From: an uncultured Candidatus Rokubacteria bacterium
GTDB lineage: Bacteria > Methylomirabilota > Methylomirabilia > Rokubacteriales > CSP1-6
DNA length: 64,000 bases
Direction: 5' to 3'
NCBI GenBank assembly: GCA_963734175.1
Contig: CAVTGC010000010.1
Coordinates: 252,976 to 316,975 of the forward strand
Shown here: one piece after another, positions 1 to 64,000 of the stretch
How the letters are laid out: the number at the start of each line of letters is the position of its first letter
Numbering within the stretch: position 1 is the first letter of the stretch
The notes under the pieces: generated by a model
Databases searched by the model: none
The model's input: the letters and a program-made list of their open reading frames with translations, nothing else
Told to the model about the DNA's origin: nothing
Made by a program: the position numbers and the translations under genes

Positions 1-313
1 CGATGCATAGCAGGGTGTTGGTCTCGGCCGTGAGGTCGAGCAGGTTGTCGAAGTCGGCGACCTTTCGCGCCAGGCGATCGACGGCGAGTGCCATGACCAT
101 TCCGACCTCGCCGCGGCCAATCATCGCGAGCATGTCGAGAAACCCTGGTCGAAAGGTGCTCGATGTCCCGGACAACCCCAAGTCGCAATCGATCACCTTG
201 ATTCGCGTGCTAGGCCAACCCCATTTCAGTGCGAACTCGGCCTGGGCAAGTTGGGCAGCAAGCGAACCGCGGTGGTCACGGACCTGTTCGTTCGAGCTTT
301 GCCCGGCGTCCAT
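1..313 (-). CDS. Serine recombinase (resolvase/invertase-type), N-terminal catalytic domain. 5' partial: the gene continues past the window edge.
   Basis: Reverse-strand translation from the ATG at 313 reads MDAGQSSNEQ...LKWGWPSTRIKVIDCDLGLSGTSS...RPGFLDMLAMIGRGEVGMVMALAVDRLARKVADFDNLLDL. This matches the resolvase N-domain motifs (S/G...RPG..L......G..D.v.v..lDRLaR). The + strand ORF 3..413 is a shadow. Confidence 0.6.
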   Translation of the reverse strand, partial: MDAGQSSNEQVRDHRGSLAAQLAQAEFALKWGWPSTRIKVIDCDLGLSGTSSTFRPGFLDMLAMIGRGEVGMVMALAVDRLARKVADFDNLLDLTAETNTLLCI

Positions 314-330
314 GTCCCTCCTTTACAGGC

Positions 331-612
331 TTAGTACACTCGACACGTCGAACGAAGGGTCACGCTATACGTGCGCGAAAGCTTATCCAGACTCATACAG
401 AAAACCGTGGTGAAGCCGTGGGTCTCCGCGTCAATCAACAAGGTAGCCAGCCCGAGCCGATCCCCAACTGACGTGGATCGACCCACATCGCTATATTCAA
501 TGGCTTGCCAGCCGCTTGCGCTTGCGAAAGTTCGAAGCGCGGGCAACTGGCGCTCCAGACGGTCGGCGACGCTTGAGCGAGCATAGATTGCGACCTTCGT
601 GGTCTTAGTCAT
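331..612 (-). pseudogene. Truncated resolvase-like catalytic domain of 93 aa
   Basis: MTKTTKVAIYARSSVADRLERQLPALRTFASASGWQAIEYSDVGRSTSVGDRLGLATLLIDAETHGFTTVFCMSLDKLSR, then a stop. AGGAGG lies 7 nt upstream of the ATG at 612. The sequence ends right after the LDKLSR motif, where a full resolvase would continue. Confidence 0.45.
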
Positions 613-866
613 CGCTCTTCCTCCTTGGGTTCGGAGGCGGAGACGCCGCCTCATTTGGCTCAAGTGTGATGCAGTCCTCGTAGGCTGGGTCCGAACACAA
701 ATAAGCACGGAGCTAGGAGGCAATTCGAGGTGCGTTTAGGGCGACGACGAGCGACATTAGCGCAAGGCGCGACGGCGCAGCCACCCGCGGCGGACTGGGA
801 CCGTACATGCAACCCGCAGAGAGATGGTCCGCGTTTGTCGGACAACGGGGACTCGCCCGGGATTGC

Positions 867-1148
867 CTACTCCGGCGTGATCTCCTCGATCGGCGGCAGT
901 CGATCTGCGAATAATGACCGCGCGGCGACAGCGTAATAGATAGCCCGCCAATCGAGCCCCAGAGCCTTCGCGCGGGCGAGAACCGCGCGGACGGTTCCGG
1001 TGGGCGGGCCATTCCACAAGCATGTTGCGCAGCCCAAAGTGATTTCGATGTGACTGATAAACTCGTGCGTCAGGCCTCCGGAAGGGCGGTCTTTATTCAA
1101 ATTCCTGTGCTCCTTGCCCAACCCTAGCGGTTCCGGTGGGCGGGCCAT
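867..1148 (-). CDS. Small ORF. Its 5' half is encoded inside the 136-bp tandem repeat. Its C-terminus resembles a degenerate resolvase-type HTH (…GPPTGTVRAVLARAKALGLDWRAIYYAVAARSL…).
   Basis: Taken from the ORF track. The repeat length is not a multiple of 3, so the two copies give different frames (compare ORF 713..1012). Weak motif-level similarity only. Confidence 0.25.
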   Translation of the reverse strand: MARPPEPLGLGKEHRNLNKDRPSGGLTHEFISHIEITLGCATCLWNGPPTGTVRAVLARAKALGLDWRAIYYAVAARSLFADRLPPIEEITPE

Positions 1149-1266
1149 TCCACAAGCATGTTGCGCAGCCCAAAGTGATTTCGATGTGACTGATAAACTC
1201 GTGCGTCAGGCCTCCGGAAGGGCGGTCTTTATTCAAATTCCTGTGCTCCTTGCCCAACCCTAGCGG
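995..1266. repeat. Perfect tandem duplication, 2 x 136 bp (995-1130 and 1131-1266)
   Basis: The string ttccggtgggcgggccattccacaagcatgttgcgcagcccaaagtgatttcgatgtgactgataaactcgtgcgtcaggcctccggaagggcggtctttattcaaattcctgtgctccttgcccaaccctagcgg occurs twice, back to back and identical. Confidence 0.9.
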
Positions 1267-1808
1267 ACGAAAGGGGCAGTCTCAACTCCGCCCAGAGTGT
1301 AGCGGTCATCCCTCAATTGGAATACCGTTCACATCGTATGTGCGGAGGACATTGCCAACTAAGTTGGAATCGCTCCATCCCACCCGGAACACAAAGAACT
1401 GGATTCTGTACGGCGCGTGGCCGTGCTGGAAGTGTGCGCGGTTGCTGACGGTGGGGAAGGGCTACACCGGACCCCTTTTCTGTACACCTGCCCGAATCCA
1501 GGGCTGGCGTTCGGGGCGTCAGGAGCGAGGCCATGAGGACCAGACCGCCACGACCAGTGCCCGAGACCAGGGAGCCAGGCCTAGGGCATCACGACTAGGA
1601 CAGCGCGGGGGCGGGGCTGCGGTCGATGGAGGGCGGGTACGGTCGCGGCCCATACCCGACGGGGGGTATCGAGAGCGCGCGACCCTGGCGGATGGCCTGA
1701 GAGATGACTGCCCCGGACTGCGCTTCGATTTTTTCTGGGGAAATCCTGGGCCTCGACATCCTCCACATGATGCGGCTACCGTGAGCATCGAGGGAGGCAC
1801 AAAAGCGC

Positions 1809-2255
1809 ATGGCCACCATGATCCTCGGCGACAACGAGATCATCGACTGTGCCGCTGCACTCCTCCTCGAAGGCCAGGAGGTGTTCCGCTTGCGTGACCG
1901 TGGGAGGGACGGGCAGCTAGTCGTGGACTTCGATCTCCGCGCGCCTGACGAGACTCGGATCGCGAAGATCGTGAAGAACTACCCCGCCTACGTCGCCGAG
2001 GGCTACGAGCGTCGGAGCGGCCTCAACTGGTCCGAGGCTGTGCAGACGGCCACCGGGCTCATCGTCGCTCGCGTGGACGCCCCGTCCCTCGATGCCATCC
2101 GCGTGGTGGGTCTGTTCTGCGTGAACGGCTACTGCCTCGCGATCACCGAGGACGGGTTGATCGCAGATGGAGTCACGATCTCTCGGAACACCATGAAGGG
2201 GCTCAAGAAGGCCATTGCGCTGAATCGCGGCTCCGCGATGATCGGCCTGGCGTGA
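1809..2255 (+). CDS. Hypothetical protein, 148 aa
   Basis: Clean ORF with high-GC third positions and no recognisable motif. Confidence 0.4.
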   Translation: MATMILGDNEIIDCAAALLLEGQEVFRLRDRGRDGQLVVDFDLRAPDETRIAKIVKNYPAYVAEGYERRSGLNWSEAVQTATGLIVARVDAPSLDAIRVVGLFCVNGYCLAITEDGLIADGVTISRNTMKGLKKAIALNRGSAMIGLA

Positions 2256-2702
2256 ACCTCACGTTCACCTCACGCTGCTCTTGTTATCCTCGCGCTCCTC
2301 CTCGCCGGATGCGGCAGCCATCGCCTCAACACGTTCGAGCCAGTAGACCTCAGCGAGAAGACCATCACCGTCCCTCCAGGTGGCGGGCTGATCGGCGAGA
2401 TCAAGCAAGCCTTGACGCGCGACAAGTGGCGCGTAGTCGTCCGTCAGGGTCCAGAGGTGACGAAGGGACAGCTTGGGGAGAACACGCGACTGGAGCGGTT
2501 CAAGACCGTGGAGACGCGCTACGTGATATTCCTGCGATGGAACCAGTTTGACGTGTGCGTGCCGAGATTCGTTCCAGCGTACAACTACGACATCTCCGTG
2601 ATGGACGTGCGGAGTGGATCGGAAGTGCTCACGCTCTCGGGCCGAGATTGCGAGCCGAAGATCGTGGAGAAGCTCATGGAGGCGCTGCAGGAGAAGAAGT
2701 AG
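2252..2702 (+). CDS. Putative lipoprotein with a probable 1-nt frameshift near its 5' end
   Basis: In the frame of ORF 2412..2702, the upstream sequence reads …SPHAALVILALLLAGCGSHRLNTFEPVDLSEK…. This is a signal peptide with an L-A-G-C lipobox, but no canonical start codon follows the stop at 2253-2255. A GTG at 2252 sits in the neighbouring frame. Confidence 0.35.
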
Positions 2703-2739
2703 GAGGCAGGAAAGGGACGGGGGCGTGGCGAACTACAAA

Positions 2740-3369
2740 ATGCCGGCGGAGGAGGGAAGCTCCGAGGTGAAAGGGCAACTGAGCAACCTCCGAGTCGCCC
2801 TCGATCTCTTCACGGAGTTGCGGACGATCCTGCGTGTCGATGTCGAGAGAGCCCTGCAGGATGCCGAGGACGCTGCTGCGAAGGGCACAACGGGGCAAGA
2901 TCTCCAGCGCCTCCGGCGTAATGCTGCCCGCGCACTCTTCTCCTACATCGAGGCAGTGGTGTACGCGATGAAGCGAACCGCGCTCAGGATGGAGGAGATC
3001 CTCCCTGCGAAGATGTTCAAGCCACACGAGGTCGCGCAACTTGAAGAGCAGCGCCCGCCGTGGCCGACCGCCAAGGACAACTTGAAGTTCGCCTTCGATG
3101 CGTTCGTTCGCCGTCACGGAGGCTACGTGTTCGAGCCTCGAGGTCGAGGCTGGGACGCCTACTGTCGAGCCAGCGACATCCGAGATCACCTCATGCACCC
3201 TAAATCTGTCACGCACGTCACCATCGACGGTGCTCAGTGCGCCGGCTTGGTGCAGACGTGGATTTGGATCAACACGGAGTTCGACAAGGCGGCGCGGGTC
3301 GTCCATGACCGGGCCAAGGGACGGGCGGTGGAGTTGCAGGCCAAGCGAACCTCGCCCTCGTCACCGTAG
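2740..3369 (+). CDS. Hypothetical protein of about 209 aa (MPAEEGSSEVKGQLSNLRVALDLF…)
   Basis: Internal ATG of ORF 2614..3369. The upstream 42 codons are Arg-rich junk. Confidence 0.4.
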   Translation: MPAEEGSSEVKGQLSNLRVALDLFTELRTILRVDVERALQDAEDAAAKGTTGQDLQRLRRNAARALFSYIEAVVYAMKRTALRMEEILPAKMFKPHEVAQLEEQRPPWPTAKDNLKFAFDAFVRRHGGYVFEPRGRGWDAYCRASDIRDHLMHPKSVTHVTIDGAQCAGLVQTWIWINTEFDKAARVVHDRAKGRAVELQAKRTSPSSP

Positions 3370-3428
3370 CTGCGGCTGGCTCTCCTCACGCTCACCTCAC
3401 GTGTCCTCAAGGTCACCTCAAGGTCGCC

Positions 3429-3909
3429 TCAAGCTGGCGTCTCCAGCCGCTGCTTCCAGAAGTCGAGCACGCGCTGCGCAAGCTCAACCGCCGTGAACCT
3501 GTCGACGCCCAGTTCCCTTGCCGCGTCGTCTTCAAGCTCGATGATCAGGTCGCCCTCGGCGAAGTACCCCCGCGGGAAGTACCGTGCAAAGTAGCCCTGC
3601 GCGAAGTAGCCGCCCGTCTTGCGGGTCTCGGCGACGGACGTGTGCTTCTTCGCCTGGGCGTGGAAGGTTTCTTGCCGTTCGCGAGGTGTGAGCAGATCCG
3701 CAACAGCCATCTGGACGCCTCAAGCTGCTCCCGCACATCATCGTTCTCCCTGCCGGGCAACACCCAGTCCAGCATGTGTGGTGGGCCGTCACGAAGAAGC
3801 TGAACGCCTTGTAGGTGTTCCTGCGGTCGCCCCGGACGTTCTCAAGGTCGTGCTGGAGCTTGCGGAGAAGATCGTGTGGAGACCGAAGGTCGAAGGCGCC
3901 GCCGTTCAT
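3429..3909 (-). pseudogene. Hypothetical gene read across two frameshifts: MNGGAFDLRSPHDLLRKLQHDLENVRGDRRNTYKAFSFFVTAHH… / …DWVLPGRENDDVREQLEASRWLLRICSHLAN… / …GGYFAQGYFARYFPRGYFAEGDLIIELEDDAARELGVDRFTAVELAQRVLDFWKQRLETPA
   Basis: Three consecutive minus-strand ORFs (3532..3909, 3545..3775, 3429..3710) join into one plausible protein if two 1-nt indels are allowed. The start is ATGA-coupled to the upstream ORF 3906..4190. Confidence 0.3.
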
Positions 3910-4190
3910 GCTCCCCTCACCATCCGCACCTCACAGGTCGAGCACTCCAGCCAGACGCAGGCTTCGTCTACCCCTCCGGCACGCTGGCCGCAGTTGCGGT
4001 GCTCAAGGTAGAAGGCGTCGAGGGCTTCGAGGGCCGGCTCCGTCAGGGCTGTGTCGGTAGACCCTTGGCGATTCCGTCCAAGATCACCCTGAGCCTGTCT
4101 CGAAGCTGCGGTGCGGATTTCACTCCGTCCACGACATGAAACCAGAGCTCGGCGGCGCGCGACTCTGTCGTCCGGATCTTCGTCGTCCAA
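3906..4190 (-). CDS. Small Cys-containing hypothetical protein (…EHRNCGQRAGGVDEACVWLECSTCEV…)
   Basis: ORF track. Its stop overlaps the downstream ATG (GCATGA). It conflicts with the tail of ORF 4043..4738. Confidence 0.25.
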   Translation of the reverse strand: MDDEDPDDRVARRRALVSCRGRSEIRTAASRQAQGDLGRNRQGSTDTALTEPALEALDAFYLEHRNCGQRAGGVDEACVWLECSTCEVRMVRGA

Positions 4191-4462
4191 GTTCCATCCC
4201 CGACCGGCTCGTAGTCCACGAACACTGCTCCCACACGCGAGTTCGTCACTCGGCTCTCAGTTGCGACGATGACGTGATGCGCTACCTTGTTGCTTTTGGC
4301 CTGGTCAGCGACAACGCGGATGGGATGAGCAAACGCCCACGCGAGGCGCACGAGTTCAGCCCTCGGTAGCGCTGAAACACGAAGACTGGACGGTGGTTGC
4401 TTTTGCCTTCGAGACGCGAACGCCACGATGTCCGGGCGGGTAACCAGCAGGGTCTTCATCAT
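4043..4462 (-). CDS. Hypothetical protein of about 139 aa (MMKTLLVTRPDIVAFAS…ELWFHVVDGVKSAPQLRDRLRVILDGIAKGLPTQP)
   Basis: Internal Met of ORF 4043..4738. It overlaps the lipoprotein gene by about 106 nt in another frame, so one of the two boundaries is wrong. Confidence 0.25.
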   Translation of the reverse strand: MMKTLLVTRPDIVAFASRRQKQPPSSLRVSALPRAELVRLAWAFAHPIRVVADQAKSNKVAHHVIVATESRVTNSRVGAVFVDYEPVGDGTWTTKIRTTESRAAELWFHVVDGVKSAPQLRDRLRVILDGIAKGLPTQP

Positions 4463-4970
4463 CGGCCCTGAAGCCAGCCCGACGGAGCGTCCGTTCGATG
4501 GTCTCCCGCATCGCGGCAACTCGTCGGGCCGAGGACATGCCGGCGAAAGCCCGTTCGTCCGTGCGGCCGGAGGTATCGATGGTGAACCGGAACCGCTTCG
4601 TCTCACCCTCGCGGAGGGTGGTCTCGCGCTGGGTCCAGGCGTCCGAGCCAAGGGCGCAGAGGCCACGGCCATTGATGTAGAACCCAGACCGAAGGACCAT
4701 CTCGCCTGGCGAGACGTGTAGCGTGGCCGTCTCACCAACGCCGAAGCGCGCCGCGTGAGTGCCGTTCACCAACAGGGACAGATAGCAGCCGCTCCCGAGG
4801 ATCCCACTGTCGCGCGTGACCACGAGGGTCGCGGTCTGATCGGCCGTCCGGCTCTGCAACGCCAGCAGGCGGTCGGCCGGGACCGGGGTCGCTTGAGAAA
4901 GCGCGGTCGGGGTCGTGGCGCAGCCAGACGTGAGAAGTAGTGCGGGCAGAATCAGCAGGAGGCGGTGCAT
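4356..4970 (-). CDS. Lipoprotein, 204 aa
   Basis: The N-terminus MHRLLLILPALLLTSGCATTP is a classic signal peptide with an L-T-S-G-C lipobox. AAAGGGGG lies 8 nt upstream of the ATG. Confidence 0.6.
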   Translation of the reverse strand: MHRLLLILPALLLTSGCATTPTALSQATPVPADRLLALQSRTADQTATLVVTRDSGILGSGCYLSLLVNGTHAARFGVGETATLHVSPGEMVLRSGFYINGRGLCALGSDAWTQRETTLREGETKRFRFTIDTSGRTDERAFAGMSSARRVAAMRETIERTLRRAGFRADDEDPAGYPPGHRGVRVSKAKATTVQSSCFSATEG

Positions 4971-5067
4971 GGTGTTACCCCCTTTTGTAGACCGATCGTC
5001 TCACGCCGTGCCCTAGGCGCCGCCACGCCGGCACCTGAACCGCTTGCCACAGCGTCATCAGCCGAGG

Positions 5068-5475
5068 TCACGGATGGGTGTGTCCATGGCCTTCGCGGCC
5101 CCGAGTGGGATCGAAATACTCGCGGAGGAATGCGATCTTCCCTCCTGACGCACGCAAGAAGACGACGTACTGCTGTTGGTAGATCCGCCCTGTCGCCTTG
5201 ATCCGTCCCTTGCCCTTGACCTCCGCCACGGCGGCCTCTGGGTCGGCGAAAGCATAGACGCTGACGTCGGAAAAGCGGAAGTTCTCGACGGCCCCCACGA
5301 ACCACGCTGCGAAGTCTTCGACCTCCGCGCGTCCTGCCACGCGTGCAGGGTGGCCGAGCGCCGGCGCGAACGGGAGCTCCCACACGACATCGTCGGCGAG
5401 CAATGTCTGCCAACGTGCGTTGTCGGCGACGAGTGTCTCTAGATGCCGATGTAACAGGCTCTCGGCGAGGGTCAT
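5068..5475 (-). CDS. SnoaL-like / NTF2-like (ketosteroid-isomerase fold) protein, about 135 aa
   Basis: MTLAESLLHRHLETLVADNARWQTLLADDVVWELPF…YQQQYVVFLRASGGKIAFLREYFDP is typical of the SnoaL/limonene-epoxide-hydrolase-like superfamily. Its ATG overlaps the stop of the upstream gene (ATGA). Confidence 0.55.
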   Translation of the reverse strand: MTLAESLLHRHLETLVADNARWQTLLADDVVWELPFAPALGHPARVAGRAEVEDFAAWFVGAVENFRFSDVSVYAFADPEAAVAEVKGKGRIKATGRIYQQQYVVFLRASGGKIAFLREYFDPTRGREGHGHTHP

Positions 5476-5783
5476 GCGGCAGTCCGTCCGATCGCCGCCC
5501 AGCCCGCCACCTGCACGGCCCGCCACGGCGTCGGCTCCCAGGCGGAGCCACCGAAGACCGAGTGGGCCATCCCGGTGATATAGAACGTGGCCCGCCAGTG
5601 CCCGTCGCCGTAGGCGGTGAGCTGGAGGTCCCAGCCCTGGCGCGCCATGCCCGTCACGACCAGGCCGATGCCATTCCACGTATCGAGCCAGCGGTGCAGC
5701 AGCTGCAGCTCGGGCTCCGTGGGCTCGACCTGGAGGAAGCCAAGCGCGGTGCGGAGGACAGGGAGGCGCGGGTCAGTCGCCAA
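5472..5783 (-). CDS. Member 1 of the uncharacterised 'FLQ(L/V)xPxEPELQ' family
   Basis: MATDPRLPVLRTALGFLQVEPTEPELQLLHRWLDTWNGIGLVVTGMARQGWDLQLTAYGDGHWRATFYITGMAHSVFGGSAWEPTPWRAVQVAGW. It aligns along its whole length with ORF 8837..9292 and with the C-terminal part of ORF 63680..63967. Confidence 0.55.
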   Translation of the reverse strand: MATDPRLPVLRTALGFLQVEPTEPELQLLHRWLDTWNGIGLVVTGMARQGWDLQLTAYGDGHWRATFYITGMAHSVFGGSAWEPTPWRAVQVAGWAAIGRTAA

Positions 5784-5849
5784 TCAGCACACAGCAGAGC
5801 GCGATCGCCACGACGGTCAGGAGGCGGGCCCGAGTCATGGCGTCCGTCG

Positions 5850-7350
5850 CGCTGGGGGTCAACTCGGCGGCGCTGATCGCTCTAGCAGCCCGTGGCGGAA
5901 GTCATTGCGATGAGCCAGTTGCGGCGAGCGAGAAGGATGAGATCCCGCCGCGAGCCGGAGAGCCCGGGACGCCAAGGCGCCTCGTCAGAGTCGGGCGGAG
6001 CGCGGCGAGGAGCGAAGACAGGGTCAGCCAGAGCAGGTCCGACGGCGGACGGCGGCCCTGAAGGCCGCGCGGCGTCCCGCGTCCGAAGACGCTGCCGCAT
6101 CAGGAGCCCGAGATTGAAGGCGCCCGCGTGGACGATCAGCCGCTTGAGGATGTTGGGATGCCCGCGCAAGTGGATCCGGCGCAGCCCGCCGGTGTCATAG
6201 ACGTGCGCAAACGTCCGTTCGACGTACTCGCCGCGCCGCCGCATCAACCGCTTCCCGCGGGGGCCACCGACCCGGCGGCGATTGCCATAGACGGGTTGCT
6301 GGGCTTCCGGCTCCTTGGTCCAGCACCGGCGGCCGCGATCGGGCTCGGCGAGGTAGGCGCGGAGGCCGAGGGCCCGGAGGGTCAGCAGGGTGTCGTTGCT
6401 GTGGTAGCCCCGATCCCCGACGAGCGCCGTCGGGACGGTCGCCTGCACGGCCGCCAGCTGTTCGGCGGCCGTCAGCGTCGTCGCGAGCAGACTCGTCGTG
6501 TCGCCGACGTCCGCCCCGTGCAGGGTCACGGCGACCAGCGCGCCCGTCTCCAGATCGACGGCGTGCTCCACTTTGTGGGCGAGGTGCGTCCGGCCATCCT
6601 TCATCTGCGTGACCTTGGCATCGGGGTCCGACGGATTCACCCATTCGGCGTTGGACGTCCGCTTCTGGCGCCGACGGTCGAGACGGGCCAGCGCCTCGCG
6701 GCTCGGCGTCTTGAGGCCCGAGGCCGTCGCCAGCCGCGTGAGGAACTTCTGGTAGCTCTCTCCCGTGTCCCGCCGCACGATGCTCCGCATCGCGGCGTTG
6801 GCCTCGAGCGTGGTCGCATCCACGGCGAGCGTCTGGCCCCGGAGCAGGTGGGCCTCGACCAGGCGCTCCTGCACCCACGTGAACACGGCCTGATGCGCCT
6901 CGACGTCGATCAGGCGTCGGGTGCGCGAGATCGTCGAATGATCGGGCGCCGCCTCGTCGAGCCCCAAGCCCAGGAACTGGCGCACCGCCAGCGAGTCCGC
7001 CGCCCGCCAGGCGATCCCGCGCTCCGAGTCGAGGCCTTCGAAGTAGCCGATCAGCAACAAGCGGAAGTAGCGGCCCGGGGCGAGGCTGGGCCGGCCCATG
7101 ACCGGCGCGTAGAACGGCCGACATTGGTCCTCGACGAATCGGTCGAAGCCCGCGGCGTCGAGGATCTCATTCAGCCGCAGGTAGAACGGGTGGCCCGGCG
7201 ACACCGGCAGCTCGGTCGTGGGAATCCACAACGGCGGCTTGCTCGCTCTTGCGTTTGCCCATCGCCATGGCCCGCAGTGTACGATCTGGCGCGCCCGTGG
7301 CGATGTCCTTTCACCGACTTTCACCACGGGCTGCTAGGCCGTGATTGCCG
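5850..7350 (-). mobile_element. IS5/IS1182-family insertion sequence. Ends not mapped.
   Basis: A single transposase gene. The terminal inverted repeats could not be identified by eye. Confidence 0.4.
5882..7327 (-). CDS. IS5/IS1182-family DDE transposase, 481 aa
   Basis: The N-terminal region …LPVSPGHPFYLRLNEILDAAGF…GRPSLAPGRYFRLLLIGYFEGLDSERGIAWRAADSLAVRQFLGL…DHSTISRTRRLI is the DUF772/transposase N-domain signature of IS5/IS1182. It is followed by a DDE_Tnp_1 core. The 502-aa + strand ORF 6128..7636 is its antisense shadow. Confidence 0.8.
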   Translation of the reverse strand: MVKVGERTSPRARQIVHCGPWRWANARASKPPLWIPTTELPVSPGHPFYLRLNEILDAAGFDRFVEDQCRPFYAPVMGRPSLAPGRYFRLLLIGYFEGLDSERGIAWRAADSLAVRQFLGLGLDEAAPDHSTISRTRRLIDVEAHQAVFTWVQERLVEAHLLRGQTLAVDATTLEANAAMRSIVRRDTGESYQKFLTRLATASGLKTPSREALARLDRRRQKRTSNAEWVNPSDPDAKVTQMKDGRTHLAHKVEHAVDLETGALVAVTLHGADVGDTTSLLATTLTAAEQLAAVQATVPTALVGDRGYHSNDTLLTLRALGLRAYLAEPDRGRRCWTKEPEAQQPVYGNRRRVGGPRGKRLMRRRGEYVERTFAHVYDTGGLRRIHLRGHPNILKRLIVHAGAFNLGLLMRQRLRTRDAARPSGPPSAVGPALADPVFAPRRAPPDSDEAPWRPGLSGSRRDLILLARRNWLIAMTSATGC

Positions 7351-7634
7351 TCCGGCCATAGGTTCATGCACCTGGGATGGAGGAATACCTTCACCCCGGC
7401 CGTCAGCAGGAGTTCGACTTCGGTATCTCCGATCTCGATGGCGGAACTACAAGCCGCGCACTTGTGCGTCTCGCGGCACTGCCCGCCCAAGATGCGGGTC
7501 GGCCGGACTCTTGGCAGAACGCCACCTTCAACGAGGGTGCGGAGCCGTTCGCGCACGCTGGCGTCACTCGGCAGCGTGTCGGCACTCCCTCGGATCAAAG
7601 GCAGGCCAAGGCGGATCACGTCCGCAAATGCCAT
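7311..7634 (-). CDS. Small C-terminal zinc-ribbon protein, sub-family B
   Basis: …ERLRTLVEGGVLPRVRPTRILGGQCRETHKCAACSSAIEIGDTEVELLLTAGVKVFLHPRCMNLWPDG. It aligns with 38800..39231 (…ERLRGLVQRGVLPLTRPARVWAGPCRETHACIACGTIIGMGEMEFDVVLASAIKVFFHPKCLNLWPDAG). Confidence 0.5.
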   Translation of the reverse strand: MAFADVIRLGLPLIRGSADTLPSDASVRERLRTLVEGGVLPRVRPTRILGGQCRETHKCAACSSAIEIGDTEVELLLTAGVKVFLHPRCMNLWPDGNHGLAARGESR

Positions 7635-7785
7635 GAACGCGTTGCTGCGCTCACGGATAGCTAGGATGCGGCCTTGACGTGCGGCGCTGGCGGCGATGCG
7701 GGCAGCGGTTCTCTCAACTCACTCGGCGACGGCCATGCTCATGGGACGACCCTCCGTCAGACCGGGGAGCGTAGCACAGGTGAGG

Positions 7786-8067
7786 TCATGGCGCCTGCCG
7801 CCGGATCTCGATCCGCACGTGGGCCGGCCAGATCATGTCGCGCTCGGTATCGGGAATCCCGGGGCGCCGGATCCGGGCGGGCAGGCTCTTGCCGCCCTGG
7901 AACACCGTGGGGTGGGTCACAACCTCCCATTCGAGGCCCGCCTCGGTGAGCCGGTCGCCGACCTGGACTGCCATGGGCAGGACTGTGCGCGTGCCGTCGG
8001 CGGCCGCCGGCGTCGGGCCCGGCGTCGAGGCTGGTCGCTTCAGACGACGGGCTGGCCGATCAATCAC
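7786..8067 (-). CDS. Hypothetical protein
   Basis: ORF only. Competes with the + strand ORF 7696..8250. Confidence 0.2.
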   Translation of the reverse strand: MIDRPARRLKRPASTPGPTPAAADGTRTVLPMAVQVGDRLTEAGLEWEVVTHPTVFQGGKSLPARIRRPGIPDTERDMIWPAHVRIEIRRQAP

Positions 8068-8291
8068 CGACGAGGAACCAGAGGGCGCTGGACGCTACGA
8101 TCACGAGCGCCGCCGGGAGGAGCCACTTGGTCACGGCGTCTAGCAGCACCACGCCGCAACGCCGGCGGCCTGGGTCAGGAACGCCTCGAGGATCTTGCGC
8201 ATGGGCGGGAGGGTAACGAGGGTCAGAGCAGGCGTCAACGTCGCGTGTAGCCGACAGATCCACCACCCGCCGCGTCCGAGTCGGCGGCCCC

Positions 8292-8822
8292 CTACGCTGT
8301 GCGGGCGGCGATGAGGAGGGCAGCGACCCCTGCCACGCCAACGACGATCGGAAAGGCAAAGTCCAGTACTGCACGCACGACGACCACCGGGCCGACGGCG
8401 CCACGGTACCGGAACCGCTCTAGCCTGAAGATCTCGGGATCGTTTTTATCGAAGTCGTCCTCGCCAAGTCCCATCGCAACCATGCGCATCGCCTCGTCGT
8501 GCGTCTCTCGGGCGAGTTTCTGCATGGCCAGGTGATATTCCCATCGCCACGCCAGGGCGTCGGTCGCCGCATACGCGACAAAGGCCGAGAGGAAGTACAC
8601 CACTACGCTGGCCATCAACCACAGCAGAGCCCCGCGGCGTCCGGGCGTGAGGGTGATGCCGAAGTTCTCGATCTTCTCCGGGACAAACCCGGTCAGTGCT
8701 ACGGCCAGAGCGACGGTGCTGACACCAAGCAGCGCTCGCCGCTCCTTCCTTGTGGTCTCCGTGAGCGGGTCACGAAGAAGCACCCCGCCGCGCTCGCGTA
8801 GATCGTCGTCGAGCTCGCTCAT
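8292..8822 (-). CDS. Hypothetical integral membrane protein, 176 aa
   Basis: Several hydrophobic stretches (LLGVSTVALAVALTGFV, ALLWLMASVVVYFLSAFVAYAA, VVVVRAVLDFAFPIVVGVAGVAALLIA). Confidence 0.5.
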   Translation of the reverse strand: MSELDDDLRERGGVLLRDPLTETTRKERRALLGVSTVALAVALTGFVPEKIENFGITLTPGRRGALLWLMASVVVYFLSAFVAYAATDALAWRWEYHLAMQKLARETHDEAMRMVAMGLGEDDFDKNDPEIFRLERFRYRGAVGPVVVVRAVLDFAFPIVVGVAGVAALLIAARTA

Positions 8823-8836
8823 GCCTCGTCGAGATA

Positions 8837-9292
8837 ATGAAAAGATGCGCCGGCAAGGCCATCAAACATCACAGTTCGAGGTTACTGCGTGCGAACTGGT
8901 CCGCCGCCTCTGGTCGCACTACAGATTCCAGATCCGCCGCCCACGTGCGTGGATGGCTCGACATCGAAGTGACGACCGATCAGCGCCGCCGTAACCTCGT
9001 CGCTGCCCTCGGCTTCCTCCAGCTCAAACCGATCGAGCCGGAGCTGCAGATGCTGCATCGAGCTTTCGACAATTGGCGCGGCATTGGGGTGCTGGCCGTT
9101 GGCCTCCATCGTGTCGGCTATGACCTGGCGCTGATCCGAGACGCGGACGAGGGGTGGAGCGCCACGTTCTACATCACGGGCCGCATGCACTCGATCGTCG
9201 GTGGCTGGGCCAACGATCCGAAGCCCTGGCGAGCTGTCCAGCGGGCCGGGTGGGACGCGGTGAAGCATGCCGAGCGGTTTCTCGGATCGTGA
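8837..9292 (+). CDS. Member 2 of the '[12 protein letters not shown]' family
   Basis: …[89 protein letters not shown]…. Confidence 0.55.
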   Translation: MKRCAGKAIKHHSSRLLRANWSAASGRTTDSRSAAHVRGWLDIEVTTDQRRRNLVAALGFLQLKPIEPELQMLHRAFDNWRGIGVLAVGLHRVGYDLALIRDADEGWSATFYITGRMHSIVGGWANDPKPWRAVQRAGWDAVKHAERFLGS

Positions 9293-9917
9293 GGGCGGCG
9301 CTTCCGAAATACACCCCGATGCATCCCACGCAGGTTCGGGAGCCGTTCCACCTGCTGCCTGGATCTATGAGGAGAAAGTCGACGGCTGGCGCATCCTCGC
9401 TTACAAGGACGGACCCAGCGTCCGCCTCCTGAGCCGTAACGTTGTCGACCACTCGCGCAGGTTCCGCGAGATCGTTGCTGCGGTCGCGGCGTTCGCAGAG
9501 CCCACCCTCGTGCTCGATGGCGAAGTCGCCATCTTCGATCAGGCGATGCGGTCGCGGTTCGATCTGCTCCGGGAATCCGATCCCAGCATCATCGCGACGC
9601 CGCCGATCTACATGGCCTTCGGCGTGCTCTATCGCGCGGGCCGGGACCTTAGCCTGTCGCCCCTTCGTGAACGGCGCCCGTGTCTGGAGGAGATCGTGGC
9701 CGGGCACGACCTCGTGTTACCAGCACGCCGCCTGGCCGCCAACGGGCTGGAGGCGTGGGCCCAGGTGCTTGAGCGCGGCTACGAGGGGTACGTCGGGAAG
9801 GATGAGACGAGCCAGTACCCCGGCGGCAAGACGACGTCATGGCTCAAGGTGAAAGTGCCGGGGTGGACCGACGCCGAGGATCGTTGGAAGCGCGTGCGGA
9901 TCAGCGGCAATAAATGA
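9267..9917 (+). CDS. ATP-dependent DNA ligase adenylation-domain protein. It is truncated, with no OB-fold and a short N-terminus.
   Basis: KxDG motif I (EEKVDGWR), then …LDGEV…, …EGYVGKDETSQYPGGKTTSWLKVK, which are the ligase motifs. It stops about 25 aa after WLKVK. It overlaps the upstream gene by 26 nt. Confidence 0.6.
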   Translation: MPSGFSDREGGASEIHPDASHAGSGAVPPAAWIYEEKVDGWRILAYKDGPSVRLLSRNVVDHSRRFREIVAAVAAFAEPTLVLDGEVAIFDQAMRSRFDLLRESDPSIIATPPIYMAFGVLYRAGRDLSLSPLRERRPCLEEIVAGHDLVLPARRLAANGLEAWAQVLERGYEGYVGKDETSQYPGGKTTSWLKVKVPGWTDAEDRWKRVRISGNK

Positions 9918-9966
9918 CTAGGCGGCCACTTTCTCGCCAAGACCCGGCAATCGCTACTACGGACCG

Positions 9967-10200
9967 GTGACATATCCGGCGAAGAATCAACAGGACGTCG
10001 AGATCCTGTGGCGCGCGCCTACGCGGGAGTACGTTGTCATTGCTGATTTTCAGTCCAGAGGAGAAACGCCCGAGGCGATGCGGGCGAAGGCTGCGAAGAT
10101 CGGCGCGGACGCGGTCATCGTATCGATCCTCGGTGGCCACTATTCTCGTAGTGAGGAATGGGCAGCTGCCGGGAGCCGGGCACCCTCCCCTCCGGACTAG
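9967..10200 (+). CDS. Hypothetical small protein
   Basis: ORF only (MTYPAKNQQDVEILWRAPTREYVVIADFQSRGETPEAMRAKAAKIGADAVIVSILGG…). Confidence 0.25.
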   Translation: MTYPAKNQQDVEILWRAPTREYVVIADFQSRGETPEAMRAKAAKIGADAVIVSILGGHYSRSEEWAAAGSRAPSPPD

Positions 10201-10474
10201 CAACGCTCTGCTCAGTGGAGTACTGTCCGTCTAGCGATAACGCCTCAAGCGCCGTCGATGCGAACAGCACAATCGCACCGCTAGCGTCATATAGGGGTCC
10301 AGGCCCACAGGTCCGTCATGATCTTCGACAATCGGGACCCAAGACCACGGAGCGGACCAGCTGGCTCCTCGCTCATGCTCACAGGCTATCGCCCTACACC
10401 CGGCATCCTGAGCACCGCTCGTTGATGAGTGAGGGTGGTAGCCCTCTGGTGCCAGTTGCCATCCACCGCCGGCA

Positions 10475-10620
10475 TCAGGCGCTCGGCTGCGTGCCGGTCC
10501 GCGCCAGGGATTGCACTGTGTTGCAGAGTACGGTCGGACCGATAGGCTTGCGCAGGTAGGCGTCGAACCCCACCTCCTCGACCCCTTGTGGCGTCATACA
10601 CCGCGCCTGCCACCGGTCGG
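10475..10620 (-). pseudogene. C-terminal fragment of a receiver (REC) domain
   Basis: …[24 protein letters not shown] matches the C-terminus of the intact receiver gene 14429..14827 ([24 protein letters not shown]). The upstream part of the ORF is unrelated. Confidence 0.4.
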
Positions 10621-10655
10621 GATCGCGTCGTAGGACCAGTGAATCCAGCTCAAGG

Positions 10656-10991
10656 TCAAACACCGGGGCCCCGCTTCGGCTCGTCCATCCGCGCAGACGG
10701 CCCGTCGGCGTCAACCGCGCAGGTGCGATGAAACAGTTCCCCGTGCGACCACTGAACAGTATCGTCCTTCTCGAACCGACGACCGCAGATACCACAAAGT
10801 TCAAGCCTGGATTCCACGACTGCCTCACCACATTTGAAGTCTAAAAAGACATAGCGAACGGAGTCAATGAATCGCAAGTATTGCGGCTTGAAAAAAACTA
10901 CCCGGGACGAACTCGTCAGCCAGTCGTCGTCAGCCGGTGGCCGAGCCCTCCACGCCCTCGCGCCCCGCCCGGGCTTCGTTCCAAGCCGCAT
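10656..10991 (-). CDS. Small Cys-rich zinc-ribbon-like protein (…LELCGICGRRFEKDDTVQWSHGELFHRTCAVDADG…)
   Basis: C-x2-C … H..C arrangement like the other zinc-ribbon families. It lies immediately upstream of the receiver fragment. Confidence 0.35.
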   Translation of the reverse strand: MRLGTKPGRGARAWRARPPADDDWLTSSSRVVFFKPQYLRFIDSVRYVFLDFKCGEAVVESRLELCGICGRRFEKDDTVQWSHGELFHRTCAVDADGPSARMDEPKRGPGV

Positions 10992-11303
10992 AGCACGGAC
11001 GGCCGATGGAAGTACACCGTCCGGCCGTCGCTGAAAAGTACTCGTACTCGACGCTTTCCGCGGGCCTATCGCAGGCGGCGCAAGGATGGGGTATTTGCGG
11101 CCCTCCTTGAGCGATCACTGTTGGGGCTCGCCGCGGCAGTAAACCAAACCGCAGCAGTATTCGGATTCGGGTGCCCAAACTGTTGCTCACAACAGTTTCT
11201 GTAGCTCCCGATTCTCAAGGCGTCAAATAGGTACGATCTAACCGCGCAGTGTAAAGCTCTGAATGTGCGAGCATAATGCTAATTGAGGCGTCGATTTGAC
11301 GAG

Positions 11304-11330
11304 TTGGCACTCGTCGTCTACAAGTGCTAA
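11304..11330 (+). promoter_or_regulatory. CIRCE-like inverted repeat (HrcA operator) upstream of hsp20
   Basis: The sequence ttggcactc-N9-aagtgctaa differs from the CIRCE consensus TTAGCACTC-N9-GAGTGCTAA at 2 positions. It sits about 220 nt upstream of the sHSP start codon. Confidence 0.55.
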
Positions 11331-11548
11331 ATAGAGAGACACACGTAGGGGGGGCGGGGGCTGAGGCGGGTAGCGACAGAGCACAAGCCACCGTCGGCGA
11401 TGCCGCCGGAAGATTTTTGAGGAGCGGGCACGATGCATGGTTGGAGCTCGCGCGATGCGCGAGCGACGGTCCCGGGCCTGTGACAAGGCCCGGGGCCGAA
11501 ATAAGCCAGCAAGGAGGCTGGCGAACTAAACAGCAAGGAGGGCGTGTC

Positions 11549-12013
11549 ATGGCACTCGAGCGTTGGCGCCCACTTGGGGCGTTCATGGAGCCCAGCCGGG
11601 ATATCCAGAGCGAGATGAACAGACTGTTTGACAGCTTCTTTGGTCGTCCGACAACCACGGGGATGGGAAACGCGGGAAGCCGAGTCTGGGCGCCGGTCGT
11701 CGACGTGTATGAGTCGAAGGATGATCTTCTCCTGAACTTCGAACTGCCGGGCGTGCGGGAGAAGGACGTATCGCTCTCGATTACCGGCGATATGCTCACA
11801 CTGAGAGGTGAGCGCCAGTTCCGTCAGGAGCTGAAGGACGACCACACTTACCACATCGAGCGTGTCTACGGGAGGTTTGAGCGCTCCGTCCAGCTGCCGA
11901 TGCCTGTTCAAGCGGATCGTGTGACGGCGACTTATCGCGATGGGGTGCTAGAAGTGAAGCTCCCGAAGGCAGATGAGGTCAAGTCGAAGGAAATCAAGAT
12001 CGACATTCTGTAA
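11549..12013 (+). CDS. Hsp20/alpha-crystallin family small heat-shock protein, 154 aa
   Basis: MALERWRPLGAFMEPSRDIQSEMNRLFDSFF…WAPVVDVYESKDDLLLNFELPGVREKDVSLSITGDMLTLRGER…YGRFERSVQLPMPVQADRVTATYRDGVLEVKLPK. AAGGAGG lies 8 nt upstream of the ATG. Confidence 0.9.
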   Translation: MALERWRPLGAFMEPSRDIQSEMNRLFDSFFGRPTTTGMGNAGSRVWAPVVDVYESKDDLLLNFELPGVREKDVSLSITGDMLTLRGERQFRQELKDDHTYHIERVYGRFERSVQLPMPVQADRVTATYRDGVLEVKLPKADEVKSKEIKIDIL

Positions 12014-12362
12014 GTCGGGACTCGAGCTCGGCGTATCTGTCATTGAACAGCGTGGCGAGGAGCCGTACCTAACTTCAATCATGAACATGGACGCCGAGAA
12101 CGACGAGGGACCGATCGCTCAGCTCTACCTGCGCGGGTTGATCTTCGCTTCGCCATTGTTGTGGAAAACGTCGTCACGCGTGGTGACCTGAAGCCCGGTC
12201 TCCGAGTCCAACTCTGCGTGCGCACCCAAGTCGCTGTTGCGGCGGGAGCTCGTGGGCACCGAGGTAGTTGCGCAGAGAATCGTTCAGCCCTCTCTGCCAA
12301 CATGAGTGAGACAGTGACCCCCTGGGAGTTTAGAGTCGAGGGCGAGGCAGGATCGGAGAGCG

Positions 12363-12761
12363 ATGAGCGCATTGGAGCAGGCCCTCGGTGGGCCGGCGAT
12401 CGAGGTGGTGGCGAAGGCGACACGGCGGCGGTTCACGTTGGAGTACAAGCGGAAGGTGGTCCGAGAGGCCGACGCCTGTAAGACACCGGGCGCGATCGGG
12501 GCGCTGCTGCGGCGGGAGGGACTGTACTCCTCGCACCTGACGACGTGGCGGGCGGCGCGGGAGCGGGGCGAGTTGGTCGGGGCGCCGAAGCAACGCGGGC
12601 CGGCGCGGCGGGTCGTCGATCCGCGGGACAAGAAACTGGCCGAGCAAGCGCGGGAGATCAGCCGGTGGCAGAAGCGTGCCGAGCGAGCTGAGGCGCTGGT
12701 GGCCCTGCAAAAACAAGTGGCGGCGTTGCTGGGAACGCCGTTGGTCGACGAGACCTCGTGA
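12363..12761 (+). CDS. IS3-family transposase OrfA (HTH)
   Basis: MSALEQALGGPAIEVVAKATRRRFTLEYKRKVVREADACKTPGAIGALLRREGLYSSHLTTWR… Its stop overlaps the orfB ATG (GTGATGG). Confidence 0.9.
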   Translation: MSALEQALGGPAIEVVAKATRRRFTLEYKRKVVREADACKTPGAIGALLRREGLYSSHLTTWRAARERGELVGAPKQRGPARRVVDPRDKKLAEQAREISRWQKRAERAEALVALQKQVAALLGTPLVDETS

Positions 12762-13768
12762 TGGCGACGGTCGCCCAGATCGGGCCACGGCTGGGCATCG
12801 CTCCCACGTGCGCGGCGCTCGGGCTGCCCCGCGCCACGTACTATCGTCGACGTCGGCCCGCGCGCGCCGCGCCACCGCGGCGGCGGTCGCCTCGGGCCCT
12901 CGGCGAGAGCGAACGCGCGGCCGTGCTCGAGCAGTTGCATACGCCGCGCTTCGTGGACCTGGCGCCGGGCGAGGTCTATGCCACCCTGCTCGACGAGGGC
13001 CGATATCTGTGTTCCGAGCGGACGATGTATCGCGTCCTGGCCGCGCACGCCGAGGTGCGGGAGCGGCGCGCTCAGCTCCGGCATCCTGTCTATGCTGCCC
13101 CGGAGCTGCTGGCCCGTCGCCCCAACGAGCTGTGGAGCTGGGACATCACCAAGCTTCTCGGGCCCGTGAAGTGGACCTACTTCTACCTCTACGTCATGCT
13201 CGACGTCTTCAGCCGGTACGTGGTCGGCTGGATGGTGGCTCATCGCGAGAGCGCGACCCTGGCTGAGCAGTTCATCCGCGAGACCTGTGCGCGCCAAGCC
13301 ATCGTGCGCGAGCAGCTCACGGTCCACGCCGATCGCGGGTCGGCGATGACCTCGAAGCCCGTCGCCCTGTTGCTCGCGGATCTCGGCGTCACCAAGACGC
13401 ATGGCCGGCCGCACGTGTCGAACGACAACCCGTTCTCCGAGGCCCAGTTCAAGACGCTGAAGTACCGCCCGGCCTTCCCGGGGCGCTTCGGGTCGATCCA
13501 GGACGCGCGGGCGCACTGCCACGTCTTCTTCCCCTGGTACAACACCGAGCACCATCACACCGGACTCGGCCTGTTGACGCCCGCCGACGTGCACCACGGT
13601 TTGGCCGAGCAGCGCATCGCGGTGCGCGCGACCGTGCTCGCCACGGCCTACACGGCGCATCCCGAGCGATTTTCTGCGGGCCTTCCGGTCCCGGCGGCGA
13701 TGCCGACCGAAGTCTGGATCAACCCCCCAACGCGCCGTGCGCTCGCGGAGGTGGCGCTCACTCACTAA
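12758..13768 (+). CDS. IS3-family transposase OrfB (rve integrase core, DDE)
   Basis: …WSWDITKLLGPVKWTYFYLYVMLDVFSRYVVGWMVAHRES…HADRGSAMTS…HGRPHVSNDNPFSEAQFKTLKYRP… The 493-aa minus-strand ORF 12284..13765 is its antisense shadow. Confidence 0.9.
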   Translation: MMATVAQIGPRLGIAPTCAALGLPRATYYRRRRPARAAPPRRRSPRALGESERAAVLEQLHTPRFVDLAPGEVYATLLDEGRYLCSERTMYRVLAAHAEVRERRAQLRHPVYAAPELLARRPNELWSWDITKLLGPVKWTYFYLYVMLDVFSRYVVGWMVAHRESATLAEQFIRETCARQAIVREQLTVHADRGSAMTSKPVALLLADLGVTKTHGRPHVSNDNPFSEAQFKTLKYRPAFPGRFGSIQDARAHCHVFFPWYNTEHHHTGLGLLTPADVHHGLAEQRIAVRATVLATAYTAHPERFSAGLPVPAAMPTEVWINPPTRRALAEVALTH

Positions 13769-13826
13769 ACTCGAGACCCGACTGTCTCATTCTTGTTGAC
13801 AGGCTCCGCAGTGCCACCATCCGCTC

Positions 13827-14222
13827 GTGATCGAATTGCCACCGGCCGACACCTTCGATCAGTTCCTAGCCCTCGCGGAGCTGGCCAGAGAGGTACGCCG
13901 GTCGGCTGAGTGGGCACGAGCGGGTCGTAGACGCTCGATCCACGGCGCGAGCGACATTGGGCAGACCGATATCGCCGGCCTCATCCAAGCCAAGCTCGCG
14001 GCTGGTCTGCTGCCTCGCGCAAGGCCAGAGAGGACGTGGGTCGGCTTTGGGTCAGGCAAGGCTTGCGACGCATGCGAGCAGTCGATCACGGGGCAGAACC
14101 GCGAGATCGAGTTCGATGACCAAGGCTTGGGCACGATCCGGCTTCATGTCCTCTGCCTGGCGATGTGGCAGATCGAACGGGTCAAGGAGACCCTTCACGG
14201 TAGCGGCGGCGCGGCGGCGTGA
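13827..14222 (+). CDS. Small C-terminal zinc-ribbon protein, sub-family A
   Basis: MIELPPADTFDQFLALAELAREVRRSAEWARAGRRRSIHGASDIGQTDIAGLIQAKLAAGLLPRARPERTWVGFGSGKACDACEQSITGQNREIEFDDQGLGTIRLHVLCLAMWQIERVK. It is about 70% identical to 42525..42950. The GTG start lies 18 bp after the IS3 right end. Confidence 0.55.
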   Translation: MIELPPADTFDQFLALAELAREVRRSAEWARAGRRRSIHGASDIGQTDIAGLIQAKLAAGLLPRARPERTWVGFGSGKACDACEQSITGQNREIEFDDQGLGTIRLHVLCLAMWQIERVKETLHGSGGAAA

Positions 14223-14428
14223 GGCAGTAGCCGGCAGTCAACGAGCAGCGATCAGACTGGCCGTGCGCACATCGAAGCCTGCCACCGCGAGGGGGCGCGC
14301 CATGCTGTAGCGCGCGTCAGGGCGGTCATCAACTACCAATACCAACACCGTGAGCCAGGTGCCAGGCATGGGACTCTCGGCATTGTAGAGCGAGCCGGTG
14401 GGGCGCGGCCAACCGCGTTCTCACCGGC

Positions 14429-14827
14429 ATGTGCATTGGGGCATCGTCATCCATATTGGTCGAAGATGACCCGGACGCCCTCGCCTTGTTCAGGGCGATC
14501 TTGGAGTACGAGGGGGCGCTGGTGATGTCGACCCCAGCGGCGCAGCCGGCGCTGGAGCTGTTGGGCCGCATCCGGCCCGATGTCCTGGTGTCCGACGTGC
14601 AGATGCCCGACCGGAACGGCGCCTGGCTGGTGGCCGAGGCCCGTCATCGTGGCCTGCTCCAGGGCGTCCCCGCCGTGGTTGTGACCGCAGCGGCCATGAC
14701 GCGGGAGCAGGTACACCGAGCCGGGTTCGACGCCTATCTGCGCAAGCCCGTCGAGCCGAAGCTGCTATGGCAGACGGTCTACTCATTGGCGCGTCCCGTG
14801 AGCCTAGCGCCCAGCCTCCGGAACTGA
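14429..14827 (+). CDS. Single-domain response regulator (REC)
   Basis: …[24 protein letters not shown]…[19 protein letters not shown]…[28 protein letters not shown]…. Confidence 0.8.
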
Positions 14828-14857
14828 GTCGCGCGCGTCGACTTCACTGAGCCCAGA

Positions 14858-15275
14858 GTGCACTCGTCGGCACCTAAGTCACCATTCGATGGGCTTTCCA
14901 TTGCCGGCGTCCAGCCGGCTGCCAAGGGCCCGGCCGAGTACTTCACCGGCACCGTCCGTATCGACGTTGTTCGGCGCGAAGGATACGGCACCTTTTTCAG
15001 GCCTTTGAGCCGGCCGCCGGCTCTGCCTGGCACACGCACCCCGCGGGTCAGCATCTGATCGTCACGTTCGGCGTGGGCTGGACGCAGGAGTGGGGCGGGC
15101 CGGTCGTGGAGGTCCGCGCTGGCGATGTCGTCTGCTGGTGTCCGCCGGGCGTGAAGCACTGGCACGGCGCGACGCCGACGACGGCATGACGCACGTCGCG
15201 CTGACGGGAACGGCCGGTGGCAAGAGCGTGGACTGGCTCGAGAAGGTCAGCGACGAGCAGTACAGGAAGCGATAG
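14858..15275 (+). pseudogene. Cupin-domain protein with at least 2 frameshifts
   Basis: …[12 protein letters not shown]… / …[53 protein letters not shown] / [27 protein letters not shown] is spread over three frames. One break sits at a T5 run near 14990. Confidence 0.6.
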
Positions 15276-15380
15276 CGCCGGACGCCAAGGTGCAAGCACG
15301 CGCTGCGCATGCGAACGCGGCGGGGCGCATTGTTGGGCGTTCTCGCTCGATCGAGCGTAGCGGGCGAGGAGGTAGGCACG

Positions 15381-15733
15381 ATGAGGATCCGGCTGACGTT
15401 CGATGGGAAGGCCGTCGAGGGAACGTTGACGGACAATGCGACAGCCCGCGACCTTCTTTCTCTGCTGCCGATGACGCGCACGCTCGAGGACTACAACGGC
15501 ACCGAGAAGATCGGCTATCCACCGAGGAAGCTGTCAACAGCCGGCGCTCCCGCCGGCATCGATCCGTCCATCGGCGATGTCACCTACTACGGCCCTTGGG
15601 GTAACCTGGCCATCTTCTATTAGGATTTCGGCTACTCCAGAGGGCTCATCGGGCTGGGCCGGATTGATTCGGGCATCGACGCGCTGAGCGTGCCCGGCTC
15701 GCTGAAGGTCACGATCGAGCGGGTACGGAAGTG
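15381..15733 (+). pseudogene. Cyclophilin-like-fold family protein interrupted by an in-frame TAG
   Basis: [116 protein letters not shown]. The stop at 15621-15623 sits where homologues have Lys (FYKDF). GAGGAGG lies upstream of the ATG. Confidence 0.6.
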
Positions 15734-15743
15734 AGAGGCTGCG

Positions 15744-16500
15744 TTGAAGGCAGTTGGAATGGAGCAAGACATGGCGACGAATCGGACCGGAAACTTCGCA
15801 GGGAAGGTCGCGTTCTTGACTGGAGCCGCGAGTGGCACCGGGGGCGCGGCGGCGCTGGCGTTCGTCCGCGAGGGGGTCAGCGTGGTAGCCGTCGACGTCT
15901 CGGAACAGGCCAACCAGGAAACGGGCCGCATGATCGAGAAACTTGGGGGGCGGGCGCTCGCCAGCCGGTGCGACGTGACGCGGGGCGAGAACGTGAGGCG
16001 GCTGTCGACAAGACGGCCGCGACGTTCGGGCGGCTGACTTCGCCTTCAACAATGCGGGCATTGAGCCGAGGAACCCGGCTCCGACCGCGGAGTACGAGGA
16101 GGGCGAGTGGAACCGGATCCTCGAGCATGAAGTACGAGAGCACGTTCATCCTGAAGCAGGGAGGTGGCGCGATCGTCAACACGTCGTCCGGCGCAGGGAT
16201 CATCGGCATCAAGGGCAGCCCCGCGTACACCGCTGCGAAGCATGCCGTGATCGGCGTGACCCGGGCGCCGGCCCTCGACGATGCGGCGCAGAACATCCGT
16301 ATCAACGCCATCTGCCCGGCTACATCGATACCCCGATGATGGATCGCTTCACCACGGGTCGAGAAAGCGTTGGCGGGAGCGCGTCTTGACCCGACCACGC
16401 TTCGCCGGGCAGCGGCGCTCGCCACGCGCGGCGCGCGCGGGTTCGGGCACAACGACTTCAAGATCAAGCTCATGCAGCGCGTGATCGTGCGCGGCATCGA
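15744..16500 (+). pseudogene. Short-chain dehydrogenase/reductase (SDR) with multiple frameshifts
   Basis: N-terminus GKVAFLTGAASGTGGAAALAFVREGVSVVAVDVS. The catalytic region …GGGAIVNTSSGAGIIGIKGSPAYTAAKHAVIGVTRAPALDDAAQNIRINAICP… is in another frame and …YIDTPMMDRF… in a third. Confidence 0.65.
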
Positions 16501-16515
16501 AACCGGAGCTCATAC

Positions 16516-16940
16516 ATGACAACACCCCTGGTCGGACGAGCCGTCAGCCGCGTCGACGGGCCGCAAAAGGTGACCGGCATCGCCTCCTACGCCGCGGTCT
16601 TCCACGTACCGAACGTCGCGCACGGCGCCATCGTGCGGAGCACTGTCGCCAGCGGCCGCATCGCGACGATCGATAGCGGGCCGCCGAGCGAGCGGCGGCG
16701 TGATCGCCGTCGTGACTCGCCGCAACGCCCCGCGGCTCGCCTATCGGCCCCACAAGGGAGTGGTCGATCCCGATGTGGGCGAGCGGCTGCACGTGCTCCA
16801 GGACGATCGGCTCAGCCACCAGGGAAGTCGCACACTGGCTGGTGCGCTCGTAGGCCGGCTGCGCTGGCGAGTCGTCCTGCGTGAAAGGGCCAGCCAGCCC
16901 GCGCTCAGCAGCCCGCGAGGTTCCCCGCGACCGCTCTAGT
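16516..16940 (+). pseudogene. N-terminal fragment of a xanthine-dehydrogenase/aldehyde-oxidase family molybdopterin-binding subunit
   Basis: MTTPLVGRAVSRVDGPQKVTGIASYAAVFHVPNVAHGAIVRSTVASGRIATIDS…, then a frameshift (…GVIAVVTRRNAPRLAY…). Only about 130 of the expected ~750 aa are present. Confidence 0.5.
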
Positions 16941-17065
16941 CGTGCCCGGACGTTGCCTGGTCGTGGCAAAATGTGGATGTCTTACTGCACTCGGGGCTCC
17001 GCTTGAGGAAGACCGTGTCAGCGCGCGCGCCGGCTGTGGTTCAATAGCAGGAACACATCGTTCCG

Positions 17066-17389
17066 TCACGTGGGCTTGAGTCCTAGCAACGCATCCTGTC
17101 GGCCGCATCGCGAGCATTTTCCGTCGGCGAAGCCATACGCGGCACTCAGTCCTAGCTCGATGGTCGCAAGCGTGACAGCCTCGACTGTGAGATGCAGCTG
17201 CCTACCAAGACATCCGACGCAGAATCGCGCCGGGTGGTTGTCCCGGAGAAATGCGGCCAGCTTTTCCGTCTCACGCATCGCCGCCCGTTGGCCCCGGTCG
17301 CTACGGATGAGCAACGTTTCAGGTGCTTCGGCGTCAGACCATGTCCAGGGTCGCGTATCGGAGTGCCATGGTACTACGCGTGGCGGCAA
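17066..17389 (-). CDS. Hypothetical Cys-containing protein (…ARFCVGCLGRQL…GKCSRCGRQ…)
   Basis: ORF only. Confidence 0.25.
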   Translation of the reverse strand: MPPRVVPWHSDTRPWTWSDAEAPETLLIRSDRGQRAAMRETEKLAAFLRDNHPARFCVGCLGRQLHLTVEAVTLATIELGLSAAYGFADGKCSRCGRQDALLGLKPT

Positions 17390-17417
17390 ACCGTTGCGTC
17401 ATGATATAAGGAAAAAG

Positions 17418-17450
17418 TTTTCCCAGGCGCCCGGGCGCGCGCTGGGAAAA
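17418..17450. promoter_or_regulatory. Strong palindrome ttttcccag-gcgcccgggcgcgcg-ctgggaaaa about 80 bp upstream of hypF. It is an operator-like site or a bidirectional terminator hairpin.
   Basis: 9-bp perfect arms around a GC-palindromic core, flanked by A/T runs (gaaaaag… …tgttttccc). Confidence 0.45.
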
Positions 17451-17531
17451 TGTTTTCCCATCTGATTTAGAAGTGACGGCGACCGTCCGACGACGTAGAA
17501 TTTAGCGCGCGGCGGGACCGCCGCATTTCTC

Positions 17532-19870
17532 ATGCCGGGAGCAACGATGCTCCGATACAACGTCGCAGCGAACGCCGGTACTCGACGTGCGGTTGCCATC
17601 AGCGGCATCGTGCAGGGCGTCGGATTCCGTCCCTTCGTGCACGGGCTGGCCTGCGCCCTCGGTTTGCGGGGCTTCGTGCGGAATGCCGCGGGTGGCATTG
17701 AAATCGAAGTCGAGGGCGAAGTCGCGGCAATCGAGCGGTTCCTCGCAGAGCTCAATACTCGTAAGCCGCCGCGGGCCCGGATTGATTCGGTGTCCACGTT
17801 GCCCCGCCTCGCGCGCGGCGATGATGATTTTAGGATCGAGGCGAGCGCCGTCGACGTGCAAGGAGCCGTCTCCGTGTCGCCGGACATCGCGACGTGCGAT
17901 GACTGCCTAAGGGAGCTGTTCGATCCCGCGGACAGGCGGTATCGATACCCGTTCATCAACTGTGCGCAGTGCGGACCCCGCCTGACGATCGTCAGGACTG
18001 CTCCGTACGATCGCCAGCGTACGACCATGAGCGGGTTCGACATGTGCGCGCAGTGCCGCGCCGAGTACGATGACTCGCGCGACCGACGCTTTCACGCCGA
18101 GGCTATCGCCTGTTCGTCGTGCGGGCCGCGTCTGCGGCTCCTCGATGGTGCAGGCCGCCTCATGCACTCCCAGGATCCGCTTGCGGAGGCGATTGCCGCG
18201 CTGCGAAGCGGTGGCATTATCGCGGTGAAGGGGCTCGGAGGCTTTCACCTCGTGTGTGATGCCTATGACGTCGCTGCAGTGTCGGAGCTGCGCCGGCGTA
18301 AGCTGCGCGACGAGAAGCCGCTCGCGCTCATGGCGCGCGACCTCGCCGCGGCGGGTGAACTCGGCGAGATCTCCGACTCGGAGCGGCGGGCGCTGACGCT
18401 ACCGGCGAGGCCGATCGTGCTCTTGCGAGCACGATCGGATGCTCCGGTAGCGACCGCGGTGGCGACGGGGCTCGCGGTTCTCGGGGTCATGCTGCCGTAT
18501 ACCCCCGTTCATCACCTGATCCTGAGCGACATGCCCCATGCGGTGGTGATGACGAGCGGCAACCGCTCCGGTGAACCGCTCGTCCGCGAGGATGCGGAAG
18601 CGTCGGCCCGCCTGGCCGGCATCGCCGACGTCGTGCTGACGAACGATCGGGGGATCGAGACCCGGTGCGACGATTCGGTCGTTCGGGTCATTGGCCCTGG
18701 AATTTCATGGGTGCGACGATCGCGTGGCGAGGCCCCGCGGGGACTGTCGCTCCGCACGCCATTGGCCCGTCCCACACTGGCGCTCGGTGGCCATCTCAAG
18801 GCCGCGATCGCGCTTGGCGACGGACGGCGCGTGGTGCCCAGTCACCATCTCGGGGACCTCGACGAGTACCAGACGTATCGCGCGTACACGGACGCCATCG
18901 CACACTACCAGCGGCTGTTTCGGATCGCGCCACAACGCATCGTCCACGATCTGCATCCGGATTACGCCTCGACGCGATACGCCATCGAGCTTGCCAAGGA
19001 AACGGGTATGGAGCTGCTGGCCGTCCAGCATCATCACGCTCACATGGCGAGCTGCATGGCCGAGCATGGCTTGGCGGGGCCGGTGATCGGCGTCTGCTTC
19101 GACGGCACCGGCTGGGGCGCCGACGGCGCGATCTGGGGCGGCGAGTTCCTGGTCGGTGACGACAGCAGACTTCCGGCGCGCCGCGCATTTCAGCTACGTC
19201 GGTATGCCCGGCGGCGAGGCCGCCGTTCGCGAGCCGTGGCGCATGGCGGTGGCGCATCTCATCGCACGCCGGGGCGGCCGTCGAAACGCCCATCGCTGCG
19301 CGTCGATGCCGGACGCCGACGCACCGTGCGAGCGAATGCTCGAGCGAGGCTTCAACGCGCCGCTGACGTCGAGCGCCGGGCGGCTGTTCGATGCCGTCGC
19401 CGCGCTGGCGGGAGTCTGTGAGCGCGCCGAGCTATCGAGGGGCAGGCGGCCATGATGCTGGAGTCGCTGGCCCGCGGCGTCAGGCCGGCCGGGGCGTATC
19501 CCTTCGAGCTCGCCACCGGGTCGGATGCGCTGGTGATCGATCAGCGGCCGCTCATCCGAGCGGTCGCGGCCGACGTGCGCAAGGGCATCGGCGCCAGCCG
19601 TCATTGCCCGCCGATTCCACTCGACGATGGCCGAGGTCATCGTCGCCGTGTGCGAGCGGATCCGCGCCAGCGAGGGCGTCGATCGGTGTCGTCCTGAGCG
19701 GCGGCGTGTTCGTGAACGCCATCCTCGCGCGGAGAAGCGAGCGACGCGTTGCGAAGATCGGGGTTTCATGCCTTACCAGCACGTCAGCGTGCCCGCCAAC
19801 GACGGCGGTCTCTGCCTCGGGCAGCTCGCCATCGCGGCGGCGCGCGACGCGTCGGAGACGCGGTCATCAC
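17532..19870 (+). pseudogene. hypF: [NiFe]-hydrogenase maturation carbamoyltransferase HypF, frameshifted near 19150, 19450 and 19620
   Basis: Acylphosphatase motif (IVQGVGFRPFV), two zinc-finger pairs (CDDC…CAQCGPR ; CAQC…CSSCGPR), a YrdC-like region (IIAVKGLGGFHLVCDA), and a Kae1-like carbamoyltransferase domain. C-terminal segments (…FSYVGMPGGEAAVREPWRMAVAHL… ; …NDGGLCLGQLAIAAA) lie in other frames. Confidence 0.85.
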
Positions 19871-19872
19871 TG

Positions 19873-20121
19873 ATGTGCCTCGGCATCCCTGGCCGCGCTG
19901 GTCGAGACCTTCGCGAGCACGACGTGCTGATGGGCAAGGTCGACTTCGGCGGCGTGACGAAGCGGGTGTGCCTCGAGCACGTGCCCGACGTCCAGCCTGG
20001 CGACTACGTCCTCGTCCACGTCGGCTTCGCCCTCACGCGACTCGACGAGGCGGAAGCCGGCCGCGTCTTCGAGTTCCTCGAAGCCGATGAACCAGCTCGA
20101 CGAGCTGAGCGAGACCTCACC

Positions 20122-20125
<4 letters not shown>
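19873..20125 (+). CDS. hypC: Hydrogenase maturation factor HypC, with a possible 1-nt indel near the 3' end
   Basis: MCLGIPGRAGRDLREHDVLMGKVDFGGVTKRVCLEHVPDVQPGDYVLVHVGFALTRLDEAEAGRVFEFLE… The neighbouring frame ends …NQLDELSETSP*, with its TGA overlapping the hypD GTG (GTGA). Confidence 0.75.
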
Positions 20126-21244
<1,119 letters not shown>

Positions 21245-21245
<1 letters not shown>

Positions 21246-21836
21246 TGAGCAGTCTCTCGGCCGCCGATCACCCGCGAAGTCGCGCGAGAGCGCGGCCACG
21301 AGCGAGACGTTCTTCACGCGGAGGCCGACCGCATCGTCGCCTGTGCGCGTGCCATGGCCGCCGCTTTCGACGCCGGCGGGCGGCTGTTCGTCATGGGCAA
21401 CGGCGGCAGCGCGTGCGACGCGCAGCACGTCGCCGTCGAGTTCATGCACCCGATCATCGAGAAGCGCCGGCCGCTGCCGGCGATGGCGCTGGCCACCGAC
21501 ACCGCGCTGCTCACCGCCGTCGGCAACGACAGGACTTCTCCCTGGCGTTCTCCGAGCAGCTGCGGATCCTCGCCCGGCGCGGAGACATGGCGCTCGGGAT
21601 CTCGACGAGCGGAAAGTCGCGCCAACGTCATCCGCGCGCTCGGCGGCCGCGCGAGACTCGGACTGCTGACCGTCGGCTTCGCCGGCCGCGACGGCGGCCG
21701 AATGCCGGAGCTCTGCGACCACTGCTTCATGGTCCCGAGCTTCAGCATCCACCGCATCCAGGAGACGCACGCGACGCTCCTCCACGTCCTCTGGGATCTC
21801 GTTCACGTGATCCGCGGCGAGGAGGACGTCATGTGA
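21245..21836 (+). pseudogene. SIS-domain (GmhA/phosphoheptose-isomerase-like) protein, frameshifted, inside the hyp cluster
   Basis: …DVLHAEADRIVACARAMAAAFDAGGRLFVMGNGGSACDAQHVAVEFMHPIIEKRRPLPAMALATDTALLTAVGND / YDFSLAFSEQLRILARRGDMALGISTSGKS / ANVIRAL… / …LGLLTVGFAGRDGGRMPELCDHCFMVPSFSIHRIQETHATLLHVLWDLVHVIRGEE. Confidence 0.55.
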
Positions 21837-22882
21837 GCGATCCGCTGGGCTCGTGTCCGCTGCCGTATCGACCAATACGACCGCATCGTGCTCGGCCACG
21901 GCAGCGGCGGGCGGCTGACGGCCGACCTCGTGAACGCGTCTTCCTGCCGGCCTTTCGGAACGAGATGCTGGCAGCGCTCGAGGATCAGGCGACAGTCCGC
22001 GGTCAACGGCGGCACACGGCTGGCGATCACCACCGACGCGTTCGTGGTGCGGCCGCTTTTCTTTCCCGGCGGCGACATCGGACGCCTGGCCGTCCACGGC
22101 ACGGTGAACGACCTCGCCGTCGGCGGCGCCGAGCCCGCTGTACCTGTCGGCCGCGTTCATCCTCGAGGAAGGGCTCGCGCTTGGCGAACTGCAGCGGGTC
22201 GTCGCCTCGATGCGCGCCGCGTGCGCCGAGGCCGGCGTGACGCTGGTGACCGGCGACACCAAGGTGGTCGACCGCGGCAAGGGCGACAAGGTCTTCATCA
22301 CCACCACCGGCATCGGATTCGTCCCGGGCGAGCGGTCGCTCTCGATTGCCGCTGCGCGCCCGGGCGACCGCGTGATCGTGTCCGGCACGATCGGCGATCA
22401 CGGCATCGCGATCATGTCGGTGCGCGAGGGGCTCGAGTTCGAGACGTGCTGGAGAGCGACAGTGCGCCGCTGACCGATCTCGTTCGCGCGTTGCTCGAAG
22501 CGTCGGCCGGAGTCCGCTGCATGCGCGATCCGACGCGGGGCGGGCTGGCGAGCGCGCTCAACGAGCTCGCGGCCGCCTCGCGGGTCGGCGTGACGCTCGA
22601 CGAGGCGGCGATCCCGCTCCGACCCGAGGTGCGGGCGCCTGCGAGATGCTCGGGCTCGATCCGCTCTACGTCGCGAACGAGGGAAAGCTGGTCGCCGTCG
22701 TGCCGGCCGCCGAGGCCGACCGGGTGCTCGCCGCGATGCGGGCGCATCCGCTCGGCCGCGATGCCGCGATCATCGGCGAGATCGTCGCCGAGCACCCGGG
22801 CATGGTCACCCTGCGTACGCGCATCGGCGGGGAGCGCGTCGTGACGCTGCTGGCCGGCGAACAGCTGCCGAGGATCTGTTGA
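21833..22882 (+). pseudogene. hypE: Hydrogenase maturation factor HypE with multiple frameshifts
   Basis: VSDPLGSCPLPY… / IDQYDRIVLGHGSGGRLTADLVNA / …VFLPAFRNEMLAALEDQA… / …[40 protein letters not shown] / …[37 protein letters not shown]…[27 protein letters not shown] / …[11 protein letters not shown]…MRDPTRGGLASALNELAAAS… / …LGLDPLYVANEGKLVAVVP…GEQLPRIC*. Confidence 0.8.
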
Positions 22883-23933
22883 TGAACGACCCGATCGAGC
22901 AGCATCGACGTCCTCTGGATCACCGCCGGCCTCGAGCTGCGACGGCGACACGATCGCCATCACCGCCGCGACGCAGCCGAGCATCGAGGACCTCGTCCTC
23001 GGGGCGATCCCGGGCATGCCCAAGGTGCGGCTCTCACAATCCCGTGCTCGCCTACGAGAACGGCGACGAGTTCATGCAGCCACTTTCACGACGCCGCCGC
23101 CGGCGCGGCTCGACCCGTTCATCCTCGTGGTCGAGGGCTCGATCCCGAACGAGAAGAACAAGCCGGAGGGCTACTGGGCCGGCTTCGGCGTCGATCGATG
23201 CGACCGGCCAGCCGATCACGACCTGCGAGTGGATCGACCGGCTGGCGCCGCAGGCCTGGGCGGTCGTGGCCGCGGGCACCTGCGCGACCTACGGCGGCAT
23301 TCACGCCATGGCGGGCAATCCGACCGGCGCGATGGGCCTGGCCGACTATCTCGGCTGGCAGTGGCAGTCGAAGGCCGGCATCCCGATCGTCTGCGTGCCG
23401 GGCTGCCCGGTGCAGCCCGACAACTTCATGGAGACGCTGCTCTACCTGCTACGGCAGGCGGCGGGCACGGCGCCGATGATCCCGCTCGACGACGCGCTGC
23501 GGCCGACGTGGCTGTTCGCGCAGACGGTGCACGAGGGCTGCGATCGCGGCGGCTACTACGAGCAGGCCGACTTCGCGGCCGAGTACGGCTCGCAGCAAGT
23601 GCATCGTGAAGCTCGGCTGCTGGGGGCCGGTGGTGCAGTGCAACGTCGCCAAGCGCGGCTGGATGAACGGCATCGGCGGCTGCCCCAACGTCGGCGGCGT
23701 CTGCATCGGCTGCACGATGCCCGGCTTCCCCGACAAGTTCATGCCGTTCATGGACGAGCCGCCCGGGCGCGAAGATGTCGACCTCGGCCGTCCTCATGTA
23801 CGGCCGCACGGTGCGCGCGCTGCGCAACTTCACCAAGACGTCGCTCGACCAGCGAGCCGGCCTGGCGGCAGCCGCGGCGCCGCAGCCGAGGAAGCTGATC
23901 CATGGCCGAGCGGACAAGAACCTCGTCGAGATG
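22882..23933 (+). pseudogene. [NiFe]-hydrogenase small subunit with frameshifts. The 3' boundary is ambiguous.
   Basis: …INVLWITAGLE… / …HNPVLAYENGDEFMQP… / …RLDPFILVVEGSIPNEKNKPEGYWAGFGVD… / …PITTCEWIDRLAPQAWAVVAAGTCATYGGIHAMAGNPTGAMGLADYLGWQWQSKAGIPIVCVPGCPVQPDNFMETLLYLL… / …KLGCWGPVVQCNVAKRGWMNGIGGCPNVGGVCIGCTMPGFPDKFMPFMDEPPG…. Confidence 0.75.
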
Positions 23934-25674
23934 TCGTGGGATCCGATCACGCGGATCGTCGGCAGCCTCGGCATCCACACGAAGATCGACTTCGCCAACC
24001 GGCAGGTCGCCGAGTGCCACAGCACGTCGTCGATCTTCCGCGGCTACAGCGTCTTCATGAAGGGCAAGGACCCGCGCGACGCGCACTTCATCACCAGCCG
24101 CATCTGCGGCATCTGCGGCGACAACCACGCGACCTGCGCCGTCTACGCGCAGAACATGGCCTTCGGCGTGCAAGCCGCCGCCGCTGGCCGAGTGGATCAT
24201 CAACCTCGGCGAGGCGGCCGAGTACATGTTCGACCACAACCTCTTCCAGGACAACCTGGTCGGCGTCGACTTCTGCGAGCAGATGGTCCGCGAGACGAAT
24301 CCCGGCGTCTTCGCCCGAGCCGAGCGGACGCCGGCGCCGCACGCCGACGTGCACGGCTACCGCACGATCGCCGACATCATGCGGTCGCTCAATCCGTTCA
24401 CCGGCGCGTTCTACCGCGAAGCGCTGCAGATGAGCCGGCTCACGCGCGAGATGTTCTGCCTGATGGAAGGCCGGCACGTGCATCCCTCGACGCTCTATCC
24501 CGGCGGCGTCGGCACCGTGCCGAGCGTGCAGCTCTTCACCGACTACCTCGTGCGGCTGATGAAGTACGTCGAGTTCATGAAGAAGGTGGTGCCGCTCCAC
24601 GACGACCTCTTCGACTTCTTCTACGAGGCGCTGCCCGGCTACGAGGAGGTCGGCCGGCGGCGCGTCCTGCTCGGCTGCTGGGGCTCGTTCCAGAATCCCG
24701 AGACTTGCGACTTCACGTACGAGCGATGGCCGCGTGGGGCCGCGACATGTACGTCACGCCGGGCATCGTCGTCGACGGCAAGCTCGATCACGACCGACCT
24801 CGTCGAGATCAACCTCGGCATCCGCATCCTGCTCGGCAGCTCGTTCTACGACGACTGGCAGGACGGGGAGACGTTCGTGAAGGCCGATCCGCTCGGCAAT
24901 CCCGATCGACCAGCGCCACCCGTGGAACCAGACGACGACGCCGCGGCCGCAGAAGCGCGACTTCGAAGGCAAGTACACCTGGGTCATGTCGCCGCGCTGG
25001 TTCGACCAGCGAACCGGCGAGCATCTGGCGCTCGACACCGGCGGCGGGCCGCTGGCGCGGCTCTGGGCGACCGCGCTCGCCGGGCGCGTCGATATCGGCT
25101 ACGTGAAGGCCACCGGGACGAGCGTGAAGATTCGATCTGCCGAAGACCGCGCTCATGCCCGAGGCGGAGCTCGAGTGGAAGATCCCGCGCTGGAGCAACA
25201 CACTCGAGCGCAACCGCGCGCGCACCTATTTCCAGGCGTACGCGGCCGCGGCCGCGCTCTGCTTCGTCGAGCGGGCGCTGGCGGAGGTCCACGCGGGACG
25301 CATGGCGACCGTGTCGCCGTTCACGGTGCCCGAGGAGGCGATCGGCTGCGGCTTCCACGAGGCCGTGCGCGGCGTGCTGTCGCACCACGTCGTGATTCGC
25401 GAACGGCAAGATCGCCAACTACCACCCGTATCCGCCGACGCCCTGGAACGCGAGCCCGCGCGACTCCTTCGGCACGCCCGGCCCGTACGAGGACGCCGTC
25501 CAGAACACGCCGATCTTCGAGGAGAACGGACCCGAGACCTTCAAGGGCATCGACATCATGCGCACGGTGCGGAGCTTCGATCCGTGCCTGCCCTGCGGCG
25601 TGCACATGTACCTCGGCAACGGCAAGGAGATCTCCGTGCGCCACTCGCCGACGTTCGGCGTCCAGCCGTCATGA
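23931..25674 (+). pseudogene. [NiFe]-hydrogenase large subunit with frameshifts. Signatures fit the group 1h/5 'high-affinity' type. The start could be as early as 23775.
   Basis: …EMSWDPITRIVGSLGIHTKIDF…HFITSRICGICGDNHATCAVYAQNMAFGV… (L1) and …FKGIDIMRTVRSFDPCLPCGVHMYLGNGKEI… (L2). Internal segments (…LYPGGVGTVPSVQLFTDYLVRLMKYVEFMKKVVPLHDDLFDFFYEALPGYEEVG… ; …MYVTPGIVVDGKL… ; …KYTWVMSPRWFDQRTGEHLALDTGGGPLARLW… ; …YHPYPPTPWNASPRDSFGTPGPYEDAVQNTPIFEENGPE…) are spread across all three frames. Confidence 0.8.
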
Positions 25675-26222
25675 CCGACGGGGCGGGCGACCTCGACCGG
25701 CAGTTGCACCATCTCGAAACCATGCTGCACGAGCTTGAACGCGGCCCCGAATCGCGGATACGCACGCAAGCACGGGACGTCGTACGCGCCGTCCTCGATC
25801 TTCATGCGAGCGGGCTCGATCGGATGATGCGTTGTATCGGCAGCTTCGCGAGCGGGCCGGCAATCGTGAACGCGTTGACGGGCGACCCTTTGATCGCCGG
25901 TTTGCTGCTGCTCCACGATATCCATCCGGAGAAGCTTGAAACCCGTGTGCGCGCCGCCGTCGACGCGCTGACCCCCGCGCTGGTCCCTGAGGGGGCGCGC
26001 GTCGCGCAGGTCAGTGTTAATGAAGGCATCGTCCGTGTGCGGCTGGAGCGTGAGCTGGGACGGGGCGGCCCTTCCGCAGCGGCCCTCCGGTCGCGCATCG
26101 AGCAGGCGCTCGTGGCCGCCGCTCCGGATGCCGTCGGCCTTGAGATCGACGTACCGGACACGACGGCGTTCGTGCCGGTTACAGACGTGCGTCTGCGGAG
26201 GCCGAGCGAGGCGCAGTCATGA
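25671..26222 (+). CDS. NifU-like (Fe-S scaffold C-terminal-domain-like) protein, hydrogenase-associated
   Basis: …LLLLHDIHPEKLETRVRAAVDALTPALVPEGARVAQVSVNEGIVRVRLERELGRGGPSAAALRSRIEQALVAAAPDAVGLEIDV resembles the NifU C-domain, with the usual G-S-C-G-S-C replaced. Its ATG overlaps the large-subunit stop (ATGA). Confidence 0.55.
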   Translation: MTDGAGDLDRQLHHLETMLHELERGPESRIRTQARDVVRAVLDLHASGLDRMMRCIGSFASGPAIVNALTGDPLIAGLLLLHDIHPEKLETRVRAAVDALTPALVPEGARVAQVSVNEGIVRVRLERELGRGGPSAAALRSRIEQALVAAAPDAVGLEIDVPDTTAFVPVTDVRLRRPSEAQS

Positions 26223-26815
26223 ACGCCCTGACCGCCTTGCGAAACTTCGCGCGGCTCCGGCCGGTGGCCGAGTGGTGCGATATATGCGCGGCGCCCCTCG
26301 CGCCGACGCACGAGCACTTTATTGAACGAAAGACCGGAAACCTCCGATGCGCCTGCACGAGCTGCGAGCGCGTGCTGGTTGCGCCCGGGGCTTCCTGGGC
26401 GCCGGTGCGCCGGCGGCTCGAGCGACTCGCAGATTTTCGGCTGACCGATGAAGAGTGGAGGGTCTTCGGCTTGCCGATCGATCTGGCGTTCTTCTTCACA
26501 CGCGCCGCCACGCGGCGTGTGGTGGCTCGGTATCCGAGCCCCGCCGGGATGGTCGAGGGCGCTATTCCGCTGCCGACATGGGAAAGCGTCGTCGCCGCGA
26601 ACATCGTGCTCAGCGGACTCGAGGCCGAGGTGGAGGCGTTCGTGGTGAATCGCGTCGCCGGGCGCAGGGACTATTTCGTCGCGTCCGTTGACGAATGCTA
26701 CCGGTTGATCGGACTGATCCGTCTGCACTGGAGTGGATTCGCAGGAGGCCCGGCGGTTTGGACGGCGATCGACACCTTCTTCGCCGGCGCCGCAACGCAT
26801 GGAGCGCGAGCGTGA
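26219..26815 (+). CDS. Conserved hydrogenase-cluster hypothetical protein with a Cys motif (CDICAAP…H.H…LRCACTSC)
   Basis: Coupled by ATGA to the NifU-like gene. The following gene starts at a GTG that overlaps this gene's stop (GTGA). Confidence 0.5.
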   Translation: MNALTALRNFARLRPVAEWCDICAAPLAPTHEHFIERKTGNLRCACTSCERVLVAPGASWAPVRRRLERLADFRLTDEEWRVFGLPIDLAFFFTRAATRRVVARYPSPAGMVEGAIPLPTWESVVAANIVLSGLEAEVEAFVVNRVAGRRDYFVASVDECYRLIGLIRLHWSGFAGGPAVWTAIDTFFAGAATHGARA

Positions 26816-27949
26816 ACCTCGATCAGGTCGCCACCCTGGCGCAGACGCTGCTCTACGAAGGCTACCTGCTATACCCCTATCGGGCGTCCTCGGTGAAGAA
26901 CCGGCACCGGTGGCTCTTCGGCACGTTGTATCCGAGACAGTTCGTCGAGACACAGGACGAGAGCGACCGCTGGTGGATGCAGACCGAGTGTGTCGTGCAA
27001 GGGACGGATGCGAGCGACGTCACGGCGCGAGTCCGGTTTCTGCATATCACGGAGACGGGTACGGCCGAGTACGAGGTCGACAGCCCTCCGTACCGGTTGG
27101 AAGATCTGATCGCGACGCCGCAGACGACCAGGTTCGGATTCGAAGCGGCGAATTGGCCGAGAACCGTTGAAGGGGGATCTCGCTCTGTGCGCCCGGCGTG
27201 TCGAGGCTGGTGTCTATACGGTCAGAGCGGTCGTCCAGAATCTGACGTCATATGACGCTTCGCTCACGGATCAGCGTGAGCACCGCCGCGACCGTGCGCT
27301 GGCAAGCGCGTTCGCGGCGCCGCATACGTTGCTGAGCGTCGCGAACGGCCAGTTCGTCTCACTTGTCGATCCTCCCGCGCCGCTGATGGCGGCCGCCCGG
27401 CCATGCGAGAACATCGGCACGTGGCCCATCCTCGTCGGCGACCCGACGACGCGCAATGCGATGCTCTCCGCACCGATCGTTCTCGACGATTATCCGCGAC
27501 TCGCCCCCGAGAGCCCGGGCGACTTCTTTGACGCCACCGAGATCGACGAGCTCCTGACACTGCGCGTTCTGACCCTGACCGACGAGGAAAGGCAAACGAT
27601 GCGCGCGGGAGACGCGAAGGCGCGCGCGCTTCTTGAACGCACCGAGGCGCAAGACGAGGCGCATCGACGCCAACTGCACGGCGCGTCGCGACCGCCGGTG
27701 CTGAGCGGCGGGAAGGCGACCCTCGATTCGGGAACGCGTGTTCGGCTCCGTCCTCGGCGAGGCGGCGACATCCTCGACCTCGCGCTGACCGGCAAGACGG
27801 CCACGGTTGTGAAGCTTGAGCAGGACTACGAGGGTCGCACCTTCGTCGCGGTGACCGTGGACGACGATCCCGGCCGGGATCTCGGCGTCGAAGGCCGGCC
27901 CGGCCACCGGTTCTATTTCCGACCTGACGAGATCGAGATCGTGGAATGA
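26812..27949 (+). pseudogene. Conserved hydrogenase-cluster hypothetical protein of about 380 aa, with one frameshift near 27170-27250
   Basis: ORFs 26695..27255 and 27167..27949 join at an 'aaggggga' run (…RFGFEAANWPRTVEG / DLALCARRVEAGVYTVRAVVQNLTS…). Its stop overlaps the protease ATG. Confidence 0.45.
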
Positions 27950-28445
27950 CGCCCCGGCGCGTGCTCGTGGCTGGAATCGGCAACATCTTCTTCGGAGATG
28001 ATGGATTCGGCGTGGAAGTCGTGCGCCGGCTTGCGCGAGCGAGGGCTTCCCGACGGCGTCGCTATTGTGGACTTCGGCATTCGCGGCCTCGACCTGACGT
28101 ACGCGCTGGTCGACGGCTACGACGCCGCCATCCTCGTCGACGCGCTGCCGCGCGGGTGGCCCACCAGGAACCCTGTATGTCCTCGAGCCGGACATCGCGA
28201 CGTCGGATACGCCATCCATCGAGACGCACGGCATGGAGCCGATGAAGGTCCTCAGGCTCGCCAGCGCCCTGTGCGGACGGTTGCCCGTGCTTCGGATCGT
28301 CGGTTGCGAGCCTGCCACGCCGGAAGAGGTCGGCGAGATGGCGATGGGACTGAGCGCGACCGTCGCCGCGGCGGTCGCGGAGGCGGTTCGCGTGGTCGAA
28401 ACACTGGTGAGCCAGCTCCAGGAGGGTGTCGACGCCAGTGCATGA
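27946..28445 (+). pseudogene. Hydrogenase maturation endopeptidase (HupD/HyaD/HoxM type), frameshifted
   Basis: MTPRRVLVAGIGNIFFGDDGFGVEVVRRLA / …GLPDGVAIVDFGIRGLDLTYALVDGYDAAILVDALPRG / …LYVLEPDIATSDTPSIETHGMEPMKVLRLASALCGRLPVLRIVGCEPAT…. Confidence 0.75.
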
Positions 28446-28779
28446 GCTCGCCATTGCCGAGGAGGTCGTCGCGCTCGTGGCTGCGCGGACGGAGGGCGCG
28501 CGCGTCACGCGCGTGGTGCTCGAGATAGGCCGTCTGTGCGCCGTGCTACCCGACGCCATGCGCTTTTGCTTCGATCTCGCGACGGAGGGAACAGCGGCCG
28601 ACGGCGCGCGAGCTCGAGATTCTCGAGATTCCCGGCCGGGGCCGCTGCCGGGGCTGCGGCTCCGAGGTCGCACTCGATCGGCCCTTCGGTCGATGTCACT
28701 GCGGCGGCAGTGACCTGGAGTGGCTGACGGGCGAAGAGCTTGCATCAAGGAGATCACCTGGCTGATGGAGGACGTCTGA
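28438..28779 (+). pseudogene. hypA: Hydrogenase nickel-insertion protein HypA, with one frameshift near 28610
   Basis: VHELAIAEEVVALVAARTEGARVTRVVLEIGRLCAVLPDAMRFCFDLATEGTAA… / …LEILEIPGRGRCRGCGSEVALDRPFGRCHCGGSDLEWLTGEEL…. GGAGGG lies 11 nt upstream of the GTG. Confidence 0.8.
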
Positions 28780-28780
28780 C

Positions 28781-29569
28781 ATGTGTCGTACGTGCGGCTG
28801 CTCGCCCGTCGGCGGACGCCGGGTCTGCGGACCATCCGCATGGACATGCGTACGATCATCACCATGACCATGATCACGGATCGCCCGTCGAATCCCGCGC
28901 GCGTGCTGACCCTCGAGCAGCGCGTGCTCGCGCGGAACGACTGGATGGCTGCCGCCAACCGTCGATGGCTTCGCGACCGGGGCATCGTGGCGATCAACTT
29001 GATGGCAGGCCCCGGCGCCGGCAAGACGACGCTGCTCGAGCGAACGCTCCGCGATCACGGGGCAGCCATCGATTTGCTCGTCATCGAAGGTGATCAGGCG
29101 ACGGAGCACGACGCGCGAGCGGATCCGGACCGCGGGCGGCGCAGGCGATCCAGATCAACACCGGCGCGGGCTGTCACCTCGATGCGGCGATGGTCGCCGA
29201 GGCGCTCGATGAGCTGAAGCCGGCGCCGGGAGCTCTCGTCGTGATCGAGAACGTGGGCAACCTCGTCTGTCCGGCCCTCTTCGATCTCGGCGAGCACGTC
29301 CAAGGTGGTCGTCACCGTCGGTGACCGACGGCGACGACAAGCCGCTCAAGTATCCCCACATGTTCCGGGCGAGCGACGTCGTCCTGCTCAACAAGATCGA
29401 TTTGCTGCCGTATGTGCAGTTCGATGTCCGGAGCTGCGTTGCGCGCGCACGTGAGCTGAGTCCGCACGTCGAGAGTTTCGAGGTGTCGGCGACGCGCGGC
29501 GACGGGATGGTCGCGTGGTACACGTGGCTCGCACAGCTACGCCCCGACTCGGTGCCGGGATGGCCGTGA
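28781..29569 (+). pseudogene. hypB: Hydrogenase nickel-insertion GTPase HypB, with multiple frameshifts
   Basis: MCRTCGCS… ; His-rich stretch HPHGHAYDHHHDHDHG ; …VLTLEQRVLARNDWMAAANRRWLRDRGIVAINLMAGPGAGKTTLLERTL… ; …[21 protein letters not shown]… ; …VVLLNKIDLLPYVQFD…. Confidence 0.8.
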
Positions 29570-29570
29570 C

Positions 29571-32300
29571 ATGAGTCGGATGGAAGAGCAGCAGATCCCT
29601 CCGAGACGGCGGAGATCGCCGGCCTGGAGGGGCAGCTGGCCGAGCTCGCGGCGACGGCCGGCGAAGCGCAGGATTTTCTGCTGCGCCTTGCGTCCGCGTT
29701 GTTTCCCGGGGGACCGCCGCGATCGCGCGCGCGTCACCTGGGCGGACCGCCGTGTCGGCTCCGACAGCGCCTTCGACCGCGATACCCCGGCGCGCGCCGA
29801 GGCGCGGCTCCGCGCGGCCGAGGTGCGCTACCGAACGCTCGTGGAGCAGATTCCCGCGGTGACGTTCATGGCCGTGCTCGGCGAGGGCGAGAACGAGGTC
29901 TACGTCAGCCCGCACATCGAGACGCTGCTCGGCTTCACCCAGAAGGAGTGGCTCGAGAACCCGTTTCTCTGGTACCGGCAGCTGCACCCCGACGATCGCG
30001 AGCTGTGGAACGAGGAGTTCGCCCGCGGCTGCCGCACCGGCGGCCCGTTCCGCGCCGAGTGCCGCTTCATCGCCCGCGACGGACACGTGGTGTGGGTGCG
30101 CGGCGAGGCGCGCGCTGGTCAAGGACGAGCATCGGGCGGCCGCTGTTCCTGCAGGGCGTCGCCTTCGACATCACCGAGAGCAAGCGAGCCGAGGCGCTGT
30201 TGCTTCGCGACGCGGTTCGTACGACCGAGGAGCGTTATCGCGATCTGGTCGATGGCCTCGGCGCCGATCGTCTGGGAAGCGGAGCCGGCGCCGTTCGAGT
30301 TCACGTTCGTGAGCCGGCGTTCGGAGGACATGCTCGGCGTCGCCTCCGAGCGAATGATGCGAGAACCAGGGTTCTGGCCAGGCCGCATTCACGTGGACGA
30401 TCGAGAGGCGGTGATAGGACACTGGCATGCTGCCATTCGGGAGGGCAACCATCACGCCTTCGAATACCGGGTCTGGACGGTGGACGGACGCCTTGTCTGG
30501 CTACAGGACAACGTTCGCATCATCCGCGACGCGGACGGGCACGCGCGTCATCTGCTCGGCGTCATGCTCGACATCACCGAGCGGAAGGCGACCGAGCAGG
30601 AGCGCGCCGAGCTGCTGCGCCGTGAGCAGGAGGCACGAACCGAATCGGAAACGATGAACCGAGTCGGGCGCGTGCTCGTTGCCGAGCTGGATACGTCGCG
30701 CCTCGTGCAGGCGGTCACGGACGCCGGCCGGGAGCTGTGCGGAGCCGAGTTCGGCGCCTTCTTCTACAACGTCACTGACGCGCCCGCCCGCGAATCCTAT
30801 ACGCTCTACACGCTGTCGGGCGCGCCCCGGGAGGCGTTCGAAAAGTTTCCCCAGCCGCGGAATACGCCGATCTTCGAGCCGACATTTCGCGGTACGGCAA
30901 TCGTCCGGATCGATGACGTGACCACGGATGCGCGCTACGGTCGGATGCCACCGCACCACGGTCTCCCGCCAGGCCATCTTCCCGTCCGGAGTTATCTGGC
31001 TGTACCCGTCAAGTCCCGCTCCGGCGAAGTCCTCGGAGGCCTCTTCTTCGGCCATCCTGCGCCAAAGCGCTTCACGGATCGCCATGAGCGCATGGTCAGT
31101 GCTCTCGCCGTTCAGGCGGCGATCGCAATGGACAACGCGCGTCTCTACGAGGCCGCAGAAAAGGCCCGTTTGGCTGCGGAAGAGGCCAATCGTGCGAAAG
31201 ACGAGTTCCTGGCCACCATGTCGCACGAGCTTCGAACACCTCTCAACTCGGTTCTCGGGTGGGTGCGTATGCTACGGGCCGGGCAGGTTGCTCCCGATCA
31301 GGTGTCCCATGCGCTCCTGGTCATCGAGCGAAACGCTCGTTCGCAGGTGCAGCTCGTGGAAGACATCATGGACGTCTCACGCATCGTCACGGGCAAGCTC
31401 CGTCTTGACGTCCAGCCAGTAGCCCTTGCTTCGGTGATCGAGGCCGCGGTCGATGTCGTGCGGCTGGCCGCTCAGACGAAGCGCATCGACCTTCAAGTCG
31501 ACGTCGATCCAGGGGTGCCGGGTCTGCTCGGTGATGCCAGTCGCCTTCAACAGGTAGTCTGGAACCTGCTGGCGAATGCCGTGAAGTTCACGCCAGTAGG
31601 CGGACACGTTGGCGTGCGGCTGGAGCACGCCGACAACAAGGCGAGGATCATAGTGACAGATACCGGGGCCGGCATCGCCCCTGAGTTTTTGCCGCACGTG
31701 TTCGAGCGCTTCCGCCAAGCTGACAGTTCGAGTACCCGCAGACACGGCGGGTTGGGACTCGGTCTTGCGATCGTACGTCACATCGTGGAGCAACACGGCG
31801 GTGAAGTGCGCGTGGCAAGTCGCGGACTCGGACAGGGCGCGACATTCACGGTGGAGATACCGCTGAGCGAAACCGTGGCGAGCGCGGATGAAGCAACGCG
31901 GAGCCCAGCCCAAACGAACAACGACGCGCTTCGTGGCGTACGGATTCTGCTGGTCGATGATGAGCCGGAGGCGCTCGAATTGACGACGGCCCTGTTACGA
32001 TTCGCGGGGGCCGAAGTGAGTGCCGTCCTATCGGCGGCGGAAGCGGTGCGCGCGATTGAGAATGCGAGCCCGGAGGTGCTGATAAGCGATATCGGAATGC
32101 CCGGACAGGACGGCTACCAGCTCATCCAGGATCTGCGACGCCGCGGATTTCGTTTTGCCGCGATCGCACTCACCGCGTACGGACGCTCGGAGGATCGTGA
32201 GCAGGCATTCAAAGCCGGCTTCCAAGTGCATCTTCCGAAACCTGCCGATCCGCGAGAGCTGACGACGGCCATCTTGACGTTGCTCGGCAAAACACCGTAA
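29571..32300 (+). CDS. Hybrid sensor histidine kinase (PAS-PAS-GAF-HisKA-HATPase_c-REC), 909 aa. Its second PAS domain contains two compensating 1-nt frameshifts.
   Basis: HisKA H-box …EFLATMSHELRTPLNSVLGW… ; HATPase …VTDTGAGIAPEFLPHVFERFRQAD…[23 protein letters not shown]… ; REC …RILLVDDEPEALEL…LISDIGMPGQDGYQLIQDLRRRG…. Between about 30118 and 30280 the conserved PAS sequence (…GRPLFLQGVAFDITESKRAEALLLRDAVRTTEERYRDLVDGLGA…) is readable only in the neighbouring frame (ORF 29699..30625). Confidence 0.8.
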   Translation: MSRMEEQQIPPRRRRSPAWRGSWPSSRRRPAKRRIFCCALRPRCFPGDRRDRARVTWADRRVGSDSAFDRDTPARAEARLRAAEVRYRTLVEQIPAVTFMAVLGEGENEVYVSPHIETLLGFTQKEWLENPFLWYRQLHPDDRELWNEEFARGCRTGGPFRAECRFIARDGHVVWVRGEARAGQGRASGGRCSCRASPSTSPRASEPRRCCFATRFVRPRSVIAIWSMASAPIVWEAEPAPFEFTFVSRRSEDMLGVASERMMREPGFWPGRIHVDDREAVIGHWHAAIREGNHHAFEYRVWTVDGRLVWLQDNVRIIRDADGHARHLLGVMLDITERKATEQERAELLRREQEARTESETMNRVGRVLVAELDTSRLVQAVTDAGRELCGAEFGAFFYNVTDAPARESYTLYTLSGAPREAFEKFPQPRNTPIFEPTFRGTAIVRIDDVTTDARYGRMPPHHGLPPGHLPVRSYLAVPVKSRSGEVLGGLFFGHPAPKRFTDRHERMVSALAVQAAIAMDNARLYEAAEKARLAAEEANRAKDEFLATMSHELRTPLNSVLGWVRMLRAGQVAPDQVSHALLVIERNARSQVQLVEDIMDVSRIVTGKLRLDVQPVALASVIEAAVDVVRLAAQTKRIDLQVDVDPGVPGLLGDASRLQQVVWNLLANAVKFTPVGGHVGVRLEHADNKARIIVTDTGAGIAPEFLPHVFERFRQADSSSTRRHGGLGLGLAIVRHIVEQHGGEVRVASRGLGQGATFTVEIPLSETVASADEATRSPAQTNNDALRGVRILLVDDEPEALELTTALLRFAGAEVSAVLSAAEAVRAIENASPEVLISDIGMPGQDGYQLIQDLRRRGFRFAAIALTAYGRSEDREQAFKAGFQVHLPKPADPRELTTAILTLLGKTP

Positions 32301-32311
32301 CGAAGCACCGG

Positions 32312-32739
32312 ATGAGCCGAGGGTCTCAAATGGCGGAACCTCTTGCCGGTATCTCGGTGCTTGTGGTCGACGACGACGACGACGCTCGTGAGTTGACAGA
32401 GATCGCCTTGCGTCAGGTCGGCACGACGGTACGGTCAGCGTCGAGCGCCATGGAGGCCCTCGAGCTCATCAAGGCCGCCATCCCCGCTGTCGTGGTTGCC
32501 GACATGGCCATGCCGCAGCACGATGGCACGTGGCTCCTTCGGGAAGTGCGGTGTCTTCAGAGTGCTCGGACGATCCCGTTTATCGTTTCACGGCGCTCGC
32601 CATGGCCCACGACAGGCAACGCATACTTGCTGCCGGATTCGCCGACCACATCATCAAACCCGCGGACCCAGACGAAGTAGTCAAGGCGATTGTGCTAGTC
32701 ACGGCCTCGACGAAGAGTACCCGCGGCAAAGAGCAATAG
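32312..32739 (+). pseudogene. Single-domain response regulator (REC) with a 1-nt deletion in a T-run near 32578
   Basis: …ISVLVVDDDDDARELTEIALRQVGTTVRSASSAMEALELIKAAIPAVVVADMAMPQHDGTWLLREVR… The C-terminus …FTALAMAHDRQRILAAGFADHIIKPADPDEVVKAIV… is in the +1 frame. The expected gttttcacg appears as gtttcacg. Confidence 0.7.
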
Positions 32740-33498
32740 CTATCGAGGTCGCCGTCGCGCGGTAAGATGCTGCGCCTCGATCCACAGTTGCGTGTCATCG
32801 AAGCCGACCGTGACTGTCGCGTCGCTCGCAAGCCAGGTGGCCTCCTTCGCATCGATCAAGGAAAATCTCGGTGGCGTCGATGTTTTGCCGCAACGGTCGC
32901 AGGGGAATCCGGCCGAGTCTTGAGCCCCGCGAGTAGCGAACGCCGCCGTTAGGCTGATTGCGCAAGCGCGGCCAGATTCACAGAGTGCATGGGAGACGCG
33001 GTGAGGAGTTCTCGCGTGTCGCCATGCGATCTGTGCAGCTTCCTTGATATGCTCCCCATGCGCGTTCCTTCAGCGGCCGCCCAGCCAGGCGGCGCGGTGG
33101 TTGTCATCTGCACGAGTGGAATAATGCGCCATTTGTCTTGTCTCAATGAATCGGGACGCGACCCACCTGCGCCCACTGCCAAAAAGCTGACGATGGCCGG
33201 GGGAAGCAACCGCCTTCCGGTCCCATGTATCGGTTGTGACAGCGAGCGCCTTTGGCTGCCGCGCTCCTGGACAAAGCGGACGCGGCAAACGCGAGGCTGC
33301 CGCCTATGACGCGGAATGGGTGGGCGAGCGGGACTTCGCGGCGCTTTCGCACTGGTTTGGCGACGTGGGCGCCGAAGCGGTGCCCGCGAGCGCGGCCGCG
33401 GCGCAGGACGTCGACGACTGGCTCGACAGCCTGCTCGATACATTGGGCCACAGCATGACCGCGGCCCAGCCCACTCGGCAACTCAGGGTCTTGCTACC

Positions 33499-33744
33499 AT
33501 GAACGCAACGGCCCCGGACATCGTCCTCCTCAGCCTGGATCTTCGAGGCATCAGGGGACTTGACGCACTGCCCGTCCTCCGGCATTACCATCCGACCGTC
33601 CCCATCATCGCGGTGACAGCCAGGCTGGATCCGCTCACAGAACGGCAAGCGCGGAGCCTGGGCGCCTTCGATGTGTTGCTCGCTCCGGTGGAGATTGACC
33701 GACTAGCCGCGGCCCTCGAGCGTGCGACTGAGCACCGTTCCTAG
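33499..33744 (+). CDS. Receiver-like fragment of 81 aa
   Basis: MNATAPDIVLLSLDLRGIRGLDALPVLRHYHPTVPIIAVTARLDPLTERQARSLGAFDVLLAPVEIDRL. This is REC-like, but it lacks the N-terminal acidic pocket and has Ser at the phospho-Asp position. Confidence 0.3.
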   Translation: MNATAPDIVLLSLDLRGIRGLDALPVLRHYHPTVPIIAVTARLDPLTERQARSLGAFDVLLAPVEIDRLAAALERATEHRS

Positions 33745-33806
33745 GTCGGCGCCGGCGGATCGGCTATCTGTCGTCACGATCCGATACACAACACGCCGTC
33801 GATGCG

Positions 33807-34440
33807 TCATCGTGCAGAAGCGTCCGGACGCGCTCCTGGTACCAGGGGGATCGAGTGTTCCTGACCACGCGCGTGCGGATGTGCAGTTTGCGGCCCAAAC
33901 GGCGCTTGCCAGGCATGTATGCGTACCGGGAACTCGTCGAGGCGGGCGGCCTTGCTTCCTTTGGGCGAACTACGCGGCCATGCACAGGCGTGCCGCCTAC
34001 TATGTGGACGCCGGCGTGTAGCTCGTGAACATGGCATCGACCTTCGCAATGACGAGTGCCCGCGCGAGAGCCCGAAACTGCTCAACCCGCCCCTCCAAGA
34101 AGCGGCGCTCGAAGATGACATTCCGCCCCTCGACCCACCCGGCGTCGCGAGACCCCTCGACGAAGCGTCCCTGGCCGGCGTGGCTCCAGGCACACCGTCG
34201 AGATGGCAGATTGGGGCCGGCTTCTTTGCTTGCGCATGTTGCACCGCAGCTTCGAGCGGCGCTGCGAGGTCGCCAGCCAGGGAGGTCAGCAGGATGCGGC
34301 GGCGATTCACTACTCGATCACCTGATCCGCCCGTGCTAGCAGCGAGGGCGGGATCGTCAGGCCGAGCGCCGTGGCGGTCTTTTGAGGTTGTTGACGAGTT
34401 CGAACGTCGTTGGTCCCTTGACTGGTAGATCGCCGGGTTT
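33807..34440 (-). pseudogene. Remnant of a PF04392 substrate-binding-protein tandem junction (3' end of one copy plus the Tat-signal 5' end of the next)
   Basis: 34322-34440 is a degraded copy of the …TIPPSLLARADQVIE* 3' end seen in the array at 47417-51355. It is followed directly by MNRRRILLTSLAG…. The rest of the gene is unrecognisable. Confidence 0.4.
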
Positions 34441-34563
34441 TGTCCGGCGGAAGTCTTCGATCGTGTCGTGATCGTCGTTGACCATCAACACCCGAGCAGA
34501 CACGGGCGCGGTCCTAGGTTATGTGGTTGGGGCGTGCGCAGTCGCCCGATGATACCCGCGACT

Positions 34564-34878
34564 TCAACCGCGCTCCTCATCGAGCTGACGATCGAACCAC
34601 TCCTCGACCCGATCAGCCGCCACGTGCGGCTCGGGCAGCGACGCAAGCACCGCTGTCCACACCTCCTGCAACTCGCGCAGGTGTGCGATTAGACGCTCTG
34701 CATCGCGGCGCATGGCTTCGGCGCTCGTCGTGGGCCGGCCGAAGCGGTTCAGCGCCGCTTGCATCGCCGCGGGCACTGCATCGAGGGCGACGAGGAGATT
34801 CGAAGCTGCCGACACACCGCCAGCAAGGACGTCGCGCAGCTCGGCCAGGGGGTCACCTGTGACATCGCTTGGCATCAT
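34564..34878 (-). CDS. Hypothetical protein
   Basis: ORF only. Its C-terminus …PEPHVAADRVEEWF resembles the fragment at 39371..39595 (…LEPDVAADRIEEVV). Confidence 0.25.
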   Translation of the reverse strand: MMPSDVTGDPLAELRDVLAGGVSAASNLLVALDAVPAAMQAALNRFGRPTTSAEAMRRDAERLIAHLRELQEVWTAVLASLPEPHVAADRVEEWFDRQLDEERG

Positions 34879-35720
34879 GGAGGGAGTCCTGGACGGGTAA
34901 TGGCGGCTGGGTCATTCTCCACCGCGACTTTGATCACCTGCTTGAGCAGCGCCCCATACACCTTGGCCGGAGCAAACTCGATGCCCGCTACTCCTTGCGT
35001 AGCAGGTCGCGGATGGTGTTGCCCACTCCCAGGGGTCGACCGGCTTCAGCTGCTTTCGGGCGAATGGCGCCTGGGCTAGGCGGGGATCTGCCGCTCGGCG
35101 AAGGCCCTCATCGCGATCACCGGAACCGGTCGGGGTTGCTTATGATCTGTTCAAGCAGCCAGACGCCACCCTCGTCAGGGATCCGGTAATCGATAATGAC
35201 GATGTCGGCTGCGTCGATAAGGCAAGTGCTTCACGCGCCGGACGCCACGGCCCTCACGGTGGCCCCGTCGTCTCTCAGCACCCGTTCCACGATCTCGCGG
35301 TGTCGTAGTTGTCCGGAGATGACAATGCGGAGGCCGGCCAGAGGCGCGGGCATGGCCGATTGTCAGCGTCGGCATCTACCCTGGTTGCGGGTGGCGCGCC
35401 ACGTGTACCACCCGCGCGTCTCCGACGGTACGGCGTGTCCGCTCGCGGATGCGCCAAACGTTCGCGATGACTTCCTTCGAGTAAGCTCGTTGACCTTCCG
35501 ATGACAGTACCACTGAAGAAGAGTTCTTCTCCCGGCCATGCGCGACTTGCCGCCGGCACCCGCCGAGGCTTCCTCGGACCGTGACTGTCTGGTTAGGTCT
35601 CAACGGCTGCTCTTCGAGCTGCCGGCGCTTACGACGCCCCGACCCGTATCAGTGCATGCGTTGGCCGCGCAAGAGGGAGCGCCACCCCGGTCTACGAGAG
35701 GGAGGTCTTTAGCGGTTCAA

Positions 35721-36359
35721 TCAGCTCGACCAACCAATTGACGGAACACTCCGTAGCCCCGCCCGGACCTCCACGGCTTCTCCACTCGCCAGCGCGGGCA
35801 ACACCTCCGCCAGCTCCTCGACCGGCAGCGCCGCATCGACCCCGTCGCGTGTGATGGCGTTCACCGGCATGGTCGCGTGGCGCGCCTGCTGCGGATGCTG
35901 CACGAGCGAGAGTCCTCCACCATTCTTGACGGCGATCAGGCCGCGCACCCCATCCACCCCGGTGCCGCTCAGCACGACGCCGACGACCCTGGGCCCGAAT
36001 GCCCGCGCCGCGCTCACGAACAGCGGATCCACAGCTGGACGCGTGTGATGCTCGCGCGGGCCCCCGCTGAGGCGTAGACGCCGATCCTCGATGAGCAGGT
36101 GCCGATCGCGGGGAGCGATGTAGATCGCGCCCGGACGCAGTCGCTCGCCCTCCTGGGCTTCCTGTACGGGGAGCGCCGCGCGACGGCCGAGCACCTCGGC
36201 GAGTCGTCCCTCGAATGTGGGGCTGCGGTGCAGCACGACGGCCATCGTGGCCTCGAGGTCGGGCGGCAGCCGCGCAAACAGCGCCATCAGTGCCTCGATC
36301 CCGCCCGCCGATGCCCCGATCACGACCACATCGCGACGGATCCCGTCGGCGTTCAGCAT
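35721..36359 (-). CDS. CheB-type protein-glutamate methylesterase catalytic domain with no receiver domain
   Basis: MLNADGIRRDVVVIGASAGGIEALMALFARLPPDLEATMAVVLHRSPTFEGRLAEVLGRRAALPV…RPGAIYIAPRDRHLLIE…TRPAVDPLFVSAARAFGPRVVGVVLSGTGVDGVRGLIAVKNGGGLSLVQHP…. Confidence 0.75.
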   Translation of the reverse strand: MLNADGIRRDVVVIGASAGGIEALMALFARLPPDLEATMAVVLHRSPTFEGRLAEVLGRRAALPVQEAQEGERLRPGAIYIAPRDRHLLIEDRRLRLSGGPREHHTRPAVDPLFVSAARAFGPRVVGVVLSGTGVDGVRGLIAVKNGGGLSLVQHPQQARHATMPVNAITRDGVDAALPVEELAEVLPALASGEAVEVRAGLRSVPSIGWSS

Positions 36360-36769
36360 GTCCGGATCGGCTCCTGGTCCACGCCTAGGGCGAGAGGGCG
36401 GTTGGCCATGGCCACACGGCGGACTGTCTCGGAATCTGCTTCCAACCGGGCGACTCGCTCCTTGAGGTCCTCGGACGGACAGGGATTGCGGTACGGCTCT
36501 CCGAGCCGCAGCAGGTCCTGTCCGAGGGTTCGCAGCTCCTCGAGCCGGGTGACCGCCACCCACAGGCAGCGCTCGACGGCCTCCTCCTTCGCCGCCAAGA
36601 GGCTTTCCAGGGCGAAGGCGTGACCGATCCTGCAGCGGAAGCTGAGGTACCCGCCGTCGCCCTCGGCGCGGACGGTCAGGGATCCCCCGCAATCGGGACA
36701 GGCCACGCCGGTGAGCGCGGGGCGCGGCCCAACCCTCGGCAGTGCGCGCACAGGCTCGAATTCAGCCAT
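36353..36769 (-). CDS. Zinc-ribbon protein translationally coupled to the CheB methylesterase (ATGCTGA overlap)
   Basis: MAEFEPVRALPRVGPRPALTGVACPDCGGSLTVRAEGDGGYLSFRCRIGHAFALESLLAAKEEAVERCLWVAVTRLEEL…. Confidence 0.45.
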   Translation of the reverse strand: MAEFEPVRALPRVGPRPALTGVACPDCGGSLTVRAEGDGGYLSFRCRIGHAFALESLLAAKEEAVERCLWVAVTRLEELRTLGQDLLRLGEPYRNPCPSEDLKERVARLEADSETVRRVAMANRPLALGVDQEPIRTC

Positions 36770-37276
36770 GCCAATTCAGCGTGCAACCCTTCGGCCAACG
36801 GCTGCTTCATGCTCAGGCCTGGGGCGTTCAGTCGTTTTACGCGGGCCACGATCTGCTAGAGGTGATGGCATGGAGCTTCATGGCTTTGCGAGGACCGGTC
36901 GCTGCTCGATAGGGCGTTCCGAGTCTGCCGAAGCAACGTCTCCTAGAAGTCGTCGAATCTGACGCGGAGTCAAACGCGTACGCGCGGAGCCTATCGAGGA
37001 GAGCTGTGAAAAATCGAAAGCTTTCTCTCGACAGCGATCCGGCTACTATGAGCACCTAGAGAAATGGCCGATGAGCGCCAATTCCTTCAGACCGGCAAGA
37101 ACGTCGTCGCACAATCGCAGATCAGGGGCGCAAGGTGGTGGAGGTTTCCTAGCGCAGCCACACTACGTCATCGTCACCGAGGCCGAGGACAAGGCCCGAA
37201 GCAAGTAAACCCCTAAGCTCTCTCACTTGCTTCTCAGGCTGTCCTCAAGCGGCGGTGCTCAAGGTCACCTCTAGCT

Positions 37277-38444
37277 TGTCCAGACTCGAAATGGTGTTGA
37301 CACTTCCGCGGTCCCAGAGTGGTGGTGAATGAGCTCATTGTGTGGCCACGCCCCAAACGAGCGCGGCCGGGGTACGACCGCGGACGCGATAGCCTTGGTG
37401 AGGCCGGTCGTGGTTGTAGTAGCGCATGAAGCCGTCGAGGGCTCGCTGCAGCGTCGCGCGACGCGTGAAATAGCGGCGACGGAAGACGACGCGCCAGAGT
37501 TCCTGGAGAATCGTGCCCTGCAGGCGTTCGACGAAGCCGTTGGTCCAGGCATGACGCGGTTTCGTGCGCGTATGGCGGAGGCGGAGCTCGCGGCAGGCCC
37601 CATCAAAGGCGCCCTTGAATTCCGGGCCACCATCGGTGAGCACGCGCCGCACCGGCCAGCCCGCGCGCTGGAAGTGCGGCACCACGACCTCGCGCAGGAA
37701 GCGGGCGGCGGCGGCCGCGTCGTGGGCGGGCAGCAGGCCGGCCAGCCCGTAAGAGGTCGCCGCGTCGCACGCGGTGATCTGCCACACCTTGCCCACGCCT
37801 TTGAGGTTGCCGATGTAGAAGGTGTCCAGACACACCAGCTGGCCCGGCTCCGTGGCCTCGACGTGCCGCGTGCGGCCGTGACGGGCCCGCCAGAGCTTCT
37901 CCCGGGTGCGGTCCGTGAGCAGCCCCGCCGTCCGGGCGGCCTGCTGCTCGAGCACCGTCAGGCGCGCTCGGCGCGTGGCCAAACCGACTCGGCGGAGCAG
38001 CCGCTGCACGGTGCTGGGCGCCAGGCGGATCTGCCAGGTGCGCGCCAGGTAGGCCGCCAGGCGGCGACACCCCCAGGTCGCGGCGCTGATCGCAATCCCC
38101 AGCACCAGCCGTTCCACCTCCGGCGGGGTCGCCACCGGCCGCCCCGCGCCGGCGCGCTGCCGCCGGGGATGAACCCCCTCGACGCCATAGCGTTCCAGCC
38201 GTTGGCGCCAGCGGTAAAACAGGGTCCGGGAGATGCCCAGCTCGCGGCAGACGGCGCTGACGTTGCCGAGCACCTGCGCCCGCTCGATGACGCGCAGGCG
38301 CATTCCGTGTACGCTCTCGTCGAGGGTCATCGGTCCGTCCTCCCACAGTGGTTCCCTTGGCGGGGTAAGCACTCTGGGAAAGATAGAGCCGATGGCCTTC
38401 TTGTTCGTTCACGGCAAGTGTCAACACTATTTCGAGTCCGGACA
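37277..38444 (-). mobile_element. IS481-family insertion sequence, copy A, 1168 bp
   Basis: Terminal inverted repeats TGTCCaGACTCGAAATgGTGTTGACAC… Flanked by the 8-bp direct repeat CTCTAGCT (37269-37276 and 38445-38452). Confidence 0.9.
37335..38372 (-). CDS. IS481-family transposase (HTH plus rve/DDE integrase core), 345 aa
   Basis: …LFYRWRQRLERYGVEGVHPRRQRAG…QLVCLDTFYIGNLKGVGKVWQITACDAATS…VLTDGGPEFKG…HTRTKPRHAWTNGFVERLQGTI…YNHDRPHQGY…. Confidence 0.9.
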   Translation of the reverse strand: MLTPPREPLWEDGPMTLDESVHGMRLRVIERAQVLGNVSAVCRELGISRTLFYRWRQRLERYGVEGVHPRRQRAGAGRPVATPPEVERLVLGIAISAATWGCRRLAAYLARTWQIRLAPSTVQRLLRRVGLATRRARLTVLEQQAARTAGLLTDRTREKLWRARHGRTRHVEATEPGQLVCLDTFYIGNLKGVGKVWQITACDAATSYGLAGLLPAHDAAAAARFLREVVVPHFQRAGWPVRRVLTDGGPEFKGAFDGACRELRLRHTRTKPRHAWTNGFVERLQGTILQELWRVVFRRRYFTRRATLQRALDGFMRYYNHDRPHQGYRVRGRTPAALVWGVATQ

Positions 38445-38534
38445 CTCTAGCTCGCATGATGCCCAGCTTTGCTGGTCCGAAGTGAGCGCCAGCCGGACCC
38501 AGCCGGATCATCATCATGGATGAGCAGGCGCGCA

Positions 38535-38834
38535 CTAGCCGACTCGTATAAACGTCTCATCGCACGCATGGCAGATCCAGATCCACTCCTCCGGGCTGCC
38601 CCCAGCCCCCGTGTGAGAAACATCACTAGACATGCAGTCGGAGTTCGGGCAGCGACTCTTCATGGTACGGCGCTGAGGCTTGTCCTGGTCCATCGGTTCC
38701 CCTATCACCGGCTGCCCTCTCTCCGCACCGACGCGGAGGTCGAAATTGTGGGTCATCGTCGTTTCGGCCTTCGGCTTCCTCCGCCGACCACCTCCGACGT
38801 TAGCTAGCCGCAGCGACTCCGTCCAGCCCTGCAT
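38535..38834 (-). CDS. Small 4-Cys zinc-ribbon-like protein (…SRCPNSDC…WIWICHACDETFIRVG)
   Basis: ORF only. It sits directly downstream of a sub-family B gene. Confidence 0.3.
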   Translation of the reverse strand: MQGWTESLRLANVGGGRRRKPKAETTMTHNFDLRVGAERGQPVIGEPMDQDKPQRRTMKSRCPNSDCMSSDVSHTGAGGSPEEWIWICHACDETFIRVG

Positions 38835-39231
38835 CGGGCCAGAGGTTCAGGCACTTGGGATGGAAGAACACCTTGATGGCGGACGCGAGGACGACGTCGA
38901 ACTCCATCTCGCCCATGCCAATGATCGTGCCGCAGGCAATGCAGGCGTGCGTCTCACGACAGGGACCGGCCCACACGCGCGCCGGCCGGGTTAGCGGAAG
39001 AACACCGCGCTGGACGAGCCCCCGAAGCCTTTCCAGGACCGCGGCTTTATTGGGAGGCGTCTCTCCACCGCCGCGGATCAAGCGTTGCCGAGTGAGGACG
39101 ACCTTGGTGAGCGCAAGCAGCCACTCGCTGCGGTCAAGGACGGAGAGACTGCGGCTGCAGTGGGCAAGGCTTCTGAGTCGTCGGGTAGCAGCTCGCCCGA
39201 CTCGTTCCTCGACTGAGGCGCTCTGGGTCAT
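38800..39231 (-). CDS. Small C-terminal zinc-ribbon protein, sub-family B
   Basis: Internal Met (MTQSASVEERVGRAATRRL…) of ORF 38800..39405. Its C-terminus aligns with 7311..7634. Confidence 0.5.
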   Translation of the reverse strand: MTQSASVEERVGRAATRRLRSLAHCSRSLSVLDRSEWLLALTKVVLTRQRLIRGGGETPPNKAAVLERLRGLVQRGVLPLTRPARVWAGPCRETHACIACGTIIGMGEMEFDVVLASAIKVFFHPKCLNLWPDAGLDGVAAAS

Positions 39232-39736
39232 GCGCCGATTCCTCCAGAGGCAACGCAGAGTAGCAAAAACGGCCGCGAGCGTAGGATCGTCTGCCCCCCT
39301 CCGGACGCCACACCGCTCTTCGCCGCCGCCGGCTCGACGCGCTGACGACCCCGGCTCCCCGACCTGGCGATCAAACCACTTCTTCGATCCGATCAGCCGC
39401 GACATCCGGTTCGAGCAGCCTGTTGAACGGAAGCGGCCAGGGCGGGAGGTGCGTCGGCGGCGTCAGCCTGAGAGGCTCGCGACTCGCCTTTCTGCAGTAA
39501 TGACGATGCTGGTGCCATGTCGCGCGATGCTGCCCGGATGCTGCGAGTATGCCCACGTCTCTGGCCCAGCAGTACCATGGCATCGCAGCCGCCATCTTAC
39601 GCGGTCAGCTATCCGGTGCGAGGTGGCGGTTCACTCTGACTCGTGAAACGCGATCCATGCGCCCTCTCTGCCAACATGAGTGAGACAGTGACCCCCTGGG
39701 AGTTTAGAGTCGAGGGCGAGGCAGGATCGGAGAGCG

Positions 39737-40135
39737 ATGAGCGCATTGGAGCAGGCCCTCGGTGGGCCGGCGATCGAGGTGGTGGCGAAGGCGACACGGC
39801 GGCGGTTCACGTTGGAGTACAAGCGGAAGGTGGTCCGAGAGGCCGACGCCTGTAAGACACCGGGCGCGATCGGGGCGCTGCTGCGGCGGGAGGGACTGTA
39901 CTCCTCGCACCTGACGACGTGGCGGGCGGCGCGGGAGCGGGGCGAGTTGGTCGGGGCGCCGAAGCAACGCGGGCCGGCGCGGCGGGTCGTCGATCCGCGG
40001 GACAAGAAACTGGCCGAGCAAGCGCGGGAGATCAGCCGGTGGCAGAAGCGTGCCGAGCGAGCTGAGGCGCTGGTGGCCCTGCAAAAACAAGTGGCGGCGT
40101 TGCTGGGAACGCCGTTGGTCGACGAGACCTCGTGA
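39737..40135 (+). CDS. IS3-family transposase OrfA
   Basis: Identical to 12363..12761. Confidence 0.9.
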   Translation: MSALEQALGGPAIEVVAKATRRRFTLEYKRKVVREADACKTPGAIGALLRREGLYSSHLTTWRAARERGELVGAPKQRGPARRVVDPRDKKLAEQAREISRWQKRAERAEALVALQKQVAALLGTPLVDETS

Positions 40136-41142
40136 TGGCGACGGTCGCCCAGATCGGGCCACGGCTGGGCATCGCTCCCACGTGCGCGGCGCTCGGGCTG
40201 CCCCGCGCCACGTACTATCGTCGACGTCGGCCCGCGCGCGCCGCGCCACCGCGGCGGCGGTCGCCTCGGGCCCTCGGCGAGAGCGAACGCGCGGCCGTGC
40301 TCGAGCAGTTGCATACGCCGCGCTTCGTGGACCTGGCGCCGGGCGAGGTCTATGCCACCCTGCTCGACGAGGGCCGATATCTGTGTTCCGAGCGGACGAT
40401 GTATCGCGTCCTGGCCGCGCACGCCGAGGTGCGGGAGCGGCGCGCTCAGCTCCGGCATCCTGTCTATGCTGCCCCGGAGCTGCTGGCCCGTCGCCCCAAC
40501 GAGCTGTGGAGCTGGGACATCACCAAGCTTCTCGGGCCCGTGAAGTGGACCTACTTCTACCTCTACGTCATGCTCGACGTCTTCAGCCGGTACGTGGTCG
40601 GCTGGATGGTGGCTCATCGCGAGAGCGCGACCCTGGCTGAGCAGTTCATCCGCGAGACCTGTGCGCGCCAAGCCATCGTGCGCGAGCAGCTCACGGTCCA
40701 CGCCGATCGCGGGTCGGCGATGACCTCGAAGCCCGTCGCCCTGTTGCTCGCGGATCTCGGCGTCACCAAGACGCATGGCCGGCCGCACGTGTCGAACGAC
40801 AACCCGTTCTCCGAGGCCCAGTTCAAGACGCTGAAGTACCGCCCGGCCTTCCCGGGGCGCTTCGGGTCGATCCAGGACGCGCGGGCGCACTGCCACGTCT
40901 TCTTCCCCTGGTACAACACCGAGCACCATCACACCGGACTCGGCCTGTTGACGCCCGCCGACGTGCACCACGGTTTGGCCGAGCAGCGCATCGCGGTGCG
41001 CGCGACCGTGCTCGCCACGGCCTACACGGCGCATCCCGAGCGATTTTCTGCGGGCCTTCCGGTCCCGGCGGCGATGCCGACCGAAGTCTGGATCAACCCC
41101 CCAACGCGCCGTGCGCTCGCGGAGGTGGCGCTCACTCACTAA
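40132..41142 (+). CDS. IS3-family transposase OrfB
   Basis: Identical to 12758..13768. Confidence 0.9.
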   Translation: MMATVAQIGPRLGIAPTCAALGLPRATYYRRRRPARAAPPRRRSPRALGESERAAVLEQLHTPRFVDLAPGEVYATLLDEGRYLCSERTMYRVLAAHAEVRERRAQLRHPVYAAPELLARRPNELWSWDITKLLGPVKWTYFYLYVMLDVFSRYVVGWMVAHRESATLAEQFIRETCARQAIVREQLTVHADRGSAMTSKPVALLLADLGVTKTHGRPHVSNDNPFSEAQFKTLKYRPAFPGRFGSIQDARAHCHVFFPWYNTEHHHTGLGLLTPADVHHGLAEQRIAVRATVLATAYTAHPERFSAGLPVPAAMPTEVWINPPTRRALAEVALTH

Positions 41143-41224
41143 ACTCGAGACCCGACTGTCTCATTCTTGTTGACAGGCTCCGCGCGCCTGAACCGACAAC
41201 TCCGCGTGGACTGAGTCGGCTACT

Positions 41225-41677
41225 TCACCAGCAGCAGGCGTGCTTCGAGCGAGCGGACCTACACCGCGCCTGCAGGCGGTCAGAGCCGCGTCGCAGGACC
41301 AGTGACGTGTGGTGCAGGCGGGCGCTACGCTGCCATGTCGACTCGATCAAGACCGCTGCACCGACACACTCGCCTTGCATCGGTGGCTTGAGTGAGCAGC
41401 GGAGATGGACACGGCCCTCCGCGCCATTCGCCGCCGTAGCGGCTCCCGGTCGCACGACCTCGCCGCATGCCGAGCAGAAGCGGTACGGCGCATACGAGGA
41501 CCAGTCGTCTTTGAGCTGACTCACGTACCGGTTGGTGAAGGGCAGGTACGGAAGGAGGATCTGATCGACATCGCGGGGGTCCAGGGGGCCAGACCAGCTC
41601 ACGAGCTTCCGGTTCTCGACCGCGACCGCCCAGACGTCGCCGGTGACGAGGTGTTGCCAGAAGCCGCGCTCGATCAT
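41225..41677 (-). CDS. Hypothetical protein with a zinc-ribbon-like motif (…RFCSACGEVVRPGAATAANGAEGRVHLRC…)
   Basis: N-terminus MIERGFWQHLVTGDVWAVAVENRKLVSWSGPLDPRDVDQILLPYLPFTNRYVSQLKDDWSSY…. It ends 41 bp from the IS3 right end. Confidence 0.35.
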   Translation of the reverse strand: MIERGFWQHLVTGDVWAVAVENRKLVSWSGPLDPRDVDQILLPYLPFTNRYVSQLKDDWSSYAPYRFCSACGEVVRPGAATAANGAEGRVHLRCSLKPPMQGECVGAAVLIESTWQRSARLHHTSLVLRRGSDRLQARCRSARSKHACCW

Positions 41678-41706
41678 CGTCGTCCTCCCACGGCAACGTC
41701 GGTCAG

Positions 41707-42132
41707 TTGGTCAGGCTACCACGTGGTTCAAGCCGACGCTCCAGTGAGGCCGCGTCCACGGAAGTGAGATGCCGGCGAGGCAGGAGCGGGTTCCAGGGCA
41801 AGTGTGGCCGGCATCCCGCCCCGCTGCTATCCTTTCAGGTGCCTCCCTCAGGGCCTCCGACAGGCGCATCAGGCGTCGGACCCTTCTGGTATCTGGCGTG
41901 GCCCTTCATCCCCCAGAGGGGCAAGCTGCCAAGCCGGCGCCCTGACCGGACCTGGGGCGGGCCAGGAGTCGGTGCCCCCTGCGCCGTCTGCGAACTACCC
42001 GTCACCCCGGATGAGATGGAGTTCGAGATCCAGTTCGCTCGCGACGGCGACAACCCAGGGTTGGACAAGTTCCACGTCCACATCCGCTGCTTCGCCGCGT
42101 GGGAGTTTGAGCGCCGGAGTGCCCAGACATGA
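41707..42132 (+). CDS. Small C-terminal zinc-ribbon protein related to sub-family A. The true start is probably internal.
   Basis: …GAPCAVCELPVTPDEMEFEIQFARDGDNPGLDKFHVHIRCFAAWEFERRS aligns with …GKACDACEQSITGQNREIEFDDQGLGTIRLHVLCLAMWQIERVK. Confidence 0.45.
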   Translation: MVRLPRGSSRRSSEAASTEVRCRRGRSGFQGKCGRHPAPLLSFQVPPSGPPTGASGVGPFWYLAWPFIPQRGKLPSRRPDRTWGGPGVGAPCAVCELPVTPDEMEFEIQFARDGDNPGLDKFHVHIRCFAAWEFERRSAQT

Positions 42133-42524
42133 ACGTCTTGGCCTTATCGAAACCCGGCCACCCCGACCTGGCGCTGGCGCATTGTCGACTACAACGGTGA
42201 AACGATAGAGGAGTCCTACACGGGGGTTCCCCACCATCGCGGCGGCGCTCGCAGATGGGAACGCGCATGTGCGGCAGAACGCCGCGCGTGAAGGCCCCCT
42301 CCTACTGCGTCGGAGCCGGTAGGATGACCTCCGACGAGCGAGCCCAGACGATTATCAGCCACTCCGATATCCTCTGCGAGACGAGCGGCGCGCTGATCGT
42401 GAGCAGCCAGGAACTGATCGAGAAGGCCGACCGACTGGTACTGGAGGCCGAGGCCCTCTGGTTGATCACTTGGCCTCGCCATCCGTGAAGTCCCACGATG
42501 CTCTCGGGCACCCGCCCGCGCGGA

Positions 42525-42950
42525 CTACGTCGCCGCGCCGCCGTTGCCCTTGAAAACTTGCTTGACGCGTTCGCTCTGCCACATCGCCAGGCATTGGGCA
42601 TGAAGCCGGATCGTGCCCAGGCCCGGGTCATCGAACTGGTACTCGCGGTCCTGTATCGTGACCGGCTGGTCGCAGGCATCGCACGCCTTGCCTGACCCGC
42701 AGCCGACCCACATCTTCTCGGGCCGGTCGCGCGGCAGCAGACCTGCAGTGAACTTGGCTTGGATGGTGCCAAGAAGATTGGTCTGGCCTATGTCGCTGGC
42801 ACCATGGATCGGGCGCCTACGACCGCCTCGTGACCACTCGGCCGACCGGCGCATATCCCTGGCGACGCGAACGAGCATCGGGGCTTGTCCGAAGATATCG
42901 GTCGGTGGCAAGTCGATCACGGGCCGCGATAGTGGCACCGCGCGACTCAA
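42525..42950 (-). CDS. Small C-terminal zinc-ribbon protein, sub-family A
   Basis: MSRAVPLSRPVIDLPPTDIFGQAPMLVRVARDMRRSAEWSRGGRRRPIHGASDIGQTNLLGTIQAKFTAGLLPRDRPEKMWVGCGSGKACDACDQPVTIQDREYQFDDPGLGTIRLHAQCLAMWQSERVK. Confidence 0.55.
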   Translation of the reverse strand: MSRAVPLSRPVIDLPPTDIFGQAPMLVRVARDMRRSAEWSRGGRRRPIHGASDIGQTNLLGTIQAKFTAGLLPRDRPEKMWVGCGSGKACDACDQPVTIQDREYQFDDPGLGTIRLHAQCLAMWQSERVKQVFKGNGGAAT

Positions 42951-43065
42951 TACGCAAGCGCCCGTCGGCGATGCGGATCCTCTGCCGCGGAGATACTAAG
43001 GTCCCGAAGCGGGGACAGCATTGTCCCGTACGACGCCTGAGCCTGAGCTGGGAGCTGCTCGCCGT

Positions 43066-43512
43066 TCAACCCGGCCGAGACAGTCGCGATTTGTGAAGGC
43101 GAGGAAGAGCAAACCACAATCCGAAGAAAAGGCCGAATAAGACTGCGGGCAGCACAGCCACGGCCGGCTTATGGAGAGTGATGCGGCCGATGAGATAGAC
43201 CTCAAGGCAGATGCTCACGGCGAGCGGCCACATACTCCAGAGCAGCAGCGACGTTGATATTCGAATGAACGCCTCGGTGACCTCTTTCGGATTCGTCTGT
43301 CGATGGTAGGCCGCGGGAGACATCACAAGGGCGATGGCCATCACAACGAGCGCAATCGCCAGCAAATGTATTCGTTGTTCGTTCGGGGTCAGCTTTTCGC
43401 CGAAAGAGGCATTGAATACGGCTATCAGCTGGAACCCAAAGAGGGCTTGAATCCCAGGCAATACCATACGGGCCTCATCGAGCAGATACTGCGCGGCTTT
43501 GGAAAGTGACAA
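43066..43512 (-). CDS. Hypothetical integral membrane protein, 148 aa
   Basis: 4 predicted TM stretches. It sits in a locally AT-richer patch. Confidence 0.45.
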   Translation of the reverse strand: MSLSKAAQYLLDEARMVLPGIQALFGFQLIAVFNASFGEKLTPNEQRIHLLAIALVVMAIALVMSPAAYHRQTNPKEVTEAFIRISTSLLLWSMWPLAVSICLEVYLIGRITLHKPAVAVLPAVLFGLFFGLWFALPRLHKSRLSRPG

Positions 43513-43798
43513 CTCCTCGCGCTCGTCGGGTGAATGATGTCATGTGTGAACGCTCAGTCGCCCTGCCTTCGTACGATGGAGGATGCAGAATCAACATAGC
43601 TCGGAGAACGGGAGGGTCAAGGGTGTGGCCGGGTATAACAAGTCGGCTCTTTACGCCGGGTGCCCAACGATATCATCGGGGAGCGTGTAGTCGTGGCTGC
43701 GTAGCCAGCGTGCGGACGCCCACTTGGGGCGCGTGCTCGAGATTAACGCTCAACCCCGTGCGCCGAGGGGTCGGGCGGCGAAGAGACGCCACGCTATT

Positions 43799-44248
43799 TC
43801 AGCCGACTCGTCGCAAGATCATCAGCAAAACAAAGACGAGACTAGCGACCGCGAACGCGAGAGCCTGCGCAAGCCAACGCTCCCGCCGCCGAGCGTGCAT
43901 TACGAAAATACCGGTGAAGGCGAGGCCCGGGCGAATGCAGAAGACGCCTTCGGTTGCCATCTGGCCGTTGCGGCCAAGTACCCGCACATTGCGCCGGAGC
44001 AGCTCTTCGGGTGAGGGCTCATCGATCGCCACGACCGCGCTGTACCATCGGTATGCCAGATCTTCGATCTCGTGCCGCGCCTTCCGCACAGCCCGCAGAT
44101 CCGCAGTCAGCTTGATGGTTGTTCCCATCGCCATCCCAGCCAAAACCGCCGTCACCGTCGCGATCAGCAACATTGCGAAACGCTGCTTTCTGACATGTTT
44201 GGGCCTGGATAGTGGATGACGCCCGCGTGGCACTGGGTTAGCCAGCAC
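43799..44248 (-). CDS. Hypothetical membrane protein, 149 aa
   Basis: TM stretches MLLIATVTAVLAGMAMGT and LAFAVASLVFVLLMIL. Confidence 0.4.
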   Translation of the reverse strand: MLANPVPRGRHPLSRPKHVRKQRFAMLLIATVTAVLAGMAMGTTIKLTADLRAVRKARHEIEDLAYRWYSAVVAIDEPSPEELLRRNVRVLGRNGQMATEGVFCIRPGLAFTGIFVMHARRRERWLAQALAFAVASLVFVLLMILRRVG

Positions 44249-44825
44249 CCTGGAGCCAATCCTCGCGGGTGTCTAGTGTGTGGGCTGCGCGCCTTCTAAA
44301 CGTACGATCTACCGATCTTGGTCATATTGCAATCACCATAGTGGTCGATTCCTCCGGGCCGACGGGCCCATAAGCCGTTGCTGATAGTCAAAGATCGGAG
44401 AGCGTCTCCGATAAGATCTCCGACACCAATACCTGAGCTCTGCCATGTTCCCCAGCTCCCTGCTAATCTCCGGCGCGTCTCCATGGTCCGCGGTAGGAGA
44501 GGCTTCACCTGTGGCCATGCCCCCAAAACCGAAGACGCGATGAAGCGAACTAGAGCTGTAGCAGACCTCCGGGAGCGGATATGGCTGCGTGCCCATGTCA
44601 TGTCGCGCTCGGTCTCAGGCGATCCCTGCGTCGTATCGCGCTCAGACCGTGGCGGGCCGCTGGATGGTCACCATATCGCCCAGGACGTCGTCAGTGAATC
44701 GATCGCCGACCTGGATCTCCATTTGGCACCATCGTGTTCGTCAGGGTTTCCACGTCCTGCGCCACCGGGGCTTTTGGCTCGCCGTAAACCGGACCCGATT
44801 TCCTTGGACATCTCACTGGCTAGTG

Positions 44826-45993
44826 TGTCCGGACTCGAAATAGTGTTGACACTTGCCGTGAACGAACAAGAAGGCCATCGGCTCTATCTTTCCCAGAGTG
44901 CTTACCCCGCCAAGGGAACCACTGTGGGAGGACGGACCGATGACCCTCGACGAGAGCGTACACGGAATGCGCCTGCGCGTCATCGAGCGGGCGCAGGTGC
45001 TCGGCAACGTCAGCGCCGTCTGCCGCGAGCTGGGCATCTCCCGGACCCTGTTTTACCGCTGGCGCCAACGGCTGGAACGCTATGGCGTCGAGGGGGTTCA
45101 TCCCCGGCGGCAGCGCGCCGGCGCGGGGCGGCCGGTGGCGACCCCGCCGGAGGTGGAACGGCTGGTGCTGGGGATTGCGATCAGCGCCGCGACCTGGGGG
45201 TGTCGCCGCCTGGCGGCCTACCTGGCGCGCACCTGGCAGATCCGCCTGGCGCCCAGCACCGTGCAGCGGCTGCTCCGCCGAGTCGGTTTGGCCACGCGCC
45301 GAGCGCGCCTGACGGTGCTCGAGCAGCAGGCCGCCCGGACGGCGGGGCTGCTCACGGACCGCACCCGGGAGAAGCTCTGGCGGGCCCGTCACGGCCGCAC
45401 GCGGCACGTCGAGGCCACGGAGCCGGGCCAGCTGGTGTGTCTGGACACCTTCTACATCGGCAACCTCAAAGGCGTGGGCAAGGTGTGGCAGATCACCGCG
45501 TGCGACGCGGCGACCTCTTACGGGCTGGCCGGCCTGCTGCCCGCCCACGACGCGGCCGCCGCCGCCCGCTTCCTGCGCGAGGTCGTGGTGCCGCACTTCC
45601 AGCGCGCGGGCTGGCCGGTGCGGCGCGTGCTCACCGATGGTGGCCCGGAATTCAAGGGCGCCTTTGATGGGGCCTGCCGCGAGCTCCGCCTCCGCCATAC
45701 GCGCACGAAACCGCGTCATGCCTGGACCAACGGCTTCGTCGAACGCCTGCAGGGCACGATTCTCCAGGAACTCTGGCGCGTCGTCTTCCGTCGCCGCTAT
45801 TTCACTCGTCGCGCGACGCTGCAGCGAGCCCTCGACGGCTTCATGCGCTACTACAACCACGACCGGCCTCACCAAGGCTATCGCGTCCGCGGTCGTACCC
45901 CGGCCGCGCTCGTCTGGGGCGTGGCCACACAATGAGCTCATTCACCACCACTCTGGGACCGCGGAAGTGTCAACACCATTTCGAGTCTGGACA
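44826..45993 (+). mobile_element. IS481-family insertion sequence, copy B, 1168 bp
   Basis: Flanked by the 8-bp direct repeat GGCTAGTG (44818-44825 and 45994-46001). Confidence 0.9.
44898..45935 (+). CDS. IS481-family transposase
   Basis: Identical to the copy A protein. Confidence 0.9.
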   Translation: MLTPPREPLWEDGPMTLDESVHGMRLRVIERAQVLGNVSAVCRELGISRTLFYRWRQRLERYGVEGVHPRRQRAGAGRPVATPPEVERLVLGIAISAATWGCRRLAAYLARTWQIRLAPSTVQRLLRRVGLATRRARLTVLEQQAARTAGLLTDRTREKLWRARHGRTRHVEATEPGQLVCLDTFYIGNLKGVGKVWQITACDAATSYGLAGLLPAHDAAAAARFLREVVVPHFQRAGWPVRRVLTDGGPEFKGAFDGACRELRLRHTRTKPRHAWTNGFVERLQGTILQELWRVVFRRRYFTRRATLQRALDGFMRYYNHDRPHQGYRVRGRTPAALVWGVATQ

Positions 45994-46031
45994 GGCTAGT
46001 GGTGGGATGAGCAGCAACCAAGGAGGTTGGA

Positions 46032-46397
46032 ATGAAGGCCAAGCCCCCGAAGGGAAAACCTGGTGGCACCGACCCCACGCCAGGAACGGCCGCGGATGAG
46101 TTGCCGGAGCGCTGGAGCGTGCAGCGGAAGACGGAGTTGGTGATGCGGCTGCTGCGCGGGGAGGCCTTGGATGCCGTGTCGCGGGAGAGCCAGGTGCCGG
46201 CGCACGAGCTCGAGCGCTGGCAGCGGATCTTCCTGGACCAGGGCAAGCGCGGGCTGCGCACGAAAGCCGAGCCGGAGGAGCGCGAGCTGATCCTGGCCCG
46301 CGCGAAAATCGGCGAGCTGATGATGCGCCTGGAGCTCGCCGAGGACCTCATCGAAAAAAGGGGCTTCACGGACGAGTGGAAGAGGCGCAGGGGATGA
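46032..46397 (+). CDS. IS3-family transposase OrfA (second IS3-like element)
   Basis: …ELPERWSVQRKTELVMRLLRGEALDAVSRESQVPAHELERWQRIFLDQGKRGL… AAGGAGG lies upstream of the ATG. The A6G motif (gaaaaaagg, about 46353-46361) sits in the 22-nt overlap with orfB. Confidence 0.85.
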   Translation: MKAKPPKGKPGGTDPTPGTAADELPERWSVQRKTELVMRLLRGEALDAVSRESQVPAHELERWQRIFLDQGKRGLRTKAEPEERELILARAKIGELMMRLELAEDLIEKRGFTDEWKRRRG

Positions 46398-47275
46398 GCC
46401 GGCAGCGCAGTGCCACGGGGCGCCGGTACCCGTTGACGATGATTTGTCGGGTGTATCGGCTGGCCCGGTCGTCGGTCTACGCGGCCGCTCTGGCGCCGTC
46501 GGCGGGACCGCCTGGCAAGCGCGGGCCCAAGACGCGAGTGAGCGATGGGGAGCTCGTGAAGGAGATCCGTGCCGTGCTGGCGGCGTGCCCCTTTCATGGC
46601 GAAGGCTATCGCAAGGTGCGCGCACGGCTGGCCCACCGCGGCCGGGCGGCCAGTGGCAAGCGCGTGCTTCGGCTGATGCGCACGCACGGCCTGCTGGCCC
46701 CGCGCCGCCTGGGGCCCCCGAATGGCAACCCGGCCCACGACGGGACCATCACCACCGATCGGCCGGACGTGATGTGGGGGACCGATGCGACACGCTTCTA
46801 TACCGAGCGCGACGGCTGGTGCTGGTTCTTCGGCGCGATCGATCACCATCTCGACGAAGTCGTCGGCTGGCACACGGCGAAGCTCGGCGATCGCTGGGCC
46901 GCTCTCGAGCCCATTCGCCAGGGGGTCCGCCATGCCTTCGGGCGGTTCGGCAAAGAGGTGGCGCGGGGCTTGGCGATCCGGTGCGACTGGGGCTTGCAGT
47001 ACATTGCCGACGCCTGGATCAACGAGGTGAAGTGGCTCGGGTGCACGATCTCGCCGTCGTACGTTGGCGAACCCGAGTGCAACGGGGTCGCCGAGCGCTT
47101 CATGCGCACGCTCAAGGAGCAGTGCATCTACTTGCATCAGTTCGCGAGCCTCGAGGAGGCGCGGCGACTCATCGACGAGTTCATCGCCCGGTACAACGCC
47201 GAGTGGCTGATCGAACGCCTCGGCCATCGCACCCCGGCGCAGGCGCGGGCCGCGGCCCTGGACCGAGTAGCGTGA
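46376..47275 (+). CDS. IS3-family transposase OrfB (rve integrase). Probably expressed as an OrfAB fusion by -1 frameshifting.
   Basis: …DRPDVMWGTDATRFYTERDGWCWFFGAIDHHLDEVVGWH…IRCDWGLQYIADAW…SYVGEPECNGVAERFMRTLKEQCIY… The minus-strand ORF 45938..47227 is antisense. Confidence 0.85.
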   Translation: MEEAQGMSRQRSATGRRYPLTMICRVYRLARSSVYAAALAPSAGPPGKRGPKTRVSDGELVKEIRAVLAACPFHGEGYRKVRARLAHRGRAASGKRVLRLMRTHGLLAPRRLGPPNGNPAHDGTITTDRPDVMWGTDATRFYTERDGWCWFFGAIDHHLDEVVGWHTAKLGDRWAALEPIRQGVRHAFGRFGKEVARGLAIRCDWGLQYIADAWINEVKWLGCTISPSYVGEPECNGVAERFMRTLKEQCIYLHQFASLEEARRLIDEFIARYNAEWLIERLGHRTPAQARAAALDRVA

Positions 47276-47416
47276 CCATGATGCTGGGGCTCACCCTGAC
47301 AATCGAGGGCCACAGATGTCAGAGGCGAGAACGCTGAAGCTCACAATTGCGGCTTGCTCAGTGTCCAGGAAACCGGGTGCGGTACAGCCGCGGCGCTGAG
47401 GCTCAGCCCTTCCGCT

Positions 47417-48385
47417 TCACTCGATCACCTGATCGGCCCGCAGCAGTAGGGACTGCGGGATCGTCAGGCCGAGCGCTTTGGCCGTCTTGAGGTTGACGAC
47501 GAGTTCGAACTTGGTGGCTTGCTCGATGGGAAGATCCGCCGGCTTGGCGCCTCTGAGGATCTTGTCGACATAAATTGCCGCTCTTCGCAGTTGCTCGAAG
47601 ACGTTCGCGCTGTAAGACATGAGCCCACCCGCCTCTACAACGGATCGATCGGTATACATCGCCGGCCAGCGCTTCCGCGCGGCAAACTCGACGATGCGCC
47701 GTTGATATGCAGTAGTGATGGCCGTGGGAAAGAACACTGCACCGGCGTGTTGGGAGATCGCGGCCTCGAGAGCCTTCTCCAGTTCCGCTGATTCTCGCAC
47801 GCGGACGGACTCGACCTGGAGGCTCAGGTTTTGGGCGGCCGATTCCACCGCCTGGCACCTCCTGACCGTCGCGGCATTCGCTGGATCCCAGGCGCAGGCG
47901 ACACGCTTAAGACCTGGGACCATCTCCTTGACCAGCTCAAGGGCCTTGCCATCGGCCTCCGGGCCGACAAGTGAGAGGCCTGTGGTGTTGCCGCCCGGCT
48001 GCGCAAGGCTTTTGACCAAGCCAGTCCCGACGGGATCAGCGCTGACGCTGACGATCGGAATGTTCAAGGCTTGCTGGGCCGCGCGAGCCGCCGGCGTTGT
48101 GAACGTGACGATCACATCGACGCGAGCGCGGATAAGATCCGCGACTAGGCCAGGGAGGCGGTCGCCACGTCCTTCGGCGCTGCGATTCTCGACGACGACG
48201 TTCTTGCCTTCGACGTAACCGAGATCGCTCAGACCCTGGCGGAGCGCGTCGAGTTCACCCCCGCCCGCCATGCCCCATTGAAGGAAGCCTATCCGCCAGA
48301 GCTTCCCCACCTGTTGCCCCCCAGCGGCGAACGGCGTAGCAACCGCACCAGCCAGTGAGGTCAGCAGGAAGCGGCGGCGGTCCAC
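47417..48385 (-). CDS. PF04392-family ('ABC transporter substrate-binding protein') periplasmic protein with a Tat-type signal, paralog 4 of 4
   Basis: MDRRRFLLTSLAGAVATPFAA… ; …DVIVTFTTPAARAAQQALNIPIVSVSADPVGTGLVKSLAQPGGNTTGL… ; …TIPQSLLLRADQVIE. Confidence 0.8.
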   Translation of the reverse strand: MDRRRFLLTSLAGAVATPFAAGGQQVGKLWRIGFLQWGMAGGGELDALRQGLSDLGYVEGKNVVVENRSAEGRGDRLPGLVADLIRARVDVIVTFTTPAARAAQQALNIPIVSVSADPVGTGLVKSLAQPGGNTTGLSLVGPEADGKALELVKEMVPGLKRVACAWDPANAATVRRCQAVESAAQNLSLQVESVRVRESAELEKALEAAISQHAGAVFFPTAITTAYQRRIVEFAARKRWPAMYTDRSVVEAGGLMSYSANVFEQLRRAAIYVDKILRGAKPADLPIEQATKFELVVNLKTAKALGLTIPQSLLLRADQVIE

Positions 48386-49380
48386 TACTCGATGACCTGA
48401 TCCGCCCGCGCCAGCAGCGATGGCGGGATCGTTAGGCCGAGGGCCTTCGCGGTCCTCAGGTTGATCACGAACTCGTACTTTGTGGGCTGTTCGATGGGAA
48501 TGTCTCCGGGCTTCCCGCCCCGGAGGATTTTGTCCACGAAGGTCGCTGCACGATGGTGAAGATTGGGGAGACTAGCGTTGTATGACATCAGACCACCAGA
48601 ATCCACATAGTGCCGCCAGGGGTAGATGGCGGGAAGGCGATGCTTCAGTGCCAATACCACGACCTGCCCACGATTCGGTTCGAGGACAACCGGATCCGGT
48701 CGGACAACAAGGGCACCGATGCGGGCTCCGTCGATCGCCCTGAACGCCTGTGCAATCCCCTCGGGCTTGGTGACCTCGAAGCTCTGCATCTCCAGACCGA
48801 GCGCACGGGCGGCGGCGTCAATCGCCTTCGCTCTCGATCCGGCGGGGTCAGGGACCGCCATCGGATTCACGAGGGTCGCCACGCGTACGAGGCCCGGAAC
48901 CGTCTGCTTGAGTAGCTCGAGGTGTTTCCCCTCTATCTCCGCCTGAGTCAGCCAGGCTATACCGGTGATGTTCCCTCTTGGCCGTGCCAAGTCCCGGACG
49001 AAGCCCTGCCCAATCGGGTCGGCGACGGCCGACATGACGATCGGAATCCTGGTGGTCGCCCGGCGGGCCGCTTGGGCTGCCAAGCTGCCGCGGACGACGA
49101 TGATGTCGACCTTCAGCCGCACCAGCTCGGTCGCTATGTCCGGCAACCGTTCGGATTTACCTTCTGCGTACCGATACTCGATGATGACATTCGAGCCCGG
49201 CGTCCAGCCCAGCTCGCGGAGGCCCCGCTCGAACGGCTCGCGAGCCAGTGTGGGCGGTTCGCCCAAGCTGCCACCGCTCAAATGTCCAATCCGGGCGGCC
49301 TTCGCCTGCTGCGCCTCCGCCCCGAGCGGCCCGGCCAGGGCACCAGCCACCGAGGTCAGCAGGAAGCGGCGCCGGTCCAC
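48385..49380 (-). CDS. PF04392-family substrate-binding protein, paralog 3 (GTG start)
   Basis: VDRRRFLLTSVAGALAGPLGAEAQQ…IVVRGSLAAQAARRATTRIPIVMSAVADPIGQGFVRDLARPRGNITG… The start overlaps the stop of paralog 2 (TAGTG). Confidence 0.8.
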   Translation of the reverse strand: MDRRRFLLTSVAGALAGPLGAEAQQAKAARIGHLSGGSLGEPPTLAREPFERGLRELGWTPGSNVIIEYRYAEGKSERLPDIATELVRLKVDIIVVRGSLAAQAARRATTRIPIVMSAVADPIGQGFVRDLARPRGNITGIAWLTQAEIEGKHLELLKQTVPGLVRVATLVNPMAVPDPAGSRAKAIDAAARALGLEMQSFEVTKPEGIAQAFRAIDGARIGALVVRPDPVVLEPNRGQVVVLALKHRLPAIYPWRHYVDSGGLMSYNASLPNLHHRAATFVDKILRGGKPGDIPIEQPTKYEFVINLRTAKALGLTIPPSLLARADQVIE

Positions 49381-50366
49381 TACTCGATCACCTGATCCGC
49401 CCGCGCGAGCAGCGACGGGGGGATCGTGAGGCCGAGGGTCTTGGCAGTCTTGAGGTTGATCACCAGTTCGAACTTCGTCGGTTGCTCGATTGGCGTGTCG
49501 GCAGGCTTGGCGCCCTTGAGGATTCGGTCCACGTAAGTGGCGGCCCGGCGCGACATCTGCGTGAAATCCGGACCGTAGGCCATGAGACAGCCTTCCACGA
49601 CGAACAGTGTCGTCTCGCACGTCATCGGCAGGCGGTGGGCGGCGGCCAGCTCGATAAGCTTCGCCCGGTAGGTTGCGAGGAACGGTGAGGCTATCTGGAA
49701 CACCGCATGCGCCCCATTCTTTTTGGCGGACACTAACGCCGGGGTGAAATCCTCGGGCCGCTGAACCTCGAGCCGCTGGGTCTGCAAGCCGAGCCCCTGC
49801 GCCGCCGCCTCGACCGCGCGGACCCCGGTGTCCCCGCCGCCGCCGCGGTCCCAGAGGAGGGCGACTCGCCGCATGCCGGGCACGACCTCCCTGAGCAGTT
49901 CGAGGCGTTTTGTCCCCAACTCGGAGTCCTGAAAGGCTAGGCCTGTGATGTTCCCCCCTGGACGCGCCAAACTCTTGACGAAACCGAAGGCCACCGGCTC
50001 ATGCACGATCGCCATGACGATCGGAACCGTTGCGCTCGCCTGCTGTGAGGCGCGGATCGCCTGGGGACCCCACGCCACGAGCACGTCGACGGGGAGCGCA
50101 ACGAGCTCGGACGCGATCTTCGGAAATTCGTCCAGCCGTCCCTCGCCCCATCGCGTCTCGATCACGATCGTCTGCCCCTCGATCCACCCCAGTTCTCGAA
50201 GTCCGTCGCGGAGCGTCTTGACCAGCAACTGGAACTGATCACCCGCGCTGGAGCCCGGGGCGAAGACCCCGACGCGGGGCGTCTTCGCTGCTTGCTGCGC
50301 CTCGGCGACAGGCGGCGCAACGAGGGCACCGGCCAGCGAGGTCAGCAGGAACCGGCGACGGTCCAC
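49380..50366 (-). CDS. PF04392-family substrate-binding protein, paralog 2
   Basis: MDRRRFLLTSLAGALVAPPVAEAQQ… ; …TIPPSLLARADQVIE. Confidence 0.8.
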   Translation of the reverse strand: MDRRRFLLTSLAGALVAPPVAEAQQAAKTPRVGVFAPGSSAGDQFQLLVKTLRDGLRELGWIEGQTIVIETRWGEGRLDEFPKIASELVALPVDVLVAWGPQAIRASQQASATVPIVMAIVHEPVAFGFVKSLARPGGNITGLAFQDSELGTKRLELLREVVPGMRRVALLWDRGGGGDTGVRAVEAAAQGLGLQTQRLEVQRPEDFTPALVSAKKNGAHAVFQIASPFLATYRAKLIELAAAHRLPMTCETTLFVVEGCLMAYGPDFTQMSRRAATYVDRILKGAKPADTPIEQPTKFELVINLKTAKTLGLTIPPSLLARADQVIE

Positions 50367-51355
50367 TACTCGACTACCTGATCCGCCCGCGCCAGGAGTG
50401 ATGGCGGGATTGTGAGGCCGAGGGCTTTGGCGGTCTTCACGTTTACGATTAACTCGAACTTCGCGGGTCCCTCCATTGGGAGATCGCCTGGCGCGGCACC
50501 TTTGAGGATGCGGTCGACGTAGCCCGCGGCGCGCCGATACATATCGGCACCATCGGGCCCATGAGCGATCAACCCGCCCGCGCGCGCGAAGGTCGGCGAC
50601 CCGAAGGAGGCCAGGCGATGCTGAAGGGCGAGACTGGCAATCTGAGCCCCGAGTGGATTCAGGAGCGACGTGTTCGGCACAATGACGGCCTGCGCTCCCT
50701 GCTGTGTCAAGGCGGCGAATGCCTGGGCGAGGTCGGCCGGGCGCCGCACGGGCACGCGACGGACTGCTAAGCCCAACGTTCGCGCGGCATCATCCTCCTT
50801 TTGGCGCCACACTTCGGCAACCTCGGGCCGCTCGATGCCAGGGACGTCCAGCCAGCCCACGTCTGAAGCTCCGGGGACGACCTGCTTCACCAGCTCCAGC
50901 CATTTCACGGTCGATGCGAACTCTTCGAGTACGAGCCCCGTGATGTTCCCGCCCGGACGGGAGAGGCTGGCGACGACACCGCTAGCCACCGGGTCACCCA
51001 CCACTGCGATGACGACGGGAATCGTGGCTGTCGCCTGCTTGGCTGCGCGGGAGCCGGCCGAGCCGTGCGTCACGATGGCATCGACGTTAAGGCCGACCAG
51101 CTCCTTTGCCAAAGTTGGCAAGCGGTCGAGTTTGCGCTCGGCCCAGCGGTATTCAATGACGAGGTTCTTGCCTTCCTCGTATCCCAGAGCCTGGAGGCCT
51201 TGGCGCAGTGCAGCCGTTTGGCGGGTAAGGTCTCCGGGAGAGGTTTGGCCGAGAAATCCGACCCGATAGACTCGCTCTGCCGTTTGTGCCTCAGCGGCGA
51301 GCGGTGCAGTCAGCGCTCCCGCCAGCGAGATTACGAAGAAGCGACGGCGGTCCAT
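50366..51355 (-). CDS. PF04392-family substrate-binding protein, paralog 1
   Basis: MDRRRFFVISLAGALTAPLAAEAQT… (internal Met of ORF 50366..51454) ; …TIPPSLLARADQVVE. Confidence 0.8.
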   Translation of the reverse strand: MDRRRFFVISLAGALTAPLAAEAQTAERVYRVGFLGQTSPGDLTRQTAALRQGLQALGYEEGKNLVIEYRWAERKLDRLPTLAKELVGLNVDAIVTHGSAGSRAAKQATATIPVVIAVVGDPVASGVVASLSRPGGNITGLVLEEFASTVKWLELVKQVVPGASDVGWLDVPGIERPEVAEVWRQKEDDAARTLGLAVRRVPVRRPADLAQAFAALTQQGAQAVIVPNTSLLNPLGAQIASLALQHRLASFGSPTFARAGGLIAHGPDGADMYRRAAGYVDRILKGAAPGDLPMEGPAKFELIVNVKTAKALGLTIPPSLLARADQVVE

Positions 51356-51450
51356 AGTCACCCCAACTCCCGCATCTCCGCCTCCGATTTCTCCAGCCAG
51401 TACGTCATGCCCATGTCGCGGTACATCGGACCCCACGCTCTGTTCGGTCC

Positions 51451-51831
51451 TCACGTTCGATGACGCTCAATGAGCTGTTCCACTGCCGCCACGAAGTCTT
51501 TTATCTTGATCGGCTTGCTCTGGAAGCCGTCGAATCCTGCGTCCAACACTCTCTGCCGATCCTCGGACATCACCGACGCGGTCATGGCCATAACGGGAAT
51601 CCCCTGAGTGGCGACCTCGGCTCGCAGCCGTCCGAGCGCCTGGATCCCGTCGATGCCGGGTAGTCGAATGTCCATCAGGATCAGGCTCGGGCGGTGCTCT
51701 TGGGCGAGTCCGACTCCCTCTTCTCCCGTCTCGGCTTCTATGATCTCGTAGCCCTTGAACGCCAGCAGATCCCGGACGAGCTTTCGACTCTTGCTATCGT
51801 CCTCCACGACGAGGACTAGCTCATTCGCCAT
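51451..51831 (-). CDS. Single-domain response regulator (REC)
   Basis: MANELVLVVEDDSKSRKLVRDLLAFKGYEIIEAETGEEGVGLAQEHRPSLILMDIRLPGIDGIQALGRLRAEVATQGIPVMAMTASVMSEDRQRVLDAGFDGFQSKPIKIKDF…. Confidence 0.85.
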   Translation of the reverse strand: MANELVLVVEDDSKSRKLVRDLLAFKGYEIIEAETGEEGVGLAQEHRPSLILMDIRLPGIDGIQALGRLRAEVATQGIPVMAMTASVMSEDRQRVLDAGFDGFQSKPIKIKDFVAAVEQLIERHRT

Positions 51832-54325
51832 CGCGCACCGGAATCGTGAACGTAAACGTCGAACCGACACCAACCTGGCTCTGGACCCGGATCCGGCCCC
51901 CGTGCAGCTCGATGAACTTCCGGGCCAGGGCAAGTCCCAGACCGGTCCCCTCGGCCTTCTTCTCCGCCGCCCCCACCTGTCGAAACTCCTCGAACACCGC
52001 CCCCAGGTCCGAGGGCGCGATGCCCACGCCAGTGTCGGCCACGGACACCTCCACCAGCGCCTCGTTCACCGCCGCACGGACGTCGATCCGCCCACCTTCC
52101 GGCGTGAACTTGATTGCGTTGGACAACAGGTTCAAGAGCACCTGCTTGATCTTCCGCTCGTCCCCTCGAATCTCGCCGAGAAGCGGGTCGATCGAGTGCT
52201 CCAGCGTGATCCCCCGGCGCAGTGCCCGTTCCCGCACGAGGACCAGAGCATTGTCAATCGCCTGGGGTAGATGGAAGTCCATCAGCTCCAGTTCCATGCG
52301 GCCAGCTTCGATCTTCGACAGATCGAGAATGTCGTTGATCAGTGACAGCAGGTGCGTGCCGGAGGCGTTGATGTCCTGAACGTACTCGGCCTGCTTGTGG
52401 TTCAGTTCGCCGAACATCCGCTCACCCAGCACTTCCGAGAACCCTATGACTGCGTTGAGGGGCGTCCGTAGTTCATGCGACATGTTGGCCAGGAATTCAG
52501 ATTTGTGCTGGCTGGCCACTTCGAGCTGGCGGCTCTTGTCGGCCAGCTCGTTGAACAGTCGGACGTTCTCGATGGCGATCACCGCTTGGTCGGCGAATGT
52601 CTTCAGCAGCGCGATCTGCTGATCCACGAACGGCCGAACAGCGAACCGCATCGCGAAGATCGTTCCGAGCGCAATGCCTTCGCGGACTAGCGGCACAGCA
52701 AGCACCGTGCGATGCCCGAAGCGGCGTTGCAAGTCCCGACCAAGCGAGAAGTCGGCTTCTGACGCGACGGCCAAGTCGGGAATATGGAGCGTCGTACCAT
52801 CGATCACTGAGCGGGCCGCGACGGAGTCTCGCACGAGCGGCACACGGAAATCGGCTGCCAAACTTCCCCAGAACGTACCGACACCCGCGACAGGACGGAG
52901 CACATCACCCTCGCGGATGAGCAGAAGGACGTCGTTAGCTGTGCAGAGCCGCGCGGACCTCGCGACCAGGGAGTCGAAGACGGGCTGCACGTCAGTTGGC
53001 GAGCTCGAAATCACGCCCAGGATCTCACTGGTCGCCGTCTGTCGCTCCAGCGCCTCAGTGACCTGCCCGTGAGCCTGCGTGAGCGCGCGATTCTTCTCCT
53101 GCAATTCCTTGAACAGCCGCACGTTCTCGATGGCGATCACCGCCTGGTCGGCGAAGGTCTTCAACAGCTCGATCTCGTTGTCGGCGAATGATCCAGGCTC
53201 GGCACGCGCCACCCCGATGACGCCGATGGGAACACCCTCGCGCAACATTGGTACGAAGAGGCCGCTTCGCCAGCCGACCGCGCGAGACAGGGCCGGATGC
53301 TGATACTCCGGATCGACCCCGACATTGGGTATGTGAACAACCGCACGCTCGAGGATCACCCGCCCTGCCCCCAAGGTTCGGGTTGGACGCACCGGGAATG
53401 CGCGACGCATCTCCTCCAGAGCTTCGGAGGAGAAGTTGTGCTGGGCAACATGATGGAGCAGCTCGCCGTCGAACCGATACAGCACGCTGAAGAGACCATC
53501 GCACAACGTCGCGGCGCTCCTGGCGATCGTGTCGAAGACCGGCTGCACGTCGGTCGGCGAGCTGGCAATCACGCGAAGAATCTCGCTTGTAGCGGTCTGC
53601 TGGTCCAGCGACTCCATCACCTGCGCGTGGGCCTGGGTCAGGGCCTGGTTCTTCTCTTGGAGCTCGGTAAACAGGCGGACGTTCTCGATGGCGATGACGG
53701 CCTGGTCGGCGAAGGTGTCCAGGAGCGCGATCTGCTTGTCGCTGAATGGCCGGACGTGGCGTCGATGGAATGCCAGGGCCCCAACGAGTCGACCTTCCTT
53801 GAGCATCGGGACAGCCAGAGAAGTTCGCATGCCTTCCCGGCGGTACACCTCAGGCGGTGAGAAGGACGGGTCGGCAAGAATGTCAGCGACATGACTGATC
53901 CGCGGCTCTAGTCCAACGCGCCGCAGCGGCGTCTCCGGTCCCGGCAGGATGACCGCCTCTTGAAGGTAGGCGCGGAATTCGTCCGACAATTCGACGACCG
54001 CTGCCATGCGGAAGCCTTGTCCATCGAAGGTGAAGATGCCGCCATTGTTAGCCTCACAGAGGCGAAGGGCATTTGCGAGGATGGTGTCAAACACCGGCTG
54101 GACGTCCGCCGGCGACTGACTGATGACCCGCAGAATCTCGCTGGTCGCGGTCTGACGCTCCAGCGCCTCCGCCTCGCGCTTCACCGCCTCCGCCAGATGC
54201 TTCTCCAGATCGCGGATTCTGGCGCCTTGTTTCGTGGAGGCATTACTGCTGCGAGAGGGCTTCGCGTCGACTTTGGCCTGCGTAGGCTTTGCGCGAGGAC
54301 GCATCGGCCGCTTCTCGCCTCTCAA
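51821..54325 (-). CDS. Multi-GAF sensor histidine kinase, 834 aa
   Basis: Four repeats of the GAF-type block (QTATSEILRVI.SSP.DVQPVFD… / …VPM…G…G…RF.D.QIALL.TFADQAVIAIENVRLF.EL), then HisKA (…EFLANMSHELRTPLNAVIGFSEVL…) and HATPase_c (…DTGVGIAPSDLGAVFEEFRQ…GTGLGLALARKFIELHGGRIRV…). Confidence 0.85.
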   Translation of the reverse strand: MRGEKRPMRPRAKPTQAKVDAKPSRSSNASTKQGARIRDLEKHLAEAVKREAEALERQTATSEILRVISQSPADVQPVFDTILANALRLCEANNGGIFTFDGQGFRMAAVVELSDEFRAYLQEAVILPGPETPLRRVGLEPRISHVADILADPSFSPPEVYRREGMRTSLAVPMLKEGRLVGALAFHRRHVRPFSDKQIALLDTFADQAVIAIENVRLFTELQEKNQALTQAHAQVMESLDQQTATSEILRVIASSPTDVQPVFDTIARSAATLCDGLFSVLYRFDGELLHHVAQHNFSSEALEEMRRAFPVRPTRTLGAGRVILERAVVHIPNVGVDPEYQHPALSRAVGWRSGLFVPMLREGVPIGVIGVARAEPGSFADNEIELLKTFADQAVIAIENVRLFKELQEKNRALTQAHGQVTEALERQTATSEILGVISSSPTDVQPVFDSLVARSARLCTANDVLLLIREGDVLRPVAGVGTFWGSLAADFRVPLVRDSVAARSVIDGTTLHIPDLAVASEADFSLGRDLQRRFGHRTVLAVPLVREGIALGTIFAMRFAVRPFVDQQIALLKTFADQAVIAIENVRLFNELADKSRQLEVASQHKSEFLANMSHELRTPLNAVIGFSEVLGERMFGELNHKQAEYVQDINASGTHLLSLINDILDLSKIEAGRMELELMDFHLPQAIDNALVLVRERALRRGITLEHSIDPLLGEIRGDERKIKQVLLNLLSNAIKFTPEGGRIDVRAAVNEALVEVSVADTGVGIAPSDLGAVFEEFRQVGAAEKKAEGTGLGLALARKFIELHGGRIRVQSQVGVGSTFTFTIPVRDGE

Positions 54326-54955
54326 GGTGCGGTGCCCTCCGGCCGACCGGCGCTACCAGTCCCGAGCCGGGTTCTGGATCGCGACGTTGATCCTGCCACA
54401 GTCAACGAATACGGCGCCAGCCTCCCCCCACGCTCTGGGTCGAAAGCGGCTGGCGGGTTCTCCTGCTGGCATCGGGGGCATTTCATGAAGCACTCCCACG
54501 CGCCGGGCGCGGCTCAGTCGGAACACGGTAAGCCTGGGGGCCGGGGAGGGTCAATAAGCGGTCTTCTTGGCTGTAGGGAGCACATGATCTGTCCGCTTCT
54601 GAGAGCAAGTGATCTCTCCACTGCCGGGCGGGTGGGGTCGGGGTGTGGTGGTCGGCCGGGAGGTCGACCATGCTCTTCACGGCCCCCTCTAGAGGCGAGG
54701 ACGCCGCTAAGAGGGACTTCGCCATGGCCGGCGCCAGCGGCCTCGCAGCGGCAGGCGGGTGTGGAGTTCCAGCGCATGCTTCGGCCGCCGTGAGCGCGAC
54801 GGCGCCACAAGCGCCCCTCGATCTCTAAAAAGTAGGAAGATATCGCCCGCTGTATCGTCGTGCACGGCCAAGGGCGGTTAGAGCCAAACCGCCGGTGTGC
54901 TGATAGCCGTCAGTATGTCCCGGTCCGTCGAGGTACCCCCGGAATGTGAAAAAGT

Positions 54956-57690
54956 TTGCCTATGCGGCACACGTTCGTGGGGTCAATCTCTGCGATGTTG
55001 GTAGACTACCGCCGGCGATTCGAGTGCCATACCCACATCATGAGCGAGAACAACACTGGACCTGCGCGCCGGAGGAAGCCCTCTTCTGCGGCTCGCAAGG
55101 CTCTTCAGCGCGAGGGGGTTCGTAAAGAGGGTCGTAAAGAGCGTGAAGCCGGGCAACCGGCCGCGCGCCTCGTATCAGCAACCGAAGCGCGCAGCCGCGC
55201 GATCCGCGAGCAGGTGATCTTCGGTGTCGCAGTAACCGATCTCAATGGGCACTTCCTCGAGGTCAACCCAGCCTACTGTCGAATCACGGGCTACAGCGAA
55301 CAGGATTTGCTCGCCACCGACTTTTCGTCGATCACCCATCCGGACGACCGGGCGGAGAACGCGATCCTGCGTGGCCAAGCGCTTGCCGGGCAGATTCCTG
55401 GCTTCGTTGTCGAAAAGCGATACGTGCGCAAGGATGGCGTACATGTCTGGGTACGCAACGCTGTCTCTCTCATCCGCGATGCCAAAGGGCGCGCGGACAG
55501 CTTTTTAGCGCTGACCTATGACCTGACTGACCGCAAAGAGATGGAGCAAGAGCTTCGGCGGCGCAAAGACGAGCTGACTTCATTCTTCGAGCATGCCAGC
55601 ATCGGCCTGCACTGGGTCGGGCCGGACGGCATTGTCCAGTGGGCGAACCCGGCCGAACTGGCGATGTTGGGTTACGCCAGGGAGGAATATGAGGGGCGCC
55701 ACATCGCCGAGTTTCATGTCGACCAAGACGTCATCACCGACATCCTGGACCGCCTGGCTCGCGGCGAACCCTCAAACAATACGAGGCCCGACTCCGGCGC
55801 AAGGATGGGTCGATCCGGTACGCGTCGATCGATTCGTGCGTGCTGTGGGAGGAGGGCCGCTTCCTTCACACCCAGTGCTTTACGCGCGACATCACGGAAC
55901 AGAAGCTGGCCGATGAAGCCATGCGTCGGCGGACCGCGCAGTTCGAAACCCTGCTCAACGAAGCGCCGCTCGGCGTCTACCTCGTCGATGGCGGTTTCCG
56001 CATTCGGGAGGTCAACCCGACCGCCCTGCCTGTCTTCGGGAATATTCCCGATCTCATCGGCCGCGATTTCGACGAGGTGATCCACATCCTATGGCCCAAC
56101 GCCTATGCGAATGAGATCGTCGAGCGGTTCCGGCATACGCTGGAAACTGGAGAGGCCTATATCGTGCCGGAGCATGTCGAGGAGCGTCGTGACCGCGGCG
56201 TCCGCGAGGTATATGAGTGGCAGATCAGCCGCACCCCGCTGCCGGACGGCCGGCACGGCGTCGTCTGCTATTTTCGGGATATCTCCGCCCACGTGGCCGC
56301 CCGCGAGGCCTTGCGGGCGTCTGACCGCGCGAAGGACGAGTTTCTAGCGATGCTGGGGCATGAACTCCGCAACCCACTCGGCGCGCTGGCGAGTGCTGCG
56401 CGTCTCCTTGATCTCGAGGGGCGGTCACCGGAGGCGGCAGCGCGCGCCCGGGGCGTAATAGGCCGGCAGCTTGATCACCTTACGCGCCTAGTGGACGATT
56501 TGCTCGACGTGAGCCGCGTCACGACGGCCAGGGTGCGGTTGAGCCAGCGCCCACTTGACCTCAGCGCATCCGTGAAGAGCGCGGTCGAAACGCTTCGGGC
56601 CCGGGGTACGCTCGACCGCCACAATGTCATCTTTGAGGGGCAGCCGGTATGGGTTCAAGCCGATGAGACCCGGATCGAGCAGATCGTCTCGAATCTGGTC
56701 GGGAATGCGGTGAAGTTCACCCAATCGGGTGGCACTGTGTCGGTGAGCGTGGAGGGCAATGACGCGGAAGCGGTGCTCGCGGTCAAAGACACCGGTGTCG
56801 GCATCGCGGCCGACATGATTCCGCGGATCTTTGATCTCTTTGTTCAAGGCGAGCGGAACCTTGACCGTTCGCAGGGCGGGCTCGGCATCGGTCTTACACT
56901 CGTGCGTCGTCTTGTCGAGCTCCACGGCGGGACGGTCGAGGCGGCAAGCGGCGGTCCGGGGAGGGGTAGCGTAGTCACTGTGCGGCTGCCTGCGATTCCA
57001 GCTCTCCCGGTTCCGAAAACGGCCGCAGCCGCGGTGAAGCCGCAGGAGAGCGCTCCCAGGCGTGTGCTGATCGTCGAAGACAATGACGACGCACGCGAGA
57101 TGATGCGTGTCGTGCTAGAGCATGACGGGCACGAGGTACATGAAGCGGCCGACGGGCCGGGTGGCCTCCAGGCGGCACTGGCGTTACGGCCGGATGTCGT
57201 GCTACTGGATGTCGGGCTGCCTGGACTCGATGGCTATGAGGTGGCGCGGCGCATCCGGGCCGATGCTGGCCGCCAGATCTATCTGGTGGCGCTTACGGGA
57301 TATGGCCAGCCCGAAGACCGCCTACGTTCGACGGAGGCCGGCTTCGATGAGCATATCGTAAAGCCGGTCGATCCCGCGCGACTGGTATCCCTACTCGCTC
57401 GCGCGGACAGCCGAGGGGGCCAGCAGCACACGCCACAGGTTAGGCGCTTGCCCGAATTTCCCCCGGGATCTGGACGGTTTCGTTGGCACCGACAAATGCC
57501 AAGGAGGAACCATCATGAGTCGCCTGGTCGCGTCCACTCTCGGCACCGGAAGCACAACGGCGTGGGCACAACCCCCGAAGGACCCGCCCAAGGCCCAGCC
57601 GAAGGCCCCGCTGCCGACGAGGGCGTTGCTCGACATCAACAGCGCCTCGGCCGACGATCTGAAGGCGCTGAAGGGCATCGGCGAGGCTGA
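54956..57690 (+). pseudogene. Hybrid sensor histidine kinase (3 PAS, HisKA, HATPase_c, REC) with a frameshift near 55790. The 3' end is uncertain: the receiver ends around 57405 and the ORF tail runs on.
   Basis: ORFs 54956..56080 and 55840..57690 together encode PAS blocks (…FGVAVTDLNGHFLEVNPAYCRITGYSEQDLL… ; …IGLHWVGPDGIVQWANPAELAMLGYAREEYEGRHIAEFH… ; …APLGVYLVDGGFRIREVNPTALPVFG…), HisKA (…EFLAMLGHELRNPLGALAS…), HATPase (…DTGVGIAADMIPRIFDLFVQGE…GGLGIGLTLVRRLVELHGGTV…) and REC (…RVLIVEDNDDAREMM…VLLDVGLPGLDGYEV…). Confidence 0.75.
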
Positions 57691-57772
57691 CGCCAGGAGG
57701 ATCGTCGAAAACCGGCCGTACAGAACGAAGGACGAGCTCGTACAGAAGAAGGTGATATCGAAGGGGACCTAG
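57515..57772 (+). CDS. ComEA-like helix-hairpin-helix DNA-binding protein, secreted, 85 aa
   Basis: …LLDINSASADDLKALKGIGEADARRIVENRPYRTKDELVQKKVIS…. AAGGAGG lies 7-8 nt upstream of the ATG. It overlaps the unterminated tail of the upstream kinase ORF. Confidence 0.6.
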   Translation: MSRLVASTLGTGSTTAWAQPPKDPPKAQPKAPLPTRALLDINSASADDLKALKGIGEADARRIVENRPYRTKDELVQKKVISKGT

Positions 57773-57879
57773 ATAGGCACCCGCAAGCGGTAGTAGGGGA
57801 CCTGACACACATCGAAGGCTGCTTCGGGTCTATCGAAGGCGCACCCATCTTTGACTACAAAATCCAGCCCCCGCGACCA

Positions 57880-58430
57880 TGAAGGACGGGGGTTGGCGGA
57901 CGCAGGCGTAGCCGGAGCGCCGCCTCGATCTCGGCGGAGGCCTTGTTGCGCTGAAACAGCTCGCGGATCTGGTCCCGGGTCGCTCGAGGACTGCGAATCC
58001 CCAACACTCGGCTCCCGGCTGCTACCGACGACCGCGGCCGAGTCCCGTCAACGCGTAATGAAACCGCGCACTTGAATTCTGCAAGTTCGATCAGGTCCCG
58101 TTGGGGCCACCACCGCCTTTGGTAACAACACGCTGGTGACCAGTCGCTCCAGCGTGCACCGCAGCTTCACCTCCACCTCACCATCCAGCGGTGTGAACAC
58201 GATGCGTCCGTCGATCAGTTTGCGGAGCATCTGTCGCGCCTGCTGCGCGTGACGGCGCAGCATCGTTCGCCACTCGTGCAGGTAGCCGACCAGTCGTGCT
58301 CCAGGCGCCGCAGGTCTGTGGCCGCGACTGCTGGACGTTCAAGCTGGGCCAGCTCGGCCACGACCTGAGCACGCCCGCTGACGCCTGTCTGCTCGATGGG
58401 TTTGCGGACGGAAATGGCGGCAATCATCAT
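57880..58430 (-). pseudogene. Disrupted minus-strand ORF. Pieces are 58215..58430, 58048..58263 and …TRDQIRELFQRNKASAEIEAALRLRLRPP… Identity unknown.
   Basis: Three consecutive minus-strand reading frames with plausible protein-like sequence but no recognisable motif. Confidence 0.15.
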
Positions 58431-59476
58431 TCCGGGACCTCGGCTTGGGTTTGTGAGACGTGCAGGCGGAGATATTTGATGGCCAAGTTTCGCGCATCTG
58501 CCACCGGGAGCGTCGGTTCATCCACCGGCTCACCATGTGCAAGATGGTGGCGGTGCCTAGCGACCCCTCCAAAGGTCTCCAAATCATCATCCGCTGTGTC
58601 CGGCGCTAGCTGAAACGCGATCGCCGCGAACCTATCGCGTAGCCCGTACTTGTCTTTCATGACGTCGCGGATCCGATTGAGATACTGCTGTCTCGCCGCG
58701 CTTTGGGTTTCACCTGCGATCCTCCTGAAGAATCTCGCGTCATATTCCGCAAACTGCTTGTTGACGAAGATCTCCAGTGCAGTCCATGCGGCTAAAAACG
58801 CGCGTAGCTTGTCATCGTCGGTATTCATGGAAGCTTGGATTAGCGACTGAACTCGTGATAGCGACTGGTCCGCGGACAAAGCTCGATATAGCGGAAGTAA
58901 GCCTGCCAGTTGATCGGCGGTGGGAGGTCGAGAGACGAACAGGGTAGCGGCCCCACCGAGCAATTTGAACGAATACACCGGCTTACCGTCATCCCGAAAA
59001 TACACGACCTTGTCTGTGATCCTCGTAATCGTCTGCAAGTCGAACCGGGCGCATAGAGAGAGATTCACGGCAGTGAACAAGCGGTCGAACTTGTTGCGTA
59101 TCGTCTCTGCATCTCCCATGTCGAACCCGACGACGAACTCGACATCCTCGTGTGCTCGGGACGCGTCGAAGTTCTCCATTTCCCCTTCGCCAGTGAGCAC
59201 GACATAGGGTCCCGGTTGTTCTCGTCTGCGCGCTGCGCGAATCTTTTCGACTGTTTCGTTCAGGCGCCCCTGAGTCTGTTCGCCTCGTAAGGCGCCCCTG
59301 AGCATCAACTGTGCAAGCGCGAGGTGGCGGTCAGCATGCAGTGCCCACTCGTCGGCGTCAGCCGTCAAGACGCATCTGAGTCCCTGAGTGTCGTCACGCA
59401 GCAGGACGACGGAGGGTGTGTCCGCGGGCAACGAAAGGCCCTTTGCCACATGAATGGCGGTGTACTGGTATTTCAC
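58427..59476 (-). CDS. Hypothetical protein, 349 aa. No recognisable domain. Encoded in a locally AT-richer segment.
   Basis: Clean ORF with a GTG start (VKYQYTAIHVAKGLSLPADTPSVVLLRDDTQ…). Its C-terminus contains …FGGVARHRHHLAHGEP…. Confidence 0.55.
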   Translation of the reverse strand: MKYQYTAIHVAKGLSLPADTPSVVLLRDDTQGLRCVLTADADEWALHADRHLALAQLMLRGALRGEQTQGRLNETVEKIRAARRREQPGPYVVLTGEGEMENFDASRAHEDVEFVVGFDMGDAETIRNKFDRLFTAVNLSLCARFDLQTITRITDKVVYFRDDGKPVYSFKLLGGAATLFVSRPPTADQLAGLLPLYRALSADQSLSRVQSLIQASMNTDDDKLRAFLAAWTALEIFVNKQFAEYDARFFRRIAGETQSAARQQYLNRIRDVMKDKYGLRDRFAAIAFQLAPDTADDDLETFGGVARHRHHLAHGEPVDEPTLPVADARNLAIKYLRLHVSQTQAEVPE

Positions 59477-59811
59477 TTCGGCCGAGTCTCGGAGGCGCGG
59501 TGGAGCGCCAAGAATGGCTTGCTCTTTGCGCGCTGCCAGGCGGTATGAACCCGCGCCAGCTCGCGGCAGAAGAACGCGACCTGGTCGGCACCGGGCCGCA
59601 ACAGGCCAAGACGCTGGGCGAGTTCGAAGAACCCGTGCCCAGGGATGTTGTCCTGCCTGTGCACCACGATGGCGGTCAGCAGGGGGCCACCCTGCTGGTG
59701 CTCGTGCGAGATGGCGGTGAGAATATGTCGGATTGCGTCGCGGTCGGCCGGGCTGTCAATGCCCAGGCCGGCCAGTGCTGCGATGGCGCTGTATGTGGTC
59801 GTTCCCTAGAG

Positions 59812-60979
59812 TGTCCAGACTCGAAATGGTGTTGACACTTCCGCGGTCCCAGAGTGGTGGTGAATGAGCTCATTGTGTGGCCACGCCCCAGACGAGCGCG
59901 GCCGGGGTACGACCGCGGACGCGATAGCCTTGGTGAGGCCGGTCGTGGTTGTAGTAGCGCATGAAGCCGTCGAGGGCTCGCTGCAGCGCCGCGCGACGAG
60001 TGAAATAGCGGCGACGGAAGACGACGCGCCAGAGTTCCTGGAGAATCGTGCCCTGCAGGCGTTCGACGAAGCCGTTGGTCCAGGCATGACGCGGTTTCGT
60101 GCGCGTATGGCGGAGGCGGAGCTCGCGGCAGGCCCCATCAAAGGCGCCCTTGAATTCCGGGCCACCATCGGTGAGCACGCGCCGCACCGGCCAGCCCGCG
60201 CGCTGGAAGTGCGGCACCACGACCTCGCGCAGGAAGCGGGCGGCGGCGGCCGCGTCGTGGGCGGGCAGCAGGCCGGCCAGCCCGTAAGAGGTCGCCGCGT
60301 CGCACGCGGTGATCTGCCACACCTTGCCCACGCCTTTGAGGTTGCCGATGTAGAAGGTGTCCAGACACACCAGCTGGCCCGGCTCCGTGGCCTCGACGTG
60401 CCGCGTGCGGCCGTGACGGGCCCGCCAGAGCTTCTCCCGGGTGCGGTCCGTGAGCAGCCCCGCCGTCCGGGCGGCCTGCTGCTCGAGCACCGTCAGGCGC
60501 GCTCGGCGCGTGGCCAAACCGACTCGGCGGAGCAGCCGCTGCACGGTGCTGGGCGCCAGGCGGATCTGCCAGGTGCGCGCCAGGTAGGCCGCCAGGCGGC
60601 GACACCCCCAGGTCGCGGCGCTGATCGCAATCCCCAGCACCAGCCGTTCCACCTCCGGCGGGGTCGCCACCGGCCGCCCCGCGCCGGCGCGCTGCCGCCG
60701 GGGATGAACCCCCTCGACGCCATAGCGTTCCAGCCGGTGGCGCCAGCGGTAAAACAGGGTCCGGGAGATGCCCAGCTCGCGGCAGACGGCGCTGACGTTG
60801 CCGAGCACCTGCGCCCGCTCGATGACGCGCAGGCGCATTCCGTGTACGCTCTCGTCGAGGGTCATCGGTCCGTCCTCCCACAGTGGTTCCCTTGGCGGGG
60901 TAAGCACTCTGGGAAAGATAGAGCCGATGGCCTTCTTGTTCGTTCACGGCAAGTGTCAACACTATTTCGAGTCCGGACA
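59812..60979 (-). mobile_element. IS481-family insertion sequence, copy C, 1168 bp
   Basis: Flanked by the 8-bp direct repeat CCCTAGAG (59804-59811 and 60980-60987). Confidence 0.9.
59870..60907 (-). CDS. IS481-family transposase
   Basis: Differs from copies A and B by 2 amino acids (WRHRLERY ; RRAALQ). Confidence 0.9.
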   Translation of the reverse strand: MLTPPREPLWEDGPMTLDESVHGMRLRVIERAQVLGNVSAVCRELGISRTLFYRWRHRLERYGVEGVHPRRQRAGAGRPVATPPEVERLVLGIAISAATWGCRRLAAYLARTWQIRLAPSTVQRLLRRVGLATRRARLTVLEQQAARTAGLLTDRTREKLWRARHGRTRHVEATEPGQLVCLDTFYIGNLKGVGKVWQITACDAATSYGLAGLLPAHDAAAAARFLREVVVPHFQRAGWPVRRVLTDGGPEFKGAFDGACRELRLRHTRTKPRHAWTNGFVERLQGTILQELWRVVFRRRYFTRRAALQRALDGFMRYYNHDRPHQGYRVRGRTPAALVWGVATQ

Positions 60980-61080
60980 CCCTAGAGCCTGCGAAATACG
61001 TTTCAGTTCTTCGTATATCGGGCCGTGTAGCTGCCCAGTCGGCACCTCAGGCGTCGGCATGGAGTGGCTCCTGTTGGACG

Positions 61081-62202
61081 TCAAGGGGCACGCCGGCCAG
61101 ACCGCAGCCGACGCCCGCGACCATCCACGACGCGCAGCCGCGGTGAGGCTCCATTTGAGGGTAGCGTCTTAGGAGCGGCGGCGTGCATCTCGATTACTTC
61201 TCTGGCAAGCATAGGCGACCAGTTGAGGTCTTCTGCGAGCCGCTTGTAGTCGATCGGGTTTCCATAGAGCACTTCAGCGATCTTACGGACTGCGCGCGGC
61301 CGTTCGGCCGGAAGCGGATGCGGCTCAGCGGTGCGCCAACGGTGCAGGCCAATCTGCTCCATCAAGTAACGGTACTGGCGCTCATGGACAATTCCCAGGT
61401 CTCTTGCCCGCCGGATCAGCATCTGAATCGAAACCCCCCAGCGTGGCTTTAGGGTGGCCAGACTCGTCAGAGTGACGGGCGTCGAGATCTCCTCGCGCAT
61501 TGCCGTCTCGGGGCAAAGAAACTCCGCGGCAAACGTGTCAGCCTGCTTTTCTAGATCCGCGATACTGCCTCGTAGGGGCTGGTGCATTACGAGATGCCCA
61601 ATCTCGTGGGCGACGGTATATCGCTGCCGCTCGCCGGGTGCGCCGGCCAGCAGCACGATCACCGGGCGCTGCGCCTCAGGTCCAGCCCAGGCGGAAAAGG
61701 CGTCGCAGGCTGACAACGTAAGAGACACCGCGAGGACCAGCACCCCGGCACGCTCCACCACGTGAAGAAGGTGTGGGATCGGCGTGTTGGGGGCCAGCCC
61801 AAGCATGGCCCGCGTCACGGCTGCGGCGAGTTTTGGCTCCTCGGAGAGACGTGGTAGCTGAAGCGGAAGCCCGCGCACCCTTTGTTCGAGTTTTTGGACC
61901 GCCTCGAGGGTGAGGTGAGCGTAGACGCGTGCTTGGTCGCGTGGCTGGGCTCGAAGGTCGGCCCGAGCGCGGAAGAGGAGCGTCCCCAGCGGGAATTCAC
62001 CCGATGTTGGTGGTTCCTCGAAAAACGAAATGGGCAGCCCGGTGGTTACACTGAACGCGGTGATGAGCTGGAGGGACGGCGTGCGGAGGCCTCGCTCGAC
62101 TTGCGTCACTGCCGGCTGCGTGACGCCCGCCCGGTCTGCCAACTCGCTTTGCGTTAGCCCCCGAAGCTCTCGCGCCTGGCGAATCCGTTCTGGATGGAAC
62201 AC
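61081..62202 (-). CDS. XRE-family HTH fused to an ImmA/IrrE-family (COG2856) zinc metallopeptidase, 373 aa
   Basis: N-terminal HTH …IRQARELRGLTQSELADRAGVTQPAVTQVERGLRTPSLQLI… ; HEXXH motif …RYTVAHEIGHLVMH… ; …EKQADTFAAEFLCP…. The GTG start overlaps the upstream gene's stop by 1 nt (TAGTG). Confidence 0.8.
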   Translation of the reverse strand: MFHPERIRQARELRGLTQSELADRAGVTQPAVTQVERGLRTPSLQLITAFSVTTGLPISFFEEPPTSGEFPLGTLLFRARADLRAQPRDQARVYAHLTLEAVQKLEQRVRGLPLQLPRLSEEPKLAAAVTRAMLGLAPNTPIPHLLHVVERAGVLVLAVSLTLSACDAFSAWAGPEAQRPVIVLLAGAPGERQRYTVAHEIGHLVMHQPLRGSIADLEKQADTFAAEFLCPETAMREEISTPVTLTSLATLKPRWGVSIQMLIRRARDLGIVHERQYRYLMEQIGLHRWRTAEPHPLPAERPRAVRKIAEVLYGNPIDYKRLAEDLNWSPMLAREVIEMHAAAPKTLPSNGASPRLRVVDGRGRRLRSGRRAP

Positions 62203-62945
62203 TACTGCTTGACCTGTCCTTGCTCTTCCTCGCCGTCACTCTCGATATCAAGGTCTGGCGCTGTGCTCTCGGGGCCGACACCCTCGGTTGGCTCGGCAAG
62301 CAAAGCATCGGGACCAGTGCTGCCGGTGGCGGCAGGGGCTGGGGGTGCAGCTTCGATGCCCAGATCCGGCTCTGTGATTTCGTCACTGGCGGACGACACG
62401 CCGTGCGCCGGATGAGGAATCTCAATTGGGCCCCAATGCAGCGTAACGGTGCTACCTGCTGAGGCCGGGCAGGCGAGGTGGAGAGCCACGAACTTGTATG
62501 CCGCGGTCACCTCCCAGAGCGCCAGCAGGTTGATGATGCCATCCGCCGCGATTGGGGATTCCACGTCGGGAAACTGAAATGTCAACTGTTGAGCGTAGAA
62601 GTCCTGGAGGATCTTTGAGCCACCCGGCGGTCGGACGCCAGCGGGCGAGTACTTTTGAAATCGGAGATGGTAGCGCCCGGCCAGTAGTGAGATGCCGTTG
62701 TTTGCCAGCGGCTCACGCTCCACGTCGTCCTCAGCTGCGTGGAGGCCATCCGCCTCGAGGCGCTGGATTGCCAAGTAGCGCACGATATTGTGCGCCAAGG
62801 CATTGTTCACTGACTCGTGCCGGTCATCGAACCAGCCTCGGACGTCCTGACAACCCGATTCGAATGCGGCGTAGACGGCTGGCCAGAGGTGCGACAGTTC
62901 GGCGCGCACATCCTCGAACTCAGGGAGCGGGCCTGGCGTTGGCAT
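62202..62945 (-). CDS. Hypothetical 247-aa protein translationally coupled upstream of the HTH-ImmA/IrrE gene
   Basis: MPTPGPLPEFEDVRAELSHLWPAVYAAFESGCQDVRGWFDDRHESVNNALAHNIVRYLAIQRLEADGLHAAEDDVEREPLANNGISLLAGRYHLRFQKY… Acidic Gly/Pro-rich C-terminus. No recognised domain. Confidence 0.55.
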   Translation of the reverse strand: MPTPGPLPEFEDVRAELSHLWPAVYAAFESGCQDVRGWFDDRHESVNNALAHNIVRYLAIQRLEADGLHAAEDDVEREPLANNGISLLAGRYHLRFQKYSPAGVRPPGGSKILQDFYAQQLTFQFPDVESPIAADGIINLLALWEVTAAYKFVALHLACPASAGSTVTLHWGPIEIPHPAHGVSSASDEITEPDLGIEAAPPAPAATGSTGPDALLAEPTEGVGPESTAPDLDIESDGEEEQGQVKQ

Positions 62946-63530
62946 GGCATTTTATAACCTACAAGGTGTGGTGTAGTCAAGCCTCCCCGAACCCTCGTTG
63001 CAGGGCGGCGCCCACACCGGTCGCCATACGCCCTCCCGGAAGGCGGCGAGAAGCGCGTCGTTGTGCCGCTCGCTCGTCACGCCGGTCTTGTTCGCTTCCT
63101 GCCATAGCTTCGCGCGTCTCGGGCGCCGTCCACCCATCGCTGGCTGCCGTACTTCGCCAGCAGTTAGAGCGGCAGCCGAGATTCGAAAGAGCACATAGCT
63201 CAGATCCCAACCGCCTGGGTTTCGTTATGGGCCGTTACGCGGCCGGGATACTCAGCCGGACGTCACGATCCCAAAAGCCGCCAAACCAGTGGGGCGACGA
63301 CCGAACTTTCAGAAATCAAAGTCCTCCAAGGTGTCTAAACAGAGGATACCTCGTCGGTTGGAAGAAGGGCGATCGACCAGTCGGCGTCGTCCGACGTTAG
63401 CGAACTCGCACAATTCCTCGGTTTTCGACCAAGCCAAAGGTATCGAATCCCGCCGGGGTCACCACATTGATTATCTTTTCCTTTTGGTCCCCGAGTTTTA
63501 GTGCCGTGGGGTAGGGATGTGAACCCCTGT

Positions 63531-63700
63531 TCATGCCCCGCTCACGTCAAAGACGCTTACTACCTTCTCCAGATCGCCCTGGGTCAGCCTCGTATAGAGC
63601 GTAGTGGTCTGGATGTCGGCATGGGCCCGCCACTTCCCTTCCGCGATGTGGCTCAGCGACAGCCAATAACCCCTGGCGCTCAACGCCGACCGTGAAGCCC
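63531..63700 (-). pseudogene. Possible tyrosine-recombinase C-terminal remnant
   Basis: …GKWRAHADIQTTTLYTRLTQGDLEKVV… resembles the integrase C-terminal …LGHADI.TT.IYTH…E.L… region. Weak. Confidence 0.25.
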
Positions 63701-64000
63701 GACTCCCTCCCAGGTGTCGAGCCATCGGTGGGGCATCTGCAGCTCGGGCTCGATCGGCTTGAGCTGAAGGAAGTCGAGGGCGGCGTGAAGACCCTTCGCG
63801 CGCTCCGTCACCTCCCCGCTCGGCCATGTCAGTGTGACAGGCTCCGGCCCCCGAGAAATACGAACCGTCGACGTGAGCGGCAGCGTGATCGTGAAGCACG
63901 CGCCCCTCCCGGGCCCATCGCTCTCGGCTCGCACCTGACCACCGTGAAGTTCTACCAGCGACCGCACGATTGCGAGGCCGAGGCCAACGCCGCGAGCGGA
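63680..64000 (-). CDS. Histidine-kinase C-terminus (HATPase_c) fused in frame to member 3 of the '[12 protein letters not shown]' family. 5' partial at the window edge and truncated after …[10 protein letters not shown].
   Basis: …[103 protein letters not shown]. Confidence 0.4.

Follow-up and report, generated by a model that had tools for sequence, protein, structure and literature searches.

A candidate sensor-HEPN RNase effector of an undescribed, probably horizontally acquired family, located in an IS481-disrupted islet

Described HEPN effectors and the 349-aa protein

In prokaryotic immunity, the role of executioner falls again and again to HEPN RNases (Cas13, Csm6, PrrC, ApeA, HepS, and DARNA), and the question that each of them poses is what the attached sensor recognises. 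ApeA, a single-gene anti-phage system, is a tRNA anticodon nuclease that is activated by 5′-phosphorylated deoxydinucleotides, for which the pocket lies between the N-terminal and HEPN domains (10.64898/2026.01.26.701840).

The gene considered here occupies positions 58427..59476 on the minus strand of the window, by which we mean the whole 64-kb stretch of DNA that was analysed. It is complete in the ORF listing, with a GTG start and a stop codon at 58427-58429, and encodes a two-domain protein of 349 aa. Like ApeA, this protein is a single polypeptide with a predicted C-terminal HEPN domain that carries an Rx4H motif, and with a preceding, seemingly non-catalytic region that lacks detectable homology; members of its family, too, are found in defence islands. 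Furthermore, among curated HEPN families, recurrent sub-threshold matches to members of the family (7 of 135) came from HEPN_Apea alone. However, the protein from the window matched neither HEPN_Apea nor PADLOC ApeA at E≤1, and PADLOC ApeA was matched by none of the 135 family members. ApeA is also larger (~580 aa), with helical N-terminal and Mid domains of ~300 aa (ApeA_NTD1), in contrast to the single alpha+beta domain of ~175 aa found here, and ApeA forms decamers that are activated by pdNG dinucleotides. Our best reading, by analogy, is that the 349-aa protein works like ApeA, but does not belong to the ApeA family.

Other HEPN systems differ in their domain composition. HepT and the minimal HEPN toxins of type VII (7ae2, 5yep, 8xdj), as well as those of the AF0298 type (2hsb), are single-domain proteins of ~130 aa that are encoded beside an MNT nucleotidyltransferase antitoxin; they share 10-16% sequence identity with the 349-aa protein, which has no adjacent or fused MNT gene or fold and so does not group with the HepT/MntA type VII systems. 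PrrC carries an ABC ATPase and Csm6/Csx1 carry CARF, whereas the 349-aa protein has a different partner domain. In DARNA/PD-T7-3, an N-terminal HEPN domain is combined with a Pds5-like C-terminal domain, while the HEPN domain of the 349-aa protein is C-terminal. The models for PrrC/RloC, DARNA/PD-T7-3, HepS, AbiV, AbiJ, and Csm6/Csx1 gave no significant match to the 349-aa protein. What DARNA, PrrC, and HepS would share with it is the gated sensor-RNase logic that we propose below.

Predicted domains and active site

The first-pass annotation had described a clean, long ORF, although it did not state the strand (minus), and had called its product an orphan. The ORF is indeed uninterrupted, intact, and conserved. 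It represents a real, full-length gene, because the alignments with its homologues run from the first residue (M-x-Y-x-Y...) up to residue ~346; since these alignments begin at residue 1, they also support the GTG start and indicate that the gene call of the source annotation, P0001 (257 aa), is N-terminally truncated. The term “orphan”, on the other hand, holds only for curated libraries. When the 349-aa protein and the family profiles were searched against Pfam, NCBIfam, PADLOC, PHROGs, and PDB sequences, there was no significant match. Yet a search of 5.8 billion proteins retrieved 20 close, unannotated homologues (29-49% identity, mostly full length), and a profile built from these 20 sequences and run against 1.84 billion cluster representatives (50% identity) retrieved 1,212 representatives at E≤1e-3, including 495 at E≤1e-30. 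Of the best 150 among these 1,212 matches, almost every one is 340-370 aa long and matches end to end, which argues that the two-domain architecture is fixed in the family.

Structure prediction, which had been proposed as a check, yielded a confident AlphaFold2 model (from the 20-sequence alignment; mean pLDDT 87.3) of two domains joined by a low-confidence linker (residues 171-186). The C-terminal region (residues 187-349; 58430..58918, minus strand) is all-helical, spanning residues 187-346 in the model, and its core (~residues 220-346) is predicted with high confidence to adopt a HEPN fold. The predicted domain has the four-helix up-and-down bundle of the HEPN superfamily, and the list of structures that resemble it includes the AF0298 HEPN protein (2hsb; 10.4) and the HepT toxin (7ae2; 10.1), followed by YutE (1ylm; 9.9), Csm6 (8jbc; 9.8), SO_3166 (5yep; 9.8), AbiA (8oz7; 9.4), and sacsin HEPN (3o10; 8.9), with HepS, AbiV, and LsoA lower down.

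Support for this assignment came from the active-site motif. The sequence ARHRHHLAHGE, in which the first-pass annotation had seen a weak HEPN-type motif, corresponds to residues 306-316 and contains an Rx4H motif, R309-H-H-L-A-H314 (58535..58552, minus strand; family consensus R-D-x-L-x-H-G). Of the 135 aligned family members, 134 have R309 and 134 have H314. In the model, helix 295-313 ends in the motif, which continues into the next loop; this is the canonical position of the HEPN motif (PMC3710099). The motif is thus conserved and correctly positioned in the predicted fold, as is characteristic of the superfamily (PMC3710099). The residue that follows the conserved arginine in HEPN proteins is typically N, D, or H (PMC3710099), and position 310 is likewise polar in the family (D in 91%, N in 7%, and H in 1.5%, the last including the protein from the window). 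HEPN families also typically have an upstream conserved acidic residue that completes the site (PMC3710099). The predicted counterpart, and thus second active-site residue, is E235 in the “AWxALEIFVNK” helix (58772..58774, minus strand), which is conserved in all 135 members, as is F242; K240 is found in 92%, giving the spacing Ex4K compared to the typical Ex3[KR] of HEPN proteins. E235, R309, the polar residue at 310, and H314 are therefore predicted to form an intact, metal-independent RNase-type active site.

The protein from the window departs from its family next to the motif, with K306 changed to A (K in 93%) and D310 changed to H (D in 91%), and keeps all other conserved residues. Given these two changes, this particular copy may be attenuated. 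Sub-threshold profile matches also point toward HEPN: the seven HEPN_Apea matches in Pfam reach 5.5e-4 at best, one member matches HEPN_MAE_28990, and in PADLOC six members have weak matches to Csx1 and up to four to CARF_HEPN models. We treat these matches as corroboration only, since the members are mutually homologous and the obviously spurious Mating_N also recurs among the weak profile matches. As no HEPN family sequence matched at its curated threshold, the assignment rests on the predicted structure together with the motif, and on that basis we assign the C-terminal domain to the catalytic type of HEPN domains.

The N-terminal alpha+beta domain (~residues 1-175, of which the model assigns 1-170 to the fold; 58952..59476, minus strand) has near-invariant G13, D49, and R83, and a DGKPxYS hairpin (residues 163-169) that is conserved in the majority of members. 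It has no Pfam match and no confident structural relative, and we found neither a ligand pocket nor an alternative domain architecture; a profile search for other architectures retrieved three proteins only and was uninformative. Purely by analogy, the domain is a candidate sensor or regulatory module. The 349-aa family is, then, new among HEPN families: it is distinct from them in sequence, and its N-terminal domain is undescribed.

The disrupted locus in the window

The relevant genes in the window all lie on the minus strand, and the order along the direction of transcription is 247-aa gene, RmrA-like gene, small gene with IS481, 349-aa gene, and ORF remnant. The coordinates bear out the earlier placement of the 349-aa gene between a broken minus-strand ORF and IS481 copy C, near a gene for an ImmA-containing protein. 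The latter (61081..62202, minus strand) encodes an RmrA-like HTH and M78 (ImmA/IrrE) peptidase protein (Pfam HTH_3, 8.5e-14, and Peptidase_M78, 6.4e-18; PADLOC RmrA, 8.7e-70), which resembles CapH/CapP regulators as well. Its start is overlapped by 1 nt by the stop codon of an unannotated 247-aa gene (ORF listing; 62202..62945, minus strand), for which we found no match in any library searched or in plasmids. Beginning ~20 nt past the RmrA-like stop codon is a small gene that is cut by IS481 into a 5′ part (MPTPEVPTGQLHGPIYEELKRISQA...; 60981..61060, minus strand) and a 3′ part (59473..59804, minus strand), the TGA of which overlaps the GTG of the 349-aa gene (GTGA). Removal of the IS in silico restores the small gene except for a +1 frameshift at the junction. 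Its product belongs to a family of ~115-123-aa proteins (34 homologues, 57-77% identity). Pfam gave no match to the small protein, which by eye might pass for a winged helix of the MGMT/Atl type.

The insertion itself, IS481-family copy C (59811..60980, minus strand; rve/HTH transposase domains), is co-oriented with the 349-aa gene. It is flanked by perfect 6-bp target duplications, TCTAGG (59805-59810 and 60981-60986), and repeat analysis showed it to be 100% identical to the copy at 44820-45999. Based on these two observations, the insertion was simple and probably recent. On the other side of the 349-aa gene is a frameshifted ORF remnant (~57880..58430, minus strand; three-frame translations), the ATG of which overlaps the stop codon of the 349-aa gene (ATGA). 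The remnant had no family, Pfam, plasmid, or phage match. We initially took it to be the C-terminal tail of a large serine recombinase, but given that the Pfam, plasmid, and phage searches were without a match, we do not claim this identity.

With both flanking genes broken, by IS481 and a frameshift upstream and by frameshifts in the downstream ORF, one could argue that the 349-aa gene has no current function in this genome and is a relic, decaying or inactive, that a degraded mobile element left behind, a proposition that is compatible with the explanation that we favour for the family as a whole. The K306A and D310H changes would fit with such decay, as would the fact that we detected no sigma-70-like promoter between the IS and the gene. 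However, the ORF of 1,050 nt is uninterrupted, aligns over its full length, and retains the other conserved residues, and H is an accepted residue at position 310. Furthermore, the transposase is co-oriented and there is no terminator-like site between IS481 and the 349-aa gene, so that read-through transcription from the IS into the gene is possible. We consider it unlikely that the gene is a relic.

The proximity of a strong RmrA-like gene raises the question of a relationship with RosmerTA systems, the toxins of which are variable in sequence, with 58% of systems being toxin-first (PMC10440598). The RmrA-like gene lies ~1.6 kb upstream of the 349-aa gene on the same strand (~0.4 kb before the IS insertion), and the 349-aa protein might conceivably be a downstream effector or toxin of a Rosmer-type system in which the 247-aa, RmrA-like, small, and 349-aa genes constitute one operon that the HTH-M78 protein regulates or neutralises. 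The spacing of these four minus-strand genes before the insertion (a 1-nt overlap, a ~20-nt gap, and a 4-nt overlap) is what one might expect of an operon; RmrA is known to pair with many unrelated toxins in either gene order (PMC10440598), and the resemblance to CapH/CapP is likewise in keeping with a regulatory role for the RmrA-like protein. Nevertheless, the adjacency is confined to the window: a full RmrA-like gene was found beside no other family member (0/23 other non-redundant loci), and only two loci have short, HTH-only neighbours. The 349-aa protein has no match to the PADLOC RmrT model, and a more natural partner for the RmrA-like gene exists in the 247-aa gene, which overlaps its start; indeed, we regard the 247-aa gene as the likeliest one, and thus as an RmrT-type toxin candidate. 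Membership of the 349-aa protein in such an operon is accordingly improbable in our estimation, and we treat the RmrA-like gene as belonging to a neighbouring system with a putative functional tie only.

We also considered the small gene as a partner. According to this explanation, the 349-aa protein would be the toxin of a local toxin-antitoxin module, its antitoxin would be the ~120-aa upstream protein that is translationally coupled to it via GTGA, and K306A and D310H would have attenuated the toxin and so compensated for the knockout of the antitoxin by IS481. Consistent with such a module, the two genes overlap at GTGA, where the small gene stops and the 349-aa gene starts, the small gene has a conserved family, and its relatives elsewhere adjoin toxin-like or defence genes: one is next to a 427-aa RNxxxHG protein that aligns to the Rx4H region of the 349-aa family (hhalign probability 70%) and another is next to a DUF4145-like protein. 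The protein from the window does deviate, moreover, at two conserved residues close to the active site, although one of these, H at 310, is among the three HEPN-typical residues. In contrast, no relative of the small protein was present at any of the 23 non-redundant homologous loci (tblastn, clustering), and its relatives also neighbour SIR2_2 and GmrSD_N genes, which suggests a general defence-island resident, rather than a dedicated partner. We therefore think that a module of this kind has only a slim chance of being correct. An RNA antitoxin fares no better: Tandem Repeats Finder (TRF), applied to the flanks of 20 homologues (600 nt upstream, 400 nt downstream), as well as to the window, identified only short low-complexity repeats and none of the ~30-45-nt tandem direct repeats upstream that characterise type III systems (AbiF-like HEPN with an RNA antitoxin), and there was no Rfam match.

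The best explanation for the arrangement in the window is a ~5-kb defence islet, split by IS481, that contains the 349-aa gene and an RmrA-like (Rosmer-type) pair.

Spread of the family and proposed mechanism

The 349-aa family is large, phylogenetically broad, and absent from Pfam, NCBIfam, and PADLOC. It occurs in at least eight phyla, and among species-representative genomes its relatives were found in Chloroflexota, Cyanobacteria, Armatimonadota, Nitrospirota, Actinomycetes, and alpha-, gamma-, and delta-proteobacteria. These genomes are nearly all metagenome-assembled, with the addition of Tahibacter aquaticus DSM 21667. One full-length member is carried by a conjugative Sinorhizobium megaplasmid. 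There was no relative in phage and viral collections, a finding that is neutral with respect to defence and adds no support to it.

The first-pass annotation had noted that the local G+C content is far below average and had suggested a foreign origin. The contrast is real, but the figures given (59% vs. ~67%) need correcting to 57.2% for the 349-aa ORF and 65.5% for the whole 64-kb window. When checked against the window, the ORF proved to have the lowest G+C content of all 1,050-nt sliding windows across its 64 kb (mean 0.656, sd 0.032), and the dip is restricted to the ORF. Amino-acid composition contributes to this low value (GC2 = 0.42). The difference of -8.3 points from the flanks is typical for the family, since in all 20 loci tested the gene was lower in G+C than its flanks, with a mean difference of -8.4 points (Wilcoxon p=1.9e-6). 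Low G+C relative to the flanks, combined with a patchy taxonomic spread, is consistent with repeated horizontal acquisition and supports the suggestion of a foreign origin.

A search for homologues in defence islands had also been proposed, and part of the loci fit this picture. In at least 8 of the 24 loci, a gene known from defence or toxin-antitoxin systems is found no more than 3 kb away (a raw count that includes the window, with its RmrA-like gene). DrmD (DISARM) is the very next gene in one locus (L010), as is DitA in another (L016); elsewhere, the neighbours are type IIG restriction-modification (L022), HerA (L023), GajA of Gabija (L027), PDC-S06 (L018), or an island with HicAB, ParE, and PIN (L002). 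However, about two thirds of the loci have no recognised defence gene within 3 kb, and several have housekeeping-like neighbourhoods. Enrichment of the family near defence genes is thus suggestive, but not proven. An all-against-all BLAST of neighbours at the 23 non-redundant homologous loci revealed no conserved neighbour gene family, and tblastn of the small protein, the 247-aa protein, and the downstream remnant from the window against all homologous loci found nothing. At most loci, 100-300 nt of intergenic DNA lie ahead of the family gene, which looks autonomous.

The housekeeping neighbours at some loci, and the fact that many HEPN domains are non-catalytic, might be taken to mean that the 349-aa protein is a non-catalytic or housekeeping HEPN protein, involved in nucleotide or ligand binding or in RNA processing, and unrelated to conflict systems. 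Such a role is difficult to reconcile with an essentially invariant Rx4H motif and acidic residue, the mark of catalytic HEPN families (PMC3710099). In addition, the gene is rare, patchy, and compositionally foreign in every genome tested, and housekeeping genes behave otherwise. We believe this to be highly improbable.

Instead, the predicted HEPN fold, the motif, the foreign composition, and the defence neighbours support the earlier idea of a candidate toxin or defence effector, and the 349-aa gene most likely arrived by horizontal transfer and encodes a toxin or an anti-phage effector. On balance, we favour the explanation that its product is a single-chain sensor and HEPN RNase effector of an undescribed family, which was acquired horizontally and resides in an IS481-disrupted islet; we regard this as probable. 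For the family, we infer an RNase activity, along with its substrate, trigger, oligomeric state, and defence phenotype, as follows. As in characterised HEPN effectors, a pair of HEPN domains would come together as a dimer with a composite RNase site that works without metal. This site would be held inactive by the N-terminal domain until the latter binds a trigger, which might be a phage protein, a nucleic-acid fragment or small molecule, or a stress cue. Once activated, the enzyme would cut tRNA, mRNA, or rRNA and translation would stop, resulting in abortive infection or growth arrest. The family would move horizontally and tend toward defence islands, and in the window a recent IS481 insertion would have destroyed the small gene directly upstream of the 349-aa gene. 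We suggest, more tentatively and with somewhat less than even confidence, that the family constitutes an undescribed single-gene anti-phage (abortive infection) system, in which a novel alpha+beta sensor unleashes the fused HEPN RNase.

If this suggestion is true, HEPN-based defence would gain, through more than 1,000 sequence clusters from many phyla, a new kind of sensor module and perhaps a new class of trigger. A defence system of this kind would provide a new sensor-effector pair to dissect, as well as a model that is missing from defence-annotation tools. For the window itself, the “orphan” can now be read as one part of a small defence islet that an IS has broken up.

Insertion sequences and other repeats in the window

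The window holds three near-identical copies of an IS481-family element (37266-38465, 44805-46004, and 59811-60980), which share 98-100% identity. Copy C, at 59811-60980, is surrounded by clean target duplications of the sequence TCTAGG, and at 37266-38465 the element has a duplication on both sides that also contains CTAG (AGCTAGA). The IS481-family element appears to have been recently active. A second pair of repeats, 100% identical over the reported 300 nt, lies at 12287-12586 and 39661-39960, where it overlaps ORFs of 493 and 502 aa; this pair probably represents two copies of a different insertion sequence.

Other repeats were also seen. A 136-nt unit is perfectly duplicated in tandem (100% identity) at 992-1263. 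Four tandem copies with a spacing of ~990 nt and 61-81% identity across 150-290 nt occupy positions 47341-50578, with a related segment at 34228-34381, and look like a paralogous gene array. Finally, a large sensor histidine kinase gene on the minus strand (51821-54325) contains three copies of a 558-nt periodic repeat (75-85% identity), which suggests that its sensor modules have been triplicated.

Genes around the 349-aa gene

The small gene immediately upstream of the 349-aa gene is encoded on the minus strand in two parts (59473-59804 and 60981-61060), interrupted by IS481 copy C. It belongs to a well-conserved family of ~115-123-aa proteins, found in the window and at loci L029-L037 of other genomes, with the consensus ...PIYEELKRVA...TTYSxIAPLAGLDM.NPADRD...PMLTAIVVHRQDNIPGHGFFELA..., for which there was no Pfam match. 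At L029-L037, the relatives are found next to varied defence-type genes, namely those encoding a 427-aa protein whose RNxxxHG motif is HEPN-like, a DUF4145-like protein, SIR2_2, and GmrSD_N together with a giant helicase. The family may provide an accessory or regulator of defence islands.

Further upstream, a minus-strand gene for a 247-aa protein (62202-62945) ends in a stop codon that shares 1 nt with the RmrA-like start. The protein, which had no match in Pfam, NCBIfam, PADLOC, PHROGs or plasmids, is a candidate for a novel Rosmer-type toxin (RmrT). Downstream of the 349-aa gene, and overlapping its stop codon with an ATG, is a frameshifted minus-strand ORF remnant (57880-58430). Judging by eye, we took the remnant to be similar to the tail at the C-terminus of large serine recombinases; Pfam, plasmid, and phage searches gave no support for this likeness.

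The 349-aa gene and its relatives

The public call for the 349-aa locus (58427-59476), P0001, comprises only 257 aa and is missing the first 92 conserved residues; the source annotation is therefore N-terminally truncated. G+C content is below that of the flanks in all 20 of the 20 homologous genes at loci L008-L028 (mean, -8.4 points), indicating that low G+C characterises the family in general and is not peculiar to the window.

At L021 (1054-2102), in a Nitrospirae MAG, the family member is divided between two adjacent ORFs, which encode the N-domain (212 aa) and the HEPN part (132 aa). The split could be natural, or it could reflect a pseudogene or a sequencing error. Like the first of these ORFs, the 186-aa protein P0199 consists of the N-domain only.

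Among 135 relatives, residue 306 is K in 93% and residue 310 is D in 91%, and the window's protein has A and H, respectively, at these positions, which directly flank the predicted catalytic residue, R309. Given A306 and H310, the window's enzyme may be attenuated, and such attenuation is perhaps linked to the disruption of the upstream gene.

Follow-up and report, generated by a model that had tools for sequence, protein, structure and literature searches.

The two minus-strand genes at positions 61081..62945 of the window (the whole 64,000-nt stretch analysed here) very probably form a two-gene RosmerTA-type toxin-antitoxin or abortive-infection module, consisting of an RmrT-type toxin and a translationally coupled RmrA. 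The module type is already named, and the window copy is a diverged but recognisable member of the described system. A sequence-only reading had suggested that the pair is a defence, toxin or immunity module gained by horizontal transfer, with an ImmA-like regulator; the identity of the RmrA, the kinship of its partner to RmrT and the conserved pairing of the two genes all support that proposal.

The coupled gene pair and its predicted promoter

Both genes are intact and read in one direction. The operon opens with the rmrT-like open reading frame (62202..62945, minus strand), which starts with ATG and encodes 247 aa. The downstream antitoxin/regulator gene, rmrA (61081..62202, minus), starts with GTG and encodes 373 aa, comprising an XRE helix-turn-helix (HTH), an M78 Zn-peptidase and a C-terminal helical region, as recognised with PADLOC, PHROG and Pfam. 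One base is common to the TAG stop of the toxin gene (62204-62202) and the GTG start of rmrA (62202-62200), and this TAGTG overlap (62200..62204, minus) points to translational coupling. The lengths, outer coordinates and 1-nt overlap given in the sequence-only reading were all found as described.

Immediately before the start codon of the toxin gene is a predicted promoter close to consensus (62946..62980, minus): TTGACT (62980-62975), an 18-nt spacer, TATAAA (62956-62951) and 5 nt to the ATG, a distance from which a leaderless mRNA is predicted. A generic promoter/terminator scan returned nothing at the locus, having missed this promoter because the final -10 base is A; it was recognised by eye and then through comparison across loci. 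The related loci described below carry a TTGAC-N18-TATAAT-like promoter with the -10 box in a palindrome, and their mRNAs are often predicted to be leaderless. The strict pattern TTGAC-N17-19-TAnnn[AT] occurs in 9 of the 11 loci, with a per-locus shuffle probability of 0.0015-0.019. One related system (L011) has a perfect palindrome, TGCTTATAATATAAGCA, at the -10 box, while that of the window, GGTTATAAAATGCC, is degenerate compared with those of its closest relatives. In the proposed mechanism RmrA dimers would repress their own operon by binding to the palindrome that covers the -10 box; given the degenerate palindrome, autorepression at the window locus may be weak.

The predicted antitoxin, its conserved pairing and the genomic setting

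The fusion of an XRE HTH to a HEXXH peptidase that had been read from the sequence is borne out by domain searches. The HTH spans residues 7-60 (62023..62184, minus; Pfam HTH_3, E 8.5e-14) and the M78 (ImmA/IrrE) metallopeptidase domain residues 150-266 (61405..61755, minus; Pfam Peptidase_M78, E 6.4e-18). The motif VAHEIGHLVMH occupies residues 197-207, with HEIGH at 61594-61608, and FAAEFLCPE is present too, the E..A..F....L.PE block 3′ of HEIGH being conserved. HEXXH (AHE..H.V.H) is invariant in all nine complete partner RmrAs of the PDLC03939-type toxin family (see below). Fourteen PADLOC RmrA models match the protein, the best being PDLC03949 (E 8.7e-70, residues 1-331 on model positions 1-327 of 363), and PHROG 2439 matches at E 5.7e-72. 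By these homologies the 373-aa protein is a full-length RmrA, the antitoxin of RosmerTA.

The pairing is kept in every related locus that we examined, the opposite of the outcome (no ImmA partners elsewhere) that the sequence-only reading had named as refuting its proposal. All 11 related loci, which come from at least four phyla, have an RmrA homologue (39-68% identity) that begins at or near the stop codon of the toxin, with the toxin always directly upstream, and this repetition puts the pairing far beyond chance. Stop and start overlap in nine of the loci (as ATGA, TGATG, TAATG, GTGA or a 35-nt overlap), and gaps of a few nt separate the genes in the other two. Two loci (L004 and L005) that might have been taken for orphan toxins lacking an antitoxin were found by tblastn to contain an intact, uncalled RmrA whose gene shares 35 nt with that of the toxin, and that interpretation was ruled out. 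Across phyla the pair recurs as an isolated cassette in genomic surroundings that are unrelated to one another. Its neighbours include integrases in two related loci (L006 and L009), transposases in L008 and the type I R-M methylase HsdM in L010, in keeping with the suggested defence or mobile setting.

Within the window the setting is partly as had been described. An IS481-like element (copy C of three in the window; 59806..60985, minus; repeat families D4 and I2, with an HTH_32 and rve transposase) lies downstream of rmrA, about 96 nt from its stop codon, and we treat it as context and not as part of the module. Across this element, as noted earlier, is a 349-aa ORF (58427-59476) in DNA of 55-59% GC against a background of about 64%. 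The pair is thus bordered by an IS on one side, as claimed, but its other neighbour is a histidine-kinase gene cut off by the window edge, with just its 3′ end inside, so the pair is not IS-flanked in the full sense. Nor was the supposed integrase-like remnant at about 63531-63690 confirmed: it had no Pfam match and no recombinase in a PDB sequence search, and a serine-recombinase-like fragment could likewise not be verified. There is no tRNA within the 64-kb window, no Rfam RNA element at 57.5-64 kb and no intact integrase, phage or ICE gene flanking the pair.

This setting bears on a very unlikely alternative, that the pair is a leftover prophage or ICE switch in which an ImmR/ImmA-like repressor and anti-repressor have fused, and in which the 247-aa protein is non-toxic cargo or an accessory. 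M78 peptidases with XRE partners do control ICEBs1, prophages and CBASS, phage-encoded homologues are found near integrases and repressors, IS and decayed DNA are close by, and PADLOC reports capP and capH sub-hits for the 373-aa protein. Against these stand the lack of phage or ICE genes around the window pair, the unsupported integrase remnant, the travel of the two genes as an isolated cassette across phyla, and the far better fit of RmrA models, over the full length, than of capP (E 1e-70 versus 1e-16).

A second alternative shares the molecular architecture of the RosmerTA module and differs in biological role alone: the pair may be a toxin-antitoxin system with a non-defence role, either the addiction or stabilisation of a decayed mobile element or a stress switch like RipAB in Streptococcus pneumoniae. 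We consider this possible, though the less likely role. The role of RipA/RipB, itself a Rosmer TA, is to control competence by way of replication stress and not to defend against phages; Tn-seq shows rmrA behaving as an essential antitoxin; in several tests the protection given by RosmerTA homologues was narrow or nil; and the window locus has an IS and an AT-rich orphan gene close by. Protection against phages by the RosmerTA systems of E. coli and of the Gordonia phage Kita, together with the type I R-M methylase adjoining one relative, argues for defence, and one module could serve both roles.

The predicted toxin: family membership, core fold and short peptides

The 247-aa protein had been described as having no recognisable domain. 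In direct searches this stands: there was no match in Pfam, NCBIfam, PHROGs or PADLOC, no PADLOC RmrT model was reached at E <= 0.1, and even for its close clade (P0005-P0007) none was reached at E <= 1. Profiles of 5 and of 64 sequences found no match among PDB sequences, and the larger one gave no signal in Pfam. The protein is not an orphan, however: it has diverged within a family that comprises about 700 clusters. A word-indexed homologue search had found only 5 clusters; an exhaustive profile search (A1 profile) found 695 relatives, about 700 clusters at 50% identity. Of 64 sampled relatives, 52 match the PADLOC RmrT model PDLC03939 (best E 3.8e-13). A reverse profile, built from six confirmed PDLC03939 matchers only, hit the window toxin over model positions 5-219 of 222 with 147 bits (E 1e-44), against 0.9 bits for the best of 452 decoy ORFs. 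To judge from these profiles, the 247-aa protein is a distant, diverged member of the catalogued RmrT type PDLC03939; as it falls below every PADLOC RmrT HMM, it is linked to that type only via intermediates and its membership in RmrT is transitive. HMM-based defence finders would therefore miss the system, as PADLOC v2 does in scoring the toxin below every RmrT model. The PDLC03939-type branch extends into soil and sediment lineages, with members in Nitrospira, Gaiellales, Pyrinomonadaceae and Thermodesulfobacteriota MAGs. A tblastn search of toxin family members against plasmids and phages gave no match; scanning the genome collection gave nothing with the A1 alignment and 4 loci with the A6 alignment. 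Our literature search found no report of an experimental test of any PDLC03939-type system.

Structure prediction and a Foldseek search, both suggested in the sequence-only reading, were informative in part: the core could be modelled, and no PDB match was significant (E >= 0.26). An AF2 model from 5 sequences had a pLDDT of 62, and a core-only model from 17 sequences reached 84. The conserved core (residues 1-180; 62406..62945, minus) consists of three N-terminal helices followed by a beta-sheet, and R56, G84, R95, K98, S110, Q119, W144 and P160 are near-invariant in the family. In the model this core may resemble a restriction-endonuclease fold, from which the family would have lost the PD-(D/E)xK acids while keeping an invariant basic/polar cluster (R56, R95, K98, S110 and Q119). 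K98 is conserved in 99% of members and the residue two positions earlier is hydrophobic; the 'PD' position is occupied by N82-N83-G84; and none of the acidic residues of the sheet is more than 70% conserved, position 145 being D/E in 70% of members. The missing sheet acid and the hydrophobic residue before K98 make nuclease activity doubtful.

It is possible, but not the reading we prefer, that the toxin is an active PD-(D/E)xK-type DNase with a non-canonical site, which cuts DNA once freed from RmrA. Such an enzyme would have to do without a conserved acid before K98, with N82-N83-G84 at the 'PD' position and with a D/E at position 145 in only 70% of members, and neither Foldseek nor the sequence searches in Pfam and PDB, even with the 64-sequence profile, gave it support. 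As to the toxic step, canonical DNA cleavage seems to us slightly less likely than an effect on DNA or on the replication machinery that is non-catalytic or non-canonical: the possibly endonuclease-like core lacks the PD-(D/E)xK acids and retains its invariant basic/polar cluster.

Two kinds of short peptide stand out in the toxin. QLTFQF (residues 120-125; 62571..62588, minus), in a low-confidence loop, resembles a clamp-binding motif. The adjoining Q119 is 97% conserved, patterns of the QLxLxF type fit 41 of 134 family members, and QLTFQF aligns with QLSLF, QYNLF and EISLF of a related RmrT group; such a pattern also fits a plain beta-strand and is seen in 17% of shuffled proteins. The clamp-like motif is absent from the RipA-type homologue, and a functional role for QLTFQF is speculative. 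The second kind lies in the C-terminal tail (residues 181-247; 62205..62405, minus; net charge about -15), and the earlier observation of an acidic tail was right, the last ~70 residues being acidic and predicted to be disordered (pLDDT below 50). The tail contains two D-L-x-I elements, DLGI (62355-62366, minus) and DLDI (62244-62255, minus). A D[LI]x[LIVF] element 12-25 residues past PHP occurs in 46 of 71 family members, against 4.5 expected. The acidic tail of the window toxin is doubled, at 71 aa compared with a family median of 38.

In the RosmerTA module as we envisage it, RmrA would, besides repressing the operon, hold RmrT inactive post-translationally, with direct binding or cleavage via the conserved D-L-x-I peptide in the disordered tail of the toxin as the favoured means. 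Phage infection or another stress would then inactivate or titrate RmrA, and free RmrT would arrest the cell. The D-L-x-I tail element and the QLxFxF segment could account for the ability of a single antitoxin family to neutralise many unrelated toxins, and could point to the target of the toxin. A bolder version, to which we give little credence, holds that the PDLC03939-type and PDLC03938/33/40/34 toxins are degenerate, non-cutting endonuclease folds that poison replication by docking in the DnaN clamp through QL-x-[LF]-x-F/QLSLF, the tail D-L-x-I being a common handle for RmrA to recognise or cleave unrelated toxins. If true, it would extend the DnaN targeting of RipA to much of the RosmerTA superfamily.

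Comparison with known systems

RosmerTA is common, and for one large type among its toxins the acid-less, possibly endonuclease-like core, the predicted leaderless promoter with its putative palindromic operator and the short conserved peptides offer leads. PADLOC represents the system with RmrT models PDLC03929-03941 and RmrA models PDLC03943-03956 (Millman et al. 2022). RosmerTA defends against phages, and no mutant with rmrA deleted could be recovered (10.1101/2022.05.11.491447); rmrA is essential in Tn-seq; diverse RmrT toxins share one common RmrA partner (PMC10440598), and the gene order in Millman's Table S11 has the toxin upstream. Like these systems, the window pair has co-directional genes with the toxin first, an XRE HTH-M78 fusion antitoxin of ~370 aa with a full-length HMM match, a toxin in the ~200-250 aa range that has no Pfam domain, and a family setting on mobile or defence islands. 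It differs in that its toxin falls below all PADLOC RmrT HMMs and its acidic tail is doubled. The verified E. coli system has an unrelated toxin type, PDLC03935; kinship of the window toxin to it was rejected (hhalign probability 0.06, different PADLOC model).

RipA/RipB (Spr1630/Spr1629) of S. pneumoniae has the same operon logic and antitoxin architecture. The window RmrA matches the RipB model NF052239 at E 2e-40, but its 139 bits fall well short of the 335 required of an equivalog. The RipA model NF052238 (cutoff 125 bits) matched neither the window toxin nor any of the 64 relatives, and the positive control, a genuine RipA-type system (L025), scored 181 bits with NF052238 and 480 bits with NF052239. 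Kinship of the window toxin to RipA/Spr1630 (PDLC03931/NF052238) was likewise rejected, there being no profile-profile similarity to the L025 toxin either, and the DnaN target and ClpX dependence of RipA are therefore not transferable by homology.

The nearest detectable toxin kin outside the family are the RmrT types PDLC03938/03933/03940/03934 (hhalign probability 73%, P 3e-5, 113 columns). The alignment matches up K98, P160 and the Q-x-x-L-F segment, but identity is ~16%, the N-terminal helices are unaligned and the partner RmrAs are closer to the spr1629 type (187-223 bits). Carriers of these types include a Zymomonas plasmid, Enterococcus, Lacticaseibacillus and E. coli Tritos phages. Compared with EcoRV-like type II endonucleases (SwaI, NaeI, BglI, SfiI and EcoRV), the toxin lacks PD...(D/E)xK and a partner methylase, is 5-9% identical and gives no significant Foldseek match.

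ImmR/ImmA of ICEBs1, DdrO/IrrE and CapH/CapP are likewise switches that respond to signals through an M78 peptidase and an XRE HTH repressor. There the two functions sit on separate proteins, the peptidase cleaving the repressor to induce genes, whereas the window system has HTH and peptidase in one protein, and the partner under its control is the toxin encoded upstream.

The RmrT-RmrA gene pair and its conservation

Two intact, translationally coupled genes lie on the minus strand of the window: an upstream 247-codon ORF with an ATG start (62202-62945) and a downstream 373-codon ORF with a GTG start (61081-62202). At TAGTG (62204-62200) one base is common to the TAG stop of the first and the GTG start of the second. 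Coordinates, overlap and Pfam domains bear out the pair as the sequence-only reading had described it. The 373-aa protein, in which VAHEIGHLVMH is present, has Pfam HTH_3 at residues 7-60 (E 8.5e-14) and Peptidase_M78 at residues 150-266 (E 6.4e-18). It is matched over essentially its whole length by 14 PADLOC RmrA models, the top one being PDLC03949 (E 8.7e-70), where residues 1-331 align to positions 1-327 of a 363-position model; PADLOC sub-hits to capP (1.6e-16) and capH (5.7e-8) are much weaker. PHROG 2439 matches full-length (5.7e-72), and the NCBIfam model 'spr1629 family repressor/antitoxin' scores 139 bits, short of its equivalog cutoff of 335. On these profile matches the protein is RmrA, the antitoxin of RosmerTA, for which Ernits et al. 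describe a common protease-domain antitoxin and diverse toxins, the RmrTs (PMC10440598); a delta-rmrA mutant was unobtainable (10.1101/2022.05.11.491447). The nearest solved chain is PDB 9vzy_A (E 4.9e-7, spanning RmrA residues 6-281), a recently deposited 393-aa 'HTH cro/C1-type domain-containing protein' of the same architecture, for which we found no accompanying paper; this is possibly the first RmrA-like HTH-M78 fusion with a solved structure.

Direct searches of Pfam, NCBIfam, PADLOC and PHROGs with the 247-aa protein gave no match, in agreement with its earlier description as lacking a recognisable domain. Word-indexed searching of 5.8 billion proteins returned only four relatives (35-54% identity); when these were aligned and used for an exhaustive HMMER search, 695 cluster representatives came up at E <= 1e-3, of which 428 reach E <= 1e-10. 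The representatives are typically ~210 aa long. Among 64 sampled family members none matches Pfam or NCBIfam, and 52 match the PADLOC RmrT model PDLC03939 (best E 3.8e-13). The window toxin and its closest clade score below threshold against the PADLOC RmrT models; the PADLOC check proposed earlier recovers the downstream gene and not the upstream one, and PADLOC v2 HMMs by themselves would miss this system at the toxin's divergence. A reverse profile built from six proteins, each individually a PDLC03939 matcher, scores the window toxin at 147 bits (E 1e-44; model positions 5-219 of 222), the top score among 452 window ORFs used as decoys being 0.9 bits. Through this profile the window toxin is linked to RosmerTA as a diverged RmrT, its homology secure yet transitive. 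In the literature we found no experimental test of the catalogued PDLC03939 toxin type.

Related loci were read on seven metagenomic contigs (L001-L007) and in four MAGs (L008, Thermodesulfobacteriota; L009, Nitrospira; L010, Gaiellales; L011, Pyrinomonadaceae). In 11/11, tblastn places an RmrA homologue (39-68% identity) at or just past the end of the toxin-like gene, and gene layout is identical in a twelfth contig, so the pair is conserved well beyond the window. The outcome that the earlier reading had named as its own refutation, a 247-aa ORF not conserved with ImmA partners elsewhere, is contradicted by these loci. The two genes either overlap (by ATGA, TGATG, TAATG or GTGA, or by 35 nt) or are a few bases apart, and the order, toxin then antitoxin, is that found throughout Millman's Table S11. 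HEXXH is invariant among the nine complete partner RmrAs. The truncated RmrA of L003 (819-1664), partner of the 35%-identical toxin P0005, has HDLGH in its place and so may have an altered or inactive peptidase. Orphan toxins in L004 and L005 were ruled out as a gene-calling artefact: the caller missed an intact 338-aa RmrA gene in L005 (8187-9203), whose overlap with the toxin gene is 35 nt, and likewise one running from 10662 to the contig end in L004.

Surroundings in the window and in related loci

The pair had been placed in an IS-flanked island, of which one side stands. The 3′ end of the 373-aa gene is ~96 nt from an IS481-like element (59806-60985; transposase with Pfam HTH_32 and rve); the right flank is the 3′ end of a histidine-kinase gene extending past the window edge. 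This element is one of three 1.2-kb copies with 98-100% mutual identity, the others at 37266-38465 and, inverted, 44805-46004; their near-identity indicates recent transposition and a potential for inter-copy rearrangement. Short ORF fragments reminiscent of a recombinase C-terminus occur at 58048-58263 and 63531-63690 (both minus), the right-flank one with a HADIQTTTLYTRL-like motif. Recombinase identity is without support from Pfam or PDB sequence searches for either fragment, including the one previously taken for an integrase-like remnant (~63531-63690), so a decayed mobile-element boundary is unproven. No tRNA was found anywhere in the window, and an Rfam search of 57.5-64 kb gave no match.

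Beyond the IS481-like element, a 349-aa ORF (58427-59476, minus) lies, as had been noted, in AT-richer DNA (GC 55-59% versus ~64% elsewhere in the window). It belongs to a conserved hypothetical family of 20 clusters, with full-length homologues at 30-49% identity and no match in Pfam, PADLOC, NCBIfam or PHROG; the source annotation has a shorter, 257-aa start. One homologue adjoins genes for an SNF2-family helicase, a DUF5677 protein and a small HTH protein, as in a defence island. The GC of the toxin-RmrA pair (62-65%) equals the host level, which argues that the module, in contrast to the AT-rich 349-aa gene, did not arrive recently. Further left, a PAS/histidine-kinase/receiver gene (54956-57690, plus) appears as two long ORFs in different frames overlapping at 55840-56080, which may reflect a frameshift, a pseudogene or a sequencing error. 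Three repeats have no connection to the RosmerTA pair: four ~1-kb tandem units, apparently paralogous genes, at 47341-50578 (61-74% identity), a perfect 136-nt tandem duplication at 992-1263, and a dispersed 300-nt repeat (12287-12586 and 39661-39960, 100% identity).

Among the related loci, L006 neighbours a tyrosine integrase with an excisionase-like HTH, L009 an integrase and a macro-domain gene, and L008 IS21-like and Mutator-family transposases. In L010, the region 7908-11634 directly 3′ of the pair has genes for a SAP-domain protein, a PNP_UDP_1 (phosphorylase superfamily) protein and a type I R-M HsdM methylase, so that this Gaiellales MAG probably has a defence island here. A 200-235-aa partner gene precedes phage-encoded RmrA homologues, often with adjacent integrases; searches of sequenced plasmids and phages did not recover the window toxin family.

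Promoter and predicted operator

Directly 5′ of the toxin gene, on its coding strand (minus), is TTGACT-18 nt-TATAAA-ATGCC-ATG (62980-62943, start codon included), missed by a generic promoter scan because the -10 box ends in A. The strict pattern TTGAC-N17-19-TAnnn[AT] precedes the toxin gene in 9/11 loci, with close variants in the remaining two; its chance in shuffled sequence is 0.0015-0.019 per locus. Promoter, peptidase site and pairing are all conserved. In seven loci the -10 box ends 3-10 nt from the start codon, implying a leaderless mRNA. In L002 (49-135) the promoter, TTGACC-18-TATAAA, sits inside the annotated 29-residue N-terminal extension of the toxin homologue P0003 (278 aa); the true start is therefore an internal ATG and the extension an annotation artefact.

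The -10 box is inside a 13-17-bp palindrome in most loci. An identical 17-bp version, TGCTTATAATATAAGCA, occurs in L004 (~9957-9973) and L011 (~5985-6001), and its inner 13 bp, CTTATAATATAAG, in L010; L008, L007, L003 and L001 have CCAATATTATTGG, GTAATAATATTAC, CTCATATTATGAG and GGCTATAAAATAGCC, respectively. The window palindrome is degenerate, GGTTATAAAATGCC being the L001 version with one substitution and one deletion. That two unrelated organisms have TGCTTATAATATAAGCA in common suggests a conserved predicted RmrA operator sequence. We infer autorepression by RmrA because the palindrome suits the operator of a dimeric XRE HTH.

Toxin fold, candidate motifs and kinship with other RmrTs

The toxin is conserved over residues 1-180, the remainder being an acidic tail. 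A confident AF2 model of the core (pLDDT 84, pTM 0.82), made with 17 sequences, runs from three N-terminal helices through a beta-hairpin (85-98) and a short helix to three long strands; with moderate confidence we read the modelled fold as restriction-endonuclease-like. Over 159 family members, R56 and W144 are conserved at 100%, G84 and K98 at 99%, S110, Q119 and P160 at 97%, and R95 at 90% (K/R, 96%), and the beta-sheet has no conserved acidic residue. A hydrophobic residue sits two positions ahead of K98, and N82-N83-G84 takes the place of the 'PD' motif. These features make canonical nuclease chemistry unlikely, and we consider it doubtful that the toxin is an active nuclease.

In the disordered tail, D[LI]x[LIVF] occurs 12-25 residues past the PHP motif in 46/71 members, versus 4.5 expected from shuffled tails. 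The window toxin has DLGI (194-197) and DLDI (231-234) in a tail twice as long and twice as acidic as the median (71 aa, net charge -15, versus 38 aa, -7). Otherwise unrelated RmrTs end in similar P-x-I-[DE]-[LI] peptides (E. coli, PDIDLDI; Gordonia Howe, PQIDLSE; Mycobacterium prophiGD44, PSIEIGD), and the shared peptide could give a common RmrA its handle for recognising or cleaving many toxins, a lead only. The segment following Q119, QLTFQF in the window toxin, fits QLxLxF-type patterns in 41/134 members and aligns to QLSLF, QYNLF and EISLF of the PDLC03938/33/40/34-type toxins. QLSLF is the classical clamp-binding pentapeptide, and the resemblance is a speculative lead. Three observations weigh against a clamp motif: alternation of this kind would also fit a buried beta-strand, 17% of shuffled proteins contain such a pattern, and the RipA-type homologue has none. 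A combined reading, with the clamp as target and the tail as handle, is improbable.

By family precedent, RmrT would be toxic and neutralised by RmrA. The anatomy is consistent with RmrA repressing the operon at the -10 palindrome and, through binding or cleavage of the toxin's tail, keeping RmrT inactive. A signal from phage or stress would lift this control, and freed RmrT might then act on DNA or the replication machinery through a restriction-endonuclease-like scaffold without catalytic acids. The locus is probably a functional RosmerTA-type module, and the earlier proposal of a defence, toxin or immunity module gains support from the full-length RmrA models, the RmrT homology and the conserved pairing; the chances that it confers measurable phage defence are about even.

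The CHARACTERISED RmrTs formed the comparison group for the window toxin type. The experimentally verified RmrT of E. coli OLC-716 (sequence from Millman's supplement) matches PDLC03935/03932, not PDLC03939, and kinship was rejected for want of profile similarity to the window toxin family (hhalign probability 0.06). The Rosmer TA RipA/RipB (Spr1630/Spr1629) of S. pneumoniae has a toxin that targets the DnaN sliding clamp, with suppressors in the clamp's hydrophobic pocket, and its control requires ClpX (10.1101/2025.09.02.673660). RipA kinship was likewise rejected: hhalign shows no similarity, and the NCBIfam RipA-toxin model NF052238 matches none of the window toxin and 64 relatives (positive control, a Staphylococcus locus: toxin 181 bits, antitoxin 480 bits). 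The closest detectable outside relatives are the PDLC03938/33/40/34-type toxins, from a Zymomonas plasmid and Enterococcus, Lacticaseibacillus and E. coli (Tritos) phages, to which hhalign gives 73% probability (P 3e-5) over 113 columns, with K98 and P160 aligned; actinophage toxins give a weaker collinear full-length signal (P 0.0017). Homology gives no basis for extending to the window toxin the mechanisms shown for other RmrTs, namely membrane depolarisation by the Kita phage toxin (PMC10440598) and DnaN targeting by RipA. The worth of the locus lies mainly in testable leads (toxin fold, operator, tail peptides), not in its identity, which by profile homology is that of a diverged member of the already described RosmerTA.
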